Shown: positions 1 through 64,000 of the stretch, in pieces
Numbering within the stretch: position 1 is the first letter of the stretch
How the letters are laid out: every line of letters begins with the position of its first letter
Assembly: GCA_002269645.1 (NCBI GenBank)
Contig: NIVC01000112.1
Location: forward strand, 392,520 to 456,519
Length of the DNA stretch: 64,000 nucleotides
From: Macrostomum lignano
Taxonomy: Eukaryota
Direction: 5' to 3'
Notes under the pieces: model-generated
The model's input: the letters and a program-made list of their open reading frames with translations, nothing else
The model's database searches: none
What the model was told of the DNA's origin: nothing
Translations under genes and position numbers: made by a program

Positions 1-962
1 TAGATTTCCTGTGAGAAAATAATTATTTAATGCAAATAAAAAATTATGATTTAAATTTCAATACCAAAATTCATTTCAAAAACTCAACAATACAAGCATT
101 TACAGCGGTAAATAACGGGTTATGTATTTTTATTTAGATAAAGCGACATTGTATCAGAAAAAAATTAAGCGATAAATACTTTTTTGAAACAACAAAATAT
201 CAATAACCTGACAGAGTTTCTACATGTATTTTCGGAAAACTGGAACTGGAAAAAATCATAATTAAGGTATTACACACGGCAACCAGGAAAATAAATAGCC
301 CGTGTGAATTGGGTATATCCTAGAGATGTGTAAAACATGCAATAAATTAATAACACAAAGTCTTATGTAAATAGTAAATCAAGTAGACACAAAGACATTA
401 TTGAGCATCCTTGGCAAAGGAAGTCGGTGGAATTGAAGGAATAAATACAGCGGCTGGAACAGCAAGCTTAACAAACTGGTTTATCATGCCAACAGACAAA
501 CATTAGGGGGAATGATCTCAGTGAAGACCTGTAAGCCAAACAGTGCATTATTACAAGGATTGCACAGTTAAATTTTGTATTTGCTGATTTTTGTAAAAAC
601 GAAATTTCATACTTATACATGACTACTAACGGCTGCAACTAGAAGTACAATACGCGAATATTATAACTGTAATTTGCTTATCAGTTACAGTGCAACTATA
701 TCAATAATTGCGGATGAGTTGCACAATGCGACTTCATTAAAAAGATGCTTAATATTTCGACTAGACTCTGAGGTGGACCGAGTTGTAAGAAAAAATTGGA
801 CCAAAATCTATAAAAAATAAATAAGTATTACGCATTCTAAATAAATTATTTTAATCTGGTTAAGCTGAGATGTCAATTTGACGGAATCATGAGATGAGAT
901 TATGGTGAATCATTTAGTTGGGCTTCACAACCGTTAAAAGTTTTATATTTAGATGCGAGATT

Positions 963-1310
963 TGCGGTGTAAGGATAAGGGATTTGAGGCGTCAGAGAGA
1001 GGGATTTGAGGCGTCAGGATGCGGGATTTGGAGTGTCAGGATGCGGGATTTGAGGTGTCAGGATAATAAGGGATTTAAGGTGTCAGGGTATGGGATTTGA
1101 GGCGTCAGGATGCGCTATTTGAGGTGTCAGGATGCGGAATTTGAGGTGTCAGGATGCGGGATTTGAGGTGTCAGGATGCGGGATTTGAGGTGTCAGGATG
1201 CGGGATTTGGAGTGTCAGGATGCGGAATTTGAGGTGTCAGGATGCGGGATTTGAGGTGCCAGGATGCGGGATTTGAGGTGTCAGGGAGAGGGATTTGAGG
1301 TGTCAGAATC
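963..1310. repeat. 22-23-bp minisatellite (gatgcgggatttgaggtgtcag)n in the presumed 3' UTR of the LZTS-like gene
   Basis: Tandem units read directly; the array begins a few nt beyond the TGA at 1317-1319 (minus strand). Confidence 0.9.
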
Positions 1311-1316
1311 CTTGAG

Positions 1317-1538
1317 TCAGCGCTCGGACACCCCTCCTGACAGAGCCGCCTGCCCCCGCAGTCGCATCAGCAGCGTCTCCTTCTCAGCCAGCTCGGAGTT
1401 CAGCTGCTCAACATCGGCTGCTAGGCGGGTGGTTTTGGAGCGCAGTTGAACCAGGTTGAGCTGCAACTGCTTCTGGTAGGCCAGCACCTGCCGCTTCTCG
1501 TAGAGCCAGCGGTGTCGCTCCGCGCTGAAGCCGCGGAT
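1317..1538 (-). CDS. LZTS: LZTS/Fez1-family protein, last coding exon (Fez1 coiled-coil C-terminus)
   Basis: Acceptor ttttaacattctcag|ATC. Translates IRGFSAERHRWLYEKRQVLAYQKQLQLNLVQLRSKTTRL...VSER*, matching the LZTS 'W..EK..V..YQ.QLQ..Y.QM' signature from memory. Phase 0, consistent with the upstream donor at 6328. Absent from the ORF track. Confidence 0.8.
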   Translation of the reverse strand: MRGFSAERHRWLYEKRQVLAYQKQLQLNLVQLRSKTTRLAADVEQLNSELAEKETLLMRLRGQAALSGGVSER

Positions 1539-1669
1539 CTGAGAATGTTAAAAGGACAGCGACTGAGGATGCAAACTAGCTCGTAGTTGCTAAGGGTTTC
1601 GAGTAAGACAAAATAATCAGAATTTCCACTTTTATGAGTCAGAGAAATATCCATGAACATACTAAATTG

Positions 1670-1820
1670 TCTGGGGAATCCCTATTAAGATATTGAAACG
1701 GGAAATCCCTTTCGAGATTCTGAAACAGGGAGTCCCTATCAAGATTCTGAAACGGGGAATCCCTATCCAGATTCTGAAATGGGTAATCCCTGTCCAAATG
1801 TTGAAACAGGGAATCCCTAT
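1670..1820. repeat. 27-bp minisatellite (ggggaatccctatccagattctgaaat), short degenerate copy
   Basis: Same unit as the array at 5606-6310. Confidence 0.8.
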
Positions 1821-1824
1821 TCCT

Positions 1825-1933
1825 TCCTATATACTAAAAATGAAATGTCTGTAACTAGCTATGCGATAGATTTTCAGAATCCTATATACTAAAAATGAAA
1901 TGTCTGTAACTAGCTATGCGATAGATTTCAGAA
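1825..1933 (+). mobile_element. Duplicated Helitron-like 5' terminus (TCCTATATACTAAAAATGAAATGTCTGT x2)
   Basis: Two ~55-bp tandem copies starting TC (the second is A|TC at 1879/1880), resembling invertebrate Helitron 5' ends. No unambiguous CTAG|T 3' end was found. Confidence 0.4.
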
Positions 1934-2479
1934 AAAATGGCTCAACCGATTTTCTTCAAACTTGCACCATTCGATCAGAAATTTTCCTGGGACGGTACAT
2001 GCATCCTGGCTAAGAAATTGCTCAATTTTAAAGGGATTAAATATTCGAAAAACATGCTTTTTTGCAAAGGTCAAGCAGCTCTTTCGACCTGGAATGCATT
2101 GTAAGAATGCTAGAGAAAAAACTGACTGGCTGAATTCCGATTGTGATAAAGATTGCATCACAACAATTTGAAAACAGTGTCGAAGAAATGCACACCCGAC
2201 TTGATTAAAATTGTGTAACCATATTGCTAACTTCAATTAAGACTGATACTGGCTGACTGAGAAATTGATTATGTCATAACTTTTTACTCCAATTGACTTG
2301 CTGTAAGAATTGAATTATAAGGGCCACAATTTATGTTCTCCAATTGAAAAAGATAGCCCAGATGCGAACAGACTGGAATGCTAATGTAGCGACCTGGGTT
2401 CAAATCTTAGTAGGGCAAAAAAGATTTTTATTTATTAAAACACCTTAAAAACACAAAACTTCTAAACATAAAAGAAGCG

Positions 2480-5260
2480 CAATGTCAAACATAGAAGAGC
2501 CACCATGTCGAACATAAAAGAGCTAACATATCGAATATTAAAGAGCCACCATGTCAAACCTAAACAAGCCACCATGTCTAATATTTAAGAGGCACCATAT
2601 AAAACATATAAGTGACTTTATGTCAAACATAAAAGAGCCACCATTTCGAAATTAAAGAGCCACCATGTCGAAAATAAAAGAGCCACTATTTCGAACATTA
2701 AAGAGCCACCATTTCGAGCATTAAAGAGCCACCATGTCGACCATAAAAGAGCCACTATTTCGAACATCAAAGAGCCACTATGTCAAACATTTAGGAGCCA
2801 CTTTTTCGAACATTAAAGAGCCACCATATCGAACATAAAAGAGCCACTATTTTAAACATTAAAGAGCCACCATTTCGAACATAAAAGAGCCACCATGTCT
2901 ATTATTAAAGAGCCACCATGTCAAACATTCAAAAGCCACATTGTCAAACATTAAAGAGCCACTATGTCAAACATTTAGGAGCCACTTTGTCGAACATTAA
3001 AGAGCCACCATGTCAAACATAAAAGAGCCAACATATCGAATATTAAAGAGGCACCATGTCGAACATTAAAGAGCTACCACGTCAAACCTAAACGAGCCAC
3101 CATGTCTAATATTTAAGAGGCACCATGTAAAACATATAAGTGACTTTATGTCAAACATAAAAGAGCCACCATTTCGAACATTAAACAGCCACCATATCGA
3201 ACATTAAAGAGCCACCATGTCGAAAATAAAAGAGCCACTATTTCGAACATCAAAGAGCCACTATGTCAAACATTTAGGAGCCACTTTTTCGAACATTAAA
3301 GAGCCACCATTTCGAACATTAAAGAGCCACCATGTCAAACATGAAAGAGCTATAACATGAAGAATATTAAAGAGCCACCATGTCGAACATAAAAGAGCTG
3401 CCATGTAAAATAACAAAGAGCTACCAAGTTAAACATAAAAGAGCCACCATGTCGAACATAAAAGAGCTGCCATGTAAAATAACAAAGAGCTACCAAGTTA
3501 AACATAAAAGAGCCACCATGTAAAACATTAAAGAGCCACCATGTGAAACATTAAAGAGCCACTATGTTAAACATTTAAGAGCCTTCGTGTCAAACCTAGA
3601 AGAGCCACCATGTCGAACATAACAGAGCTACCATGTCAAACATTAAAGAGCCACCATGTCAAACATTCAAAAGCCACATTGTCAAACATTGAAGAGCCAC
3701 TATGTCAAACATTTAGGAGCCACTTTGTCGAACATTAAAGAGCCACCATGTCAAACATAAAAGAGCCAACATGTCAGACATTAAAAAAGCCACCGTATCA
3801 AATAAAAAAGAGTTAACATGTAGAACAAAAAAGAGCCACCATTTCGAACATAAAAGAGCCAACATGTCAAACATAAAGAGCCACCATGCTAAACATTAAA
3901 GAGCCACCATATCAATCATAAAAGAGCCACCATGTCAAACCTAAAAGAGCCACCATGTCGAAAATAAAAGAGCCACTATTTCGAACATTAAAGAGCCACC
4001 ATTTCGAACATTAAAGAGCCACCATGTCGACCATAAAAGAGCCACTATTTCGAACATTAAAGATCCACCATGTCAAACATAAAAGAGCCAACATGTCAAA
4101 CATAAAAGAGCCAACATGTCAAACATAAAGAGCCACCATGTCAAACATTTAAGAGCCACCATGTCAAACATATATGTGACTTTGTGTCAAACATTAAAGA
4201 GCCACCATTTCGAACATTAAAGAGCCACCATTTCGAACATTAAAGAGCCACCATTTCGAACATTAAAGAGCCACCATGTCAAACATGAAAGAGCTATAAC
4301 ATGAAGAATATTAAAGAGCCACCATGTCGAACATTAACGAGCCACCATTTCGAACATTTAAGAGCCACCATGTTAAACCTAAAAGAGCCACCATGTTAAA
4401 CCTAAAAGAGCCACCATGTTAAACCTAAAAGAGCCATCATGTCAAACCTAAAAGAGCCACCATGTCGAACACTTAAGAGCCACAATGTAAAATATTAAAG
4501 AGCCACCATTTCGAACATATAAGTGACTTTATGTCAAACATTAAAGAGCCACCATGTCAAACATTAAAGAGCCACCATGTAAAACAAAAGAGCCACCATT
4601 TCGAACATTTAAGAGCCACCATGTTAAACATAAAAGAGCCACCATGTAGAATATTAAAGAGCCACCATGTTGAACATTAAACAGCCATCATGTCAAACCT
4701 AAAAGATCCACAATGTAGAATATTAAAGAGCTACCATGTCAAACATTTAAGAGCCACCATGTCAAACATTTAAGAGCCACCATGTAAAACATTAAAGAGC
4801 CACCATTTGAAACATTAAAGAGTCACCATGTCAAACATTTAAGAGCCACCATGTCAAACATTTAATAGCCACCATGTCAAACCTAAAAGAGCCACCATGT
4901 CGAACATAAAAGAGCTATACCATGAAAAACATTAAAGAGCCACTTTCTCGAACATTAAGGAGCCACCATGTCAAACATTTAAAAGCCACCTTGTCAAACA
5001 TTAAATAGCCACTTTGTCGAACATTAAAGAGCCACTGTGTCAAACATAAAAGAGCCACGGTTTCAAACATAAAAGAGCCACCAGGTTAAACATTAAAGAG
5101 CCACCATGTCAAACAATAAAGAGGCACCATGTCTGACATTAAAAAGCCATCGTTTCAAACATAAAACAGTTGCCATGTAGAACTTAAAACAGCCACCATG
5201 TCAAACATAAAATTTACACAATTTCAAACATAAAAGTAAGCGAATTTTAAAGGAGCCACT
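2480..5260. repeat. ~22-bp satellite (aaagagccaccatgtcaaacat)n, ~2.8 kb, intronic
   Basis: More than 100 divergent tandem units. Confidence 0.95.
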
Positions 5261-5301
5261 ATAATGCTAAGGAAATTGTCGCACTAGCTACTTATTGTCT
5301 G

Positions 5302-5460
5302 GTGGATGCTTGCTATTTGGGGATGCTATCTATGTAGGGGATGCTTGCTATCTGGCGGATGCTTGCTATCTGGGGGATGCTTGCTATCTGGGGGATGCTT
5401 GCTATCTGGGGGTTGCTTGTAATCTGGAAGATGCTTGCTATCTGGGCGATGCTTGCTGTA
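5302..5460. repeat. 18-bp minisatellite (gatgcttgctatctgggg)n
   Basis: Tandem units read directly. Confidence 0.85.
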
Positions 5461-5605
5461 TTGGGATGATTTCTTTTTGCATTGCACTTCCTTTGAGTAT
5501 TTTGTCTGTTTTCTTTGTGAAGGCCTTTTTTGGCTATCTTTTTGTTACTTGTAGAGAACAGAGGTTCTATACAGACGTCCCCCAACGGGGGGCGAAGATT
5601 GCTAG

Positions 5606-6310
5606 TCAAGATTCTGAAATGGGGAATCCCTATCCAGATTCTGAAACGGGGAATCCCTATCCAGATTCTGAAATAGGGAATCCCTATCCAGATTCTGAAA
5701 CGGGGAATCCCTATCCAGATTCTGAAATGGGGAATCCCTATCCAGATTCTGAAATGGGTAATCCCTGTCCAAATGTTGAAACAGGGAATCCCTATCAAGA
5801 TTCTGAAATGGGGAATCCCTATCCAGATTCTGAAACGGGGAATCCCTATCCAGATTCTGAAATGGGGAATCCCTATCCAGATTCTGAAACGGGGAATCCC
5901 TATCCAGATTCTGAAATGGGGAATCCCTATCCAGATTCTGAAATGGGTAATCCCTGTCCAAATGTTGAAACAGGGAATCCCTATCAAGATTCTGAAATGG
6001 GGAATCCCTATCCAGATTCTGAAACGGGGAATCCCTATCCAGATTCTGAAATGGGGAATCCCTATCCAGATTCTGAAATCGGGAATCCCTATCCAGATTC
6101 TGAAACGGGGAATCCCTATCGAGATTCTGAAATGGGGAATCCCTATCGAGATTCTGAAATGGGGAATCCATCCAGATTCTGAAACGGGGAATCCCTATCC
6201 AGATTCTGAAATCGGGAATCCCTATCCAGATTCTGAAATCGGGAATCCCTATCGAGATTCTGAAACGGGAAATCCTCATCCATATTATGCAGCGGGGAAT
6301 CCCTATCCAG
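5606..6310. repeat. 27-bp minisatellite (ggggaatccctatccagattctgaaat)n
   Basis: About 25 units. The unit length is a multiple of 3, which produces the spurious repeat ORFs. Confidence 0.95.
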
Positions 6311-6327
6311 CTCAAGCCCAGTCCTAC

Positions 6328-6738
6328 CTGCTCCTCCAAAGCCAGTTTCGCTGCGGCAATCTCGGCTTCCAGCTGTTCGTCAGCAGCCAACTGGGGCTCG
6401 CAGTCGGCCGCGGATTCGCAGCCGGTCTGACAGGCGCGGCTTGCAACACCGTCGGCGTCCCTGGGCGAGCCCGGCCGCTGCCTCAACCGCTGCGTTGCCG
6501 ATTCCAGCGACTCGGCGCACTCCGCCAGCTGCAGCTGAAGCCGGCGCTCCAGTTCGGCTTTCTCACGCGTCTCCAACTCGATCTCACCCAGGCGCGACCG
6601 GAGAGCGCGCGCCTCTGATTGGCGCTGCTCGGAGACGGCGCGCAGCTCTGCAGCGGCCTGGTCAGATTGGCGAGCGCGCCGGTTCGCTTGGGAAACGGCT
6701 GGCGCCAATTCGGCGCCGATGGCCCGCTCGGATTCCAG
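6328..6738 (-). CDS. LZTS: LZTS/Fez1-family protein, internal coiled-coil exon
   Basis: Acceptor ttcctccag|CTG and donor CAG|gtagga, 411 nt, phase 0/0. Translates LESERAIGAELAPAVS...AAAKLALEEQ (helical E/L/R/A-rich). Confidence 0.75.
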
Positions 6739-6759
6739 CTGGAGGAATTGGGGGCGGAG

Positions 6760-6960
6760 GGTAAGACGGGTTAACAGAGGGTAAAGCGGGTTAACAGAGG
6801 GTTAAAAAGGTAAAGCGGGTTAACAGAGGGTAAAGCGAATAAGCAGAGTAAACACAGGTTAACATATAGGAAGGAAAGCGAGATTAGTGGATTAATATGT
6901 GAAAAAGCGGGTCAAAAAGAGGGCAAAGCGGGTAAAGAAAAGGAGGTAAAAACGGTTAGC
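6760..6960. repeat. ~20-bp degenerate repeat (gggttaacagagggtaaagc)n
   Basis: Tandem units immediately adjacent to the exon acceptor. Confidence 0.7.
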
Positions 6961-7103
6961 AGGTAAAAAATGGAAAGAAAACATAGACGGACAGACCCAT
7001 ATTACAATTAAAGAAACAGGAGCAAAGGCATGCCAAGGTCTGACAGGAAAATTTAAACCATAAAACAGAAGCCTTAATCAAGAGTAGACGAGAGGCGACT
7101 CAC

Positions 7104-7394
7104 CCTGGCCTTCAGTTCGGCCCGGCGCTCCTTGAACACCAGCTGCAGCGCGGCTTCGTTCTGTTCCATAGTCCGACGCAGCTGCTCCAGTTCGAGCTCC
7201 TTGGCTCTGACCGCCACGGCCAGTTGAATTTTCGACCGTCGGGGAGGCGGCCGCGCTTGTTCGGCGACGTCCGCGGCGGCGGCGGCATCCATCACGACGA
7301 TGCGACCGGGGCGACACAGCGGAGCCGCAGGCGTCGCGGAGGTCGCAGGCGATGCCAACCAGTCGACAGAGTGGGAAACGTTCGGCAGTGCGGG
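7104..7394 (-). CDS. LZTS: LZTS/Fez1-family protein, internal exon
   Basis: Donor AGG|gtgagt at 7103. Translates ...KELELEQLRRTMEQNEAALQLVFKERRAELKAR, which resembles the LZTS2 'ELQQLRDSLDENEA.MCQ.YEER' motif. The acceptor is uncertain: ccacag at 7395 is preferred, ctaag at 7443 is an alternative, and both are phase 0. Confidence 0.7.
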
Positions 7395-7419
7395 CTGTGG
7401 TGGGGGCGGAGCTTGCAAA

Positions 7420-8560
7420 TCAGCGGGTATCCCGGATGATTCCTTAGCGGGTATTTCCCATGCCCTGATTCTTCAGCGGGTATTCACCCTGATTCTTCAG
7501 CGGGTATTTCCCCTACCCAGATTCTTCAGCGGGTATCCACCCTGATTCTTCAGCGAGTATTTCCCATGCCCTGATTCTTCAGCGGGTATTTCCCATGCCC
7601 TGATTCTTCAGCGGGTATTTCCCATGCCCTGATTCTTCAGCGGGTATTTCCCATGCCCTGATTCTTCAGCGGGTATTTCCCATGCCCTGATTCTTCAGCG
7701 GGTATTTCCCATGCCCTGATTCTCCAGCGGGTATCCACCATAGATACTAAAAACATGTGTTTTTATTATCTGTGGTATCCACCCTGATTCTTCAGCGGGT
7801 ATTTCCCATGCCCTGATTCTTCAGCAGGTATCCACCCTGATTCTTCAGCGGGTATTTCCCATGCCCTGATTCTTCAGCGGGTATTTCCCCTACCCAGATT
7901 CTTCAGCGGGTATTTCCCATGCCCTGATTCTTCAGCGGGTATCCACCCTGATTCTTCAGCGGGTATTTCCCATGCCCTGATTCTCCAGCGGGTATCCACC
8001 ATAGATACTAAAAACATGTGTTTTTATTATCTGTGGTATCCACCCTGATTCTTCAGCGGGTATTTCCCATGCCCTGATTCTCCAGCGGGTATCCACCATA
8101 GATACTAAAAACATGTGTTTTTATTATCTGTGGTATGCACCCTGATTCTTCAGCGAGTATTTCCCATGCCCTGATTCTTCAGCGGGTATCCACCCTGATT
8201 CTTCAGCGGGTATTTCCCATGCCCTGATTCTTCAGCGGGAATTTCCCCTACCCTGATTCCTCAGCGAGTATTTCCCATGCCCTCATTCTTTAGCGGGAAT
8301 TTCCCCTACTCTGATTCCTCAGCGAGTATTTCCCATGCCCTCATTCTTCAGCGGGTATCCACCCTGATTTTTCAGCGGGTATTTCCCCTACCCAGATTCT
8401 TCAGCGGGTATTTTCCATGCCCTGATTCTTCAGCGGGTGTTTCCCATACCCTGATTTTTTAGCAGGTATTTCCCATGCCCTGATTCTTTAGCAGGTATCT
8501 AACCTGATTCTTCAGTGGGTATCTATTTGGATTACTCAGTGGGTATCTCCCTGGATTATT
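7420..8560. repeat. 29/21-bp minisatellite (cagcgggtatttcccatgccctgattctt)n with 3 interspersed tagatactaaaaacatgtg blocks
   Basis: Tandem units with higher-order structure. Confidence 0.9.
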
Positions 8561-8656
8561 CAGTTCAGACGGCAGCATCCTATAAAGTGTGCAAAGACCC
8601 CCTCCACAAATCATTCAGTGGCAACTCATTGAAATAAATTCAAAATCAAAATTGAC

Positions 8657-9043
8657 CTCATCTCCAGCAGCAATAGCCAAGTCGGCATGCACCGAACGCG
8701 ACATCAGAGCATTGCCGCAATAGTAATTGTTGGTCGATTCAGCATCACTGCACCCATCCCCGGATGCCAGACTCTCCTGATTGCGCCAGCTGCGTGCTTG
8801 AGCCCGAACTTGGCAGCCGCTGGCTCCTTCATCATGACACAGGCCAGGCTGCCTAGCCAAGCTTCCATAGCAACCAACACCAGACTCTGCTGTTAATTTT
8901 TCACCCGGCTTTTGCTTGGCTTTCTTCTGCCGAGAAGAGCCAGACTTTCTGCCTAGAAACAGTCTGGCTAACCGAGCCATTGAGGACTTGAGTGTGCCAG
9001 AAGAGCTCTCTTGTACACTCTGTCCTGCTGAACTAGCCGCCAT
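8657..9043 (-). CDS. Probable first coding exon of the LZTS-like gene (Ser/Gly-rich N-terminus)
   Basis: Strong acceptor tttttctgtcactttcag at 9062-9063, in-frame TGA upstream, then ATG at 9043. Donor GAG|gtcaat is weak but phase 0 and compatible with the next exon. No family motif is recognised in this exon. Confidence 0.55.
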
Positions 9044-9453
9044 TGCCAATCAATTAACTGGCTGAAAGTGACAGAAAAACAATATCATAGAAGCAAGAAA
9101 TATGAATTTATATGATTGTTGAAATTTAACAATCAACTAGTTGGTCTGTTAGTTGGGGGGAGAGCAGCTTAGTGTTAAATGCATCTGACTTTTGCAACAT
9201 GAACTTTTAGGTCTGATTCCATATATGGCCACATTTCATTGGGGCCATTACACAAAAATTGGCTTGGGGGTTATGCAATTCACACCCATGAGGGCCAACC
9301 CCAAGGCACAGAGATGTGCATATCTACCATAGTCCAGATCATGCTGGGTGCACGCCTGAACAAAAATTGAATAATTACAAATGCATGCCAAAAAAAATTA
9401 GTGCATACCCATTCTCAAAAATATGCTGGTGTAGCGACAATAAATGACCTTTT

Positions 9454-10293
9454 TATATTGTGACAATGAAAGGCCTTTTTTAAATTGCGTAATTGACCCT
9501 TATTATTAAATAATTTTGTTGCCTTTAAAGCTTTTTGGTGATACTATTTACAAAGGAAAGTTTATACATGCAAAGATTTGTTTAAATACTCTTTTATGAG
9601 CTGTAAAAAACCAGAAAGCTTGAAATTAGCACTTCAAAATGAACTTTTTTCATCTTTTTTCTACTTCATTATAACTCTTATGGCTTACGCATGATTCTAT
9701 AAAGTGCAGGCCAGGTGTGTATGCATATTATTTTCTTAGGAGTGATGCACGCCAACTATGCACACCTAATTTTGGCGTGCAAGGCCAATGCACGCCCGAA
9801 TTTTTGAGCATATTATATTGTGACAATGAAAGGCCTTTTTTAAATTGCGTAATTGACCCTTATTTTTAAATAATTTTGTTGCCTTTAAAGCTTTTTGGTG
9901 ATACTATTTACAAAGGAAAGTTTATACATGCAAAGATTTGGCATTCTTCAAGTTTCGTTCGTTTAATTCCAACACCCACCCCCCACCACCCTTGAATAGA
10001 GGGCGAAAATAATTCCGGAAATAATTAAATGAACGAAACTTGAAGATTGCCAAAGATTTGTTTAAATACTCTTTTATAAGCTGTAAAAAACCAGAAAGCT
10101 TGAAATTAGCACTTCAAAATGAACTTTTTTCATCTTTTTTCTACTTCATAATAACTCTTACGGCTTACGCATGATTCTATAAAGTGCAGGCCAGGTGTGT
10201 ATGCATATTATTTTCTTAGGAGTGATGCATGCCAACTATGCACACCTAATTTTGGCGTGCAAGGCCAATGCACGCCCAAATTTTTGAGCATAT
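9454..10293. repeat. Tandem duplication of a 360-bp unit (9454-9813; 9814-10293), second copy carrying a MITE
   Basis: The two copies align almost base for base. The right end resembles the inverted dispersed copy at 36132-36290. Confidence 0.9.
9940..10051. mobile_element. 112-bp MITE, TIR GGCA(T/A)TCTTCAAGTTTCGTTC, 8-bp TSD AAAGATTT
   Basis: TSD at 9932-9939 and 10052-10059. The empty site is visible in the adjacent duplicate (9572-9579). Confidence 0.9.
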
Positions 10294-11667
10294 ACTACAT
10301 GATCTGGAGTGTGGCATATCTAGAAAGTACACCCGGTATGAACATGTTTATGAATACATGCCTGTGTATACTATTAGTATTAGCACAGTTGTACCTTTTA
10401 ATTTTATTTTATAGATGTCAGTAAAATGTGTTGCATCAGATTACAAACAACTTTAAAGCAAATATTAATTCTTTATAGGATATTTTTAAAAAAATTAATT
10501 TCTACAATTGTGCTTTTGATTCTGTTTAAAATTTTAAAATTTTAATTATACAAAAGCCTGCTTCTATTGCTATAGAAAGAATAGATTGAAACAGTCTATA
10601 TGTAACCTAGAAAAGAAACAACCAAATTTTTTTGGTATAAATGAATATATGCCAAATATATTACCTTATGCAAAGCATCAAACTGTCAATTTTGTAATGG
10701 TACTACTACTAGTAGGCCTAGACTAGTGATTTCGATATTTAATTTCAATTAGACCCAGATAAAGTTTAAAAATAATTATTATTATATAATGTTTTATATA
10801 TATAATTACAAAGAAAAAAAACAAAATTAGTGCATCTTTATTAAAATTTTAAATTGTTACCTTTTAGAAGCAGATAAAATGCAATAGACAAAATCTTTGC
10901 CAACTTCCCAATGAATGCCAAATAAAATATTTTTGAAAATTTTAATCTTCTTAAAGATTAAACTTCTTAAAGAAAATTTTAAACTGCTCAAGATGGAGAG
11001 CATTTTGAGCGGTTCATGTCGCAGACAGTATTCGAATTTTAACGTCGATGATGAGTTCGAGTTCGAGGCTAAATTATTATCGTTTCGTGGAATGCAAATG
11101 TTTGATTTTTTACTTTTTTAGAGCAATAACAAAAAATTAGTTGCTTAGCTTGTGTCTAATTTCAGAATATTAAAATATGTTATAAGTTAAAAACATTAAA
11201 AAATCAAAACTCACAAAGAAATTCAGAAAATTAATTTTTATATTCAGGCTTAATGTAATAACTTATTACGTAAGCATGAGACATGAGACCCAGACGATCG
11301 GTGGCCGGATTAGCCTCAGTAGAACTTTTACGCTGGCTCAAACAAAGCAGAGGCTCTCCTTATTTTTGTATTGTGATTTTTTGCGTTAAGCAGAGTGATC
11401 AGATCGGACCAGAGTGACCAAAACAGACGGACATCACAAACTACATGTAGCTGGATTTTATAGCTATACCGGTAGCTAGCTGGATGCCTAATCCGAAACG
11501 GACAAAAATATAGAAGTATTTCGAATTTTTGTATTTTTTACACCTCAATCGATAATACTCATTTGTACCAGCTCGCTCTCAGAGCAGTAAAGCGCATCTG
11601 TTAGGGGTGTACGGCCGGTGGCTACGCTTGGTTTTCCTGGGAAATGAGCTAAAGGCAGTTTGCTGGC

Positions 11668-11874
11668 TGTATGCAGCAAATCCAGCCGACGTCGGCGACA
11701 TCTGGCCGACGTTTCCGACGTCTATCGACGTTACATTACATCGACGGATAAAGACGTCATGCGTCGGCTAAACGTCGCGGTGTAATGAAAGTATATCCAG
11801 CTGTCATCGATGTCGACGATAGACGTCGGAAACGTCTCGGCCGCGACGTTGCCGACGTCAGATTGCTGTACGGG
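11668..11874. mobile_element. CpG-rich palindromic MITE-like element with ~65-bp imperfect inverted repeats
   Basis: ggccgacgtttccgacgtctatcg on the left pairs with cgatagacgtcggaaacgtctcggcc on the right. No TSD was resolved. Confidence 0.65.
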
Positions 11875-12596
11875 ATGACCGCTGGTTAGGAACGTATTGC
11901 TGGTTTTTTATAGTATTTTGCTCTAGGAAAACTTTAAGTGTTTTGCCATAGACAAATTCTGCCAGGAAAATCCCGCACAGGAAAATGTTGATCTCTCTAG
12001 CTAGCTGAGCACATCAAATGCACTAGCGACAAATATACGTTCTAATTAGTAAGAAAATCGAGTATGTATATAATATCTATATCATGTACCACACCATACT
12101 TCCACTCCATCTCCCATTCGTAGTATTTCTTTTGTCGGTCAGTCTTTCTCTTCTTTTTGTCGGCAGTCAGTAAGCAAGCGCATTTTGTGTGCACCCGCTG
12201 CTACCTACACCCCCTCTCAGGCCCTCCCTCTCTTGACAGGCGAGAATTCTGTTTGAAATTGATTGCCACTTTGCAATAGGAATGCGGCCACAATGCGAGT
12301 ACAGAAATATGATTTATGCGCCAGCTAGATATCGTTATGCAGAATATAACATATGCCGTATCTTTCTGCAACAGTTGTTTGGCGCAGGGGGTCCGGTTTT
12401 TTAATGCTGAAAGCCATAAAATTGACTATAAAAGAAAGGTTGTTGCCCAGTATGACAGATTGTGGCCGATCCTTCATCTTTCTTCTGCTTCTCACTGGCT
12501 CCAGTCTCTTAGCCCCTGCATAAACACGCCCGTGCCTTCATTTTATGAGCCGACTGACCATCAATTACGACTGGCGCTGCCATTGTCCCTCTGCGG

Positions 12597-13013
<417 letters not shown>

Positions 13014-13579
13014 GTCTGGCATAAGCCTAGCATAATCCACCAACTGACACGCTGGTCGGACCCCCCTAATCAATCACAGATCACGGGCGTGCAACTGAAG
13101 CCGCCTCTTATGCAGATAACAACAACCGGCAGTGCCGCCACCCCAATTGTGTCACTGCACACGGCGGGACTGACCGAAAGCGGCCTGTCACGGGGGATCG
13201 TAAATAACCACCAGCGGCCCGTCACGTGAGGCCGTCATAACCGGTGTGTAGTGCTACCACACAATAGGGGCAAAAGCCTCTGCCCTCACCGCGCCCTCTC
13301 TGTCAATAAACTGACGGCGGCTTCTCCTTTGATGGCCGGTCCCTCCCCGCCTGCGCATGCTGCTGCCCATGTTCTGGACACTGCATTGGGGATTTGGGAA
13401 TAGCGGATCAGCGCATTGATTCCCTCTAAACTGCCTGCGAGCTGACTGCTAGAGATCAGCTCAACCATCTACCCAATGGAGTGGCATTATTTAACTGACG
13501 GACTGACTGGTTGACTGATTGATGCCTGCACGGGCAAGGGCTTGTTTTCCTGCGATGCTGGGAAACGATTTCAAGCTTC

Positions 13580-14450
13580 GGCTGGGTATTGGGTTGGGTA
13601 TTGGACTGGGTATTGGGCTGGGTATTGGGTTGGGTATTGGACTGGGTATTGAGCTGGGTATTGGGTTGGGTATTGGGCTGGGTATTGGGTTGGGTATTGG
13701 GTTGGGTATTGGGTTGGGTATTGGGCTGGGTATTGGGTTGGGTATTGGGTTGGGTATTGGGCTGGGTATTGGGCTGGGTATTGGGTTGGGTATTGGACTG
13801 GGTATTGGACTGCGTATTGGGTTGGGTATTGGACTGCGTATTGGGCTGGGTATTGGGTTGGGTATTGGACTGGGTATTGGGCTGGGTATTCGCCTTGGTA
13901 TTGGATTGGGTATTGGGTTGAATATTGGGCTGGGTATTGGGCTGGGTATTGGGTTGGGTATTGGGTTGGGTATTGGGTTGGGTATTGGTTTGGGTATTGG
14001 ACTGGGTATTGGGTTGGGTATTGGACTGGGTATTGGGCTGGGTATTGGACTGGGTATTGGATTGGGTATTGGGTTGGGTATTGGGCTGGGTATTGGGCTG
14101 GGTATTGGGCTGGGTATTGGGCTGGGTATTGGGCTAGGTTATTGGTTCGGGCATTGGGTTGGTATTGGGCTGGGTATTGGACTGGGTATTGGGCTGGGTA
14201 TTGGGCTGGTATTGGGCTGGTATTGGGCTGGTATTGGGCTGGGTATTGGACTGGGTATTGGGCTGGGTATCGGGATGGGTATAGGGGATTGGGATGGGTA
14301 TCGGGTATTGGGCTGGGTATCGGGATGGGTATAGGGGATTGGGATGGGTATCGGGTATTGGGCTGGGTATCGGGATGGGTATCGGGGATTGGGATGGGTA
14401 TCGGGTATTGGGCTGGGTATTGTGTTTTGGTATTGGACTGAGTATTGGGC
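13580..14450. repeat. G-rich (gggtattgggct/tt)n minisatellite
   Basis: 12-bp unit (two 6-mers) with variants, grading into gggtatcgggat units. Confidence 0.95.
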
Positions 14451-15056
14451 TGAGTGGACTTGATTTATCTATGGTTCTGTAAAGCAGCTAATTAAAGAAT
14501 GTTGGCGCGCAGTCAATGCTTGGTTGTTTAGGACTAAGATTGTGTACAGGTGCTTATCGAGTGCAACAGTACAATATAGACAGAAACTCGCAATTCCAAA
14601 GTTGCCAGGGGAGTTAGATGCGCATATTCACGTTTTTTTCTGCATCTTTTTAAACTCCGTAGAAAGCTTTGGAAACAGTTTCTGTTTACTGTAAGTTTAC
14701 TGCCAGACAGAGCAATAATATAAGCAGAATTATAGCAAGAAATAAAATATGTAGCGATGAGGCGCTGCATGGCTCGTCTTCTTTCGATGACATTTATGAA
14801 GTTCTGGGTTCAAAACTTTATCGAAATTCACTATGAAAGCTACACTGAATCATGGCAATGTTGATTGTCGAGGAGAGAAACCATCTCCTATCTCCTGGTA
14901 CTGCGTCATCAGAAATGTCAGACCTGACTGCAGATTTTGCTGTTGAAATGCACAAACATCTCTAGGCAAAGTAGATCGACAAAAGGCCCTTATAATTCAC
15001 AGTTTGCACGGCATTAAACTGAAATATCAGCCTGTCAATAAAGACACAATAAAGCA

Positions 15057-15745
15057 AAGTGATTATTTAGTCGCCTAAGTGATTATTTAGGCTCCAAAGT
15101 GATTATTTAGTCGCCAAAGCGATTATTTAGTCGCCAAAGTGATTATTTAGTCGCCAAAGTGATTATTTAGTCGCCAAAGCGGTTATTTAGTCGCCAAAGT
15201 GATTATTTAGTCGCCAAAGTGATTATTTAGTCGCCTAAGTGATTATTTAGTCGCCAAAGTGATTATTTAGTCGCCTAAGTGATTATTTAGGCTCCAAAGT
15301 GATTATTTAGTCGCCAAAGCGATTATTTAGTCGCCAAAGTGATTATTTAGGTGCCAAAATATAATTTAGTCGCCAAAGTGATTATTTAGTCGCCAAAGTG
15401 ATTATTGAGTCGCCAAAGTGATTATTTAGTCGCCTAAGTGATTATTTAGTCGCCAAAGTGATTATTTAGTCGCCTAAGTGATTATTTAGGCTCCAAAGTG
15501 ATTATTTAGTCGCCAAAGCGATTATTTAGTCGCCAAAGTGATTATTTAGGTGCCAAAATATAATTTAGTCGCCAAAGTGATTATTTAGTCGCCAAAGTGA
15601 GTATTTAGTCGCCAAAGTGATTATTTAGTCACCAAAGTGATTATTTAGTCGCCAAAGTGAGTATTTAGTCGCCAAAGTGAGTATTTAGTCGCCAAAGTGA
15701 TTATTTAGTCGCCAAAGTGATCATTTAGGTGCCAAAATATAATTT
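15057..15745. repeat. 20-bp minisatellite (aagtgattatttagtcgcca)n
   Basis: About 34 units. Confidence 0.95.
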
Positions 15746-15916
15746 AGTAGCATCAGGCTAGTCATAGCTCATAAAACACGACCTTCTGTTTCCGATCGCC
15801 TCCCTTGGTAATCGCAAACATAGCATCAATTTAGACTCTGACGAACGGCGTTAACTGGTAATGTAAACGCCTAGCCTGCACTGCAATTTGTGCTAAAGAA
15901 TTACTTACAACTTACA

Positions 15917-18900
15917 ACAACAACAACAACAGAGTACGCTGCCGGATCACAAAAGCAACGTCAGATGGCACGCTTCGAAGCCTGGGCGCGAACAAAGGCC
16001 GCACCGCCGGCAGAGTCCGGGGCGCCGGCGTCAGCCAGCAGACAGTCGACGTAGCGCCGTGTCCTCGCTTGTCCCCGCCGGTAGGGTGCCTGCAACGTAA
16101 GTAGCAGCACCTCCTGCACCGGCTCCGGACAGTAGGCCTCGGCGCGGATGACGTGGCCTGCCAGCTGGAGTCGCCGACGGCGCAGCAGATCGCTAGGACG
16201 GGCCAGGCCGGCGCGATTATAGAGCGCCGTGTTGGTGACTCGCTCGTTGCCGATCTTGAAGGCGGCGCGCAGCAGGCCAGCGTGCGCCGCGTCGACTTGA
16301 GCCTCGAGCGAGTCTGTCAGCGTCCAGGTCTCGGCGTTGTATAACAGGACGGTCTCGATCACCGCCTGGAACAGCGCCGCCCTCTGGCGGTCCGGTAGGG
16401 CCTCGGACTGCAGGACTGACCTTATAGAACGAAAGGCAGCCCAGGCAAGTCCTCGGCGACGCCGCAGATCCTCGCGAACGTCGGGAACCAGACCGCCGAG
16501 GTAGACGAACTGCTGACATCTTGGAAGCTCACTCGCCTGTCCGTCAGCGCCTCGGCAGAAGATTGCAGCCTCGGTGTCGTCCGGCACGCATAGCACGACG
16601 GTCTTCTGCGTGTTGACCACCAGGCCGACGCTCGCCGCAACGGCAACCAGCCTATCCAGCTGTCGTTGGGCGCCCTCGACGGTCGAGGACAGCAGGGCGA
16701 GGTCATCGGCGTAGCCAAGCACGCTGAGCCGTCTCTCCGGTTGGCGTCGACCCACACGTCGCCGCAGCAGGAAGCCGTCGTCGTTGGAAGGCAGAGCAGT
16801 CCGCAGCACCCAGTCAAGCACCAGAATAAATAGGAACGGCGCTAGCGTATCTCCCTGGAGCACCCCGGAGGATGTCTCGAAGAAATCCGATAGGCCGTCC
16901 GGTGTTGAGACAGCAGCCGTCGTGCCGTGGTACAGCGCCATGACAGCAGAAATCAGCAGCTCTGGCACGTTGTACGCACGGAGCACCTCTGGGAGCGCGT
17001 CCCTCACGACCGAGTCGAAGGCCTTCCTGAAATCGACGAAGATCAGGATTAGGGTCAACTGGCGGATGCGCGCCTCCTCGATGACTCGCCGAAGAGCCAG
17101 GATCTGCGTCACTGTGCCGCGATGGGGCCGGAATCCGTTCTGCTCAGGCCGCAGGTACGGGTCCAGCACAGGCTGTAGCCGCGATAGCAGCATGCGGTTG
17201 AACAGCTTCGCGGCGCAGGACTGTAGGCAGATGCCTCGATGCTCCTCGAGCTTGGTGGTGCCCGGCTTCTTTGGAATGGCGACGATGTGCGCCGTGGTCC
17301 ATTCGTTTGGCGCCACCTCACCGGAAAGCACGCGGTTCATCACTCTGGCGACCTCAGTGGCCACGCAGTGGATCCGCAGCGCCTCGGTGGGCACCTCGTC
17401 CGGACCAAGCGCTTTGCCGCCCGGCGACTGCCGAGCGAACTTCACAACGTCGGCTGTGCTGACTGGGGCAACGTTGAAGCTCTCCTCCGCCGGCAACGGC
17501 GTCTCCGGCGGCAGCCTCAGATTTTCTGGAAGCGGAGGGGGCGGCGCGTTGACAATGGCGGCGAAGAACTTGCGCAGCTCGTTCCTGCGCTCATCCGGAG
17601 TGTCGCCTGCCAGGTTGAGCGCAATGCGCCGCTTTCGCCCCGTCAGAGTGTTGATGACGGACCAGGCCACGCGCCCTCTGGCATCGGGCCCTGCGGCAGA
17701 GACGGCTTGGATGGCGTCATCGACAGCGGACTGCTGCCGCTGCAGGTAGACAGCCGCCAGAGCCTCCTCCGCCTCGCGAGTTTGCCGCCCACTCAGACGG
17801 AGCCTCTCCAGATCTTCCCTCGCTTCGTCGATCGCGGGGTCGTCCTGCCAGACCGGCTGCCCGCGCTGGGCCGGTCGCATCAGCGGGACTGCTTGCTCCG
17901 CAGCGGCTCGAACTGCAGCGCTCACCTCCGCGTACTCGGCTCCTCCACGCTTGTCGCCCAGCGCAGTGACAAAGGCACCGGCAAAGCGACGTCGCGTCTC
18001 GGCGTCCCTGAGCGCGCGGTAGTAGTGCCGCGGTGGCCGCTTTGGCGGACGGTAGAGCGGGTCCCGAAGCCGAAGGTCGCAGATGAGCAGCCGATGGTCG
18101 GACCGCAGAGCCAGCGGCGTAATGGTGCGGCAGTTGGTGACGCGGCGGCGCTCACGAAAGCGCACAAGCACGTGGTCGAGCTGTGCCAGCCTTCGCGTAG
18201 CGTTCCGGCCGCGCGCGTTCCTCCGCCTCCGCTTGCAGCCCACGAAGGTCGCGAGCCTGCCCGGTGACTTGCGGAATCTGGTGTTGGCCGACACCATGTC
18301 CTGTCTCTCCAGGAAGTCCTCTAGCGCTCCGGTGTTGCCATTCTCGCGCGCTGTCACGAACAGCGATCGCTCGGACCTACGCAGAACTGCGTTCAGGTCT
18401 CCGAGAATGACCACTGTGTCACGTTGCGCCATCTCCTCCACCCGCACCGAGAGTTGCTCGAAGAAGGCCTGAGCCTCATCGGAGCGGGTAGCAGGCGGCG
18501 CGTACGCGCAGAACAGGCGGGCGTTCCGGCCGCGAAGCCGGACGTCGACCCGAAGCAGCCGAGAAGACAGGGAGACGCAGCGACAGCTCTGCTGCAGCCT
18601 CGGTCCGATCAGCGCTCCAACTCCTCCACGGCCTCGCTCATCCGCTGAGGTGTACCAGAGTGTCCAACCGGCGCCCAGGTCCTCACAGTGAAGTCCGGGG
18701 TCGGCTCTGATAGACACCTCCTGTAGTGCGATGACATCACAGCTGAGGTCGAGTGCTAGCCTCGCCAGCAGCCCTCTCCGCCATGTGGCCTTGAGAGTGC
18801 GGCAGTTCAGCGTCCCGACCCGAAGCGTGCCCTCTGGTACGGCTGGGGCTCGGTGCTGGTGAGCCTCATGGTCCCCGGCGCCACCCGGAAGATCCAATTG

Positions 18901-19110
18901 GGCCAGCGCAGCAGCAGCTCGGCGGGCGGCACCACGTTGCCGACCTCGCCAGTTTCGCTCGCGACGGCGTTCGACTCGCCGACGCGCGCTCCGCTGCCCT
19001 CGCTTGGTCCTGCCGCATTTGGCCGCCGCAGCAGTTAAGCGCGGCTCTCCGCTCTCACCACGAGGAGGTAGCGGCATTTATCTGCACCGTGGTGCAAATA
19101 AATTAAGACA
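15917..19110 (-). mobile_element. Full-length RTE-clade non-LTR retrotransposon with 10-bp TSD (ACAACTTACA) and (GTT)n tail
   Basis: Direct repeat at 15907-15916 and 19111-19120. (CAA)n at 15917-15930 is the 3' tail on the minus strand. Single APE-RT ORF. Confidence 0.85.
15961..19077 (-). CDS. APE endonuclease + reverse transcriptase polyprotein (RTE-like), 1038 aa, intact
   Basis: APE motifs VGTLNCRTL, IALQE, GDLNA, QLDHVLV, SDHRLL. RT motifs EQNGFR, FVDFRKAFDSV, GVLQGDTLAPFLF, YADD, YLG. C-terminal LLYNAETWTLT and RRRLQLAGHVIR. Confidence 0.95.
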   Translation of the reverse strand: MPLPPRGESGEPRLTAAAAKCGRTKRGQRSARRRVERRRERNWRGRQRGAARRAAAALAQLDLPGGAGDHEAHQHRAPAVPEGTLRVGTLNCRTLKATWRRGLLARLALDLSCDVIALQEVSIRADPGLHCEDLGAGWTLWYTSADERGRGGVGALIGPRLQQSCRCVSLSSRLLRVDVRLRGRNARLFCAYAPPATRSDEAQAFFEQLSVRVEEMAQRDTVVILGDLNAVLRRSERSLFVTARENGNTGALEDFLERQDMVSANTRFRKSPGRLATFVGCKRRRRNARGRNATRRLAQLDHVLVRFRERRRVTNCRTITPLALRSDHRLLICDLRLRDPLYRPPKRPPRHYYRALRDAETRRRFAGAFVTALGDKRGGAEYAEVSAAVRAAAEQAVPLMRPAQRGQPVWQDDPAIDEAREDLERLRLSGRQTREAEEALAAVYLQRQQSAVDDAIQAVSAAGPDARGRVAWSVINTLTGRKRRIALNLAGDTPDERRNELRKFFAAIVNAPPPPLPENLRLPPETPLPAEESFNVAPVSTADVVKFARQSPGGKALGPDEVPTEALRIHCVATEVARVMNRVLSGEVAPNEWTTAHIVAIPKKPGTTKLEEHRGICLQSCAAKLFNRMLLSRLQPVLDPYLRPEQNGFRPHRGTVTQILALRRVIEEARIRQLTLILIFVDFRKAFDSVVRDALPEVLRAYNVPELLISAVMALYHGTTAAVSTPDGLSDFFETSSGVLQGDTLAPFLFILVLDWVLRTALPSNDDGFLLRRRVGRRQPERRLSVLGYADDLALLSSTVEGAQRQLDRLVAVAASVGLVVNTQKTVVLCVPDDTEAAIFCRGADGQASELPRCQQFVYLGGLVPDVREDLRRRRGLAWAAFRSIRSVLQSEALPDRQRAALFQAVIETVLLYNAETWTLTDSLEAQVDAAHAGLLRAAFKIGNERVTNTALYNRAGLARPSDLLRRRRLQLAGHVIRAEAYCPEPVQEVLLLTLQAPYRRGQARTRRYVDCLLADAGAPDSAGGAAFVRAQASKRAI

Positions 19111-19576
19111 ACAACTTACAGCAAGTATTTATAAATGCAGACAGTTGATAAATTTCAAGCCAAGGTTTTCGCGCGAAGCTGCCTGAGTGAGTCACCCTCT
19201 AGTCAGCAACTTCAGCACCCCAATTTAACGGCCTAAACCTACCGAATTCCTGGAAATTCCTTCTCTGCCTACCTCAGACTGCAGTGGGGCAGTCACTCTT
19301 ATCTTAGCTGCCAATCTATAATGCGCAATAAAAAACTTCTGTTTGATCCAAGTGCCATTTCACTTTCCATTTTTGAATTCGGTCCGCGTCTTTTGATGCC
19401 ACCCGCGGAGAGTCGAGGTGTAGCGCGGGCTAAACATTGGATGGAAGTTCTCTCTGATCTGCCATGATTGCTCGTATGTAAACAAATACTTTGTCGTAAT
19501 AGAAATATTTGCAGTGCGAAGTTTCATAGGACAGGACTTCCCAAAATTTGGGAAGCAGCTCTCAGATGCACTCAGG

Positions 19577-20390
19577 ATCCCCACACGCTCTACTCAGAAT
19601 CTCCCACACACTCGACTCAAAATCTCCCACACACTCTACTCAGAATCCCCACACACTCTACTCAGAATCCCCACACACTCTACTCAGAATCCCCACACAC
19701 TCTACTCAGAATCCCCACACACTCTACTCAGAATCCCCACACACTCTACTCAGAATCCCCACACACTCTACTCAGAATCCCCACACACTCTACTCAGAAT
19801 CCCCACACACTCTACTCAGAATCCCCACACACTCTACTCAGAATCCCCACACACTCTACTCAGAATCCCCACACACTCTACTCAGAATCTCCCACACAAT
19901 CTACTCAGAATCTCCCACACACTCTACTCAGAATCCCCACACACTCTACTCAGAATCTCTCACACACTCTACTCAGAATCTCCCACACACTCTACTCAGA
20001 ATCCCCACACACTCTCTCCACAAATCTCACGAGAATCTCCCCAAAATCTTGTGAGCATCTCTCCTCACAAATCTCAAGAGAATCTCCCCACAAATCTCAT
20101 GAGAATCTCTTCACAAATCTCATGAGAATTTCCTCCAAATCTCATTAGAATCTCACCATTAGTCTCATGAGAATCTCCATATAAATCTCATGAGAATCTC
20201 CCAACAAATCTCATTAGAATTTCACTATTAGTCTCATGAGAATCTCCATACAAATCTCACGAGAATCTCTCAACAAATCTCACGAGAATCTCTCAACAAA
20301 TCTCACGAGAATCTCTCAACAAATCTCACGAGAATCTCTCAACAAATCTCACGAGAATCTCCCAACAAATCTCACGAGAATCTCTCAACA
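19577..20390. repeat. 21-bp minisatellite (cccacacactctactcagaat)n grading into (ctcacgagaatctctcaacaaat)-type units
   Basis: Tandem units read directly. Confidence 0.92.
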
Positions 20391-21202
20391 ACTGCATCCG
20401 TTCTCCTATAGCTAGACAGTTCTCACGCAGGGCATTCTTCTGAGTTCATCTTGCTTTTGCATAAACAGCTGTTTCATGCGCGCTAATGCTAATACTGTGC
20501 GAGTAAGTCCTATAAACATTTATAGCTTGCAATCTATCATAAAAACTAAAAATAATGGCACCCGGAGAGAGAAGTGACTTCTCAAGTTCTCAAAATTGAA
20601 CATAGCTGCGCTAAGAGCATGGGGCTTTACGGTTTTACGATCTTAATAGAGCGGCATTTGCGGAGGCGTGCAGACAGCACACGGGGGGAGGTAGAGGCGG
20701 CATCATAAATCATAAATCACTCACCCACCCCAACCTCCAAATTGATAACCTCCCTTCCAGAAGTAATATATCAGGCAGTATATGCGGTGAACTGGTCATA
20801 AAGCCAACCCCGGGTACCCGCGGAGAGACAGACGGGGCATGAAGAAACACGCGGGAACAAGTGGCTGTCAGTGAGGAAGGAGTAAGGGTAATGGGGAGCA
20901 GAGCCATGGAGTCCCAGAACCAGAACTTGGAGCAGCAACTCATTCTTATTTATCAACATGAAGTTTGGCTAACACCTCTTGTCTGAAAATGTAGCTGGAT
21001 CGGATGCTCCTCCAGATTCCGGTTCTCGGCCTCCTTGGCTGGGGTTGGCGATTGATCTCTACCGCCCATGCAGTGGACCGGGGACACCCAATAAGGACCC
21101 GGCCCTGTGTGTCTTTAAAACCGCCATGCCGACCAACTAACTGCCTCCTATCTCACAATTTAGCGCTTTGGAACTCAGTCTTTAGTTTAAAATTTTTCAC
21201 AG

Positions 21203-21318
21203 CTCAAGCGCTGTAACCAGCTTGCAGTTTTAACTCAAAGATTGGATATTTGTGAGCAGAAACTACTTCATTTTCTGACCTCCGGATTCATTTGATAAAA
21301 GCAACTCGACAGAGAGAG
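21203..21318 (+). other. Candidate non-coding (5' UTR) exon, possibly of teashirt
   Basis: Acceptor aatttttcacag at 21201-21202 and consensus donor GAG|GTGAGT at 21319. A matching strong acceptor lies upstream of tsh at 27236-27237. Confidence 0.35.
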
Positions 21319-21344
21319 GTGAGTGAGAGTCCGTCAGTCAGTCC

Positions 21345-22690
<1,346 letters not shown>

Positions 22691-23209
22691 CTGTTTCGAT
22701 TCAGCACCCAGTCCCAATGACCAAAGATAAATTATTTTTGCGTGCGGTACATTCACAACCTGCCTGCCGGTCAAAGTGCTTTTGAGCCAGTCGCAAAATT
22801 GTCAAGCGCATCGTAAATTATAGCATGGCTTCGGCTCTCAACCAATGTGATAAGATTTCTATACAGACAGGAATTTTGTGAATCTCTGCAGCCTGACAGA
22901 ACATACTTGAAATTACGAGAGTAGACACTGCAGAGAACTTCGCCTGTTTACCCTCTATGCGCACGCACACACTTCTCTGCACAGCTGTAATCAATTTCAA
23001 ACAGCGCGGCACGCCTTTGATAGATAAGGACAGTGAGCCATAGCGCCGCAAACAGTAGTGGCTGGAGGCATTTTGAGCAATCATGTCATAAAACTGCGGA
23101 GCCCGCTCGCAAGTGCAAGCCTAGGGTGTTTGCAGTTAAAGATATGCTAAAATATACTTCAGTTCAATATGAAACTGATACGAAGAAAATAATTTAATAG
23201 TTTAAAAAT

Positions 23210-24325
23210 CTACCCCAGTCTCTGCCACTCTACTCCCTAATAATCTACCTCTGCCTACCAATATACTACCCCAGTCTCCCCAGTCTACCCCAGTCTCTTC
23301 CAATCTACCAGTCTCTCCCACAATCTACCCCAGTCTACCCCAATCTACCCCAGTCTCCCACAATCTACCCAGTCTCTCCCAATCTACCTCAGTCTCTTCT
23401 AATCTACCCCAGTCTACCCCAGTCTCTTCCAATCTACCAGTCTCTCCCACAATCTACCCCAGTCTACCCCAATCTACCCCAGTCTCCCACAATCTACCCA
23501 GTCTCTCCCAATCTACCTCAGTCTCTTCTAATCTACCCCAGTCTCTCCCAATATACCCCAGTCTCCCATAATATACCTCAATCTCTCCCAATCTACCCAG
23601 TCTCTCCCAATATACCCCAGTCTCTCCCAATCTACCCCAGTCTCTCCCAATCTACCCCAGTCTCTCCCAATCTACCCAGTCTCTCCCAATATACCCCAGT
23701 CTCTCCCAGTCTACCCAGTCTCTCCCAATATACCCCAGTCTCTCCCAGTCTACCCAGTCTCTCCCAATCTACCCAGTCTCCCACAATCTACCCCAGTCTC
23801 TCCCAATCTACCCCAGTCTCTCCCAATCTACCCAGTCTCTCCCAATCTACTCAGTCTCCGACAATATACCCCAGTCTCTCCCAATCTACCCAATCTCTTC
23901 CAATCTACCCCAGTCTCTCCCAATATACCCCAGTCTCTCCCAATCTACTCAGTCTCTCCCAATCTACCTCAGTCTCTTCTAATCTACCCCAGTCTCTCCC
24001 AATATACCCCAGTCTCCCATAATATACCTCAATCTCTCCCAATCTACCCAGTCTCTCCCAATATACCCCAGTCTCTCCCAATCTACCCAGTCTCTCCCAA
24101 TCTACCCCAGTCTCTCCCAATCTACCCAGTCTCTCCCAATATACCCCAGTCTCTCCCAGTCTACCCAGTCTCTCCCAATCTACCCAGTCTCTCCCAATAT
24201 ACCCCAGTCTCTCCCAGTCTACCCAGTCTCTCCCAATCTACCCAGTCTCCCACAATCTACCCCAGTCTCTCCCAATCTACCCAATCTCTTCCAATCTACC
24301 CCAGTCTTCCACAATCTACCCCTAA
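23210..24325. repeat. 20-21-bp C-rich minisatellite (ccccagtctctcccaatcta)n
   Basis: Tandem units read directly. Confidence 0.95.
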
Positions 24326-24765
24326 TTTACACCTAAATCAAATGTAAGCATGAAGCCGGACACACAAACTCTCTATCTGGGTTCTACAATCGCAGTCACA
24401 GGCAAAAGCAGAGTCAACATTCATAAGCAAACAAAGCCATGCAGAAGTCAGTCGCATCGCATTGTTATACGCGTGGGAACCCCGGGGGATGCTTGGCGGA
24501 TGAAGAGATTCGAGTTGCTGGCGAATAGCTGCCATGCCGTGCAGACAGTTCGTGCTGACAGACTTTTCTCACGATCTGACTGCATGTGTGGAGTGATTGG
24601 ATCCTGCAGCTTCACTTCTGGTGCACCAGCCTTTGCCCGAGTGTCACAGAAACACAATGCTTGACCTAATTCTTCTCTCAGTGCAAACATTTTATGGACA
24701 AAATCTGTTTCATGAATAACTGCTTTTTCATGCATCATCATGCATCATTCATCCTGGATTTCTTT

Positions 24766-26915
24766 GCCACAACTCCCGATTTCTATGCCACAACTCTCGA
24801 TTTCTATGCCACAACTCCCGATTTCTATGCCACAACTCCCGATTTCTATGCCACAACTCTCGATTTCTATGCCACAACTCCCGATTTCTATGCCACAACT
24901 CCCGATTTCTATGCCACAACTCTCGATTTCTATGCCACAACTCCCGATTTCTATGCCACAACTCTCGATTTCTATGCCACAAGCACCCGATTTCTATGCC
25001 ACAAGCACCCGATTTCTATGCCACAACTCCCGATTTCTATGCCACAACTCCCGATTTCTACGCCACAAGCACCCGATTTCTATGCCACAAATCCCGATTT
25101 CTATGCCACAACTCCCGATTTCTATGCCACAACTCCCAATTTCTATGCCACAACTCCCGATTTCTATGCCACAACTCCCGATTTCTATGCCACAACTCCC
25201 GATTTCTATGCCACAACTCTCGATTTCTATGCCACAACTCTCGATTTCTATGCCACAACTCCCGATTTCTATGCCACAACTCCCGATTTCTATGCCACAA
25301 CTCCCGATTTCTATGCCACAACTCCCGATTTCTATGCCACAACTCTCGATTTCTATGCCACAACTCCCGATTTCTATGCCACAACTCTCGATTTCTATGC
25401 CACAACTCCCGATTTCTATGCCACAACTCCCGATTTCTATGCCACAACTCCCGATTTCTATGCCACAACTCTCGATTTCTATGCCACAACTCTCGATTTC
25501 TATGCCACAACTCCCGATTTCTATGCCACAACTCCCGATTACTATGCCACAACTCCCGATTTCTATGCCACAACTCCCGATTTCTGTCACAACTCCCGAT
25601 TTCTATGCCACAACTCCCGATTTCTATGTCACAACTCCCGATTTCTGTCACAACTCCCGAGTTCTGTGCCACAACTCCCGATTTCTATGCCACAACTCCC
25701 GATTTCTATGCCACAAGCACCCGATTTCTATGCCACAACTCCCGATTTCTATGTCACAACTCCCGATTTCTGTCACAACTCCCGAGTTCTGTGCCACAAC
25801 TCCCGATTTCTATGCCACAACTCCCGATTTCTATGCCACAAGCACCCGATTTCTATGCCACAACTCCCGATTTCTATGTCACAACTCCCGATTTCTATGC
25901 CACAAGCACCCGATTTCTATGCCACAAGCACCCGATTTCTATGCCACAACTCCCGATTTCTTTGCCACAACTCCCGATTTCTATGCCACAACTCCCGATT
26001 TCTATGCCACAACTCCCGATTTCTATGCCACAACTCCCGATTTCTATGCCACAACTCCCGATTTCTATGCCACAACTCCCGATTTCTGTCACAACTCCCG
26101 ATTTCTATGCCACAACTCCCGATTTCTATGTCACAACTCCCGATTTCTGTCACAACTCCCGAGTTCTGTGCCACAACTCCCGATTTCTATGCCACAACTC
26201 CCGATTTCTATGCCACAAGCACCCGATTTCTATGCCACAACTCCCGATTTCTATGCCACAAGCACCCGATTTCTATGCCACAAGCACCCGATTTCTATGC
26301 CACAACTCCCGATTTCTATGCCACAAGCACCCGATTTCTATGCCACAACTCCCGATTTCTATGCCACAACTCCCGATTTCTATGCCACAACTCCCGATTT
26401 CTATGCCACAACTCCCGATTTCTATGCCACAACTCCCGATTTCTATGCCACAAGCACCCGATTTCTATGCCACAACTCCCGATTTCTATGCCACAAGCAC
26501 CCGATTTCTATGCCACAAGCACCCGATTTCTATGCCACAACTCCCGATTTCTATGCCACAAGCACCCGATTTCTATGCCACAACTCCCGATTTCTATGCC
26601 ACAACTCCCGATTTCTATGCCACAACTCCCGATTTCTATGTCACAACTCCCGATTTCTATGCCACAACTCCCGATTTCTATGCCACAACTCCCGATTTCT
26701 ATGCCACAAGCACCCGATTTCTATGCCACAACTCCCGATTTCTGTCACAACTCCCGATTTCTATGCCACAACTCCCGATTTCTATGCCACAACTCCCGAT
26801 TTCTATGCCACAACTCCCGATTTCTATGCCACAACTCCCGATTTCTATGCCACAACTCCCGATTTCTATGCCACAACTCCCGATTTCTATGCCAAAACAC
26901 CGATTTCTATGCCAC
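24766..26915. repeat. 21-bp satellite (gccacaactcccgatttctat)n with 20-bp variants, ~2.1 kb
   Basis: About 100 units; the source of the 680-763 aa repeat ORFs. Confidence 0.97.
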
Positions 26916-27597
26916 AAAAAAATTCTAACCCTGATACCCGCTACCTTATTAAGGTGCGCGCCTCGCTCCAGCATCTTAAAATTGAATTGCAAAATCAGGC
27001 AACGCCAGACAACACCAAATCCGTGGTTTAATCATTAATTTAACTGTACCAGCACAGCACCGCCTCGAGCCGAGTAGACAGGGCAACACAAAAGTTGCTT
27101 TTCTTTCTGTCGACCATGAAAAAAGAAGAATTTCCAAGTTGATTTATGACCAACCCCTTCAGTACCGCAGCTTGTTGACTGTCGGAGAGCAGGGCTTTGA
27201 GCATTTTTTAACTCTGTTCTCTGTCTGCTTTGGTCAGTTTTTTTCTCGCTTGGCCCCAGCATTTGCAAGCCAGTTAACAACTAATTCCATTCTGTCATAT
27301 ATCAGCCGGGCCCGAGAGGCAACACAAAGCGGGGGTTTCAGTTTTTGACAGCAGCAGTCGCCCCCCCCCCGCTGCCGCCGCGCGAGTCCCTCTGTCTGCT
27401 CGATAAGGCAAATGGGGGCAGGGGGTTGGACTAGAAGATGAAAGAGACCGCCGGAGCACCGCCGCCCCAGGGACAGAAGTCGCTTGTTCTCTCCTCTGGT
27501 CTGCTGCTTCACTAAAAAAAACGAACGAACGAATCAGATTGCAGTCAGGAGAGTTACTGTGGTTGGCTGGCCGGGGTCTTGCTGAGGATACATTTAA

Positions 27598-28919
27598 ATG
27601 CCCAACCAAAAGCAGCACATTCAGCCTGCCATGCAGCAGTTGTATTTGCATAACTCCATCGCCCCACTTCCACAGACCTCAGCCGGGATGATCGCCAATG
27701 CCAATCAGCAGTGCCAGAAGAGGCCGGTGCCGCAGCCGCAGTCTCCAGCCGGCTCTGATGGTGTCGTCCACCAGGCAGCAACAAGGATCAGCAGTTGCGT
27801 GCCGCCCAAGAAGCGGCCTCGACTGCCGGAGTCACCGGAGTGCAGCGAATCCTTCGCTGTCGCCTCGCCGCCGCTGGACCTGACAGCGAAGCCTTTGCCG
27901 ACGCCCAGCCTGACGCCGGACCTGTCGCCGCTGCTGGCAGCTCACCAGCATTCTCAGTTGATGCTGCAGCTCAACCCATCGTCTTCAGTTGCTGGCCCGT
28001 CCGCCGACAGTCAATGGCAGGCAGCAGCCGCAGCTGCAGCGATGTACGCCCAGTGCCTGACGTCCTACCTCAGCTCCATCATGCCGCCGCCGCCTCCGCC
28101 GCGTCTGCTGCCGCCTGCGCCGCCGCCGCTGCCGACGCCTGTAGCCGAGGCTGCCCGGCCGAGCAGCGGCGAGACGGACTTCCGCTGCTCCTGCGGCCGC
28201 CGCTTCGCTAACCTTGTCGGCCTGACGGTGCACATGCGGGCCGCGGGGCACGGCGACTTCTCCGCCTCGACGGACGCCTTGGCGGCTTCCGCTGCTGTTG
28301 TCGAGCCGCCGCCGCGGCCGCCGAAGACAACGAGTCCGCCGGCCCGCGAGCAGCCCAAGCTGGTCCGCGGCCAGGACATGTGGATCAACTCGGAGACAGA
28401 GCAGACCAGGGAGATCCTGCGCTGCATCCGCTGCCGGCAAAGCTTCCGCACCCTGCCGGAGCTCACCATGCACATGGTGCGCAGCCGGCACTACGCCGAG
28501 ATCATCAGCAGCGCCGCTGATCCAGCGGCCGCGGCCTCTGGAACAGCAGCGGCGCTGAACCCTGCCGCACCGCCCCCAGCCCCAGCCTCTTTATCAAAGC
28601 CGCAGCCCGGGGACTCCCCCAAACAGCCGGCCTATCTCTGCCCGGACCTCCTGGCTCCGTCGGGCCCGACAACGCCGGCCGGTCTCGGCAACGGTGACTC
28701 CAATCCGCTGTACTGCCTGCAGCGGCTTGTCGACAAAACTGCCGGCTTCTCAGAAGCTCCGGCATCGTCGACAGCAGCGGCAGTTGCGGCATCGCCATCG
28801 GCGGCGTCCACTTCGTCGACCTCGGAGGCGGCATCCGTGATGGCGATCGCTAGCGAAGATCCGGCGGCAGTGTTCGACGAGCCGGCAGCAGCCCAGGCGT
28901 CTCCGTCGCCGCCGACGCC

Positions 28920-28950
<31 letters not shown>

Positions 28951-29217
28951 TCCCAGACGAAAAAGAAGATTCGCTGCCAGTTCTGCAGCAGACCGTTCGC
29001 CAATAAAGGCCAGGTGAGGCTGCACGTGAGCAAAGGCAAGTGCCCTGGTGGAGGCGGCGGCAGCGGCAGAGGTGGCCGGGGATCTGCGGCGTTGCAGCAG
29101 CAGCAGCAGCAGCAGCAACAGCAACAGCAGCCTCCAAGCAGCCTGGCTTTCTTCGAGTATTTCTTCGGTGCAGGAGCAGCAGCTGCGGCAGCCGGTACCA
29201 AGCCGATCTGGTGGTGA
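27598..29217 (+). CDS. tsh: Teashirt/Tiptop-family C2H2 zinc-finger transcription factor, 539 aa, single coding exon
   Basis: KLVRGQDMWINSETEQTREILRCIRCRQSFRTLPELTMHMVRSRHYAEII matches the tsh/tio signature 'KLVRGQDVWLGKG.EQTRQILKCMWC.QSF'. Also a PLDLT CtBP-type motif (27871-27885), NPLYCLQRLV, and a C-terminal finger CQFCSRPFANKGQVRLH. An in-frame TAA lies directly before the ATG. Confidence 0.9.
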
Positions 29218-29749
29218 GGGTGACTAATTAACCTGCTATCTGACTCTCCCGCTCTCCAATGTCATATTGCAGCCAACTTAACAGTTGATCTGGTTATTCA
29301 ACACGATATAAAGTCAAAGTTTAAATTATCGCCAAGATAAATAAGAGAAACAAAACGTCGTGAAATTCAATTTAAATTCGCGCCAAAATTGTCCCCACTC
29401 GATAGTTTTTATCTCTATATAGCTGATTGGTTTATTTCACCTTTGCCTTAATCAAAACAGAGCTGCTAAATAATTGCCAAGCAAATTAGTAAATTGTTTG
29501 CCTAATTATTTGCTACTTTTCTCTCTAATCGCTAATTACTGTCATAAGCTATTCTGCATCTAAAAATTTGTACCTACGCTGAATCGGGAGCCGCCGTCTT
29601 TAACTCCGTATTCATTTCTGGATGCCACAAAATTTGCGCTTTTTTATCCAAATAAATTTTTGCAGCCTTTGCGGCACTGTTGTTAATAGTTGCGATTGCT
29701 AATTAATTAATAGACATGTTTCTTCTTCTCATTGGCACATTGCTGCCAC

Positions 29750-30550
29750 AGCGATGGCGCCAACTCCAATCACTAGATGTACAATGGCGCCAATTCCAAT
29801 CACTAGATGTACAATGGCGCCAACTCCAATCACTAGATGTACATTGGCGCCAGCTCGAATCACTAGATGCACATTGGCGTCAATTCCAATCACTATATGT
29901 ACATTGCAAATCAACTCCAATCACTAGATGCACATTGCAGGACCACTTCCAATCACTAGATGTACATTGCAAATCAAATCCAATCGCTACCACATTGCAA
30001 ATCAAATCCAATCGCTAGATGTACATTGCAAATCAAATCCAATCGCTAGATGTACATTGCAAATCAACTCCAATCGCTAGATGTACATTGCAAATCAAAT
30101 CCAATCGCTAGATGTACATTGCAAATCAACTCCAATCGCTAGATGTACATTGCAGGACCACTTCCAATCACTAGATGTACATTGCAAATCAAATCCAATC
30201 GCTAGATGTACATTGCAAATCAAATCCAATCGCTAGATGTACATTGCAAATCAACTCCAATCGCTAGATGTACATTGCAAATCAAATCCAATCGCTAGAT
30301 GTACATTGCAAATCAACTCCAATCACTAGATGTACATTGCAAATCAAATCCAATCGCTAGATTTACATTGCAAATCAACTCCAATCACTAGATGTACATT
30401 GCAAATCAACTCCAATCTCTAGATGTACATTGCAAATCAAATCCAATCGCTAGATGTACATTGAAAATCAAATCCAATCGCTAGATGTACATTGAAAATC
30501 AAATCCAATCGCTAGATGTACATTGCAAATCAACTCCAATCACTAGATGC
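29750..30550. repeat. 30-bp minisatellite (caaatcaaatccaatcgctagatgtacattg)n
   Basis: Tandem units downstream of tsh. Confidence 0.93.
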
Positions 30551-30712
30551 ACACTGGCGCCAACTCCATCCAACTTGGATGCACATTGGCGCTAACTATG
30601 CAAATGAACTGCAATATCAGCTCCATGCCGTCAAGCCCAGGTAAAGGTAATCGCAGATGCGAGCACAGTTGTTGCCGCCAACCCCGTAGCCCCCTTAATA
30701 CCATCCAAATTT

Positions 30713-30880
30713 CCTTTGATTTATGCCGCTCTATCGGGTCAGGGAGGTTTTTTATTAGCATCCGGGCCTGTCAAAGCGGAGACGGCTCTGCAGCACTGCG
30801 GAACGGCGGGCCAATTATTCAAATAGACCGCGTGTGTGTTGCAGCTTTTTGTACCTGGGCGGCTGTCGGGGCATAAATCA
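30713..30880. promoter_or_regulatory. Candidate tsh enhancer: overlapping TCF site CCTTTGAT (30713-30720) and Pbx-Hox site TGATTTATG (30717-30725), plus an inverted Pbx-Hox site (30872-30880)
   Basis: Exact motif matches in a unique island between satellites. Function is inferred. Confidence 0.4.
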
Positions 30881-31039
30881 GTCAGCCGCTTTGGCGCAGT
30901 TTTCATGGACTGCCGGTATTCAGCTATCTGGATTGGAAGTCCACTGGGCCTTCGGTATTTGACTGAGCATGGAAAATAAAATCAATTCTCTGCACTCCAT
31001 TTTTACTTTCCAACTGCCAGTAAAAATCGAGAAAAATGA

Positions 31040-32040
31040 GCATTTATCTAGCTAGCATCTATCTATAGCTAACATCTATCTATCTAGCATCTATCTAGCT
31101 AGCATCTATCTGGCTAGCATCTATCTATTTAGCATCTATCTAATAGCTAACATCTATCTAGCTAGCATCTTTCTAGCTAGCATCTTTCTAGCTAGCATCT
31201 ATCTGGCTAGCATCTATCTAGCTAGCATCTATCTAGCTAGCATTTATCTGGCTAGCATCTATCTAGCTAGCATCTATCTGGCTAGCATCTATCTGGCTAG
31301 CATCTATCTAGCTAGCATCTATCTAGCTAGCATTTATCTGGCTAGCATCTATCTAGCTAGCATCTATCTGGCTAGCATCTATCTGGCTAGCATCTATCTA
31401 GCTAGCATTTATCTGGCTAGCATCTATCTAGCTAGCATCTATCTAGCTAGCATTTATCTGGCTAGCATCTATCTAGCTAGCATCTATCTGGCTAGCATCT
31501 ATCTGGCTAGCATCTATCTAGCTAGCATCTATCTAGCTAGCATTTATCTGGCTAGCATCTATCTAGCTAGCATTTATCTAGCTAGCATCTATCTGGCTAG
31601 CATCTATCTAGCTAGCATTTATCTGGCTAGCATCTATCTAGCTAGCATCTATCTGGCTAGCATCTATCTGGCTAGCATTTATCTGGCTAGCATCTATCTA
31701 GCTAGCATTTATCTGGCTAGCATCTATCTAGCTAGCATTTATCTAGCTAGCATTTATCTGGCTAGCATCTATCTAGCTAGCATTTATCTGGCTAGCATCT
31801 ATCTAGCTAGCATTTATCTGGCTAGCATCTATCTGGCTAGCATTTATCTGGCTAGCATCTATCTAGCTAGCATTTATCTGGCTAGCATCTATCTAGCTAG
31901 CATCTATCTGGCTAGCATCCATCCAGCTAGCATCTATCTAGCTAGCATTTATCAAGCTAGCATCTATCTATTTATAGCATCTATCTATCTAGCTCGAATC
32001 TCTCTATAGCTAGCATCTATCTACGAGTATAGCTAGCATC
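31040..32040 (+). repeat. (atctatctagctagc)n satellite, forward array
   Basis: 15-16-bp units. Confidence 0.95.
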
Positions 32041-32579
32041 CAGCATTTATTTCTGTGGCTAGATAGATAAATCGACTTGGTCCCTTTTTACCGTCATCTG
32101 CATAGGGCGGTTGCCACTCAAAGCAGCCATAGTTAAACTATAAAATTCTGCCAACCCCGCCCCTGCCCCTGTAAAGTCACTGCCGGCTCTGCCTGCAAAG
32201 CAACGCAGCAATTGATTTACAACCTTGTCTGCTTTTGGGTTTGGGTTTCAAGCTATCCTTCTTTTCTAGACGGCCACGTGCTTAAGCGAACCCAGGGCTA
32301 ACACGGAAAACTGGGTGTTTCCCAGACAAAAGCACAGCAAAGCTTAGTGTTTTGCATATAGAAAGAGTGCTGAATTAACAGCCATAGTCTATGGCCAGCA
32401 CTGCCCTGCTGACCTACGCAGAGAAGCAGTTTTATAATGCCTAGATTTCTCGGGCAAACATTTTGTCTATGGTTGAACTTTAGCTGGAACAGTAAATAGA
32501 AATCCAGACACATCATTTCACTTCAGCTCTCTAATGTAGCAGCCTAGTATTGGTTCGACTGGTCATGGTCTTATATGCT

Positions 32580-33095
32580 AGCTAGAGAGATGCTAGCTAG
32601 ATAGATGCAAGCTAGATAGATGCTAGCTAGATAGATGCAAGCTAGATTGATGCTAGCTAGATAGAAGCAAGCCAGATAGATGCTAGCTAGAGAGATGCTA
32701 GATAGATAGATGCTAGCTAGATAGATGCTAGCTAGATACGAGTAGATGCTAGCTAGAGAGATACTAGCTAGATAGATGATAGCTAGATAAATGCTAGCTT
32801 GCTAGCTAGATAGATGCTAGCTAGAGAGATGCTAGCTAGATAGATGCTAGCTAGAGAGATGCTAGCTAGATAGATGCAAGCTAGATAGATGCTAGATAGA
32901 GAGATGCTAGCTAGATAGATGCTAGCTAGAGAGATGCTAGCTAGATAGATGCAAGCTAGATAGATGCTAGATAGAGAGATGCTAGTTAGATAGATACTAG
33001 ATAGAGAGATGCTAGTTAGATAGATACTAGCTAGATAGATACTAGCTAGATAGATACTAGCTAGATAAATGCTAGCTAGATAGATAGATAGATAA
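32580..33095 (-). repeat. Same satellite in inverted orientation (gctagctagatagat)n
   Basis: Reverse complement of the 31040-32040 unit. Confidence 0.93.
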
Positions 33096-33599
33096 AAGCA
33101 GACTAGGCATTCCGTGGCATTCTCGTTCAAAAGGCTTTCTCGTCCCACAATGACCCGTCCCGTAGTCCCTCTACCAGTGGTGCAACAAATCATATTTTAT
33201 TGCCTTCAGTTGTCGTGCCAAGGCCTGGCCAATAGTCACGCAGGCATTGGGGTTGAGAACATGATTGCCCTGTCCACGTGACCCGCTGCAGCAACATCGG
33301 AGGACTGAAAAATTATGACTATGAAAATTAATTTTGTCCTGGATCTAATGCATGATTTTTCTGTGAGTAACTTTAAGCTTATAATGTAAGGGAACACGTG
33401 CAGATGGAAGTGAGACATGGAGCTCAGAATCAGGTAGAAATAGAGAGGAGACTGGAAGATGATGGAGGGGAGAAAAACCAGTATGGGAGAAAAGAGAGGT
33501 TTGAGGAGAGATACGGGAACAAAAGAGGGAGATGAGAATGCAATTAGCTGGGGTAGAGAAAAAGGAAGTAAAGTAGAAGAAAGAGTAGAAGTGATATGA

Positions 33600-33800
33600 G
33601 AGAGGCCTAGGAGAGAGGAAAGGAGAGAGGGAGAGAGAGGAAAGAGAGGAGAGGGGAAGGAGGGGAGAGAGAGGATAGAGGGGAAAGAGAGGAGAGGGGA
33701 AGGAGGGGAGAGAGGGGAAAGAGGGGAAAGAGAGGAGAGGGGAAGGAGGGGAGAGAGGGGAAGAGGGGGAGAGAGAGGAGGGAGTGGAGAAAGTAGAGAG
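33600..33800. repeat. Polypurine (GA-rich) low-complexity tract
   Basis: Read directly. Confidence 0.85.
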
Positions 33801-35102
33801 TAGAAATGAGCAAATCGCCTCTGAACGCCGGAGAGAAAACCCCTACAACTCTCACCCTCACTCACAAAGTAGGCAGCCTGTTGGAGTGCATCACCACAGC
33901 GTCACGTGCAAAAAAGTATTGCCCTATGTAACTAAATTTGCACTTACAAGCAAGCAAAATTGGTTCGAGACCTAAATTTAGAAAGTCGGCCCACAAGCGC
34001 CACATGATGATGATGCCTAATACAAGAGGTCAAGACACAACGCGCAGAAGCAGAAGAAGTTAATGCCATGCATTATGCGCAACACGTGACGATCCGCGCA
34101 AATTGCTGCTGGTTGCGCGAAGCGCCATTTTCTGTATTTGGCATTCGGTTCCAGCCGCCAGGGAGATGGAGAGCTGACCCCATCCCCTCTGGACCCCGCG
34201 CGCTCAACTCCCCACCGCTTGATTTACGATTCCGGCGCCAAAACTATTCGCGCTGGTCAGAAGCTGCTACAACTATTGACTCCCCGATCCCACCATCCCG
34301 AACGGCAGTGCCCCAGCGACAGGCCATCATAAATCAATCGAGCCGCTCTGCAGAAAATTACAACACGAACAAACGTCTTCTATACTTGATAGCGGCCGCG
34401 GCCTGGCAGAGATCACATGAATAATGATCGTGATCCTCGCAGGAATTCCTTTTCAATTTCTGTCGGCAAGACAAAAGGCTCATTAATCAATTGGTGCCGA
34501 TATGGAGTCTGTCCATTTTTTGCCTACGGTCCTGCTGAGACTTTGGAGATGAAGTACGTGTATATCCTTTTGATCCCCAGCCAACTATAATTAGCGTATT
34601 TTGCATTCGTGCTACAAGAAGGTATATTTGATTTCTATTTGATGCAGCGGTGTCACCATGGATTTTAATGGTTGGGAAGACGTACAAAACCGCGAATCCC
34701 AAACGAAAATTCCTAGATTTTTTGGAAATCGGTGTTCCAAATACTGATTGGCACCGCAGAAACTCATTATTTTGGCGCCCTAAAACAACGTTCTTTATTT
34801 CCATTACGGGTCACAAGATTTGGCGGTCCCTGCAGTCCCCACTTCGGCCCGGATGGCGAAGCTGCGCCTGCTTAAGCCGAATTCAAATCATAAGACCTGG
34901 CCAATTCAATCCTTTAAACTGCTGATCTACAGTGGCACTTACATATACATATAGTATATCCTGTAATCCTGTAAATATATATACATACATTAATAAAAAT
35001 AACGTGAAATAATGTAAATATACATAAATCTTGTAAATGCAGGTTGGGATCGAAATCCACAGGTTAGATCCAAATCCATAAACCAACAATCCTACTCCTT
35101 TA

Positions 35103-35281
35103 CAGTAGCGGATCCAGAAAATTTTGAACGGGGGGGCACAGACTACTAAGGTACATATATATGCATATCATGTACACGTATGTGTTCATGATAAATGTGT
35201 ATTTTCTATATAAAAAGTCAAAAAAATCAAACTCAACGGGGGGGCGCGCGCCCTGTGCGCCCCCCTCTAAATCCGCTACTG
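35103..35281. mobile_element. hAT-like MITE, TIR CAGTAGCGGAT, 8-bp TSD CTCCTTTA
   Basis: TSD at 35095-35102 and 35282-35289; CAG...CTG termini. Confidence 0.88.
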
Positions 35282-36131
35282 CTCCTTTATCTGTCTATAT
35301 TGAATTCCTGTATAAAAGGACCACTGTATAATAGCTGTGTGTACGCTCGTATACAGTGGTCCTTGTTCCAGTATAGTCAATCTAGACGTAAAATTATAAA
35401 CTGTCAATCCAAATCTTTATAATATTAATAAAATAATTGGGGAAGTCTGGCCGAAAAGCAATCAAGAAACTAAGGGCATTTACGGATCCATTATATTTGT
35501 AAACAAAAGGTATAACAAAAGTTTTTTTAGGAAAATACATGTATCCGCTTATAAAACATTGTTTTGTGTATTTTGCTATGAAAACAGACATTAAACGTGG
35601 ACTTAAAAAATACAGCATACAAACGATCTTGTACAAGAAAATTTGATGTAAAGAAAAAAACAATAATTTTTACTGATATTTGATTCTTCTACATCTGTTA
35701 TCTGTCTCACCTCACGAAAAATATCGACTTAAAACCATTGACATCCGATTAAATATTCCGCAAGAGATTGCCAAGTGCGTTAGTATTACTCTTCGCTATT
35801 TAGTTCTTTTTTACAAAAATTATTTCAATTTTATGGTTTATGTTTTAACTGTCCTAGGACCTACTCACCTAGGCCTATGATCTATCTGGTTTAGTGTAGG
35901 CTAAATAATGGTTCTCCTTGATAGGCCTCAAAATTGACTCTAAAATGTGTATTCGGCGTTCGAATGTTAACTAGACTAGGCCTTAGACGTCTTTCTAATT
36001 CATGGAATGCAATTTGCCATTATTTTTTAAGTTGAAGGTCTTTAATTTGCAGAACATATTTCTTTTTTATTCAATTATTGACATGACAAATGCTAAGCTG
36101 AGGTGTCTTGACATCTTTAGATAAATTGAGC

Positions 36132-36290
36132 CTAGACCACACTCAGGATCATGTAGAGTATGCCCAAACATTTGGATATGTATTGGCCTTGCATGCCTAA
36201 ATTTAGGCGCACATAGTTGGTTGCATGATTCTTAAGAAAATTATGTGCCTGCATAGTATGCATACCTGGCATGCACTTCATAGAATCTTG
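36132..36290 (-). repeat. Diverged inverted copy of the repeat at ~10150-10322 (dispersed TE fragment)
   Basis: The reverse complement aligns by eye (gattctat.aagtgca.gccagg...gcaaggccaat...ctacatgatc..gagtgtgg). Confidence 0.65.
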
Positions 36291-36527
36291 TGGAAGAGTT
36301 AGGCCTAGTATTAAGTGGAAAAAAGATATAACTCTTAAATTTTTGTTTGGCATGCACCAAGTATAATCCCAACTATGGAGCCTAGACTAAGTAAAGTAAA
36401 GAGTTTTAAATTGAAGTAGAAATCTGAAATTGAATTAATTATGCAGGAAAGTGCCATAGTATTGAGGTAGGGATGGAGAAGATTTTTCTTAGAATGGGTT
36501 AATTTAAAATTAGTTGATAATACCAGT

Positions 36528-37200
36528 TAGAGCTGTCAAAATTAGAGATTTTATTTGAGACGAGATTCGAGACAAGAAAGGCTTATAAGTCGAGAATTTC
36601 AAGACGAGACAAGATGAAGTAAATCTAAAAAAATATATTTCAGAATTGCATCTTGTCTTAAATTTCTTGATAAGATACAATTCTAAAATATATTTTTTAG
36701 ATTTTCCAGAATACTTTTTTAATTCTAGTTTTAATTCTTTGCTATTTATTCATAAGCATTTATGCTTGTAGCATATAGGCCCTTGACCCTACTATGTCTA
36801 TTACTAATTCGTCAAAAGACCTATGTAGATTGTCTAACTGTCTTCGAGTCTGCTATGATACACCTTGCTGCAGAACTGAAATGATAACTAAAAGAGCGCA
36901 TATGCAATGCAAGCTTGTATATAATGATGTTCGTTAAATAACCAAAACTGCTCGACATTGGCTAGATTTTACCATTTGAAAATTGCCCTATCAAGCGTGT
37001 TACAACAAACAGTTATATTTATATGAAAATTTGCTCCCCTTTTTATATTTTATCACTTAAAAGCTTTTGAAAAAAGATATCAGAAAAATTCTTGAATCTC
37101 GTCTTGAATTTCTTGACAAAATTTGAGATTTCTCGAGATGAGAAAAAATGTCGAGATCTTGTCTCAAATCTTGTCTCATCAAGATCTTGTGACAGCTCTA
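36528..37200. mobile_element. Non-autonomous hAT element, TIR TAGAGCTGTCA, 8-bp TSD ATACCAGT
   Basis: TSD at 36520-36527 and 37201-37208; subterminal gagac/gtctc repeats. Confidence 0.9.
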
Positions 37201-37240
37201 ATACCAGTCAAGTAGGGCAGATTCCACATTTGAATTGCTA

Positions 37241-37864
37241 GGTTTCAACCCACTTTGGTGAAAGAATTTTCGGCAAAAGTCGATAGTGAATTGTGATTCA
37301 CTTTTGAGAAGATCTTTGAGCTTCTCAAAATCTTGATGGTGAAAAACACTTTTGCAATGACCATTTCATCTAAAAGCTGACCATTTCGGCAAAAGATTTG
37401 TTTCAAGGTTGGGTGAAGAGTTTTTATTGTTTTATGCTCGTAGAAGAAAGTTAAGAAGAAATGAACTTTATAAAGACTAATTTTATTGTGACATGTTTTT
37501 TTGTTCTGTTGCAGTTTAATTCAGTTGTTTTATCGGATGTAGTTCCGTTACGGCGGGATTTATACAAGTTATACACACCGTCATAATCCCTAATCTCTCG
37601 ATTGCATATTGATAGATCCCGCATGTACATAATATAGCTACTGGCTAAGTCATGATTTTTTTTTATTTTCTAACTGCAAATAAATTGCAGCAATGAATAA
37701 TTTATTAAAAGCTTCAATAACTAATATATATATTTGCAATTACTGATACATATAGGCCTACATACTACTTTCTTTCACCAAAATGTATACTGATTTAAAC
37801 TAAAAATTCATTTTTGCCGAAATGTCTTTCACCGAAAATTCCTTCGCCAAAATGGGCTGCACCC
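37241..37864. mobile_element. Non-autonomous MULE-like element, ~40-bp imperfect TIRs, 9-bp TSD (g/a)aattgcta
   Basis: Left ggtttcaacccactttggtgaaagaattttcgg versus the reverse complement of the right end gggtgcagcccattttggcgaaggaattttcgg. TSD at 37232-37240 and 37865-37873, one mismatch. Confidence 0.75.
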
Positions 37865-40599
37865 AAATTGCTACCGGCATTGTGTTCGCGCAAATAAAGC
37901 CAGAAAAATTGCACAAACAAATCTCAACAAATTTCTTCTCCTTTTACTCCAATAGCCAGGTTCTCAAATCTGGGGGAGGGTAGTTATAATCGTAGCAGTG
38001 GTCGTAGAGTAGCATGGTTGTTTAGATAATAAATCACCAAAGATTCTAACTCTGTAAATTAAGATGTCAATATGTTGAACTTGTTACTTTCAGTAGGGTA
38101 GTTGCTGCCACTGCCACCACCATAATTCTCGTATTATCGAATGTTGATAGTCTCAAAGCTTTCTTTGAATTGAGACTTTGGTTATTTTATGTCCCATAAG
38201 AAAATGATTCAAGATAGGCTATTTCTTATATCAACGAAATAAATATTAAATGATTAAGTTTGTTGGTTATTTATTTATTGAAGCAGGTTTTACTGGCTTG
38301 CGAGGATTGTTAATAGGTTAAAACTAATTGCTACAGACAATAGATGTCGCGAGCACTGGTGCACTAATAGAACTTAAAAATAAAAGAAAGCTGATATAGG
38401 AGATATACTAAACTTAACTTGGAAACAAATGACAGGATAGTCAAATGGTAAGAAAATGGGGAGCAAGCATAAGAACAATTGAACAAAACAAAACTAAAAA
38501 AGAAAAGAAAAAGAAGAAAGAAATTGCAGAAATGAAAAACTGAGCAATGAGTATTTATAATAGAAATGTATATATATTGCATCCAATGCATGGGATCTAA
38601 GTTGGCCAATGTGGAGGCCATGCAATGGCTAGTGAACCAAAAATAACTGAAAACTGAAAACTGAAAATGATTAAATTCAGTAGGTGTTATTATGTTTAGC
38701 CAGAAAATAGGGAGCTAAAAACTAGACAATGGTCCCAACTTGGGACCAGCGAAGGGAGGTAAGGTCATAGTAAACCATGGTTGGCCGCATGGGTTGGCAT
38801 TCACAAAAATATTAGCACGCATTTGAATGTTAGAAAATAACTATTTAAAAAGATAAAGTTAATGTTCATGGAAACCCCACTGTCACAGTATTTATAGGAA
38901 TATATATTTTTAGTCTTAATCTTAGTCTCTGACTTAAGAATTAAAAATTCCTAAACCTATAAACCATATTATAGAAGGAGGGTATATTGAGTTCTGTGGC
39001 ATACACTGGTGTACATTTCTTGGCTCTGTACAGTGTGGCGTACAGTATAGTATACATAACTAGTATACAAATGAATATCAAGAATTATTCTGTGCATTTT
39101 TCTATGTTAAATAATTTTAAAAACCATTTTTTTTGCTACTATTTTCTCATTTATTAATCATTTTTATTACTGGAATTGTTACAATAATCATCATGTTATT
39201 ATCAATTTTTGTAATTTAAATTTAAAGTTAAATATTCATCAATTTTTTTAAACATTTAGAAAGTTGGCATACATTTAATATTTATTGACTTATAATTGAA
39301 AATTCAATTGAAAATATGTCCGGCATATACAGAAAACCTTCTGCATTATAGCCTATAAATTAGATAGCAATGACAAATAAATATCTAAAAAATATGATAG
39401 AATACCAATTATAATGTTCTTAAATATGTATTATATTATAATAGATAGTGATTATATTATCTCTTACATTTTGTTTGCCAACTTTTGTATTAATATTCAT
39501 AGATAGTCATTAGGTTATATTAGAACTTAAAACTCTAAATATATAGTTCTACTTTTTAGCATAAAAGCCTTCCCAATGATTTTCAAAAGTATTTATCTTT
39601 AGATATACCACAATAAAATGTGCATTATAAAGTACTATGTATAAATACATTTAAAAATATAGATAAATGCTAGCTATAGATAGATGCTAGCCAGATAGAT
39701 GTTAGCTAGATATATATAAATACATGTAGAAGTGTCATGATTTATATTTAAATACTACTATTATTTTTTTCTATGTATATACAATTTATAAAAAGATTAG
39801 AGTATAAGCACTTTACTTGTTTGTATAAGAGTTGTATAGTGGTATACTATATATGTTTGTTTTAATTCATTAAGTCCTTTCCCATAGACTGCAGAACTGC
39901 ATGGGTGGCCTGTATCCTATTTGTCTACTACTAGAAAAAGTTGTTTTATCTACTATTAGACAAAAGAAAGGCATATAAAATCACTATATACCTATAATAT
40001 AGGCCTAATAAAGAGCATTGTTAAACATTTTAAAGCTAGAATCTTTAACTAGCTTATGAAAGTTTTAATCTAGAAAATATTTACTTTTAGAAGCTTGCAA
40101 AAAATAGAGCAAGAAAGAGGACTGTATCATTTTTTGTGAAACAAAGTTTTTATTTAGCATTATACTATAATGGGAAAACAGGCATAGGGGATACACAAAT
40201 AGTAGTGTGAATCATTTGCCTTAGACACATTAAGCTAGTTGGGTAGAGTCACCTCACTAGCAATACATGCTAGAACCTATGTGCAAATGCACCTAGGGTC
40301 TTAATCTTGTCTGTGCACTACTATATACTAATAAATATTTGACTTCATAGTGGTTAAAAGATATATTTATAAGAGTTCTATATGATATATCTATATAATA
40401 TGCCATCTACATAGACTTATATTCGTTCCAACAAGGCTAATAAAAGTTTGATAAGATAAAATTCCTAGGATCAAGTAGAATTGTCAGTAATGATTATTCT
40501 AAAATCATAGCCCCCTCATAATATAGTCAAGTAGTGAAAATAGCCATGGTGATTTCTGCCAACTAGACTTAATCTAGACCTGCCACCTAGATATGACAA

Positions 40600-40750
40600 G
40601 GGGCTTATAGCCTAGTGGTTGGAGCATTGGACTTACAACTTGAAGGTTGGGGGTTCAATTCTCGATCCCATTGAAACAATTTGTGTCCTTGAGCAAGACA
40701 CTTAACTCTGCATTTTTTTCAGTTCACCCAGCTGTAAAATGGGTACCAGA
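40600..40750 (+). mobile_element. tRNA-derived SINE with CORE-like domain
   Basis: A-box tagcctagtggt and B-box ggttcaattc, followed by tgtgtccttgagcaagacacttaac...ctgtaaaatggg, which resembles the MIR/AFC CORE consensus. Confidence 0.7.
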
Positions 40751-40908
40751 ATTAGCTAGGGTAATTGAGGGTGTATGTGTGTATGGTGACTCACCCCCCC
40801 CCCCCCCCCTAGTCCTTGGACTGAACAGCCGTATGCAGCCTTCAGAATTCAGATGCACTGCACAATAGCTGTGGCTGAGCTGTCGGCTGCACATCTGGCA
40901 GATGTAAT

Positions 40909-43406
40909 TGATGTAACCACGCTCTGGTCGCGGGATAGGGCATGGAAACTTTTTCGAAAGTGCCTCCTATCCCGTGCACCCCTGCACAGAGCTGTCGAGA
41001 CTCGGCCAGGTCTCCGACCAGGCCTGGAGACTCCCGCTCTGCTGCACCCCTTCTGCTGCCTTGGTTCCGTCTCCCCTGCCGCCACACCTGCCTTTCCGGA
41101 GCTCCCCACCCCTCTCTGTATCTCCCCCTCTACCCTATCTCTTCTGTTTTCCGCCCTATCCTTCCTGTGCTTTCCCTATCTCCCCTCTTTTTGCCTCCCT
41201 CTGCACTCTTTTCCTGCGCTGTCCCCTCTTTCCCTGTTTCTACTTACACATACATGCGCAACAGTCGGCCGAGTCGGCCGATCCGGCCGACCGATTTGGC
41301 AGCCAATCAAGGAAGTCGCAAAAATACCCACCCAAAAAAACCTAAGTAGTATTACTAAGTAGCTGACGAGCCATTTTGCCCTAATAAGACAGTTATAGTT
41401 ACTCCTGCCGTTTACCCAAAGTTGCGTTAATTTTGCTTTACAGTTTTTATTACATGTAAGTCGCATTTTTGGCCAAAAACTACGTCGCATTTTTGTTAAA
41501 ACTAAGTCGCATGGCCGACCGAATTTTGGAGGTTGCGCATGTATGTACTTACAGTATTTTGTGTGCTCACCGTCTCCCTATCCCCTCTCAAACTCCCAAA
41601 CGGTGACGCAAGATGTGTGACCCCTTCCCCCCTCGGTGACTCATCGATGACTCATCCCCCTCTCTTGCGCAACCTTTTCTCACGCCATTGTTCTCCTTCC
41701 CAAATTTCTCATGCGACTCCCACCCCACCTCCGCTTCTATTGTTCTCGTTTTTGATTCTTTTGTTCTCTCGACCCCCACCAATTATCACATTTTCTCCGA
41801 TTTTCTCTTTCTTTTGTTCTCGTTTTCGCACCTAATTATCACCTTTTCCCCAATGTTTACTTTTCAATTGTTCTCAGTTCTCCCCAATTATCCCCGATTT
41901 CCAATTCCTTTGTTCTCGACCCCAGCCCTATTGTTCTCAATGTTTGCTTGCGCAACACTTTCGCGACCACCCGCTGCGCCAATTATCCCCCACCCCACCT
42001 CCGGATTGCGCAATTTCCCGATTTCTCATGTTGCTATGCCGGTCTCATGCTTCTCATCATGACTCATTCTGACGTCATTCTGCCGGCAGCCAATCAGAGA
42101 GAGGGAGCCATGGTAACGACCTTGAGGAGGCGGCTGTGAGGTCTATAAAAGGAAGCGATTTCGGCATGAGAATCCTCAAACTCTTCCTCTCCTCGTCCTT
42201 CTTTGGACTTGCTGTCAGATTGAGTTCTGACCCATTCGTCTATAAGACGAATCCCTGCCGGTCCGCGGTCTGTTACCGCTAAGTTATCTTCAGCTCCCCA
42301 AGTGAGCTCGCCTATCGGCCCGCGGTCTGAAACCGCCCAGCATCATCAGCATCGCCTGATCTACATCAGCGCCTCGTCGCTTCAGCGCACCGCCGCTTCA
42401 CTGTCTGCATGACTGCAGCCTACAGCCGCCCTCGGTCACTCCGCCTCTCTCTCTCTGTGCAGCTGCCGGTAAGTTCCTGTTACTAATTTGTGCTCTAATT
42501 GCCTTTGCTTATCCGGGGTTTGCCTATTTTCAATTGTCTGATTAGAGAGCTGAGCCAATTGTGATACCGTAACTTTTTGCTGTATTTTACTCAATAGTGA
42601 AGCCGCCTAATTGCCTGATTATTCGCCTAAGGGCCTAATTATTACTATTAACTAACTCCATCATTATTCACTCTTTCCCCCTCATTTCACTCATGGCTTG
42701 CTAAGCCTTTCTCCCGGGTGGCAAAGCATAAGGAAGTCTGGGTAAGCTAATGGCCTCTCCCCGTGCAAAGCCCGCCTGTGAGTGCGTGCTGCGGGGCCGT
42801 GTGTGCGTGCAGTAGATGGATTAGCGAGCCTTGGCACAGAATGGCAGTAGGAAGGTTGCAACCCCATGCTGACGCGTCCCTTCGCCCTGAGCAATCTAAA
42901 CTATAGACAGTACATGTTCGCCTCATACTACTCTTAGTAATCAAGTCGCAAGTTAGCCTCGCTCACAGCCACAAAGGATCCCCTGCTGAGAAATCCTCCA
43001 GATTGAGCCCAGAGTTCCCGATCATGCCCCAAGCAGAGTCCCTCGGCTGCATGTGTCTCCCCTGTTAGCCTAAATCTCCTGGTAACCATCCCAGGCGGGG
43101 CTCTAGCCTCGAGAGGTCTGGTAGAAAGATCCAGGTGCGCCAGGTCACATAGAGTGGTGGCAGCCACTCGGTCATGCTCTGACCGAGTGACCAACTATTG
43201 CACCTTGGCTACAGGTGGGGTCCATGTGGGTCCTTGGCCCTCTGGTCACAAAGCGCTACCAAAGCTATCAATCATGTGGGCGGGACAGTCTGGTGCTGGA
43301 GGTCCGTCAGGTCATTGCCCGGTCATAGGCAGCCTACGGTCATTGCCCCTCTAGTCATGCGTTCGTCTCTCTACGGAGCAGACAGGCGACAAGGGCGGTT
43401 ACATCA
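40909..43406 (+). mobile_element. 2.5-kb solo-LTR-like element (TG...CA, 10-bp terminal IR TGATGTAACC/GGTTACATCA, 4-bp TSD TAAT)
   Basis: TSD at 40905-40908 and 43407-43410. Internal promoter motifs, no coding capacity. A non-autonomous Ginger-type DNA element is an alternative. Confidence 0.8.
42005..42150 (+). promoter_or_regulatory. Pol II promoter inside the LTR: C/EBP ATTGCGCAAT (42005-42014), AP-1 TGACTCA (42060-42066; also 41637 and 41648), CRE TGACGTCA (42070-42077), CCAAT (42090-42094), TATAAAA (42144-42150)
   Basis: Exact consensus motifs in canonical order and spacing. Confidence 0.7.
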
Positions 43407-43696
43407 TAATCAATTATTATTTATTATTAATTATTTCCTACATTGAAAGTCTTGCACACTAGGGTGAAAGAACATTGGTTAAGTTTTGTCTGGTTTGCAA
43501 ACATGCAAATAGATCACTTAATTTAAGATTTATTGAATCAGTGCCAGTCTGACTTTAGACTAAAAAATACTTGAATCAATATTGCATAAGAAATCATCAA
43601 CCCAATCTCAATGCTTTACTTCAATGTTTATTAAAAATTTTAGTATTTTTTAAATTAAATTATTGGTTTAACTTGAACTTGGAGCAGCCAGTCGAA

Positions 43697-44623
43697 ATGA
43701 CCGACCTGTGCTCATCCGGCAGTTACCGTCGGTGCATCATCCAGGCAGTGCCAACATCATCAGCGTCAACCTGCCTGCCCATCATCAGCATCCAGCAGCA
43801 ACATCATCAGCGTCAACCTGCCTGCCCATCATCACCACCAGCAGCATCATCAGCCCTCCTCGCCGCTGCCACTATCCCGACTCCTCAGCAGCAACAGCAT
43901 GGAGGCCTCGCCACTCAGCCCGTAGCTGCAGCACCTGGCATCGCAGTGAGCTCCAGCTCAGGCGCCTCGGCAGCTGTTCAGCAGCACCAGCAGCAGCCGC
44001 ACATCATTGCTCCGGCTGGGGTTGCTCAACCGGCGCCGCCGGGCTCGACCGCCCTGCTCCAAGTCGCCGCCGCCGCCGCCGCAGCCGCTGCCAGCCGGCC
44101 GCCAACCGGGCCGTTCGCCGTCTACCCCGCCTGCGCCTTCCAGCAGGCCGCCATCTCGCAGGCACAGCAGCTGCCGCCGCAGCAGCCAACATCGGCTGCG
44201 GCTCCGAATTCCGTATCGGCCGCGTCCGTCACTGGCTTGGCGCCTCATCAGCATCCCCAGCATCATCATCATCATCCAGCGAGTGCCGCCATTGTTCAGC
44301 TGGCCCCGTTCCCCCCGCCTGAGCAGCCGCTGCCACCGCCGCCTCAATCGCAGCCGCCCGTATCGCATCATCAGCAGCACCATCAACCCCAGCAGCCGCA
44401 GCACGTGTTCCTGCACCAACAGCAGGCCAGTCATCTGCTTGCCCCAACTCTGGCCCAGCCTCCGCCTGCGCCTCATCAGCATCAGCAAGCCCAGCATCAG
44501 CCAACCCAGCAACAACAACAGCAGCAGCAGCAAAAGCCTATCGTCCCAATTACCGTGGGATCTTCGGCTGCTCCCCCGGTCGTGTCTGTTGGAGTCTCCG
44601 TCACGGCCGCTTCGCCCGTCCAG
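43697..44623 (+). CDS. SIN3: SIN3 corepressor, exon 1 (low-complexity Q/H/P/A N-terminus)
   Basis: Open frame from ATG 43697 to donor CAG|gtgctg, phase 0, in frame with exon 2. The exact start is uncertain. Confidence 0.6.
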
Positions 44624-44944
44624 GTGCTGTACACACCTTTCTCAGGGACTACTCAAGTAGAAGGACTGAAAACTGCGTTTCTTGGAAAGTTTTAGGGGGC
44701 GGATTTGCCTCCTGAAAATTTTTCCAAGAAACCTTAGTTTCCTATCCTTCTTGAGTAGTCCTTGGCCTTTCTACCTGTTAACCCGATAACGTGAATTGTT
44801 GTAGATGATTTAAAGTTCAGCAGTCTCTTTAAACTTACACCGTGCTTTTCTTATAGCTCCTACGAAATTTGTAACTGCATCTTTTTATATTGCTACTTAC
44901 AGTAGCTGAATTAGACATTTTGCCTATAATTTATTTCATTCTAG

Positions 44945-45151
44945 TTGGGCAGCGGCGTCTCAGCAGCAGCAGCGGCCGCGGCGGCGGCGGCTGCGGCCGA
45001 GTCCAACAGAGCCACTTCGCAGAGCCAGAAGGTGGAGGACGCGCTGTCCTATTTAGATCAGGTGAAACTGCGATTCAGCGAGCACCCGGCCGTTTATAAT
45101 AACTTCTTGGACACTATGCGCGATTTTAAAGCCGCTTCTATTGACACTCAG
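44945..45151 (+). CDS. SIN3: SIN3 exon 2 (PAH1 N-half)
   Basis: ttcattctag|TTG ... CAG|gtgagt; [41 protein letters not shown]. Confidence 0.95.
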
Positions 45152-45249
45152 GTGAGTTTAATCCACTGAATCTTATATCGCCCAGCTCATACTACTACTT
45201 AGTGACCTACCATTTGATTTCATGAAGTCATTTGTTATAGTATCTACTC

Positions 45250-45720
45250 CTGTCATCTGCCATCTACCCCGTCATCTGCCATCTACCCCGTCATCTGCCA
45301 TCTACCCCGTCATCTGCCATCTACCCCGTCATCTGCTATCTACCCCGTCATCTGCCATCTACCCCGTCATCTGCCATCTACCCCGTCATCTGCTATCTAC
45401 CCCGTCATCTGCCATCTACCCGTCATCTGCCATCTACCCCATCATCTGCCATCTACCCCGTCATCTGCTATCTACTATCTACCCTTATAATCTACCATTT
45501 TCCCTCTAATCTACTATCTACCTTCCAATTTACTATCTACCCCTACAATCTACCAATTACCCTCCAATCTACTATCTATCCTCTAATTTACTATCTACCC
45601 TCTAATCTACAATTTACAATCTACCCCCTGTAATCTACCATCTACCCCTACAATCTACTATCTACCCTCCAATTTACCATCTTCCATCTATCCCGTTACG
45701 TGCCATCTACTTCCGTTATC
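45250..45720. repeat. 19-bp minisatellite (tcatctgccatctaccccg)n, degenerating 3'
   Basis: Intron 2 of SIN3. Confidence 0.9.
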
Positions 45721-45869
45721 TACAACTTATCCTTTTTATCTGCGCTGTTTAACTACTAAACTTCCATTCGGGAGTGCTTCTTGGACTCTATGCTTCTACA
45801 TAATTTGATTGAAGTTTTACAGCTGGGCATTCAGGTTGAGGTAAATTTCAATTTCAACTCGAATTTCAG

Positions 45870-46425
45870 GAGGTCATCAACCGAGTGAAAAATTTCTTCC
45901 AAGGCCACTCGGACCTCATACTGGGCTTCAATACTTTCCTGCCCAGCGGCTACAAGATGAAGGCCAGCTCGGACAATCAGACAATATCCCTGTTGCAGCC
46001 GAACAGGCCACCGGTGACCCTGGTTGGACCTGGCGGCAGCGGCGGCGCCGGCCCAGTCACGTCGGCTCAAAGTCAGCAGCTGCCGGGTCCCGCCGCAGCT
46101 GCCACCATCCTGCAGTCCTCTGCGGCGGCTGCTGGCGGCAGCGGAGCCGGAGGCGATCAATACGAGGAGTTCAATCACGCGATTTCCTACGTGAACAAAA
46201 TTAAATCTCGGTTCGCCGGCAGGTCGCCTATCTACAAGCAGTTTCTGGACATTCTGCACAAGTACCAGAAGGAGCAGCGGGCGGGAGAGGCGCATAGCAA
46301 CGAAGAGCAGGTGTTAGGCGAGGTGGAACGGTTGTTCGCTGGCCAACCTGACCTTCTAGAGGAGTTCTCGCAATTTCTGCCGCAGTCTTCTATAGCCCCG
46401 GTGACGCAACAGTTACGGGAGCACG
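45870..46425 (+). CDS. SIN3: SIN3 exon 3 (PAH1 C-half, PAH2)
   Basis: atttcag|GAG ... CAC G|gtgagt; EVINRVKNFFQGHSDLILGFNTFLP and EFNHAISYVNKIKSRF...DLLEEFSQFLP. Confidence 0.95.
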
Positions 46426-46506
46426 GTGAGTCTGTCGCGTTGCCATGGTGATTGTCATGGGTCTACGAAAATCGAATTCAATCGAATTCTCGTGGAAATT
46501 CCGCAG

Positions 46507-47267
46507 GCAAGGCCAGCAGCGGCTCTCCCCAGAGCGGCACGCATCCGGCTGCTGTTGGCGCCGCCGCCGGCGTGAAGCGCGCCAGGCCGACCTCCCTGAC
46601 CGCCGCTGCCGCCTCGCTAACCGCCGCCGAAGCCTCCATGTCGGCTGGAAGCGGCGGCGCCGAAAATTTAGGCGCCTCGGCGCCGACCTCCGCTAAAAAG
46701 GCGCACGTTGCAAGTGCCCAGCATCACCTGCAGCCTCATCAACAGCAGCGAGCGGCGGAGACAAATCCGGTTAGAGAGGCCGACCTCTTCGATCGGCTGA
46801 AAGCGGCGATGCCGGATGCTGACGTGTACGCGGGGTTCATGCACTGCGTGCACCTGTACAACAACGGCCGAATCGGCAAGGCCGACCTGCTGGCGCGGGC
46901 CGCCGGGCCGCTCAGGCCTCACCCTCAGCTCTACCGGGCTCTGAAGGACGCCCTGCACTCCGAGTCTTCCGGCAACCGCTTGACACCGGCCGCTGCCACC
47001 GGGTCTGCCTTGACTTCGGCCTCGTCTACCGCGGTCGGGCCTGCCGGCATTGTTGTTGAAGATCGAAGCGCCGGCGTTGTCGCTTCCTCGGCTTCGGCAC
47101 CGGCGGCGGCGTCGGTCGCGCCGGAAATGGACCGGGAGCCCGGCAGGCACCATCTGGATATTGACTTCAACACTTTGAAAAGGTGCGGCAACTCGTACCG
47201 AATGCTGCCCGCGGGCTACGCTCCGCCTAGGTGCAGTGGCCGGGAGAAACTGCCCGTGTGTCAGGAG
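46507..47267 (+). CDS. SIN3: SIN3 exon 4 (PAH3, start of HDAC-interaction domain)
   Basis: ttccgcag|GC ... GAG|gtacgt; LFDRLKAAMPDADVYAGFMHCVHLYN and IDFNTLKRCGNSYRMLP...CSGR...CQE. Confidence 0.92.
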
Positions 47268-47297
47268 GTACGTTTTTCTTGCGCTCTTGTTGACCTG

Positions 47298-47897
47298 TCC
47301 CGTCTCCCTGCACCCGTCTCCCTGCACCCGTCTCCCTGCACCCGTCTCCCTGCACCCGTCTCCCTGCACCCGTCTCCCTGCACCCGTCTCCCTGCACCCG
47401 TCTCCCTGCGCCCGTCTCCCTGCACCCGTCTCCCTGCACCCGTCTCCCTGCACCCGTCTCCCTGCACCCGTCTCCCTGCACCCATCTCCCTGCACCCGTC
47501 TCCCTGCACCCATCTCCCTGTGTACCCATCTCCCTGCACCCTTGTCCCTGCATTATCTCCCTGCGTTATCTCCCTGCATTATCTCCCTGCATCATCTCCC
47601 TGCGTTATCTCCCTGCCTATACCTCCCTGCATCGTCTCCCTGCACCCGTCTCCCTGCATCATCTCCCTGCATCATCTCCCTGCACCCGTCTCCCTGCACC
47701 TATCTCCCTGCATCATCTCCCTGCACCCGTCTCCCTGCACCTATCTCCCTGCACCCGTCTCCCTGCACCCGTCTCCCTGCATTATCTCCCTGCATCCATC
47801 TCCCTGCCTATATCTCCCTGCATCCATCTCCCTGCCTATATCTCCCTGCATCCATCTCCCTGCCTATATCTCCCTGCATCCATCTCACTGCCTATAT
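47298..47897. repeat. 14-bp minisatellite (cctgcacccgtctc)n
   Basis: Intron 4 of SIN3; interrupted at its 3' end by a SINE. Confidence 0.93.
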
Positions 47898-48269
47898 TTA
47901 TTATTATTATTTATTTAGAGGCAGGGGGGTTGTGTGCAACCTGGCGCAATTTAAGCGTCATTGGCACACAACCGGCGAGAGGCATTACTGCCCATTCCGC
48001 CGACTCCCCTGAGCAGGCATACAAGCGCGCGGATACGTTACGCAGGCACACACTCACACAGGAGTGTACAGCGGCCCTAACTTTATCAATTGTTAGGCAT
48101 GTACACTTCACTGCGCCTTGGGGGGGGGGTTGGCTCTCAAGGCCGTTAATTGCACGAGCGAGCCAAGCCAAGATTCCAATCCAGCCCCAAATTAATGTGG
48201 CTGCACTTGGAATCGAGCCTGGGTCGCGGCACACCAGAGCAGCTGCGCTACCGCTGGGCTACGCCCCCC
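47898..48269 (-). mobile_element. tRNA-derived SINE, ~370 bp, (TAA)n tail, 12-bp TSD CACTGCCTATAT
   Basis: The minus strand starts GGGGGGCGTAGCCCAGCGGTAGCGC...GGCTCGATTCC (A/B boxes) and ends taaataaataataataataa. TSD at 47886-47897 and 48270-48281. Confidence 0.88.
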
Positions 48270-48358
48270 CACTGCCTATATCTCCCTGCATCATCTCACT
48301 ACACCCTTCGCTAGCCATAAATCTGCAGTGCATTTATCTCCCCCAAAACTGCTCATAG

Positions 48359-48639
48359 GTGCTAAACGACAGTTTGGTGAGCTTCCCCAGCTGGTCAAGC
48401 GAGGACACGCAGTACGTGAGCTCCCGTAAGAATCAATTCGAAGAGGCCTGCTACCGAGTCGAGGACGAGCGCTACGAATTAGACATGGTGCTAGCAGTGA
48501 ACTGCTCAGCAATCAGAGCTCTGGAGGCTGTACTCAAACGGTTGCACAGGCTGCCCAGCCAGGAAGAGCAGGCTCATTATCGGCTGGGCGATGACTTAGG
48601 TGCCAGCTCCGGTGTGCTTCTGCGCAAGGCCATACAGAG
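48359..48639 (+). CDS. SIN3: SIN3 exon 5 (HDAC-interaction domain)
   Basis: ctcatag|GTG ... CAG AG|gtgcgc; [42 protein letters not shown]. Confidence 0.96.
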
Positions 48640-48734
48640 GTGCGCTTGTAGCTTTTGTTTTTAAATAGCATTCGCAGTGCAGAGATTACTATGAGTCCTT
48701 TCCTTTGCGCTGAACCCTGAAGTCTTTAGACACT

Positions 48735-50035
48735 ACTATAAGAATCGTCCTTAGATCTACTATGAGAATCGTCCTTAGATCTACTATGAGAATCGTCCTT
48801 AGATCTACTATGAGAATCGTCCTTAGATCTACTATGAGAATCGTCCTTAGATCTACTATGAGAATCGTCCTTAGATCTACTATGAGAATCGTCCTTAGAT
48901 CTACTATGAGAATCGTCCTTAGATCTACTATGAGAATCGTCCTCAGATCTACTATGAGAATCGTCCTTAGATCTACTATGAGAATCGTCCTTAGATCTAC
49001 TATGAGAATCGTCCTTAGATCCATCCTGAGAATCGCCCTTAGATCCATCCTGAGAATCGCCCTTAGATCCATCCTGAGAATCACCCTTAGATCCATCCTG
49101 AGAATCGCCCTTAGATCCATCCTGAGAATCGCCCTTAGATCCATCCTGAGAATCGCCCTTAGATCCATCCTGAGAATCGCCCTTAGATCCATCCTGAGAA
49201 TCACCCTTAGATCCATCCTGAGAATCGTCCTTAGATCCATCCTGAGAATCGCCCTTAGATCCATCCTGAGAATCGCCCTTAGATCCATCCTGAGAATCGC
49301 CCTTAGATCCATCCTGAGAATCACCCTTAGATCCATCCTGAGAATCGCCCTTAGATCCATCCTGAGAATCACCCTTAGATCCATCCTGAGAATCGCCCTT
49401 AGATCCATCCTGAGAATCACCCTTAGATCCATCCTGAGAATCGCCCTTAGATCCATCCTGAGAATCGCCCTTAGATCCATCCTGAGAATCGTCCTTAGAT
49501 CCATCCTGAGAATCGCCCTTAGATCCATCCTGAGAATCGCCCTTAGATCCATCCTGAGAATCGCCCTTAGATCCATCCTGAGAATCGTCCTTAGATCCAT
49601 CCTGAGAATCGCCCTTAGATCCATCCTGAGAATCGCCCTTAGATCCATCCTGAGAATCACCCTTAGATCCATCCTGAGAATCGTCCTTAGATCCATCCTG
49701 AGAATCGCCCTTAGATCCATCCTGAGAATCGCCCTTAGATCCATCCTGAGAATCGCCCTTAGATCCATCCTGAGAATCGCCCTTAGATCCATCCTGAGAA
49801 TCGCCCTTAGACCCATCCTGAGAATCGCCCTTAGATCCATCCTGAGAATCGCCCTTAGATCCATCCTGAGAATCGCCCTTAGACCCATCCTGAGAATCGC
49901 CCTTAGATCCATCCTGAGAATCGCCCTTAGATCCATCCTGAGAATCGCCCTTAGATCCATCCTGAGAATCACCCTTAGATCCATCCTGAGAATCGCCCTT
50001 AGATCCATCCTGAGAATCGCCCTTAGACCCTTAGA
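48735..50035. repeat. 24-bp minisatellite with two variant blocks switching at 49021
   Basis: gagaatcgtccttagatctactat, then gagaatcgcccttagatccatcct. Confidence 0.97.
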
Positions 50036-50637
50036 TATGCTTTACAATGCAACCTCTAAATCGTCTTAAATCCTACCCTGAGAATCGCCTCAGTTTTTTG
50101 CTCAGATATCTGGGAATTTCGTATTCCGAAAGCGCATTTTTTAATTCGAATATTTCCCACATAAAACGTGGCCGTGACTCACCGCCACCCGCTTAATATT
50201 TGATGAAGAACATCTCCGGTCTAACACATTCTCAATTGGGTCTCTCTTTGGTCGCCTGGTAACGATAAACTCGATGCCGCGCGATCATTTTCAATATATG
50301 ATTCCGCTATTCCAAGCCTGTATGCTGCTGTCGCGAGACAAAATGAGACTGTCTAAAATCCGCTAGTGTTAGCCTGATAAATGGGGAGCTTCATATTTTG
50401 CATAGAAGCATTTTCTGCTCGTTCTTCTTCAGCCAAATCGAATTTAAACCCGAATCGAATTTCAGATAAGCCTGCTGGCATTTCCGGTAGCTGCTTTCGA
50501 ATTGAGTTAGAATTTATTTAGTAAAACAAGCTTCATAGTTTACCGTTTCAAAGCCTCAGTTTACATTATAGTAGAAACAATGCGATTAGTTCAGGATAGC
50601 ACAGGCAATTAGTGCGGTTTGCTTTTCAGTATACATC

Positions 50638-50643
50638 TTTATT
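50638..50643 (-). terminator. Candidate poly(A) signal AATAAA of the Nav gene
   Basis: TTTATT on the + strand, about 350 nt downstream of the Nav stop. Confidence 0.4.
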
Positions 50644-50993
50644 TAAATATATACGGTAAGTAGGGAATCAGTGTAAATATAGCTGGTCTGAGCAAGCAGC
50701 TTATCAGTTGACAGATATTGCAGTTTGAGGCATAATCATGTCATTATAGGCATACAGTGAGCAGTAATTTGTCGTTTTATCCTATTGTGTTTGTTTTATA
50801 GATAGAGGACATTTAGCCTGTAATCGTTTATAATTTCATTTGGGTTTGCAAATTTTGTTATGCTGAAGCAGAAAAGCCTTTTGCGTGTTTGGGAGCAAGC
50901 AAATGTGCTTTTCATATTGTTAATTTCTAAATTGCAAGCAATATGATAGTAACAGTGTTTTATAGCATAATTAGATTCTTTCACCTCGCGAAG

Positions 50994-53900
50994 TTAAGCC
51001 TTCCTTTCAACAGCTTCGCTGCCTGCGGCTGCCAGCCTTCTCTCTTTGCATTTTGCCGCGTAGGCTCGAACGTATCGCGTTATGACGTTGGCTGCATATT
51101 TCTGCCTCTGCCGCTCCATGGTATTGCTAATGATGATTCTCTCGTCTTTGAGCTTGCCGCCGCCTTTAGGTTTGAGCGCCGACAGTTCCTCTTCGTCGGC
51201 CGCTGTGCCCAGAAAGTTTCGTGTCAAAGCGTCCAACAGATCGACGCAGAAGATGGTGTCGCCTTTGCAGATTGGCACGCTCAGCGTGGCCAGCTTGATC
51301 TTGTTGGGCTGCGGCAGCTGCAGCGGCGGCTCCAGCTCGTCTAGGAATTCGTACACCTGGTCTACGGCTATGAATCCCTTCGCCTTGGGATCGTAGGATT
51401 CCCATTTTTCGTAGAACAAATCAAAATCCTCCTGGTTAAGCCCTGCTGAACGTCTTCGGTAGCCTGGCTGAAGTTCTCTAGAATGACGGCGATGTACATG
51501 TTGATGATGACTAGGAAGCTGATGACCAGGTAAGAAATGAGGAACACCACCGCAATGGCGTAGTTGCCGCAGTCGCTGTGCGGCTTCTTATTCGGATTGC
51601 AATCGGGTTCCTCCTCATTGATGAGTCCGTCTAGGACGCTGTCCCAGCCAGCGGATGTGCTCAACTGAAACAGGACCACCATGCCGCTAGGGAAAGTCTC
51701 GAAGTTGAATATCTCGTCAATTCCGCTTCGATGACGAACGTGGCTAAAAAACGATATGCCTACTATGCTGTAGATGAACATGATCATGAACAGTAGCAGG
51801 CCGATGTTGAACAGAGCCGGCAGCGATACGAATAGCGAGAATAGCAGTGTCCGAATGCCGCGGGCAGACTTCACTAAGCGAAGAACTCGGCCAACGCGAA
51901 ACACTCGAACCACTCGTATCATAGTTGGCGGTATAGGAAGCCTTACCATGATGTCCTCAATAGCCCAGGTGAGAATGCTTAGCACAACGATAACAAAGTC
52001 GAACATGTTCCACGCAAATTTGAAGTAGTACCAACGCTGGGCGAGTAGCTTCATCACGCACTCTCCGGTGAATATAACAATGAAAAATCGGTTGATTTGC
52101 TCTACCGCGTCGTTGAATGCTTCCGATTGATTGTGGTGCTCAATACACATAACTATGGTGTTAAGCATGATGAATACCATGATTGCTATATCAAACTTTT
52201 GATCGTTAATCACCTTAAAAAAGAATTGAGGAATTCGTAGCTTCGGCTTTGGTACTGGTTTCTGCGGAGCCGTACTGCTCATCTTCTTCATTGCTTTATA
52301 GTAGCGCTTTTGGTCTTCCGTCATGAACAGCTCCACTGAACCGCCTGCTCTCTTCTTTTGCACGTTGAAATTGTCTATTATGACACCGATGAATAACTTC
52401 AGAGTGAAAAACGATCCGAATATGATAAATAGGACAAAGAACAGGTACATTGATGTGCTTGCGTCTCTGATTGGTTGATTGTTAGGGCCTGAAATAGAAA
52501 GATTTCTGTAATTGAATTCCTGTTTTTGCTTAACTTAATGATCCAACTGCAAAAGTTCCGTATCGCTTACCTGTTATGTCCACAGCGTCAGCAATAATTG
52601 GAATCCAGCCTTTGTAGGTAGCAATTTGAAACAATGCCAAGTAACCATTTAAAAAGTTGTCGAAGTTAATCCTTGAATTCTCCCAGCTGACGTTATGAAA
52701 TGCGGCTGCCATGGCTTCGCATGCCTCTTTATTGGGCACTAAATCAGCCGAGACTCGCTCGTTGTTGCTGTCGACGCACTTGTAGAATTGGCCTCCAAAC
52801 AGCTGCACTCCCATTATGCTGAATATAAGCCAAAATACTAGGCACACGAGCAGAACGTTAAAGATAGACGGAATAGCTTGAATCAGTGCATTGACGACAA
52901 CTTTCATGCCTTCCCATCGGCTGACTGCTCGTAGTGGTCTCAGAGCTCTCAGCGTTCTCATGGCCTTGAATGCTCCCATATTTTGGCCCGATGCGCCCCC
53001 GACAAGATTCAGGACTAGACTAAAAAGCGCAACGTTTACTATGACAAAATCCAACCAGCACCAGGCGTCTTTGAAGTACTTTTTTAATCCGAAGGCGAAC
53101 CATTTTACGACCATTTCAAAGGTAAATATGATCGTGAAGCATTTGTCCATGTATTCAAGGACTAACTTTAGCTTAGGTCTCTTTGGTAGATTTACATCCT
53201 CCAGTGTTAAAGTGACGCTGCTCAGCGCAATCATAAGGATGATAAACATTTCAAAATACTTGTGTTCAACCAGCTTGTATGCGCGGCAGCGAAATCCCCA
53301 CCAGATCTTTCCAAGATTGGTGTTGTCGCACAGCTGCACAGCCCTGGGGCAGAAATCCATGAGCTGCTTTGGCAGGCAATCCTCCGGCGCATCCCAGTAC
53401 TGTATGTCCACTTCGTTAATCTCCGGCTCTTCATCGAATTTTGGCGACAGCTTGTCTTCGATCGCAATGGCGAAGTGACCCGCCGGGAACACTTTATTTT
53501 GGTTGGCGCCAGCCGCATCTGAAAGAATGCTTGCTTCGTTTATGTCCTTAAATACCATTTGGCTTGCGGCGATTGTCACATTTTCCATTATGTATGTGCC
53601 ATGCTGTTTTAATGGAAACCTGCTATCCAACTGAATGCTTATTCTGTCTTTGCCGCTGGCTGGTTTCGCTTTGTCCTCGCTGCTGTCATCGGCGTCGTCA
53701 CTTTCGAATAGGTCATTGTCGTTGTAGCTGCGGGTGCATGCCTTGCCTACTAAGTACCAAAACAGTCGCTTGATATGAATCCTCGACCAGACTATAAATC
53801 TGTTTATCCTGTCTATGGCCTCCTGCAGTTTGTTTACTTCTTCCTCTTCCTCGCGTCGTTGCAAACTTTCGGCTCCGAAACTGCTCAGTAGAAGCGCCAG

Positions 53901-56877
53901 GAAAAGGCTCAGTACCACTAGACTGGCCAGAATGTTTGTCAGAAGAAAAAATGGTACACAGATATATCCGTTGACATTAATACAGCCCCACATGCTCTCG
54001 ATCCATTCACCGCATAGTACGCGAAATACAATCATGAAGCTGTGTGTGAAATCTTTAAAATTCCACCTCGGATAGTCGCCCTTAAATTCCGGATAGAGAG
54101 TTTCATTCTTATATAGTGCATAGTTTTCACCGAACAGCTGCATGCCTACCACGGCAAAGATGAATATTATAATGCCCAATACGAACACTAAGTTTCCTAG
54201 CGCGCCCATTGTTCTAGCGATGATTGCGAATAAAAGATTCATTGTCTGCCAGGATTTCGCCAGTTTAAAAACCCTTAGAAGTCGAAAGGCGCGTAGGATG
54301 GAAAGACCTTGAACATTTTGCAGTGTTAGTTCTACGAAACTTAGAACTACAATCGTGAAGTCAAATATATTCCAGCCGTCCTTGAAGTAAACTTGCGGCT
54401 TCATTGCGATTAGTTTGCATACTGCTTCAATCCCGAAAGTGGCCGTAAAAAATAGATTTGCGTTGCTTAAAATTTCTTTAAATGTCGGCGTATTAGATGG
54501 GACATCAAGGGCCATGCAAGCGGTGTTAACGAGTATGCATAACGTAATGAAAAGCTCTACGAATGGGTCCAGGATGAAGTAACTGACGTACTTCTCCAAC
54601 ACCTTCCAGCAGTAGCAGCATTCCCAACTGTAGCAAAATTTTTCAAGAAACAGGTGCTTGTAGTGTTCGAACTTCTTTTCCTTCGGTCTGCACTCAACTT
54701 CCTCCTTTTCTGGCTTTGTTGTTGCTGCATCTTCGATCAGTGTTTTCAGTACCACCACATCATTCATTTCGACTTCCTGACCAGCTGGTGGCTGCGAGGT
54801 AGTTTCACGCAATGTACGTTGACTCTGAGTTTTTCTAATACCTAGTAGCTCTTTGTGGTCCAATACCCCTGGCTGTTTAGTTTCCTCTTGCAACAGAATT
54901 TCAGGTATCGGTTTGTCCGAACCGTTTCTTGTGCACATCAGGATGTCTTTGTACTTTCGCGATTCCAGAGGTGACTTGCTGTTTGCTATCTTTCCAAGAA
55001 GATCCGTCTTTGTTGGCTGCCTGTTAGCGAAAGCTGAAAACAAAGCAAAGTATTTAAACTTGCTGTTGAAACTATCTCTTTGCTCCCTCGCGCTGGCGTC
55101 CGAAGCTGGCGTGTGGGCTGCCGAATCATCTGCATATGGAAAGCTGATGGTCTCCAGTACATTCACTTGCGTGCAGTCGCTTGGTTTCCAGTGAAACCGA
55201 TCCTTGTGCTTAATGCACGGAGATCCTGGCAGACTGACACTTTTTGATTTATGCTTCAAAAAGTGCTTAGAAATGTAGCTGCTGATTGGCGTTCGCACTG
55301 GGCCGCCTTCAATTTTGTCAGAACGAATGCTCAACTTGTCCAAACTTTTCTTTGCACTTTCCAACGGTATTCCCGCCGCTTTGTAAATGTCTGTAATGCT
55401 GAGACAGCTCACTTCATCTGAGAAGCTTTTCTCAATTGAAGCCTCTTTCACTTGTTCCTCCTGTTCACGTCTCTCGTCTTCCTGCTTTCTGGCTGCTTCT
55501 TCCTCTTCCTCGTCCAGTTTGTCCTGTTTTCTGACTTCGTCATAAGCCATAGCAACTATGGCTAGGATTACGTTAATCAGAAAGAAGGAACCCATCATTA
55601 TGACTAAGACGAAGAACACCACGTGAGGTGTCCCATTAGTTCGAATGATTAATTGGTAAAGACTCTCCCAAGCGTCTTGAGTCATTAAACGAAAGGCGCA
55701 CAGCATCGACCAGCCAAAGTTATCAAAGTTGGTGTAGCCAAAGTTCGGATTTACCTTGTCCGTTCGAAAGCATTCAAAGCCTTCGGGACATTGTTGTCCT
55801 AGGTCACTATTTAGGGAGCAAACTCGCAGTTCGTCTGGATATCCCAGCCAGTTGCTTTCGTTGTTGTGGTGGATCTTTCGAACTTGATCTTTCAGGTCTT
55901 TAAGCTCATCACTCGTTAGTTCTGATGCGTTGCCCATGTATTCGTAGTCAAGGTATTCAGTAAAGTTAAATTTACTGACGCATTTTTGAAGAAGTGTTCC
56001 TTTATATACTTGTAATCCGACTAGGGCAAAGATACTAAGGACAAATATTGTAAGGATTCCAACGTCTCTGAGTCTCTTCACGGCCTCCATTAGCGCCCCA
56101 ACAATGGTCTTCAGTCCTGGTACAGTGGTTACCGTTTTAAGCGCACGCAGCACTCGAAGAGACCGAAGCGCACTAAGATTGCCCAGTGTTGGTACGAAGA
56201 ACATGATGTAAGCCAGTCCTATAACTATAAAGTCAAGCCAGTTCCAAGCGTCGCGCAGATACGTAAACTCCGTGAGTATTAAGCCGCGCGATATAGCCTT
56301 GATAGTGGCTTCGGTTGTATAGATTGCCGTGAAGGTGTGCAGATAATGAGACCAACAGTACGAGCATAGAAAAAGCCGGATGAGTCAGTATGCGGATTGC
56401 TACCCGCCTGATCGGATTGAAAGGCGACAGAAGAAACAGCGCATTGGTTGCTGAAAACCGAAAGATCGTCTTGTCTCGTGAAACTACCACGAAGGTGAAC
56501 TTATCTCCGTAATAATCGTCGATATCTTCAAGAAGTGCGCCACCCAGCCTCTTGGCTGAAAACTTGTCGCTCAGAGCTGGCGGCAATTTCATGCCGGCGG
56601 CAAGCTTTGGATTCGGCCTGCGCTCGTCCGACGTTGTCGTTGTTGGCTTTGTCGGACTGTGCTTCGCCTCGTCCGCGGCCTCGCCAGTCTCATTGAGGCC
56701 GTGTTTGCACACTCTGCCAGCAAGAGGAGTCGCCGCATTCGCGTGAGTGTGCGCGGCGCCAAAAGCCGATGCGTGCGCGCTAAGCGCCTGGCCTAGAAAA
56801 GTGCCCTCCTCTTGCCGGCGTACGATCCGCTCCAAGGACTGTTTAGTAAACGGTCGGAACGGTTGCTCTTCCTCCAT
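50994..56877 (-). CDS. Nav1: Voltage-gated sodium channel alpha subunit (Nav1/para-like, ~1930 aa), nested antisense in SIN3 intron 5; one 82-bp intron and two frame lesions
   Basis: Four S1-S6 repeats with Arg-rich S4s. Filter D(55674-76)/E(54006-08)/K(52611-13)/A(51650-52). Inactivation motif [11 protein letters not shown] (52322-30), EF-hand-like and IQ-like C-terminus, and para-like linker motifs (SLPGSP, YADDS, DVVVL). Segments are 56350-56877, 52571-56336, 51436-52488 and 50994-51434. Confidence 0.93.
52489..52570 (-). other. Only intron of the Nav gene (82 nt, phase 1, DIII pore loop)
   Basis: ACA G|gtaagcg...tttctatttcag|GC CCT restores ...[25 protein letters not shown]. Confidence 0.92.
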
Positions 56878-58254
56878 TTCGGAAGCAACAGTTGAAAGAT
56901 CTAGCTAATTCTCTATTCAATCTGAGCTCATTTTTTCGGTTTAAAAAATTTGATATTATAAGTAAATTCCTGCTCTTTGAAACGCTCTGATGACATTCAG
57001 TAGTGGGAGTTTATAGCCCGCTTACTGTTCCCCCCTCACTCGCTGTGCGGTTTCTGCTTCACCCCTTGGCTGACTACCGGAGTATCTGCATTCTCTGCCG
57101 CCTGCCAAGATGCGGCTCTCTTCCAATTGGTCACTGCCCCCATTCGGATAAGAGTCAGAGCGTTGAAGCAACCATAGGATCTCATACGCTATCAGCAGCG
57201 TTGCTGAGCCCCGTCCTCTACTGTCTCTTGGTCAGCAACCACAGTCTTCACATTCTCCCTGTCTTTTTCTCTGCTGCTATCGCCTTGCTCTTTCTCTCGA
57301 ATCACCAAAGCGGCCCCTGTTTAGTTGGGCTCTCCCTGGACCAGCAAGCAACATCTGGTTGGCCTCCTCCCAATTCGCTGTCGCTCTGCACCCCCGGCCT
57401 TAATTCATCCGGAGCTGGGCCATCTCGCCCTCTACCCGAGCTGAGCAGCCAACCACCCCGTATATCGCACCCTGCATACATTATGAGCTCCGGATTCCAG
57501 ATTGCTTTCTGGGAGGAACCCTCCCCTTCTAGACACTGGTTGTTCTTGCCTATCCTTCTCATCTTAATCCACCAGTTTAGGCGAGTTTGCCCGGTCTGGG
57601 CGGGTATCGATAGCTGGGTCGCCTGTTCGCCCTCTGCTCTAGCATGGTGCGGGAGAGAGACGGGGGCTGCCGGGAAAATTGCAGTTTGCATTTTTTTTCC
57701 TGGCTTCATCCCCATGCCGCTGCTCCCCAATGCCCGCATGCGCCAATGCCAGAAGCGCATATAGCTACTGCGCCTTTAATCGAAGCGCCTCGGCTCAGGG
57801 GGATATGCCGCCGCTTTTCCTTGTCAGCGCGTCCCCTTGCAAATGGCTTAGGCCTTGTGTTTGGCTTCTCTCAGAGCGCACGCTATGAGGATAAGAGTCA
57901 CTTCTGCCATGGGCCACCGCTTTGGCTATTTAGCCCGACAACTCCATCCTGGCGTTCTCTTGCCACGGCCATTCAAGCTTTTAATTCGTTCTCGTGAACT
58001 ACTATAATAAGGCTTTTTACAGATCGAAACTGTATTGGAAATTAGGGTTGTCCCGAATGCGCTGAACTCTGATTCTGACACAGTCAGCCACTTGTGGTAC
58101 TTTTAGCGCCCTAGAAACAAGAATATCTTTTCGAAATTCAAAATTTTATTCGCCTCCATTCATTATGTCCCCCGTCTGCTCCCTATTTCCGGCCTCTGCG
58201 TATATCTGCCTTCACGAGACACGTCCTAAAAATCCGTATTGTCCTTTATATGCA

Positions 58255-59090
58255 TCCCCCTCGATGCATCCGCCCCTTCATGGATTCGCCTCTTCATGCA
58301 TCCGTCCCTTCAAGCATCCGCCCCTAGATGCATCCGCCCCTTCAAGCATCCGTCCCTTCAAGCATCCGTCCCTAGATGCATCCACCCCTTCATAAATCCG
58401 CCCCTAAATGCACCCGCCCCTTCATGAATCCGCCCCTAGATGCATCCGCCCCTGTATGTATCCGCCCCTTCGATGCATCCGCCCCTTCCATGCATCCGCC
58501 CCTTCCATGCATCCGCACCTTCCATGCATCCGCCCCTTCGATGCATCCGCCCCTTCGATGCATCCGCCCCTGTATTATCCGCCCCCTCGATGCATCCGCC
58601 CCTTCATGGATCCGCCTCTTCATGCATCCGTCCCTTCAAGCATCCGCCCCTAGATGCATCCGCCCCTTCAAGCATCCGTCCCTTCAAGCATCCGTCCCTA
58701 GATGCATCCACCCCTTCATAAATCCGCCCCTAGATGCATCCACCCCTTCATAAATCCGCCCCTAAATGCACTCGCCCCTTCATGAATCCGCCCCTAGATG
58801 CATTCGCCCCTAGATGCATCCGCCCCTGTATGTATCCGCCCCTTCGATGCATCCGCCCCTTCCATGCATCCGCCCCTAGATGCATCCGCCCCTAGATGCA
58901 TCCGCCCCTTCGATGCATCCGCCCCTTCCATGCATCCGCCCCTTCCATGCATCCGCCCCTTCCATGCATCCGCCCCTTCGATGCATCCGCCCCTTCGATG
59001 CATCCGCCCCTGTATTATCCGCCCCTTCGATGTATCCGCCCTTCGATGCATCCGACCCTTCGATGCATCCGCCCCTTCGATGTATCCATC
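58255..59090. repeat. 17-18-bp minisatellite (gatgcatccgccccttc)n
   Basis: 3' part of SIN3 intron 5. Confidence 0.93.
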
Positions 59091-59181
59091 CCTGTCTATA
59101 TCCACCCACAAGCTTAACCTGCAATTCATTGGCTATATATTGCCTCATCCTTCTAATACTACCGCTGCATTGCAATTGCAG

Positions 59182-59956
59182 AATCTATGGCGAACGCGCC
59201 CAGGGCATCATCCAGGGTCTGCAGGACAGCCCGGCAGTGGCGGCGCCGCTCATACTGAAGCGCCTGCGCGCCAAACAAGAAGAATGGCGCGACGCGCAGA
59301 AAGCATTTAATCGAGTGTGGCGCGAACAGACCGAGCGATGCTATTTAAAAAACCTCGACCATCAGAGCGCCAACTTCAAGCAGACGGACCAGAAACAGCT
59401 GCGCACCAGGGCGCTGGTCACGGAGATCGCCGGCCGGTCTGGCAGCGGCGCCTGCGGCCAGCTCCAGCTGCCCATGCCGGCCGACCCGACCGTCCGCAAA
59501 GACGGCGTCGACCTGCTCATTCACCACGTCAAGCGGCAGAGCTACGCTAAAGACGAGAAATCCGCCGTCAAGCGGCTTCTTCGTCGATGGCTTCGCGACC
59601 TCCTGCTGGAGACTCGGCTGCCGTTGAGCGACGACGAGGGCAGCGACGGCGAGGATCCCGACGTTGACAGCGCGTCTGCAGCCGCCGCTCCGGCTCTGAT
59701 CGGCAACAACAACATCTACGCCCTGCTGCGGCTGTACCAGCTGCTGTGCAAGCGCCTGGCCGCCGCCAAATCCGCCTGCGATGCCGCCGCCGCCGCTGCA
59801 ACTTCCGGCGACTCCACCGGATCGGACAGCACCGCCGTGGCGCTGCGGCTGCGGCAGCCGCCGGCTGTGCGACCGGACCGGCTGTACGAGCACTTCATGC
59901 ACCAGCTGGTGTCCCTGATGGACGGCGCCGTGGACTCGGCTGTGTTTGAGGACCAG
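59182..59956 (+). CDS. SIN3: SIN3 exon 6 (HID C-half and downstream region)
   Basis: caattgcag|A ATC completes R-IYGERAQGIIQGLQDSPAVAAPLILKRLRAKQEEWR...LKNLDHQSANFKQTDQK. Its phase matches exon 5 across 10.5 kb. Donor CAG|gtctgt. Confidence 0.96.
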
Positions 59957-60026
<70 letters not shown>

Positions 60027-60077
60027 CTGTCTGTTAGTGTCTGTCTGTCTGTCTGTCTGTCTTAGTGTCTGTCTTAG

Positions 60078-60148
<71 letters not shown>

Positions 60149-60159
60149 CTGTCTGTTAG

Positions 60160-60240
<81 letters not shown>

Positions 60241-60292
60241 GCCTGTCTGCCTGTCTGCCTGTCTGCCTGTCTGTCTGCCTGTCTGCCTGTCG

Positions 60293-60332
<40 letters not shown>

Positions 60333-60380
60333 GTCTGTCTGTCTCTGTCTGTCTCTGTCTGTGCTGTCTGACTGTCTGCC
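59957..60380. repeat. (GTCT)n microsatellite beginning at the splice-donor GT
   Basis: Carries ttagt interruptions like the array at 21345-22690. Confidence 0.95.
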
Positions 60381-60437
60381 TTAGCTTAGTATCAGTCTGT
60401 CCAGCTTATTATCTCAATCGCTGCCTTCCCCACGCAG

Positions 60438-60604
60438 GTGCGCGAGCTGCTCGGTGTGCAGCATTACGAGCTGTTCACCCTGGACAAGCTGGTGGCCCTG
60501 GCTGTTCGCCAGCTGCACATCATGGCCACTGACGATTCGGCCAAGCAACTGCTTCGCCTGTGGAGCTCTTTCAGAGCTACAGGCGGCACCAAGGAGGAGT
60601 ACAA
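60438..60604 (+). CDS. SIN3: SIN3 exon 7 (Sin3a_C)
   Basis: ccacgcag|GTG ... TAC AA|gtgagt; VRELLGVQHYELFTLDKLVALAVRQLH. Confidence 0.92.
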
Positions 60605-60659
60605 GTGAGTGGCTTTGCCCACTATTAGCAGTGCTCAACACATCCAAGCTGATATGATG

Positions 60660-61110
60660 ATCCACAATTCTATCCCATACCCAATCCCACACTAGCCACA
60701 ATTCTATCCCACACCCAATCCCACACTAGCCACAGTTCTATCCCACACCCAATCCCACACTAGCCACAGTTCTATCCCACACCAATCTCACATCAATCCC
60801 ACACCAGTTCCACACCAATCCCACACCAGTCCCACACCAGTCCCACACCAGTCCCACACCAATCCCACACCAATCCCACACCAGTCCCACACCAGTCCCA
60901 CACCAATCCCACACCAATCCCACACCAATCCCACACCAGTTCCACACCAGTCCCACACCAATCCCACACCAGTCCCACACCAGTCTCACACCTATCCTAC
61001 ACCAGTCCCACACCAGTCCCACACCAATCCCACACCAATCCCACACCAGTCCCACACCAGTCCTACACCAATCCCACACCAGTCCCACACCAATCCCACA
61101 CCAATCCCAC
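60660..61110. repeat. 11-bp minisatellite (ccacaccaatc/ccacaccagtc)n
   Basis: Intron 7 of SIN3. Confidence 0.92.
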
Positions 61111-61136
61111 GCAAACGCCCCACCCGAATCCCGCAG

Positions 61137-61457
61137 GCGCAGAGCCGAGCGGCTCATGGCCGAGTCGCACCACCAGTCGCAGCAGGAGAATCTTTTTCGC
61201 GTCGCAGTCGATCAAGAATCTCGCCAGCTCACATTCCAGCTGATGGAGCGGCAGCAGCCGCCTCCGTCTCCGCCGCCGGAGCCTGCGCCAACTCAGACTA
61301 CGCAGCCGCCCCGGCCGCCGTCGGAGGACCCGGCCCCCGACGTGGCAGCCTCCGTGGAAGTGGCCGGTTCACCCCCGCCTGAGCGGCCGGAATCTGCCAC
61401 TGCTGCTGACTGCTCAGGTGGAAATTGTAGCTGGTTGCAGTATCTGCAGAAGTACAG
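61137..61457 (+). CDS. SIN3: SIN3 exon 8
   Basis: atcccgcag|G ... TAC AG|gtgagc; RRAERLMAE...ENLFRV...WLQYLQKY. Confidence 0.85.
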
Positions 61458-61479
61458 GTGAGCCACTGCTTTCGGCACA

Positions 61480-62075
61480 CTGCATCCCACACTGTTCCCC
61501 ATTTTGTATCCCACACTGTTCCCCACACTGCATACCACACTGCATCCCACACTGTTCCCCACACTGCATCCCACACTGTTCCCCACACTGCATCCCACAC
61601 TGTTCCCCACACTGCATCCCACACTGCATCCCACACTGTTCCCACACTGCATCCCACACTGCATCCCACACTGTTCCCCACACTGCATCCCACACTGCAT
61701 CCCACACTGTTCCCCACACTGCATCCCACACTGCATCCCACAGTGTTCCCCACACTGCATCCCACAGTGTTCCCCACACTACATCCCACACTGCATCCCA
61801 CACTGCATCCCACACTGCATCCCACACTGCATCCCACAGTGTTCCCCACACTGCATCCCACAGTGTTCCCCACACTACATCCCACACTGTTCCCCACACT
61901 GCATCCCACACTGCATCCCACAGTGTTCCCCACACTGCATCCCACAGTGTTCCCCACACTGCATCCCACACTGTTCCCCACACTGCATCCCACACTGTTC
62001 CCCACACTGCATCCCACACTGTTCCCCACACTGCATCCCACACTGTTCCCCACACTGCATCCCACACTGTTCCCA
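61480..62075. repeat. 12/13-bp minisatellite (cacactgcatcc/cacactgttcccc)n
   Basis: Intron 8 of SIN3. Confidence 0.93.
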
Positions 62076-62134
62076 GTCAACAATGCCTATATAAATAACA
62101 ACTATGATGCAACCCACCGCTCCCCGATAAGCAG

Positions 62135-62408
62135 AGGTGGCGTCTCGGACGACCGGGCGGCGCCTGACTCGAACGAGCAACTTCGCATCCGCCAGGTGTT
62201 TCTGGTGCGCAACGCTCTGCAGTGGATTCGCCTGGCCAAGGCATGCAGGCAGGACTCCGCCAACGGTGAGGCCGAGATGCCAGCCTCTGCCGAGTTGCCA
62301 GCCTCTTCCGAGTTGCCAGCCTCTGCCGACCCTTCAGAGTCAGTACGGCAAAGGGTTCAATGGCAGCGAGATATTTGGAGTCTGCTCAGGGCTACGTTTG
62401 GTTTCCAG
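62135..62408 (+). CDS. SIN3: SIN3 exon 9
   Basis: Tandem TAAG/CAG acceptor (62132 or 62135, both phase 2) and donor CAG|gtatgc; RQVFLVRN. Confidence 0.75.
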
Positions 62409-62689
62409 GTATGCCGAAGCTTTTCTTGGTATCCCTAACTGTGAATCGCATAATTAAAATTTAATACAGAACTTCCCAACCCCTACTGACAAAAATCCTC
62501 ATACTCGAATCACTAGGGTACCAATTCGTTAAGTATAAAAGCATTCAAATCTGTAATTACAGAGATCGCCATTCCCTAGTTGTAAAAATTCTTTGCCCCA
62601 AATCATTAACCCGAATCCCAAATCAAATTACTTCAACATTCCAATTCATACACTCAAATCCGAAATAGAGAATCCTCAAATCCCAAATG

Positions 62690-62930
62690 AAACTATTTTA
62701 AAAACCCCATATACGTCGTAATAAAATCCTCAAATCCCAAATAGAAAATCCCCAAATCCCAAAATCAAATTACTCCCAAATCCCATAGAAATCCTCATAT
62801 CCCAAATAGAAAATCCCCAAATCCCCAAATCAAATTACTCCCAAATCCCATAGAAATCCTCATATCCCAAATAAAAATCCCCAAATCCCAAATCAAATTA
62901 TTCCCATATAAACTGCTCGAATCCCAGGTC
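62690..62930. repeat. Degenerate C/A-rich repeat (aaatccccaaatcc...)
   Basis: Intron 9 of SIN3. Confidence 0.75.
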
Positions 62931-62957
62931 ATAAAACCCGCTAACCTCCCCAACCAG

Positions 62958-63365
62958 GCCCGAACAAGCGAGCTATTCCAAGGCGTTACCTACTGGGATC
63001 AGATGGAGATTCGCGGAGTCAGCAAGCGCGCCTGCGTCCTCATGTACGCCACCGGCTGCGAGAGCGTCTTCTACAGGTCCGGCCAGCTGGCCTGCGCCAA
63101 AGCCACCCACCGGGCCGTCACCCAGGCTAAGCGGGCCCGGCTCGCTGATTGGCTGGCCCGGCCAACCAATCGGGAGCGGCTGGCTGGGGACGCGGCCTGC
63201 CGGGCGTGGCTGCTGGGCCAGGCGGCTGAGGACAATCGGCCCGGCCTGCGGACCAGCCGCATCATGCTGAGCCCGGGCTCCACCGGACCGCCATACCACT
63301 CCTATAACCGCTACAGGACCGTGGTAGAGCACCCGCCCCGCCGCCGGCCCCGCCGGAATCGCTGA
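62958..63365 (+). CDS. SIN3: SIN3 exon 10 (last coding exon)
   Basis: cccaaccag|GCC; QMEIRGVSKRACVLMYATGCESVFYR resembles the Sin3 C-terminus; ends in TGA. Confidence 0.82.
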   Translation, partial: ARTSELFQGVTYWDQMEIRGVSKRACVLMYATGCESVFYRSGQLACAKATHRAVTQAKRARLADWLARPTNRERLAGDAACRAWLLGQAAEDNRPGLRTSRIMLSPGSTGPPYHSYNRYRTVVEHPPRRRPRRNR

Positions 63366-63634
63366 CAACTGAGGTCAAGACGGAGACGGAGCCGCATTCC
63401 GAGCCTGCAGCTGGCCAACCTGGCCAGTTCGAACCCGAGACCCCCGCCGCCGATACTGTTGCCAGCAGAGAGGAGGTTGATGAGGACAATAAGAATGGCG
63501 AGACTGCGAAAGTGGAGGCTGAGGAATCTGCGGCTGATAATGATAGCTAGTGATTTTTGTTAATTTATGCCAATGTTTTCTTAAGTGCTGTCCGTTGCTA
63601 TCAGTGCAGCTGGGGCTTTTTAGAACTTGCTACC

Positions 63635-64000
63635 CACCACTTCAGGCCCTTCATTTGTAGCTGACATCACTTTCAGGCCCTTCATCGTAGCCGACACCAC
63701 CTTCAGGCCCTTCATTTGTAGCTGACACCTCCTTCAGGCCCTTCATTTGTAGCTGATACCACCTTCAGGCCCTTCATTCGTAGCTGACACCACCTTCAGG
63801 CCCTTCATTTGTAGCTGACACCACCTTCAGACCCTTCATTTGTAGCTGACACCACCTTCAGGCCCTTCATTCGTAGCTGACACCACCTTCAGGCCCTTCA
63901 TTCGTAGCTGACACCACCTTCAGGCCCTTCATTCGTAGCTGACACCACCTTCAGGCCCTTCATTTATAGGTGACACTACCTTCAGGCCCTTCATTCGTAG
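63635..64000. repeat. 30-31-bp minisatellite (ttcaggcccttcatt(t/c)gtagctgacaccacc)n, runs off the window
   Basis: Tandem units read directly. Confidence 0.93.

Follow-up and report, generated by a model that had tools for sequence, protein, structure and literature searches.

A Nav1-type sodium channel coding region in antisense orientation within a SIN3 intron of the flatworm Macrostomum lignano

This study was concerned with a 64,000-nucleotide stretch of Macrostomum lignano DNA (contig NIVC01000112.1, positions 392,520 to 456,519 of the forward strand), referred to as the window, in whose coordinates all positions are given. The window carries a gene for the SIN3 corepressor on the + strand, and an entire Nav1-type sodium channel coding region is found on the - strand inside one of its introns. 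The Nav coding sequence (50994-56877), the candidate poly(A) signals and the 5' flank all lie within 48640-59181. We put at about 0.7 the probability that this is a genuine host/nested pair, in which an intron-poor Nav1 paralogue lies antisense in a long SIN3 intron, selectively neutral by default, with lesions that are most likely technical. A preliminary description of this DNA knew of no described Sin3-Nav nesting, and no report linking both as nested genes was found in the literature searched, where the pair is thus previously undescribed; the nested layout itself is well known.

The SIN3 model consists of nine exons, the N-terminal exon being undefined, and the reading frame is kept throughout. 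Its features are as follows.

43571-44695, + strand: Q/A/P-rich upstream exon, probably within these limits
44945..45151, + strand: exon with PAH1 (Pfam PAH match); donor CAG/GTGAGT at 45151/45152, 5' limit uncertain
45870..46425, + strand: end of PAH1 and PAH2 (Pfam PAH 3e-19; splice sites)
46507..47267, + strand: PAH3-like region and start of the HDAC-interaction domain, HID (…HLDIDFNTLKRCGNSYRMLP…CQE); donor GAG/GTACGT at 47267/47268, alignment to SIN3B (8bpa)
48359..48639, + strand: exon 5, Sin3_corepress/HID core (Pfam PF08295, 2e-22), ending in KAIQ plus AG (phase 2)
48640..59181, + strand: host intron, 10,542 bp, GTGCGC…TTGCAG, phase 2; GT at 48640-41, AG at 59180-81
59182..59956, + strand: exon 6, remaining HID (IYGERAQGII…NFKQTD…) and start of Sin3a_C (homologue and SIN3B alignment)
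60438-60604, 61137-61417, 62077-62408 and 62958-63550, + strand: 3' exons, mapped by P0140 at 100% identity

The spliced model contains the corepressor domain set, with Pfam matches to PAH (1e-36), Sin3_corepress (9e-32) and Sin3a_C (5e-36), and its HID can be aligned with structures of human SIN3B and of yeast Sin3. The host intron interrupts a universally conserved HID motif, KAIQ/R/IYGERA. Exon 5 ends in CAG AG and exon 6 opens with A at 59182, so that AG+A restores the arginine codon. A 10.5-kb, phase 2 intron splitting the HID, as the preliminary description had it, proved exact at 48640-59181, both in its splice sites and in a gapless homologue alignment. In this alignment, residues 6-113 of the SIN3 homologue P0121 match 48299-48640 and residues 113-424 match 59180-59953. 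In addition, residues 388-596 of human SIN3B (8bpa) form one block over the exon 5/6 junction, and the Sin3A HID fragment 2n2h also covers it. From the canonical splice sites, phase and homology, we infer that exons 5 and 6 are joined in the mature mRNA; homologue searches with SIN3 queries, which gave few matches, returned no M. lignano transcript-derived protein. At 10,542 bp, the host intron contrasts with the remaining seven introns of SIN3, which measure 81-1,091 bp.

The contents of the host intron, from left to right, are listed here.

48741..50027, no strand assigned: 24-bp tandem array, 53.6 copies, 97% identity
50028..50993, - strand: 3' flank of Nav and probably its 3'UTR, with no second copy in the window (38% GC)
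50994..52488, - strand: Nav exon 2, end of DIII-S6, III-IV linker with LFM, DIV, C-terminal domain and stop
52489..52570, - strand: sole Nav intron, 82 nt, GTAAGC…TTTCAG, phase 1 within the Gly codon of DITG/PNNQ
52571..56877, - strand: Nav exon 1, ATG at 56877, N-terminus, DI, DII and most of DIII
56878..58263, - strand: Nav 5' flank, 1.39 kb, unique, 51% GC
58264..59087, no strand assigned: 16-bp tandem array, about 50 copies

The Nav coding region runs from the ATG at 56877 to a TAA at 50996-50994, a span of 5,884 nt, with an in-frame stop 30 nt upstream of the ATG. Pfam Ion_trans matches (3e-152 and 4e-68) cover three stretches in a 1224-aa ORF and two in a 360-aa ORF. The protein has four domains with S4 arginine ladders and aligns end to end with Nav1 proteins. 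Its conceptual translation gives a DEKA selectivity filter (TQDAWE / CGEWIE / TYKGW / TSAGW). The DEKA filter has its lysine in DIII, while Nav2 channels carry DEEA and Cav channels EEEE. The inactivation motif of the III-IV linker is LFM, a variant of IFM/MFM. The best PDB matches are Nav1.x channels (E ~1e-250), and Cav matches reach at most 1e-124. On its translated sequence the nested gene is a Nav1-type voltage-gated sodium channel, and a Na+ current is predicted. These domains and motifs fit the ~5.9-kb antisense Nav1 coding region of the preliminary description. M. lignano has at least three divergent groups of paralogues (68% identity), to one of which the gene belongs. Its GC3 (0.53-0.67) differs sharply from that of SIN3 (0.75). 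A promoter or trans-splice acceptor could lie nowhere but in the 5' flank. AATAAA candidates are present on the - strand at 50643-50638 and 50518-50513, about one being expected by chance in that AT-rich kilobase. Thus, the upstream region and candidate poly(A) signal previously assigned to Nav are both present inside the intron, the latter with this reservation.

The two tandem arrays make up 2.1 kb of the host intron, and strand-biased arrays (C-rich on the + strand) are present in most other SIN3 introns too. Spurious open reading frames of roughly 435 aa arise from the 24-bp array on either strand. Tandem arrays dominated a repeat search over the whole window. Self-BLAST of the non-tandem flanks of the host intron gave no dispersed repeats, a Pfam scan of the remaining ORFs in the intron, including those of the Nav 5' flank, gave no match, and the 43-64 kb interval was free of Rfam and tRNA matches. 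The preliminary description had passed over the tandem repeat, the single Nav intron, the lesions and the chimeric gene model described below.

Nav has one intron in 5.85 kb and SIN3 at least eight in 3.8 kb. Nav genes elsewhere are divided into many coding blocks, at least 20 in Lottia (mollusc) and at least 23 in Tubulanus (nemertean). At the genome average of 4.9 introns per ~3-kb transcript, the Poisson probability of one intron or fewer in Nav is about 6e-4. The intron that remains lies 2 nt from a phase-0 intron common to Lottia and Tubulanus; the chance of a new intron arising that close to one of ~22 ancestral sites is about 0.02. A classical processed retrogene was considered and rejected because this near-ancestral intron is retained, and no poly(A) tract was found downstream of Nav. 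The strong depletion points to some reverse-transcriptase-mediated intron loss. Sodium channel genes elsewhere have 20 or more exons, and a Nav1 paralogue almost free of introns adds a little to their history.

Outside support for the 3' side of the nest comes from a public gene model. A0A1I8HP94 (P0155) is a + strand chimeric model in which three antisense-Nav ORFs (51774-51971, 53221-53475 and 56516-56743) are spliced to SIN3 exon 6 at 59182/3. Therefore, a second annotated M. lignano sequence has Nav followed by SIN3 exon 6 in the same order. SIN3 exon 5, the 24-bp array and the Nav 3' end, which form the 5' side of the nest, were seen in this window only. Public M. lignano models here are split or chimeric, to the extent that one SIN3 model opens with antisense-Nav ORFs.

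As written in the window, the Nav reading frame is broken by two frameshifts, and the last SIN3 exon contains a third lesion.

56337..56352, - strand: lesion 1, a 16-nt remnant (GTCTCATTATCTGCAC) in place of 60 nt encoding AIICNCVFMAQNSSSEAVEY (DI-S1 / S1-S2 loop)
51434/51433, - strand: lesion 2, one C lost from a CCC run in Nav exon 2, so that ACC-CAG reads ACCAG
63336-63339, + strand: lesion 3, one C lost from a C-run in the last SIN3 exon

Lesion 1 is a complex 46-nt deletion with a 2-nt insertion, and its net loss of 44 nt shifts the frame. It is not an intron, because it is down to 16 nt and the frame stays shifted whichever splice sites are chosen. The 20 missing amino acids are present in P0001 and in the public M. 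lignano protein A0A1I8HM84 (P0154), and a search for a displaced mini-exon found them encoded nowhere else in the window. At lesion 3 the SIN3 frame stops at 63363-63365; the corrected frame continues to a TAG at 63548-63550, and P0155 and P0146 read HPPPPPAPPESLTTE… there. One-nucleotide losses in C homopolymers account for two of the three lesions. Assemblies of M. lignano are built from PacBio reads and contain many duplications (PMC5730564). P0154 lacks both Nav lesions and equals the bridged Nav at 1926 of 1926 aligned residues. Because this intact protein is otherwise identical, the Nav lesions are probably assembly errors, and all three lesions are most likely consensus errors of long-read assembly rather than pseudogenization. 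Lesion 1 is not a typical homopolymer error and could be a real allele on a duplicated chromosome copy. A polarity test of the window against P0001 was moot, since the seven differences are artefacts of the P0001 model itself. For annotation the finding is of practical use, since the three window indels would mislead automated annotation into pseudogene calls.

The lesions could also be read as decay, the window's Nav copy then being a recently inactivated pseudogene, redundant in a partly duplicated genome and carried as a passenger by its host. Two independent frame-breaking lesions in 5.85 kb of coding sequence would fit this reading, as would the removal of conserved DI-S1 residues by something other than a simple homopolymer slip and the lack of the 20 residues throughout the window. 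The P0002 model likewise skips 15 aa at the spot of lesion 1, and in the DV1 line additional chromosome copies are present and 180 Mb of sequence falls in blocks of ≥95% identity (PMC5730564). However, two indels without a single substitution over those 1926 residues are the pattern left by consensus error rather than by decay. Premature stops are absent elsewhere in Nav, and the essential host gene has a similar C-run loss in its last exon. We therefore regard inactivation as unlikely. Much less probable still is an assembly chimera, with the Nav segment misplaced between the SIN3 halves at the tandem arrays. Long arrays of this kind are classic misjoin sites and two of them bound the Nav block, the genome is hard to assemble (PMC5730564), and the window contains at least three indel-type errors. 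However, with units of 24 bp and 16 bp, the arrays are too unlike for both junctions to be due to a single repeat. The SIN3 halves are correct in order, orientation and phase, P0155 independently shows the adjacency of Nav to exon 6, and an erroneous 8-kb insertion exactly in an intron needs two coincident chimeric joins.

If the genuine host/nested pair is accepted, the likeliest course is that a block of about 8 kb (50028-58263) with a young, already largely intron-stripped Nav duplicate landed in a SIN3 intron otherwise made of C-rich (+ strand) tandem arrays, like most other SIN3 introns. A search for insertion hallmarks gave neither a target-site duplication nor a poly(A) tract, so this history is conjecture. 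The SIN3 pre-mRNA would be transcribed through Nav and the whole block spliced out. Nav transcription would start from its own 1.4-kb upstream flank and probably end before the 24-bp array. A neutral arrangement would be expected, with at most mild transcriptional interference in co-expressing cells and no dedicated regulatory link. In Drosophila about 10% of genes are nested, 71% of those on opposite strands; opposite-strand nesting is the commonest form of gene overlap, and nested genes are often young duplicates in long introns (PMC5174743). The SIN3/Nav pairing is a curiosity and not a surprise, an ordinary nested-gene layout.

A functional nest was also considered, in which antisense transcription couples SIN3 and Nav and SIN3 dosage gates Nav expression, whether by colliding RNA polymerases, by intronic antisense RNA or by silencing of intragenic promoters that depends on SIN3/HDAC. 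The geometry alone allows this, as transcription of the two genes converges over the full length of Nav. In Drosophila, the members of nested pairs diverge in expression, which has been put down to interference (PMC5174743). Mammalian Sin3 and REST corepress neuronal genes. Mammalian Sin3B attaches to the C-termini of Nav channels and reduces the channels at the cell surface (PMC3786298). However, these mammalian links act in trans, through protein or chromatin, and are silent on cis linkage. The locus is without a conserved element, RE1-like site or structured RNA, and the other sampled SIN3 genes are without Nav (L001, L002 and L003, with 15-22 kb of context; L005 and L006, SIN3 stretch only). 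A scan with the RE1/NRSE consensus gave four 3-mismatch matches in the whole window, where 1.4 are expected by chance, and none in the intron. The REST/Sin3-style regulatory link raised as speculation in the preliminary description thus finds no RE1/NRSE-like site near Nav. To our knowledge, no REST orthologue has been described in flatworms. The description of Nav as cell-type-restricted was likewise an assumption: the one published M. lignano Nav in situ, which may be of another paralogue, is near-ubiquitous in juveniles and shows gonad/stem-cell expression in adults (PMC3447372). For these reasons, coupling seems improbable to us. The structural part of the earlier interpretation, a complete antisense Nav1 in an HID-splitting intron, stands and is backed in part by P0155; its functional overtones find no support in the sequence.

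Within the bodies of transcribed genes, initiation is kept down by SIN3/HDAC complexes. It is a long shot, with even less to commend it than coupling, that the host intron itself is new: a reverse-transcriptase-derived, intron-depleted Nav1 duplicate would have inserted into a SIN3 HID exon at a proto-splice site (CAGAG/A) and been tolerated as an intron, so that a promoter within the SIN3 gene would now be under the control of SIN3. If so, SIN3 dosage would be a cis-linked gate on a sodium channel. If both genes are expressed, transcriptional interference could be studied at this locus in a compact natural setting, with a 5.9-kb gene antisense in a 20-kb essential host and in a flatworm amenable to transgenesis.

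The host shares the scaffold of SIN3A/SIN3B, with PAH repeats, Sin3_corepress/HID (E 1e-72 to human SIN3B 388-596) and Sin3a_C. It differs in the intron at KAIQR/IYG, which is absent from all six other SIN3 genes examined, a biased sample in which five are single-ORF gene calls. The nested gene shares with bilaterian Nav1 (Drosophila para, vertebrate SCN1A-11A) the four Ion_trans domains, DEKA, S4 ladders and a hydrophobic III-IV triplet, at 43-46% identity to mollusc, nemertean and insect Nav1, but has one intron rather than 20 or more, LFM rather than IFM/MFM and a degenerate IQ motif. The mammalian Sin3B-Nav interaction and REST/Sin3 silencing of Nav involve the same two gene families (PMC3786298, PMC5356016); however, they are vertebrate links in trans, whereas the M. 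lignano pair is one of cis position only, without an RE1-like site. The closest likeness in layout is to animal host/nested pairs such as Drosophila 2mit in a timeless2 intron, the TipE cluster and vertebrate LRRTM genes in alpha-catenin introns. In these, too, a complete gene lies on the opposite strand of a long intron, and the nested partner has few introns and probably arose by recent duplication (PMC5174743, PMC3786989, PMC3933685, PMC3240667). The M. lignano internal gene differs from them in being unusually large, with a 5.9-kb coding sequence of about 1,948 aa.

The SIN3 gene, on the + strand, carries a Nav1-type sodium channel gene (Nav) on the opposite strand within the intron between its exons 5 and 6. 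The parts of this arrangement are as follows.

48359-48639, + strand: SIN3 exon 5, ending …AAG GCC ATA CAG AG
48640-41 and 59180-81, + strand: GT and AG splice sites of the host intron, between SIN3 exons 5 and 6
59182, + strand: start of SIN3 exon 6, whose first base, A, joins the AG ending exon 5
56877 (ATG) to 50996-50994 (TAA), - strand: Nav coding sequence, inside the host intron
48741-50027: 24-bp tandem array in the host intron (53.6 copies, 97%)
50028-58263: unique block between the two arrays
58264-59087: 16-bp tandem array in the host intron

The junction of exons 5 and 6 aligns without gaps with unrelated SIN3 proteins and with human SIN3B (8bpa residues 388-596, E 1e-72), and it is covered by the fragment 2n2h of the Sin3A HDAC-interaction domain (HID). 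P0140, a UniRef SIN3 fragment from M. lignano, matches five + strand blocks of the window at 100% identity. Nine exons within 44945-63365 make up the spliced SIN3 model; all are in frame, every intron is GT-AG, and the model scores for the PAH, Sin3_corepress and Sin3a_C domains. The remaining seven introns span 81-1,091 bp, and the host intron is ten times longer. The preliminary description was right in the coordinates and phase of the host intron and in the split of the HID.

The Nav ATG is preceded by an in-frame stop 30 nt upstream. The conceptual protein of ~1,948 aa contains four Ion_trans domains, a DEKA selectivity filter (TQDAWE, CGEWIE, TYKGW, TSAGW), S4 arginine ladders and an LFM triplet in the III-IV linker. 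Its closest solved structures are Nav1.4, Nav1.2, Nav1.7 and similar channels (E ~1e-250), with Cav channels far behind, and the proposed assignment as a Nav1-type channel is agreed on the basis of domains, filter and structural relatives. A 1224-aa ORF of this gene (52530-56204, - strand) has 97% identity, by local alignment, to M. lignano "Sodium channel protein" entries and 43-46% identity to mollusc, nemertean and insect Nav1/para proteins. Together with the P0140 match, this identifies the window as M. lignano genomic DNA. Two AATAAA motifs lie 351 and 476 nt beyond the stop, and the 1.39 kb 5' of the ATG is unique sequence; neither is evidence of function by itself.

The nesting was also evaluated against the public + strand model P0155 (A0A1I8HP94). 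The first three "exons" of this model are antisense ORFs within Nav, located in the window as follows.

51774-51971, + strand: P0155 antisense-Nav "exon"
53221-53475, + strand: P0155 antisense-Nav "exon"
56516-56743, + strand: P0155 antisense-Nav "exon"

P0155 joins these ORFs to SIN3 exon 6 at 59182/3, runs through the SIN3 3' exons and continues beyond the SIN3 stop. The model is wrong as biology, being a chimera, but in its source sequence Nav precedes SIN3 exon 6, ordered and oriented as in the window, which covers the Nav-exon 6 side. An assembly misjoin could place the two genes together artificially; this is considered very improbable because two chimeric junctions would have to coincide, at arrays whose units differ. 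Antisense nesting of Nav in the SIN3 intron, as originally described, holds by splice sites, phase and homology, with P0155 backing one side.

Three frame-breaking indels in the window sequence, not noted in the preliminary description, bear on whether these genes are intact.

56352-56337, - strand: lesion 1, 16 nt replacing the 60 nt that code for AIICNCVFMAQNSSSEAVEY (DI-S1 and the S1-S2 loop)
51434/51433, - strand: lesion 2, a CCC run short one C, just past DIV-S6
63336-63339, + strand: lesion 3, a C-run in the last SIN3 exon with one C fewer than in two public M. lignano models

Lesion 1 has a net change of -44 nt; all relatives conserve the AIICNCVFMAQNSSSEAVEY segment, and no coding copy of the lost residues was found elsewhere in the window. 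Lesion 2 puts QGLTQEDFD out of frame. At lesion 3 the window reads HPPRRRPRRNR followed by a stop, and the two public models read HPPPPPAPPESLTTE…; as written, SIN3 stops ~60 aa early, and the alternative frame is open to TAG 63548-63550. The public protein P0154 (A0A1I8HM84, 1946 aa) agrees with the bridged Nav translation of the window at 1926/1926 aligned residues (cluster look-up), carries the 20 residues missing at lesion 1 and reads through lesion 2. A genuine null allele of very recent origin, on a duplicated chromosome, could underlie the lesions, lesion 1 in particular, but this is regarded as unlikely. The pattern points to consensus errors because Nav has zero substitutions yet two indels relative to P0154, two of the three lesions are homopolymer losses, and the essential host gene has a matching lesion. 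Lesion 3 is probably an assembly indel. The M. lignano genome is repeat-rich, with 15% simple or tandem repeats, partly duplicated and assembled from PacBio reads (PMC5730564).

The UniProt M. lignano models at this locus (P0155, P0146, P0001 and P0002) are chimeric or damaged. For example, P0146 (A0A1I8FGS2), labelled RB_A, has its start in SIN3 exon 6 but in an incorrect reading frame, and conserved parts of Nav are left out of P0001 and P0002.

Nav has a single intron of 82 nt (52570-52489, - strand), overlooked in the preliminary description. In contrast, the Lottia orthologue has at least 20 coding blocks across 28 kb and the Tubulanus orthologue 23 across 29 kb. M. lignano averages 4.9 introns per ~3-kb transcript (PMC5730564), from which the probability of one intron or fewer in the 5.85 kb Nav was computed as ~6e-4. 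The neighbouring SIN3, 2 kb off, has retained 8 introns or more over 3.8 kb. Judged from these gene structures, Nav has undergone massive intron loss, and its compact footprint lets it fit inside an intron. The retained intron is in phase 1, within the Gly codon of DITG/PNNQ, 2 nt from a phase-0 intron common to Lottia (DSRG/EYEQ) and Tubulanus (DFRG/KEKQ). It is probably this ancestral intron, slightly shifted, because a new intron would fall so close to one of ~22 ancestral sites with a chance of ~0.02. A classical processed retrocopy was rejected on account of the near-ancestral intron.

In most SIN3 introns a strand-biased tandem array takes up the greater part of the sequence; the units differ from array to array (4-36 bp), and the majority are C-rich on the + strand.

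45242-45690, 47299-47891, 48741-50027, 58264-59087, 59957-60378, 60662-61110, 61476-62074 and 62723-62906: SIN3 intron arrays

The two host-intron arrays thus look like native intron material. A (GTCT)n array begins exactly at the exon 6 donor, where the splice-site GT is the first repeat unit. The 24-bp array is stop-free in frames of both strands (48689-50069), and an ORF caller would report the resulting spurious ORFs (439 and 435 aa; MDLRAILR…/RIALRSIL…) as genes. The rest of the host intron yielded no dispersed repeat, ncRNA, tRNA or Pfam domain, and neither a target-site duplication nor a poly(A) tract was recognisable as a hallmark of insertion. GC3 is 0.75 in SIN3 versus 0.53-0.67 in Nav. 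The simplest history would be that a Nav duplicate with few introns inserted into an intron of SIN3.

The KAIQR/IYG site of the HID, split by the host intron, contains no intron in fish SIN3 (L005) or in five single-ORF eukaryotic SIN3 gene calls; that the intron is lineage-specific is only a lead, since single-ORF calls are a sample biased to intron-less genes. Nav is absent at all six SIN3 comparison loci, two of which (L005 and L006) were covered across the SIN3 stretch only. The closest SIN3 among the loci examined, in a metagenome eukaryote (L001, ENA ERZ25070786 ctg128190l, 4262-6593; HID 66% identical), is compact, without this intron and without Nav nearby, and has a DDE_Tnp_IS1595 ORF upstream.

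Elsewhere in the window, an intact 1038-aa ORF (15961-19077, - strand) with apurinic-type endonuclease (Exo_endo_phos) and reverse transcriptase (RVT_1) domains resembles a full-length non-LTR (LINE-like) retrotransposon. A 539-aa ORF (27598-29217, + strand) has weak C2H2 zinc-finger matches, most under Pfam's own cut-offs, and is a possible zinc-finger gene with a single exon. At 24694-27038 all three + frames are open, giving three ORFs of 680-763 aa that overlap; GC skew is strongly negative there, Pfam gives no match, and the ORFs presumably reflect a long stop-free repeat tract. Tandem arrays at 31152-31842 and 32800-33085 are opposed as 286-nt inverted repeats (~90% complementarity, ~1-1.3 kb apart).

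In an antisense nest, polymerases could collide or antisense RNA could arise from the intron, but the sequence offers no argument for a dedicated SIN3-Nav regulatory link; an RE1/NRSE scan gave chance-level matches, with zero in the host intron, and the vertebrate Sin3-REST and Sin3B-Nav connections operate in trans (PMC3786298). Nav had been called cell-type-restricted, a view not borne out by the one published in situ for an M. lignano voltage-gated sodium channel transcript (RNA815_5834, possibly another paralogue), which is broad rather than neuron-restricted: near-ubiquitous in juveniles and gonad/stem-cell in adults (PMC3447372). The literature searched contained no account of SIN3/Nav nesting, in line with the earlier statement, and none of M. 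lignano SIN3. The most useful by-products are the near-intronless Nav1 and the annotation lessons from indels and chimeric public models. In Drosophila, ~10% of genes are nested, ~71% of these on opposite strands, and the genes inside are typically young duplicates with few introns (PMC5174743). The SIN3/Nav pair fits this pattern, except for the large size of its internal gene.

Follow-up and report, generated by a model that had tools for sequence, protein, structure and literature searches.

The Nav1 (para-type) sodium channel gene of Macrostomum lignano was found to hold one intron of 82 nt, whereas the orthologues of Echinococcus and Tubulanus hold 31 (32 exons) and at least 26 (at least 27 exons), respectively. 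Comparison of intron positions supports a massive and precise loss of introns from this gene. A preliminary description of the sequence had set a single 82-bp GT-AG intron against more than 20 introns in orthologues, and both sides of that contrast were confirmed. Nav1/para genes are textbook examples of conserved, intron-rich genes; their alternative and mutually exclusive exons serve to adjust excitability, and they have kept a rare U12 intron. The DNA analysed, referred to here as the window, is a stretch of 64,000 nt.

Identity and layout of the gene

Frame translation of the window placed the Nav1 coding sequence on the minus strand, with an ATG at 56877 and a stop codon at 50996-50994. 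The gene spans 5.9 kb and encodes a channel of 1948 residues, in four frame pieces and not as one open frame (Table 1). It is the M. lignano orthologue of Nav1/para, of the DEKA type, and the gene identity given in the preliminary description was borne out by Pfam, by the selectivity filter, by the inactivation gate and by the best protein matches. All four domains were recovered with Pfam Ion_trans, which matched three stretches of piece B and two of piece C. A Na_trans_assoc match between DII and DIII, in piece B, was below threshold (26.5 bits vs a cutoff of 35.6). In translation the filter reads D in TQDAWE, E in CGEWIE, K in ATYKGW and A in TSAGWD, and these columns were invariant or nearly so in the alignment. 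The inactivation motif of the III-IV linker is LFM, at the alignment position where other species have GGSLEMFMT. The product aligned over its full length to Nav1 from eight species, and the top protein matches were all Nav1/para, the best being P0001 (UniProt, M. lignano). In a neighbour-joining tree, built without a Nav2 or Cav outgroup, it grouped with Echinococcus Nav1 in a flatworm clade with 100% bootstrap support.

The M. lignano channel thus shares with other bilaterian Nav1/para proteins (Drosophila para, vertebrate SCN1A-11A, Echinococcus, Tubulanus) the four domains, the DEKA filter, the hydrophobic triplet of the III-IV linker and a GPHH/IQ-type C-terminus. It differs in having 1 intron vs 26-31 and so no substrate for alternative exons, in lacking a U12-type AT-AC intron, in belonging to a set of at least three paralogue groups, and in the two frame breaks of the copy in the window.

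Table 1. Positions of Nav1 and of its SIN3 surroundings in the window
Feature	Positions	Strand	Basis
Nav1 coding piece A, N-terminus to first residues of DI S1	56353..56877	-	Open frame with ATG start; equals M. lignano P0001
Lesion 1, 16 nt in place of about 60 nt of DI S1 and S1-S2 linker	56337..56352 (approx.)	-	Alignment with other Macrostomum copies
Nav1 coding piece B, DI S2 to DIII pore loop, 3.77 kb unbroken	52571..56336	-	Open frame, 1254 codons; Pfam Ion_trans
Sole Nav1 intron, 82 nt, GTAAGC...TTTCAG, U2-type, phase 1	52489..52570	-	Splice signals; Gly codon of DAVDIT-G-PNNQP
Nav1 coding piece C, DIII S6, III-IV linker with LFM gate, DIV S1-S6	51436..52488	-	Translation; Pfam Ion_trans
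Lesion 2, CC run vs implied CCC, 1-nt deletion shifting the frame	51434..51435	-	Sequence and alignment
Nav1 coding piece D, C-terminal cytoplasmic domain and stop	50994..51433	-	Translation; Pfam GPHH
SIN3 exon immediately preceding host intron, second half of HDAC-interaction domain	48359..48639	+	
SIN3 host intron, GT...AG, phase 2, 10,542 nt, whole Nav1 antisense within	48640..59181	+	Splice sites; spliced product
SIN3 exon, IYGERAQ... to start of Sin3a_C, just downstream of host intron	59182..59960	+	
Two satellite arrays in SIN3 host intron	48741-50027 and 58264-59087		

Ancestral introns and the one that was kept

Thirteen intron positions were identical in alignment column and phase between Echinococcus and Tubulanus and were taken as ancestral, since they are common to a tapeworm and a nemertean. 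Twelve of these sites are empty in Macrostomum and one is occupied, a pattern compatible in equal measure with a semi-processed copy and with loss in place. At none of the 12 lost sites did the Macrostomum sequence show an alignment gap within +/-8 columns, and such seamless joins fit loss mediated by reverse transcriptase through cDNA. Also absent is an AT-AC intron of the U12 type that Tubulanus has where DI S1 starts.

The remaining intron carries an in-frame stop and its length is not a multiple of three, so it must be spliced out. It shares its alignment column with a phase-0 intron of Echinococcus and Tubulanus, with an offset within 2 nt. This supports the view that it is probably the ancestral intron that separates the conserved exons of 54 nt and 138 nt, its splice sites having slid by 2 nt (phase 0 to phase 1). 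The exon series around it (54/138/105/271 nt) is also that of vertebrate genes. The preliminary description had placed the survivor near an intron position of vertebrate Nav genes; the site is an ancestral one, at the conserved boundary that follows the 54-nt exon. Given the mismatch in phase, an independent gain at a CAG/G proto-splice site is possible. The M. lignano genome has short introns of its own, of about 80 nt, an example being the SIN3 intron at 46426-46505.

Genes of the genus Macrostomum have about 3-5 introns, with a mean exon length of 721-858 nt (PMC5730564, PMC10468722), and this low number accounts for the effect only in part. Nav1 holds 1 intron per 5.8 kb vs a genome average of about 1 per 0.6-0.9 kb of transcript, and is an outlier even in this genome, because at least five SIN3 introns were mapped within the window and the genus norm is 3-5 per gene. 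Nav1 represents a case of gene-specific intron loss and is no more than a candidate retrogene. With a single constitutive intron there is no room for mutually exclusive exons of the para type, and the removal of such splicing was rightly foreseen in the preliminary description.

The exact, in-frame removal of many adjacent introns in an intron-reduced lineage is what the Fink model of reverse transcriptase-mediated loss describes, and lineage-wide loss of this kind is known from Oikopleura, nematodes, dipterans and hemiascomycete yeasts. The classical form of the model predicts a 3' bias, whereas here the survivor lies at 74% of the coding sequence with introns lost on both sides of it, so that no such bias is visible. 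SIN3, in the same 20 kb, also differs in having kept several introns.

Nesting within SIN3 and marks of retroposition

Nav1 lies wholly within one SIN3 intron, on the opposite strand; no description of such nesting for Nav1 was found in the literature searched. Nested intronic genes are often antisense to their host, and this one is unusually large. The SIN3 product spliced across the host intron aligned without gaps to human SIN3B residues 388-597, and the splice restored a full Sin3_corepress domain (110.8 bits). Nav1 is flanked on both sides by about 1 kb of unique non-coding sequence, with the satellites beyond. No tandem-repeat array was found between 50028 and 58263, in keeping with the coding sequence having been described as free of satellites. 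The preliminary description was silent on the nesting and on both frame breaks.

A falsely intronless gene, produced by cDNA or transcript sequence contaminating the assembly or mis-joined in it, might be suspected from the very long unbroken coding stretches (3.77 kb) in a region without the satellites that occupy the remainder of the window. This explanation has almost no probability, as the 82-nt intron is present unspliced, the gene has unique flanks before the satellites and no poly(A) tract, and it sits between consecutive SIN3 exons with intact splice sites and protein continuity.

Hallmarks of a retrocopy were sought around the gene. No run of seven or more A was present on the gene strand in the 966 nt past the stop codon. 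No direct repeat beyond chance flanks the gene as a target-site duplication would: the longest word common to both flanks had 11 nt, with one copy some 800 nt before the ATG and the other some 280 nt past the stop codon, and 0.36 such words were expected by chance. No multi-exon Nav1 parent was identified among the protein matches, and protein searches with short queries gave no Macrostomum fragments. The sole near-identical protein was P0001, which differs by no substitution outside indel zones and is, in the simplest view, this gene as it stands in another assembly. The GC content of the Nav1 coding sequence was 0.45-0.46, vs 0.57-0.67 in SIN3 and tsh exons, in agreement with the lower GC content noted in the preliminary description. 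However, its use there as a sign of retroposition did not hold well: GC2 was 0.30-0.35 and GC3 was 0.51-0.68 vs 0.62-0.76 in the neighbours, so the gap mostly reflects amino-acid composition and makes a weak argument. Of the proposal of a retroposed copy or reverse transcriptase-mediated loss, the near-total, seamless loss of introns was upheld, while no retrocopy hallmark was seen.

The locus resembles known semi-processed retrogenes in that nearly all parental introns are gone, a single one survives where the parent has it, and the locus is housed in an intron of an unrelated gene; it differs in that poly(A) and target-site duplication are missing and that no parent was identified. An ancient origin of this type would involve a partly spliced Nav1 pre-mRNA, with one intron, reverse-transcribed by LINE machinery into the SIN3 intron. 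The copy would then have taken over the function, with the parent lost, or would have founded the Macrostomum Nav1 family, and its poly(A) and target-site marks would have decayed. This origin is unlikely, though it deserves serious weight: the whole gene is antisense in a SIN3 intron, one event is simpler than many for seamless loss on both sides of the survivor, an intact LINE EN+RT ORF in the same window indicates that the machinery exists, and introns are far sparser than in the host gene or in the genome on average. It is weakened by the lack of flanking marks and of a known parent gene, by a GC3 only slightly below that of the neighbours, and by the chance that the nesting is secondary.

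Frame breaks and the other Nav1 copies

The preliminary description was right about the single GT-AG intron in a coding sequence of about 5.8 kb but not about its continuity, as the reading frame in the window is broken twice and half of DI S1 is absent. At lesion 1 there is a net loss of 44 nt with a shift of frame, and about 20 codons, AIICNCVFMAQNSSSEAVEY in all other Macrostomum copies, are replaced. The same site in P0001, P0003, P0004 and P0005 reads LLAIICNCVFMA.NSSSE.VEYTFTAIY. The lesion is best read as an insertion of 2 nt and a deletion of 46 nt with 'ac' microhomology, and a search of the whole window found the missing codons encoded nowhere else in it. At lesion 2 the window has 'aaccagg' where the other copies (VQQGLTQEDFD) imply 'aacccagg'; all other aligned sequences covering the site have QGLTQ or QGLTP followed by DDF, EDF or DEF.

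These breaks probably stem from consensus errors in a long-read assembly or, if real, from very recent damage to one copy among several redundant ones, and are not evidence of an old pseudogene. This reading is adopted because the window copy showed no missense decay relative to P0001, because lesion 2 is a change in homopolymer length, because P0001 and P0002 are each frame-shifted in stretches of their own where the window is intact, and because error-free bases made up only 32% and 64% of M. lignano assemblies (PMC5730564). Some mapped M. lignano transcripts also lacked intact ORFs (PMC5730564). Two observations stand against error: a net 44-nt deletion is atypical for a consensus error, and P0002 is likewise abnormal in the same S1 stretch.

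The breaks might instead be real, the window holding a redundant homeologue or allele of an equally intron-poor functional gene whose decay has just begun after the recent duplication of the whole genome. The microhomology at lesion 1 resembles a true deletion and not a homopolymer miscall, and M. lignano is described as a hidden polyploid in which the large chromosome is present in extra copies (PMC5730564; PMC10468722), which would relax selection on any one copy. Nonetheless, the absence of amino-acid substitutions outside the lesions, the different frame errors of the other models and the type of lesion 2, typical of long-read consensus error, make real breaks improbable, albeit with an appreciable chance.

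A recent retro-pseudogene, derived from a multi-exon gene behind P0001, would also account for two frame-disrupting lesions (three if S1 is read as +2/-46 nt), for the odd location and for an identical protein elsewhere. VQKK, next to an ancestral intron site, is missing from P0001, which could hint at a real intron in that locus. However, a young copy would be expected to have the poly(A) and target-site duplications that are missing here, and the window copy keeps, at an ancestral site, an intron whose splice signals are good. Besides wrong-frame stretches that match off-frame translations of the window, P0001 and P0002 have short skips of about 30 codons, an error pattern that suggests a gene predictor run on contiguous, indel-ridden coding DNA and not a multi-exon locus. 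In M. lignano assemblies, moreover, 180 Mb consist of duplicated blocks that are nearly identical (>=95% identity; PMC5730564). A recent retro-pseudogene is therefore very improbable.

The homeologue model P0002 has a handful of true amino-acid differences. One of its wrong-frame stretches equals the off-frame translation of the window and spans the ancestral intron site after DFVIVN, so the DNA of that copy must also be contiguous there. At least three groups of DEKA Nav1 paralogues were found in Macrostomum, forming one clade with 100% neighbour-joining bootstrap. Users of public models should note that there are errors of frame and annotation in those of M. lignano Nav proteins and, at DI S1, in that of Echinococcus Nav.

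Proposed history and significance

The explanation tentatively preferred, to which we give nearly an even chance, is an old, precise, cDNA-mediated loss of about 26-31 ancestral Nav1 introns in the macrostomid lineage, with one short intron kept and with frame breaks that are mostly errors or young. Reverse transcriptase would have acted on cDNA to remove nearly all ancestral introns, and would have spared the one between the old 54-nt and 138-nt exons, with its slid splice sites. The loss may have preceded the recent genome duplication of M. lignano, because the P0002 copy is also contiguous at an ancestral site. Nav1 would then be an extreme of a trend across the genus towards genes with few introns and with long exons, and not a recent retrocopy. 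It would now be transcribed from its own promoter inside the 10.5-kb SIN3 intron, and channel diversity would come from the paralogue groups in place of para-style splice isoforms. Against this explanation, the contrast with the host gene (1 intron vs at least 5) means that a genome trend alone is insufficient, and the antisense nesting has the look of an inserted, retroposed copy.

It is doubtful, but conceivable, that the whole Macrostomum Nav1 family descends from one semi-processed retrocopy in the SIN3 intron, which replaced a gene of about 30 exons, paralogues taking the place of splice isoforms of the animal's main action-potential channel. If so, the family would be a natural experiment on the dispensability of para-type alternative splicing.

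The result concerns a single gene, from a polyploid assembly that is prone to error, and the loss of introns from individual genes is already known; the relevance of the result is to specialists and it holds no surprise for the field. Within that scope, the single constitutive intron of Nav1 in M. lignano, a free-living flatworm used as a model species, indicates that the intron-rich Nav1/para architecture can be discarded and suggests that paralogues can stand in for splice isoforms. The compact 5.9-kb channel gene should also be easy to clone or edit.

Identity of the sodium channel gene

In translation of the window, the sodium channel gene (Nav1) comprised four open-frame pieces (A-D) on the minus strand, which when joined gave a voltage-gated sodium channel of approximately 1930 residues. 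The five top matches in a protein database search were Macrostomum lignano 'sodium channel protein' models, namely P0001 (A0A1I8HQ99; 96% local identity), P0002 (A0A1I8HUE9; 90%), P0003 (A0A1I8JLI5; 74%), P0004 (A0A1I8G7J9; 73%) and P0005 (A0A1I8I8L5; 71%), followed by nemertean, mollusc, annelid, insect and Echinococcus Nav1/para sequences at 44-57% identity. Pfam recognized Ion_trans in all pieces and GPHH in the C-terminus, and the stretch between DII and DIII matched Na_trans_assoc at a score under the curated cutoff. The pore-loop residues, read from the translation and the alignment, were D (TQDAWE), E (CGEWIE), K (ATYKGW) and A (TSAGWD), and the LFM motif was present in the III-IV linker. 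Together with the Pfam and database matches, these features identify the gene, on sequence grounds, as a Nav1-type (DEKA) channel of M. lignano.

In a neighbour-joining tree (1001 ungapped columns), the Macrostomum Nav1 sequences formed one clade, and these plus Echinococcus a flatworm clade, each with 100% bootstrap. Three paralogue groups are present in M. lignano: the window gene with P0001 and P0002; P0003; and P0004 with P0005. With one constitutive intron, Nav1 can provide no alternative or mutually exclusive exons of the para or SCN type, and the three DEKA paralogue groups may supply channel diversity instead.

Intron loss relative to orthologues

Exons of two orthologous Nav1 loci were mapped onto the annotated proteins and their positions projected onto one alignment. 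The Echinococcus granulosus gene has 32 exons and 31 introns, and that of Tubulanus polymorphus has 24 exons from residue 130 onwards and at least three upstream (at least 27 exons), as expected from the preliminary description, which credited orthologues with more than 20 introns. Thirteen intron positions matched in column and phase between tapeworm and nemertean, and are therefore older than the flatworms. At 12 of these the Macrostomum row was continuous, without gaps within 8 columns on either side; the remaining site, column 1709, is occupied by the 82-nt Macrostomum intron. Here both orthologues have a phase-0 intron right after the residue, where a conserved 54-nt exon ends; exons of 138, 108 and 271 nt follow it. 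This bears out the preliminary description on an orthologous intron near this DIII pore-loop site. For Macrostomum, the literature search found nothing relevant on loss of introns or the structure of Nav genes.

The 82-nt GT-AG intron agrees exactly with the preliminary description. Its removal restores DAVDIT-G-PNNQP, a reading identical in every Macrostomum model, and an alternative acceptor within it was rejected as it breaks the frame. The intron is in phase 1, within the codon of that same residue and 2 nt upstream of the orthologues' intron. The simplest reading would be a retained ancestral intron whose splice sites have slid; regain of an intron at the CAG/G site is conceivable.

A further candidate, that the retained intron is an ancestral, slowly spliced U12 intron, was rejected, as it is of the U2 type (GTAAGC) and an ordinary GT-AG intron lies at the same site in Tubulanus and Echinococcus. 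In Macrostomum Nav1 no intron occupies the ancestral U12 site, which follows VHP. In the Tubulanus locus (about 5928-9277 of L002), a U12-type AT-AC intron directly follows 'VHP', where DI S1 starts, with a ATATCCTT donor, a TTCCTTAAC branch site and an AC acceptor. The annotated Echinococcus protein (P0080; locus L001, around exons 4-5) lacks DI S1 where the AT-AC intron is expected (HPYPFQMV--TFTVFY), probably because annotation failed at a non-GT-AG intron and not through a true loss.

Genome background and nesting within SIN3

In three Macrostomum species, published annotations give exons of several times the usual animal length. There are 3-5 introns per gene in M. lignano, with a mean exon of 721 nt, and 5 introns per gene in M. 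cliftonense and M. hystrix, with exons of 788-858 nt (PMC5730564, PMC10468722); about six to eight introns would therefore be expected in a CDS of 5.8 kb. The intron poverty of Nav1 partly reflects the state of the whole genome. SIN3, on the opposite strand, keeps at least five introns in the same window, with further ones downstream, and Nav1 therefore stands out even against its own genome. One SIN3 intron is of the same short class as the Nav1 intron, and introns of approximately 80 nt are native to this genome. In a separate observation, Rotaria magnacalcarata Nav fragments (P0242-P0247) of about 680 residues lie on contigs of only 3.9-7 kb, and from these sequences rotifer Nav genes may be likewise intron-poor.

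One SIN3 exon ends in ...LLRKAIQ-AG at 48639, followed by a GT donor, and the next begins at 59182 after ...TTGCAG (A-ATC-TAT..., IYGERAQ). Spliced SIN3 has a complete Sin3_corepress domain (Pfam, 110.8 bits versus 17.5 bits in the unspliced fragment) and aligns to human SIN3B residues 388-597 without gaps over both junctions. Hence the entire Nav1 gene lies antisense within a single SIN3 intron. This nesting went unmentioned in the preliminary description and adds interest to the locus.

Positions of the main features in the window
Feature	Position	Strand	Remarks
LZTS-like coiled-coil ORF fragments	7077-9049	-	between satellite arrays
LINE-type ORF	15964-19077	-	uninterrupted, 1038 residues, 66% GC; domains for endonuclease (Exo_endo_phos) and reverse transcriptase (RVT_1)
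Second (GTCT)n array	21329-22674		much longer than the first
Teashirt-like ORF	27598-29214	+	single ORF of 539 codons, 67% GC
SIN3 intron(s), at least one	between 44.7 and 45.8 kb	+	exact position unmapped
SIN3 intron	46426-46505	+	80 nt, GTGAGT...CCGCAG; apparent in-frame stop between two ORFs
SIN3 intron	47268-48358	+	
SIN3 intron	48640-59181	+	10,542 nt; holds Nav1
Satellite, 24-nt unit	48741-50027		flanks Nav1 within the SIN3 intron
Region with zero tandem arrays	50028-58263		
Nav1, ATG to stop	56877 to 50996-50994	-	
Nav1 lesion 1	about 56352-56337	-	reduced to 16 nt in the window
Nav1 intron	52570-52489	-	82 nt, ...ACAG/GTAAGC...TTTCAG/GCCCT; in-frame stop
Nav1 lesion 2	51435-51434	-	C run one C short
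Satellite, 16-nt unit	58264-59087		flanks Nav1 within the SIN3 intron
First (GTCT)n microsatellite	59957-60378	+	opens the next SIN3 intron; first unit is the GT donor
SIN3 intron	59961 to about 60425	+	after ...VFEDQ

The Nav1 CDS is free of satellites, as had been noticed, whereas the remainder of the window is packed with tandem arrays. It is also less GC-rich than the neighbouring genes (0.45-0.46 versus 0.57-0.67), which confirms the earlier impression, but not its use as evidence of origin. Codon position 2 (GC 0.30-0.35 in Nav1) accounts for the bulk of the gap, as a signature of a hydrophobic protein, and GC3 was 0.51-0.68 in Nav1 versus 0.62-0.76 in the neighbours. GC3 was rejected as a sign of foreign or retroposed origin, as this gap is small and largely compositional.

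Frame disruptions in Nav1

The description of a clean CDS with one intron did not hold, as the frame is broken twice more and the sequence as given is unable to encode a full channel. The first break (lesion 1) shifts the frame within DI S1, where P0001, P0003, P0004 and P0005 read LLAIICNCVFMA.NSSSE.VEYTFTAIY. The net loss relative to the other Macrostomum copies is 44 nt; judging by the sequence, it would be best explained if 2 nt had been inserted and 46 nt deleted, the deletion running between two 'ac' dinucleotides. The lost codons were sought throughout the window and found nowhere, and a hidden DI S1 exon elsewhere in the window was rejected for this reason. Lesion 2 lies in a C run that is complete in the ...QGLTQEDFD... 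of other copies.

These breaks might be real, the gene being a redundant homeologue in decay. This is a serious alternative, which we hold to be somewhat short of an even chance, and a 44-nt deletion is atypical of consensus errors. The window protein showed zero differences from P0001 outside the lesion zones, and no signature of an old pseudogene, neither substitutions nor stops, was seen in window Nav1. P0001 and P0002 bear defects of their own elsewhere: stretches equal to off-frame translations of the window (HTSWLNT in P0001; 42 and 15 residues in P0002), then short skips of about 30 codons. Such a pattern points to a gene predictor working through unbroken coding DNA that contains indel errors. 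These two public models are unreliable as protein sequences. The M. lignano assemblies are PacBio-built, with error-free bases of only 32% (ML2) and 64% (Mlig_3_7), and contain nearly identical duplicated blocks that add up to 180 Mb (PMC5730564). The identity to P0001, the defects in the other models and the error-prone assemblies therefore favour assembly error over decay, and we consider it the somewhat likelier cause.

Mechanism of intron loss

At least 12 ancestral introns were removed seamlessly, which points to cDNA as the intermediate. The preliminary description had suggested a retroposed copy or wholesale loss by reverse transcription; precise wholesale loss was borne out at 12 of 13 sites, but retroposition was not. 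A recent retro-pseudogene is very improbable, with no run of seven or more A within 966 nt of the Nav1 stop, no common direct repeat beyond chance in the flanks, and no parent gene known. An old semi-processed retrogene, in which a Nav1 retrocopy with one intron would have inserted into the SIN3 intron and the parent then been lost, is favoured by the nesting within SIN3, and we consider it rather unlikely. To an old, lineage-level cDNA-mediated loss without relocation we give close to an even chance; here cDNA would have recombined with the resident Nav1 gene, possibly repeatedly, in a lineage that tends to lose introns. The intron surviving at an ancestral site is compatible with both of these routes. 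A wrong-frame stretch in P0002 crosses the ancestral intron site after DFVIVN without a break, so the loss at least predates the split from this homeologue.

The significance is modest. Nav1 is a further example of a known phenomenon, intron loss, in a draft polyploid genome, and what it demonstrates is wholesale, precise loss.

Other genes in the window

By its sequence, the LINE-type ORF may possibly belong to an active non-LTR element and be a source of reverse transcriptase. The ORF fragments named LZTS in the preliminary description had no Pfam match. The teashirt-like protein is a C2H2 zinc-finger protein with long Q and A runs.
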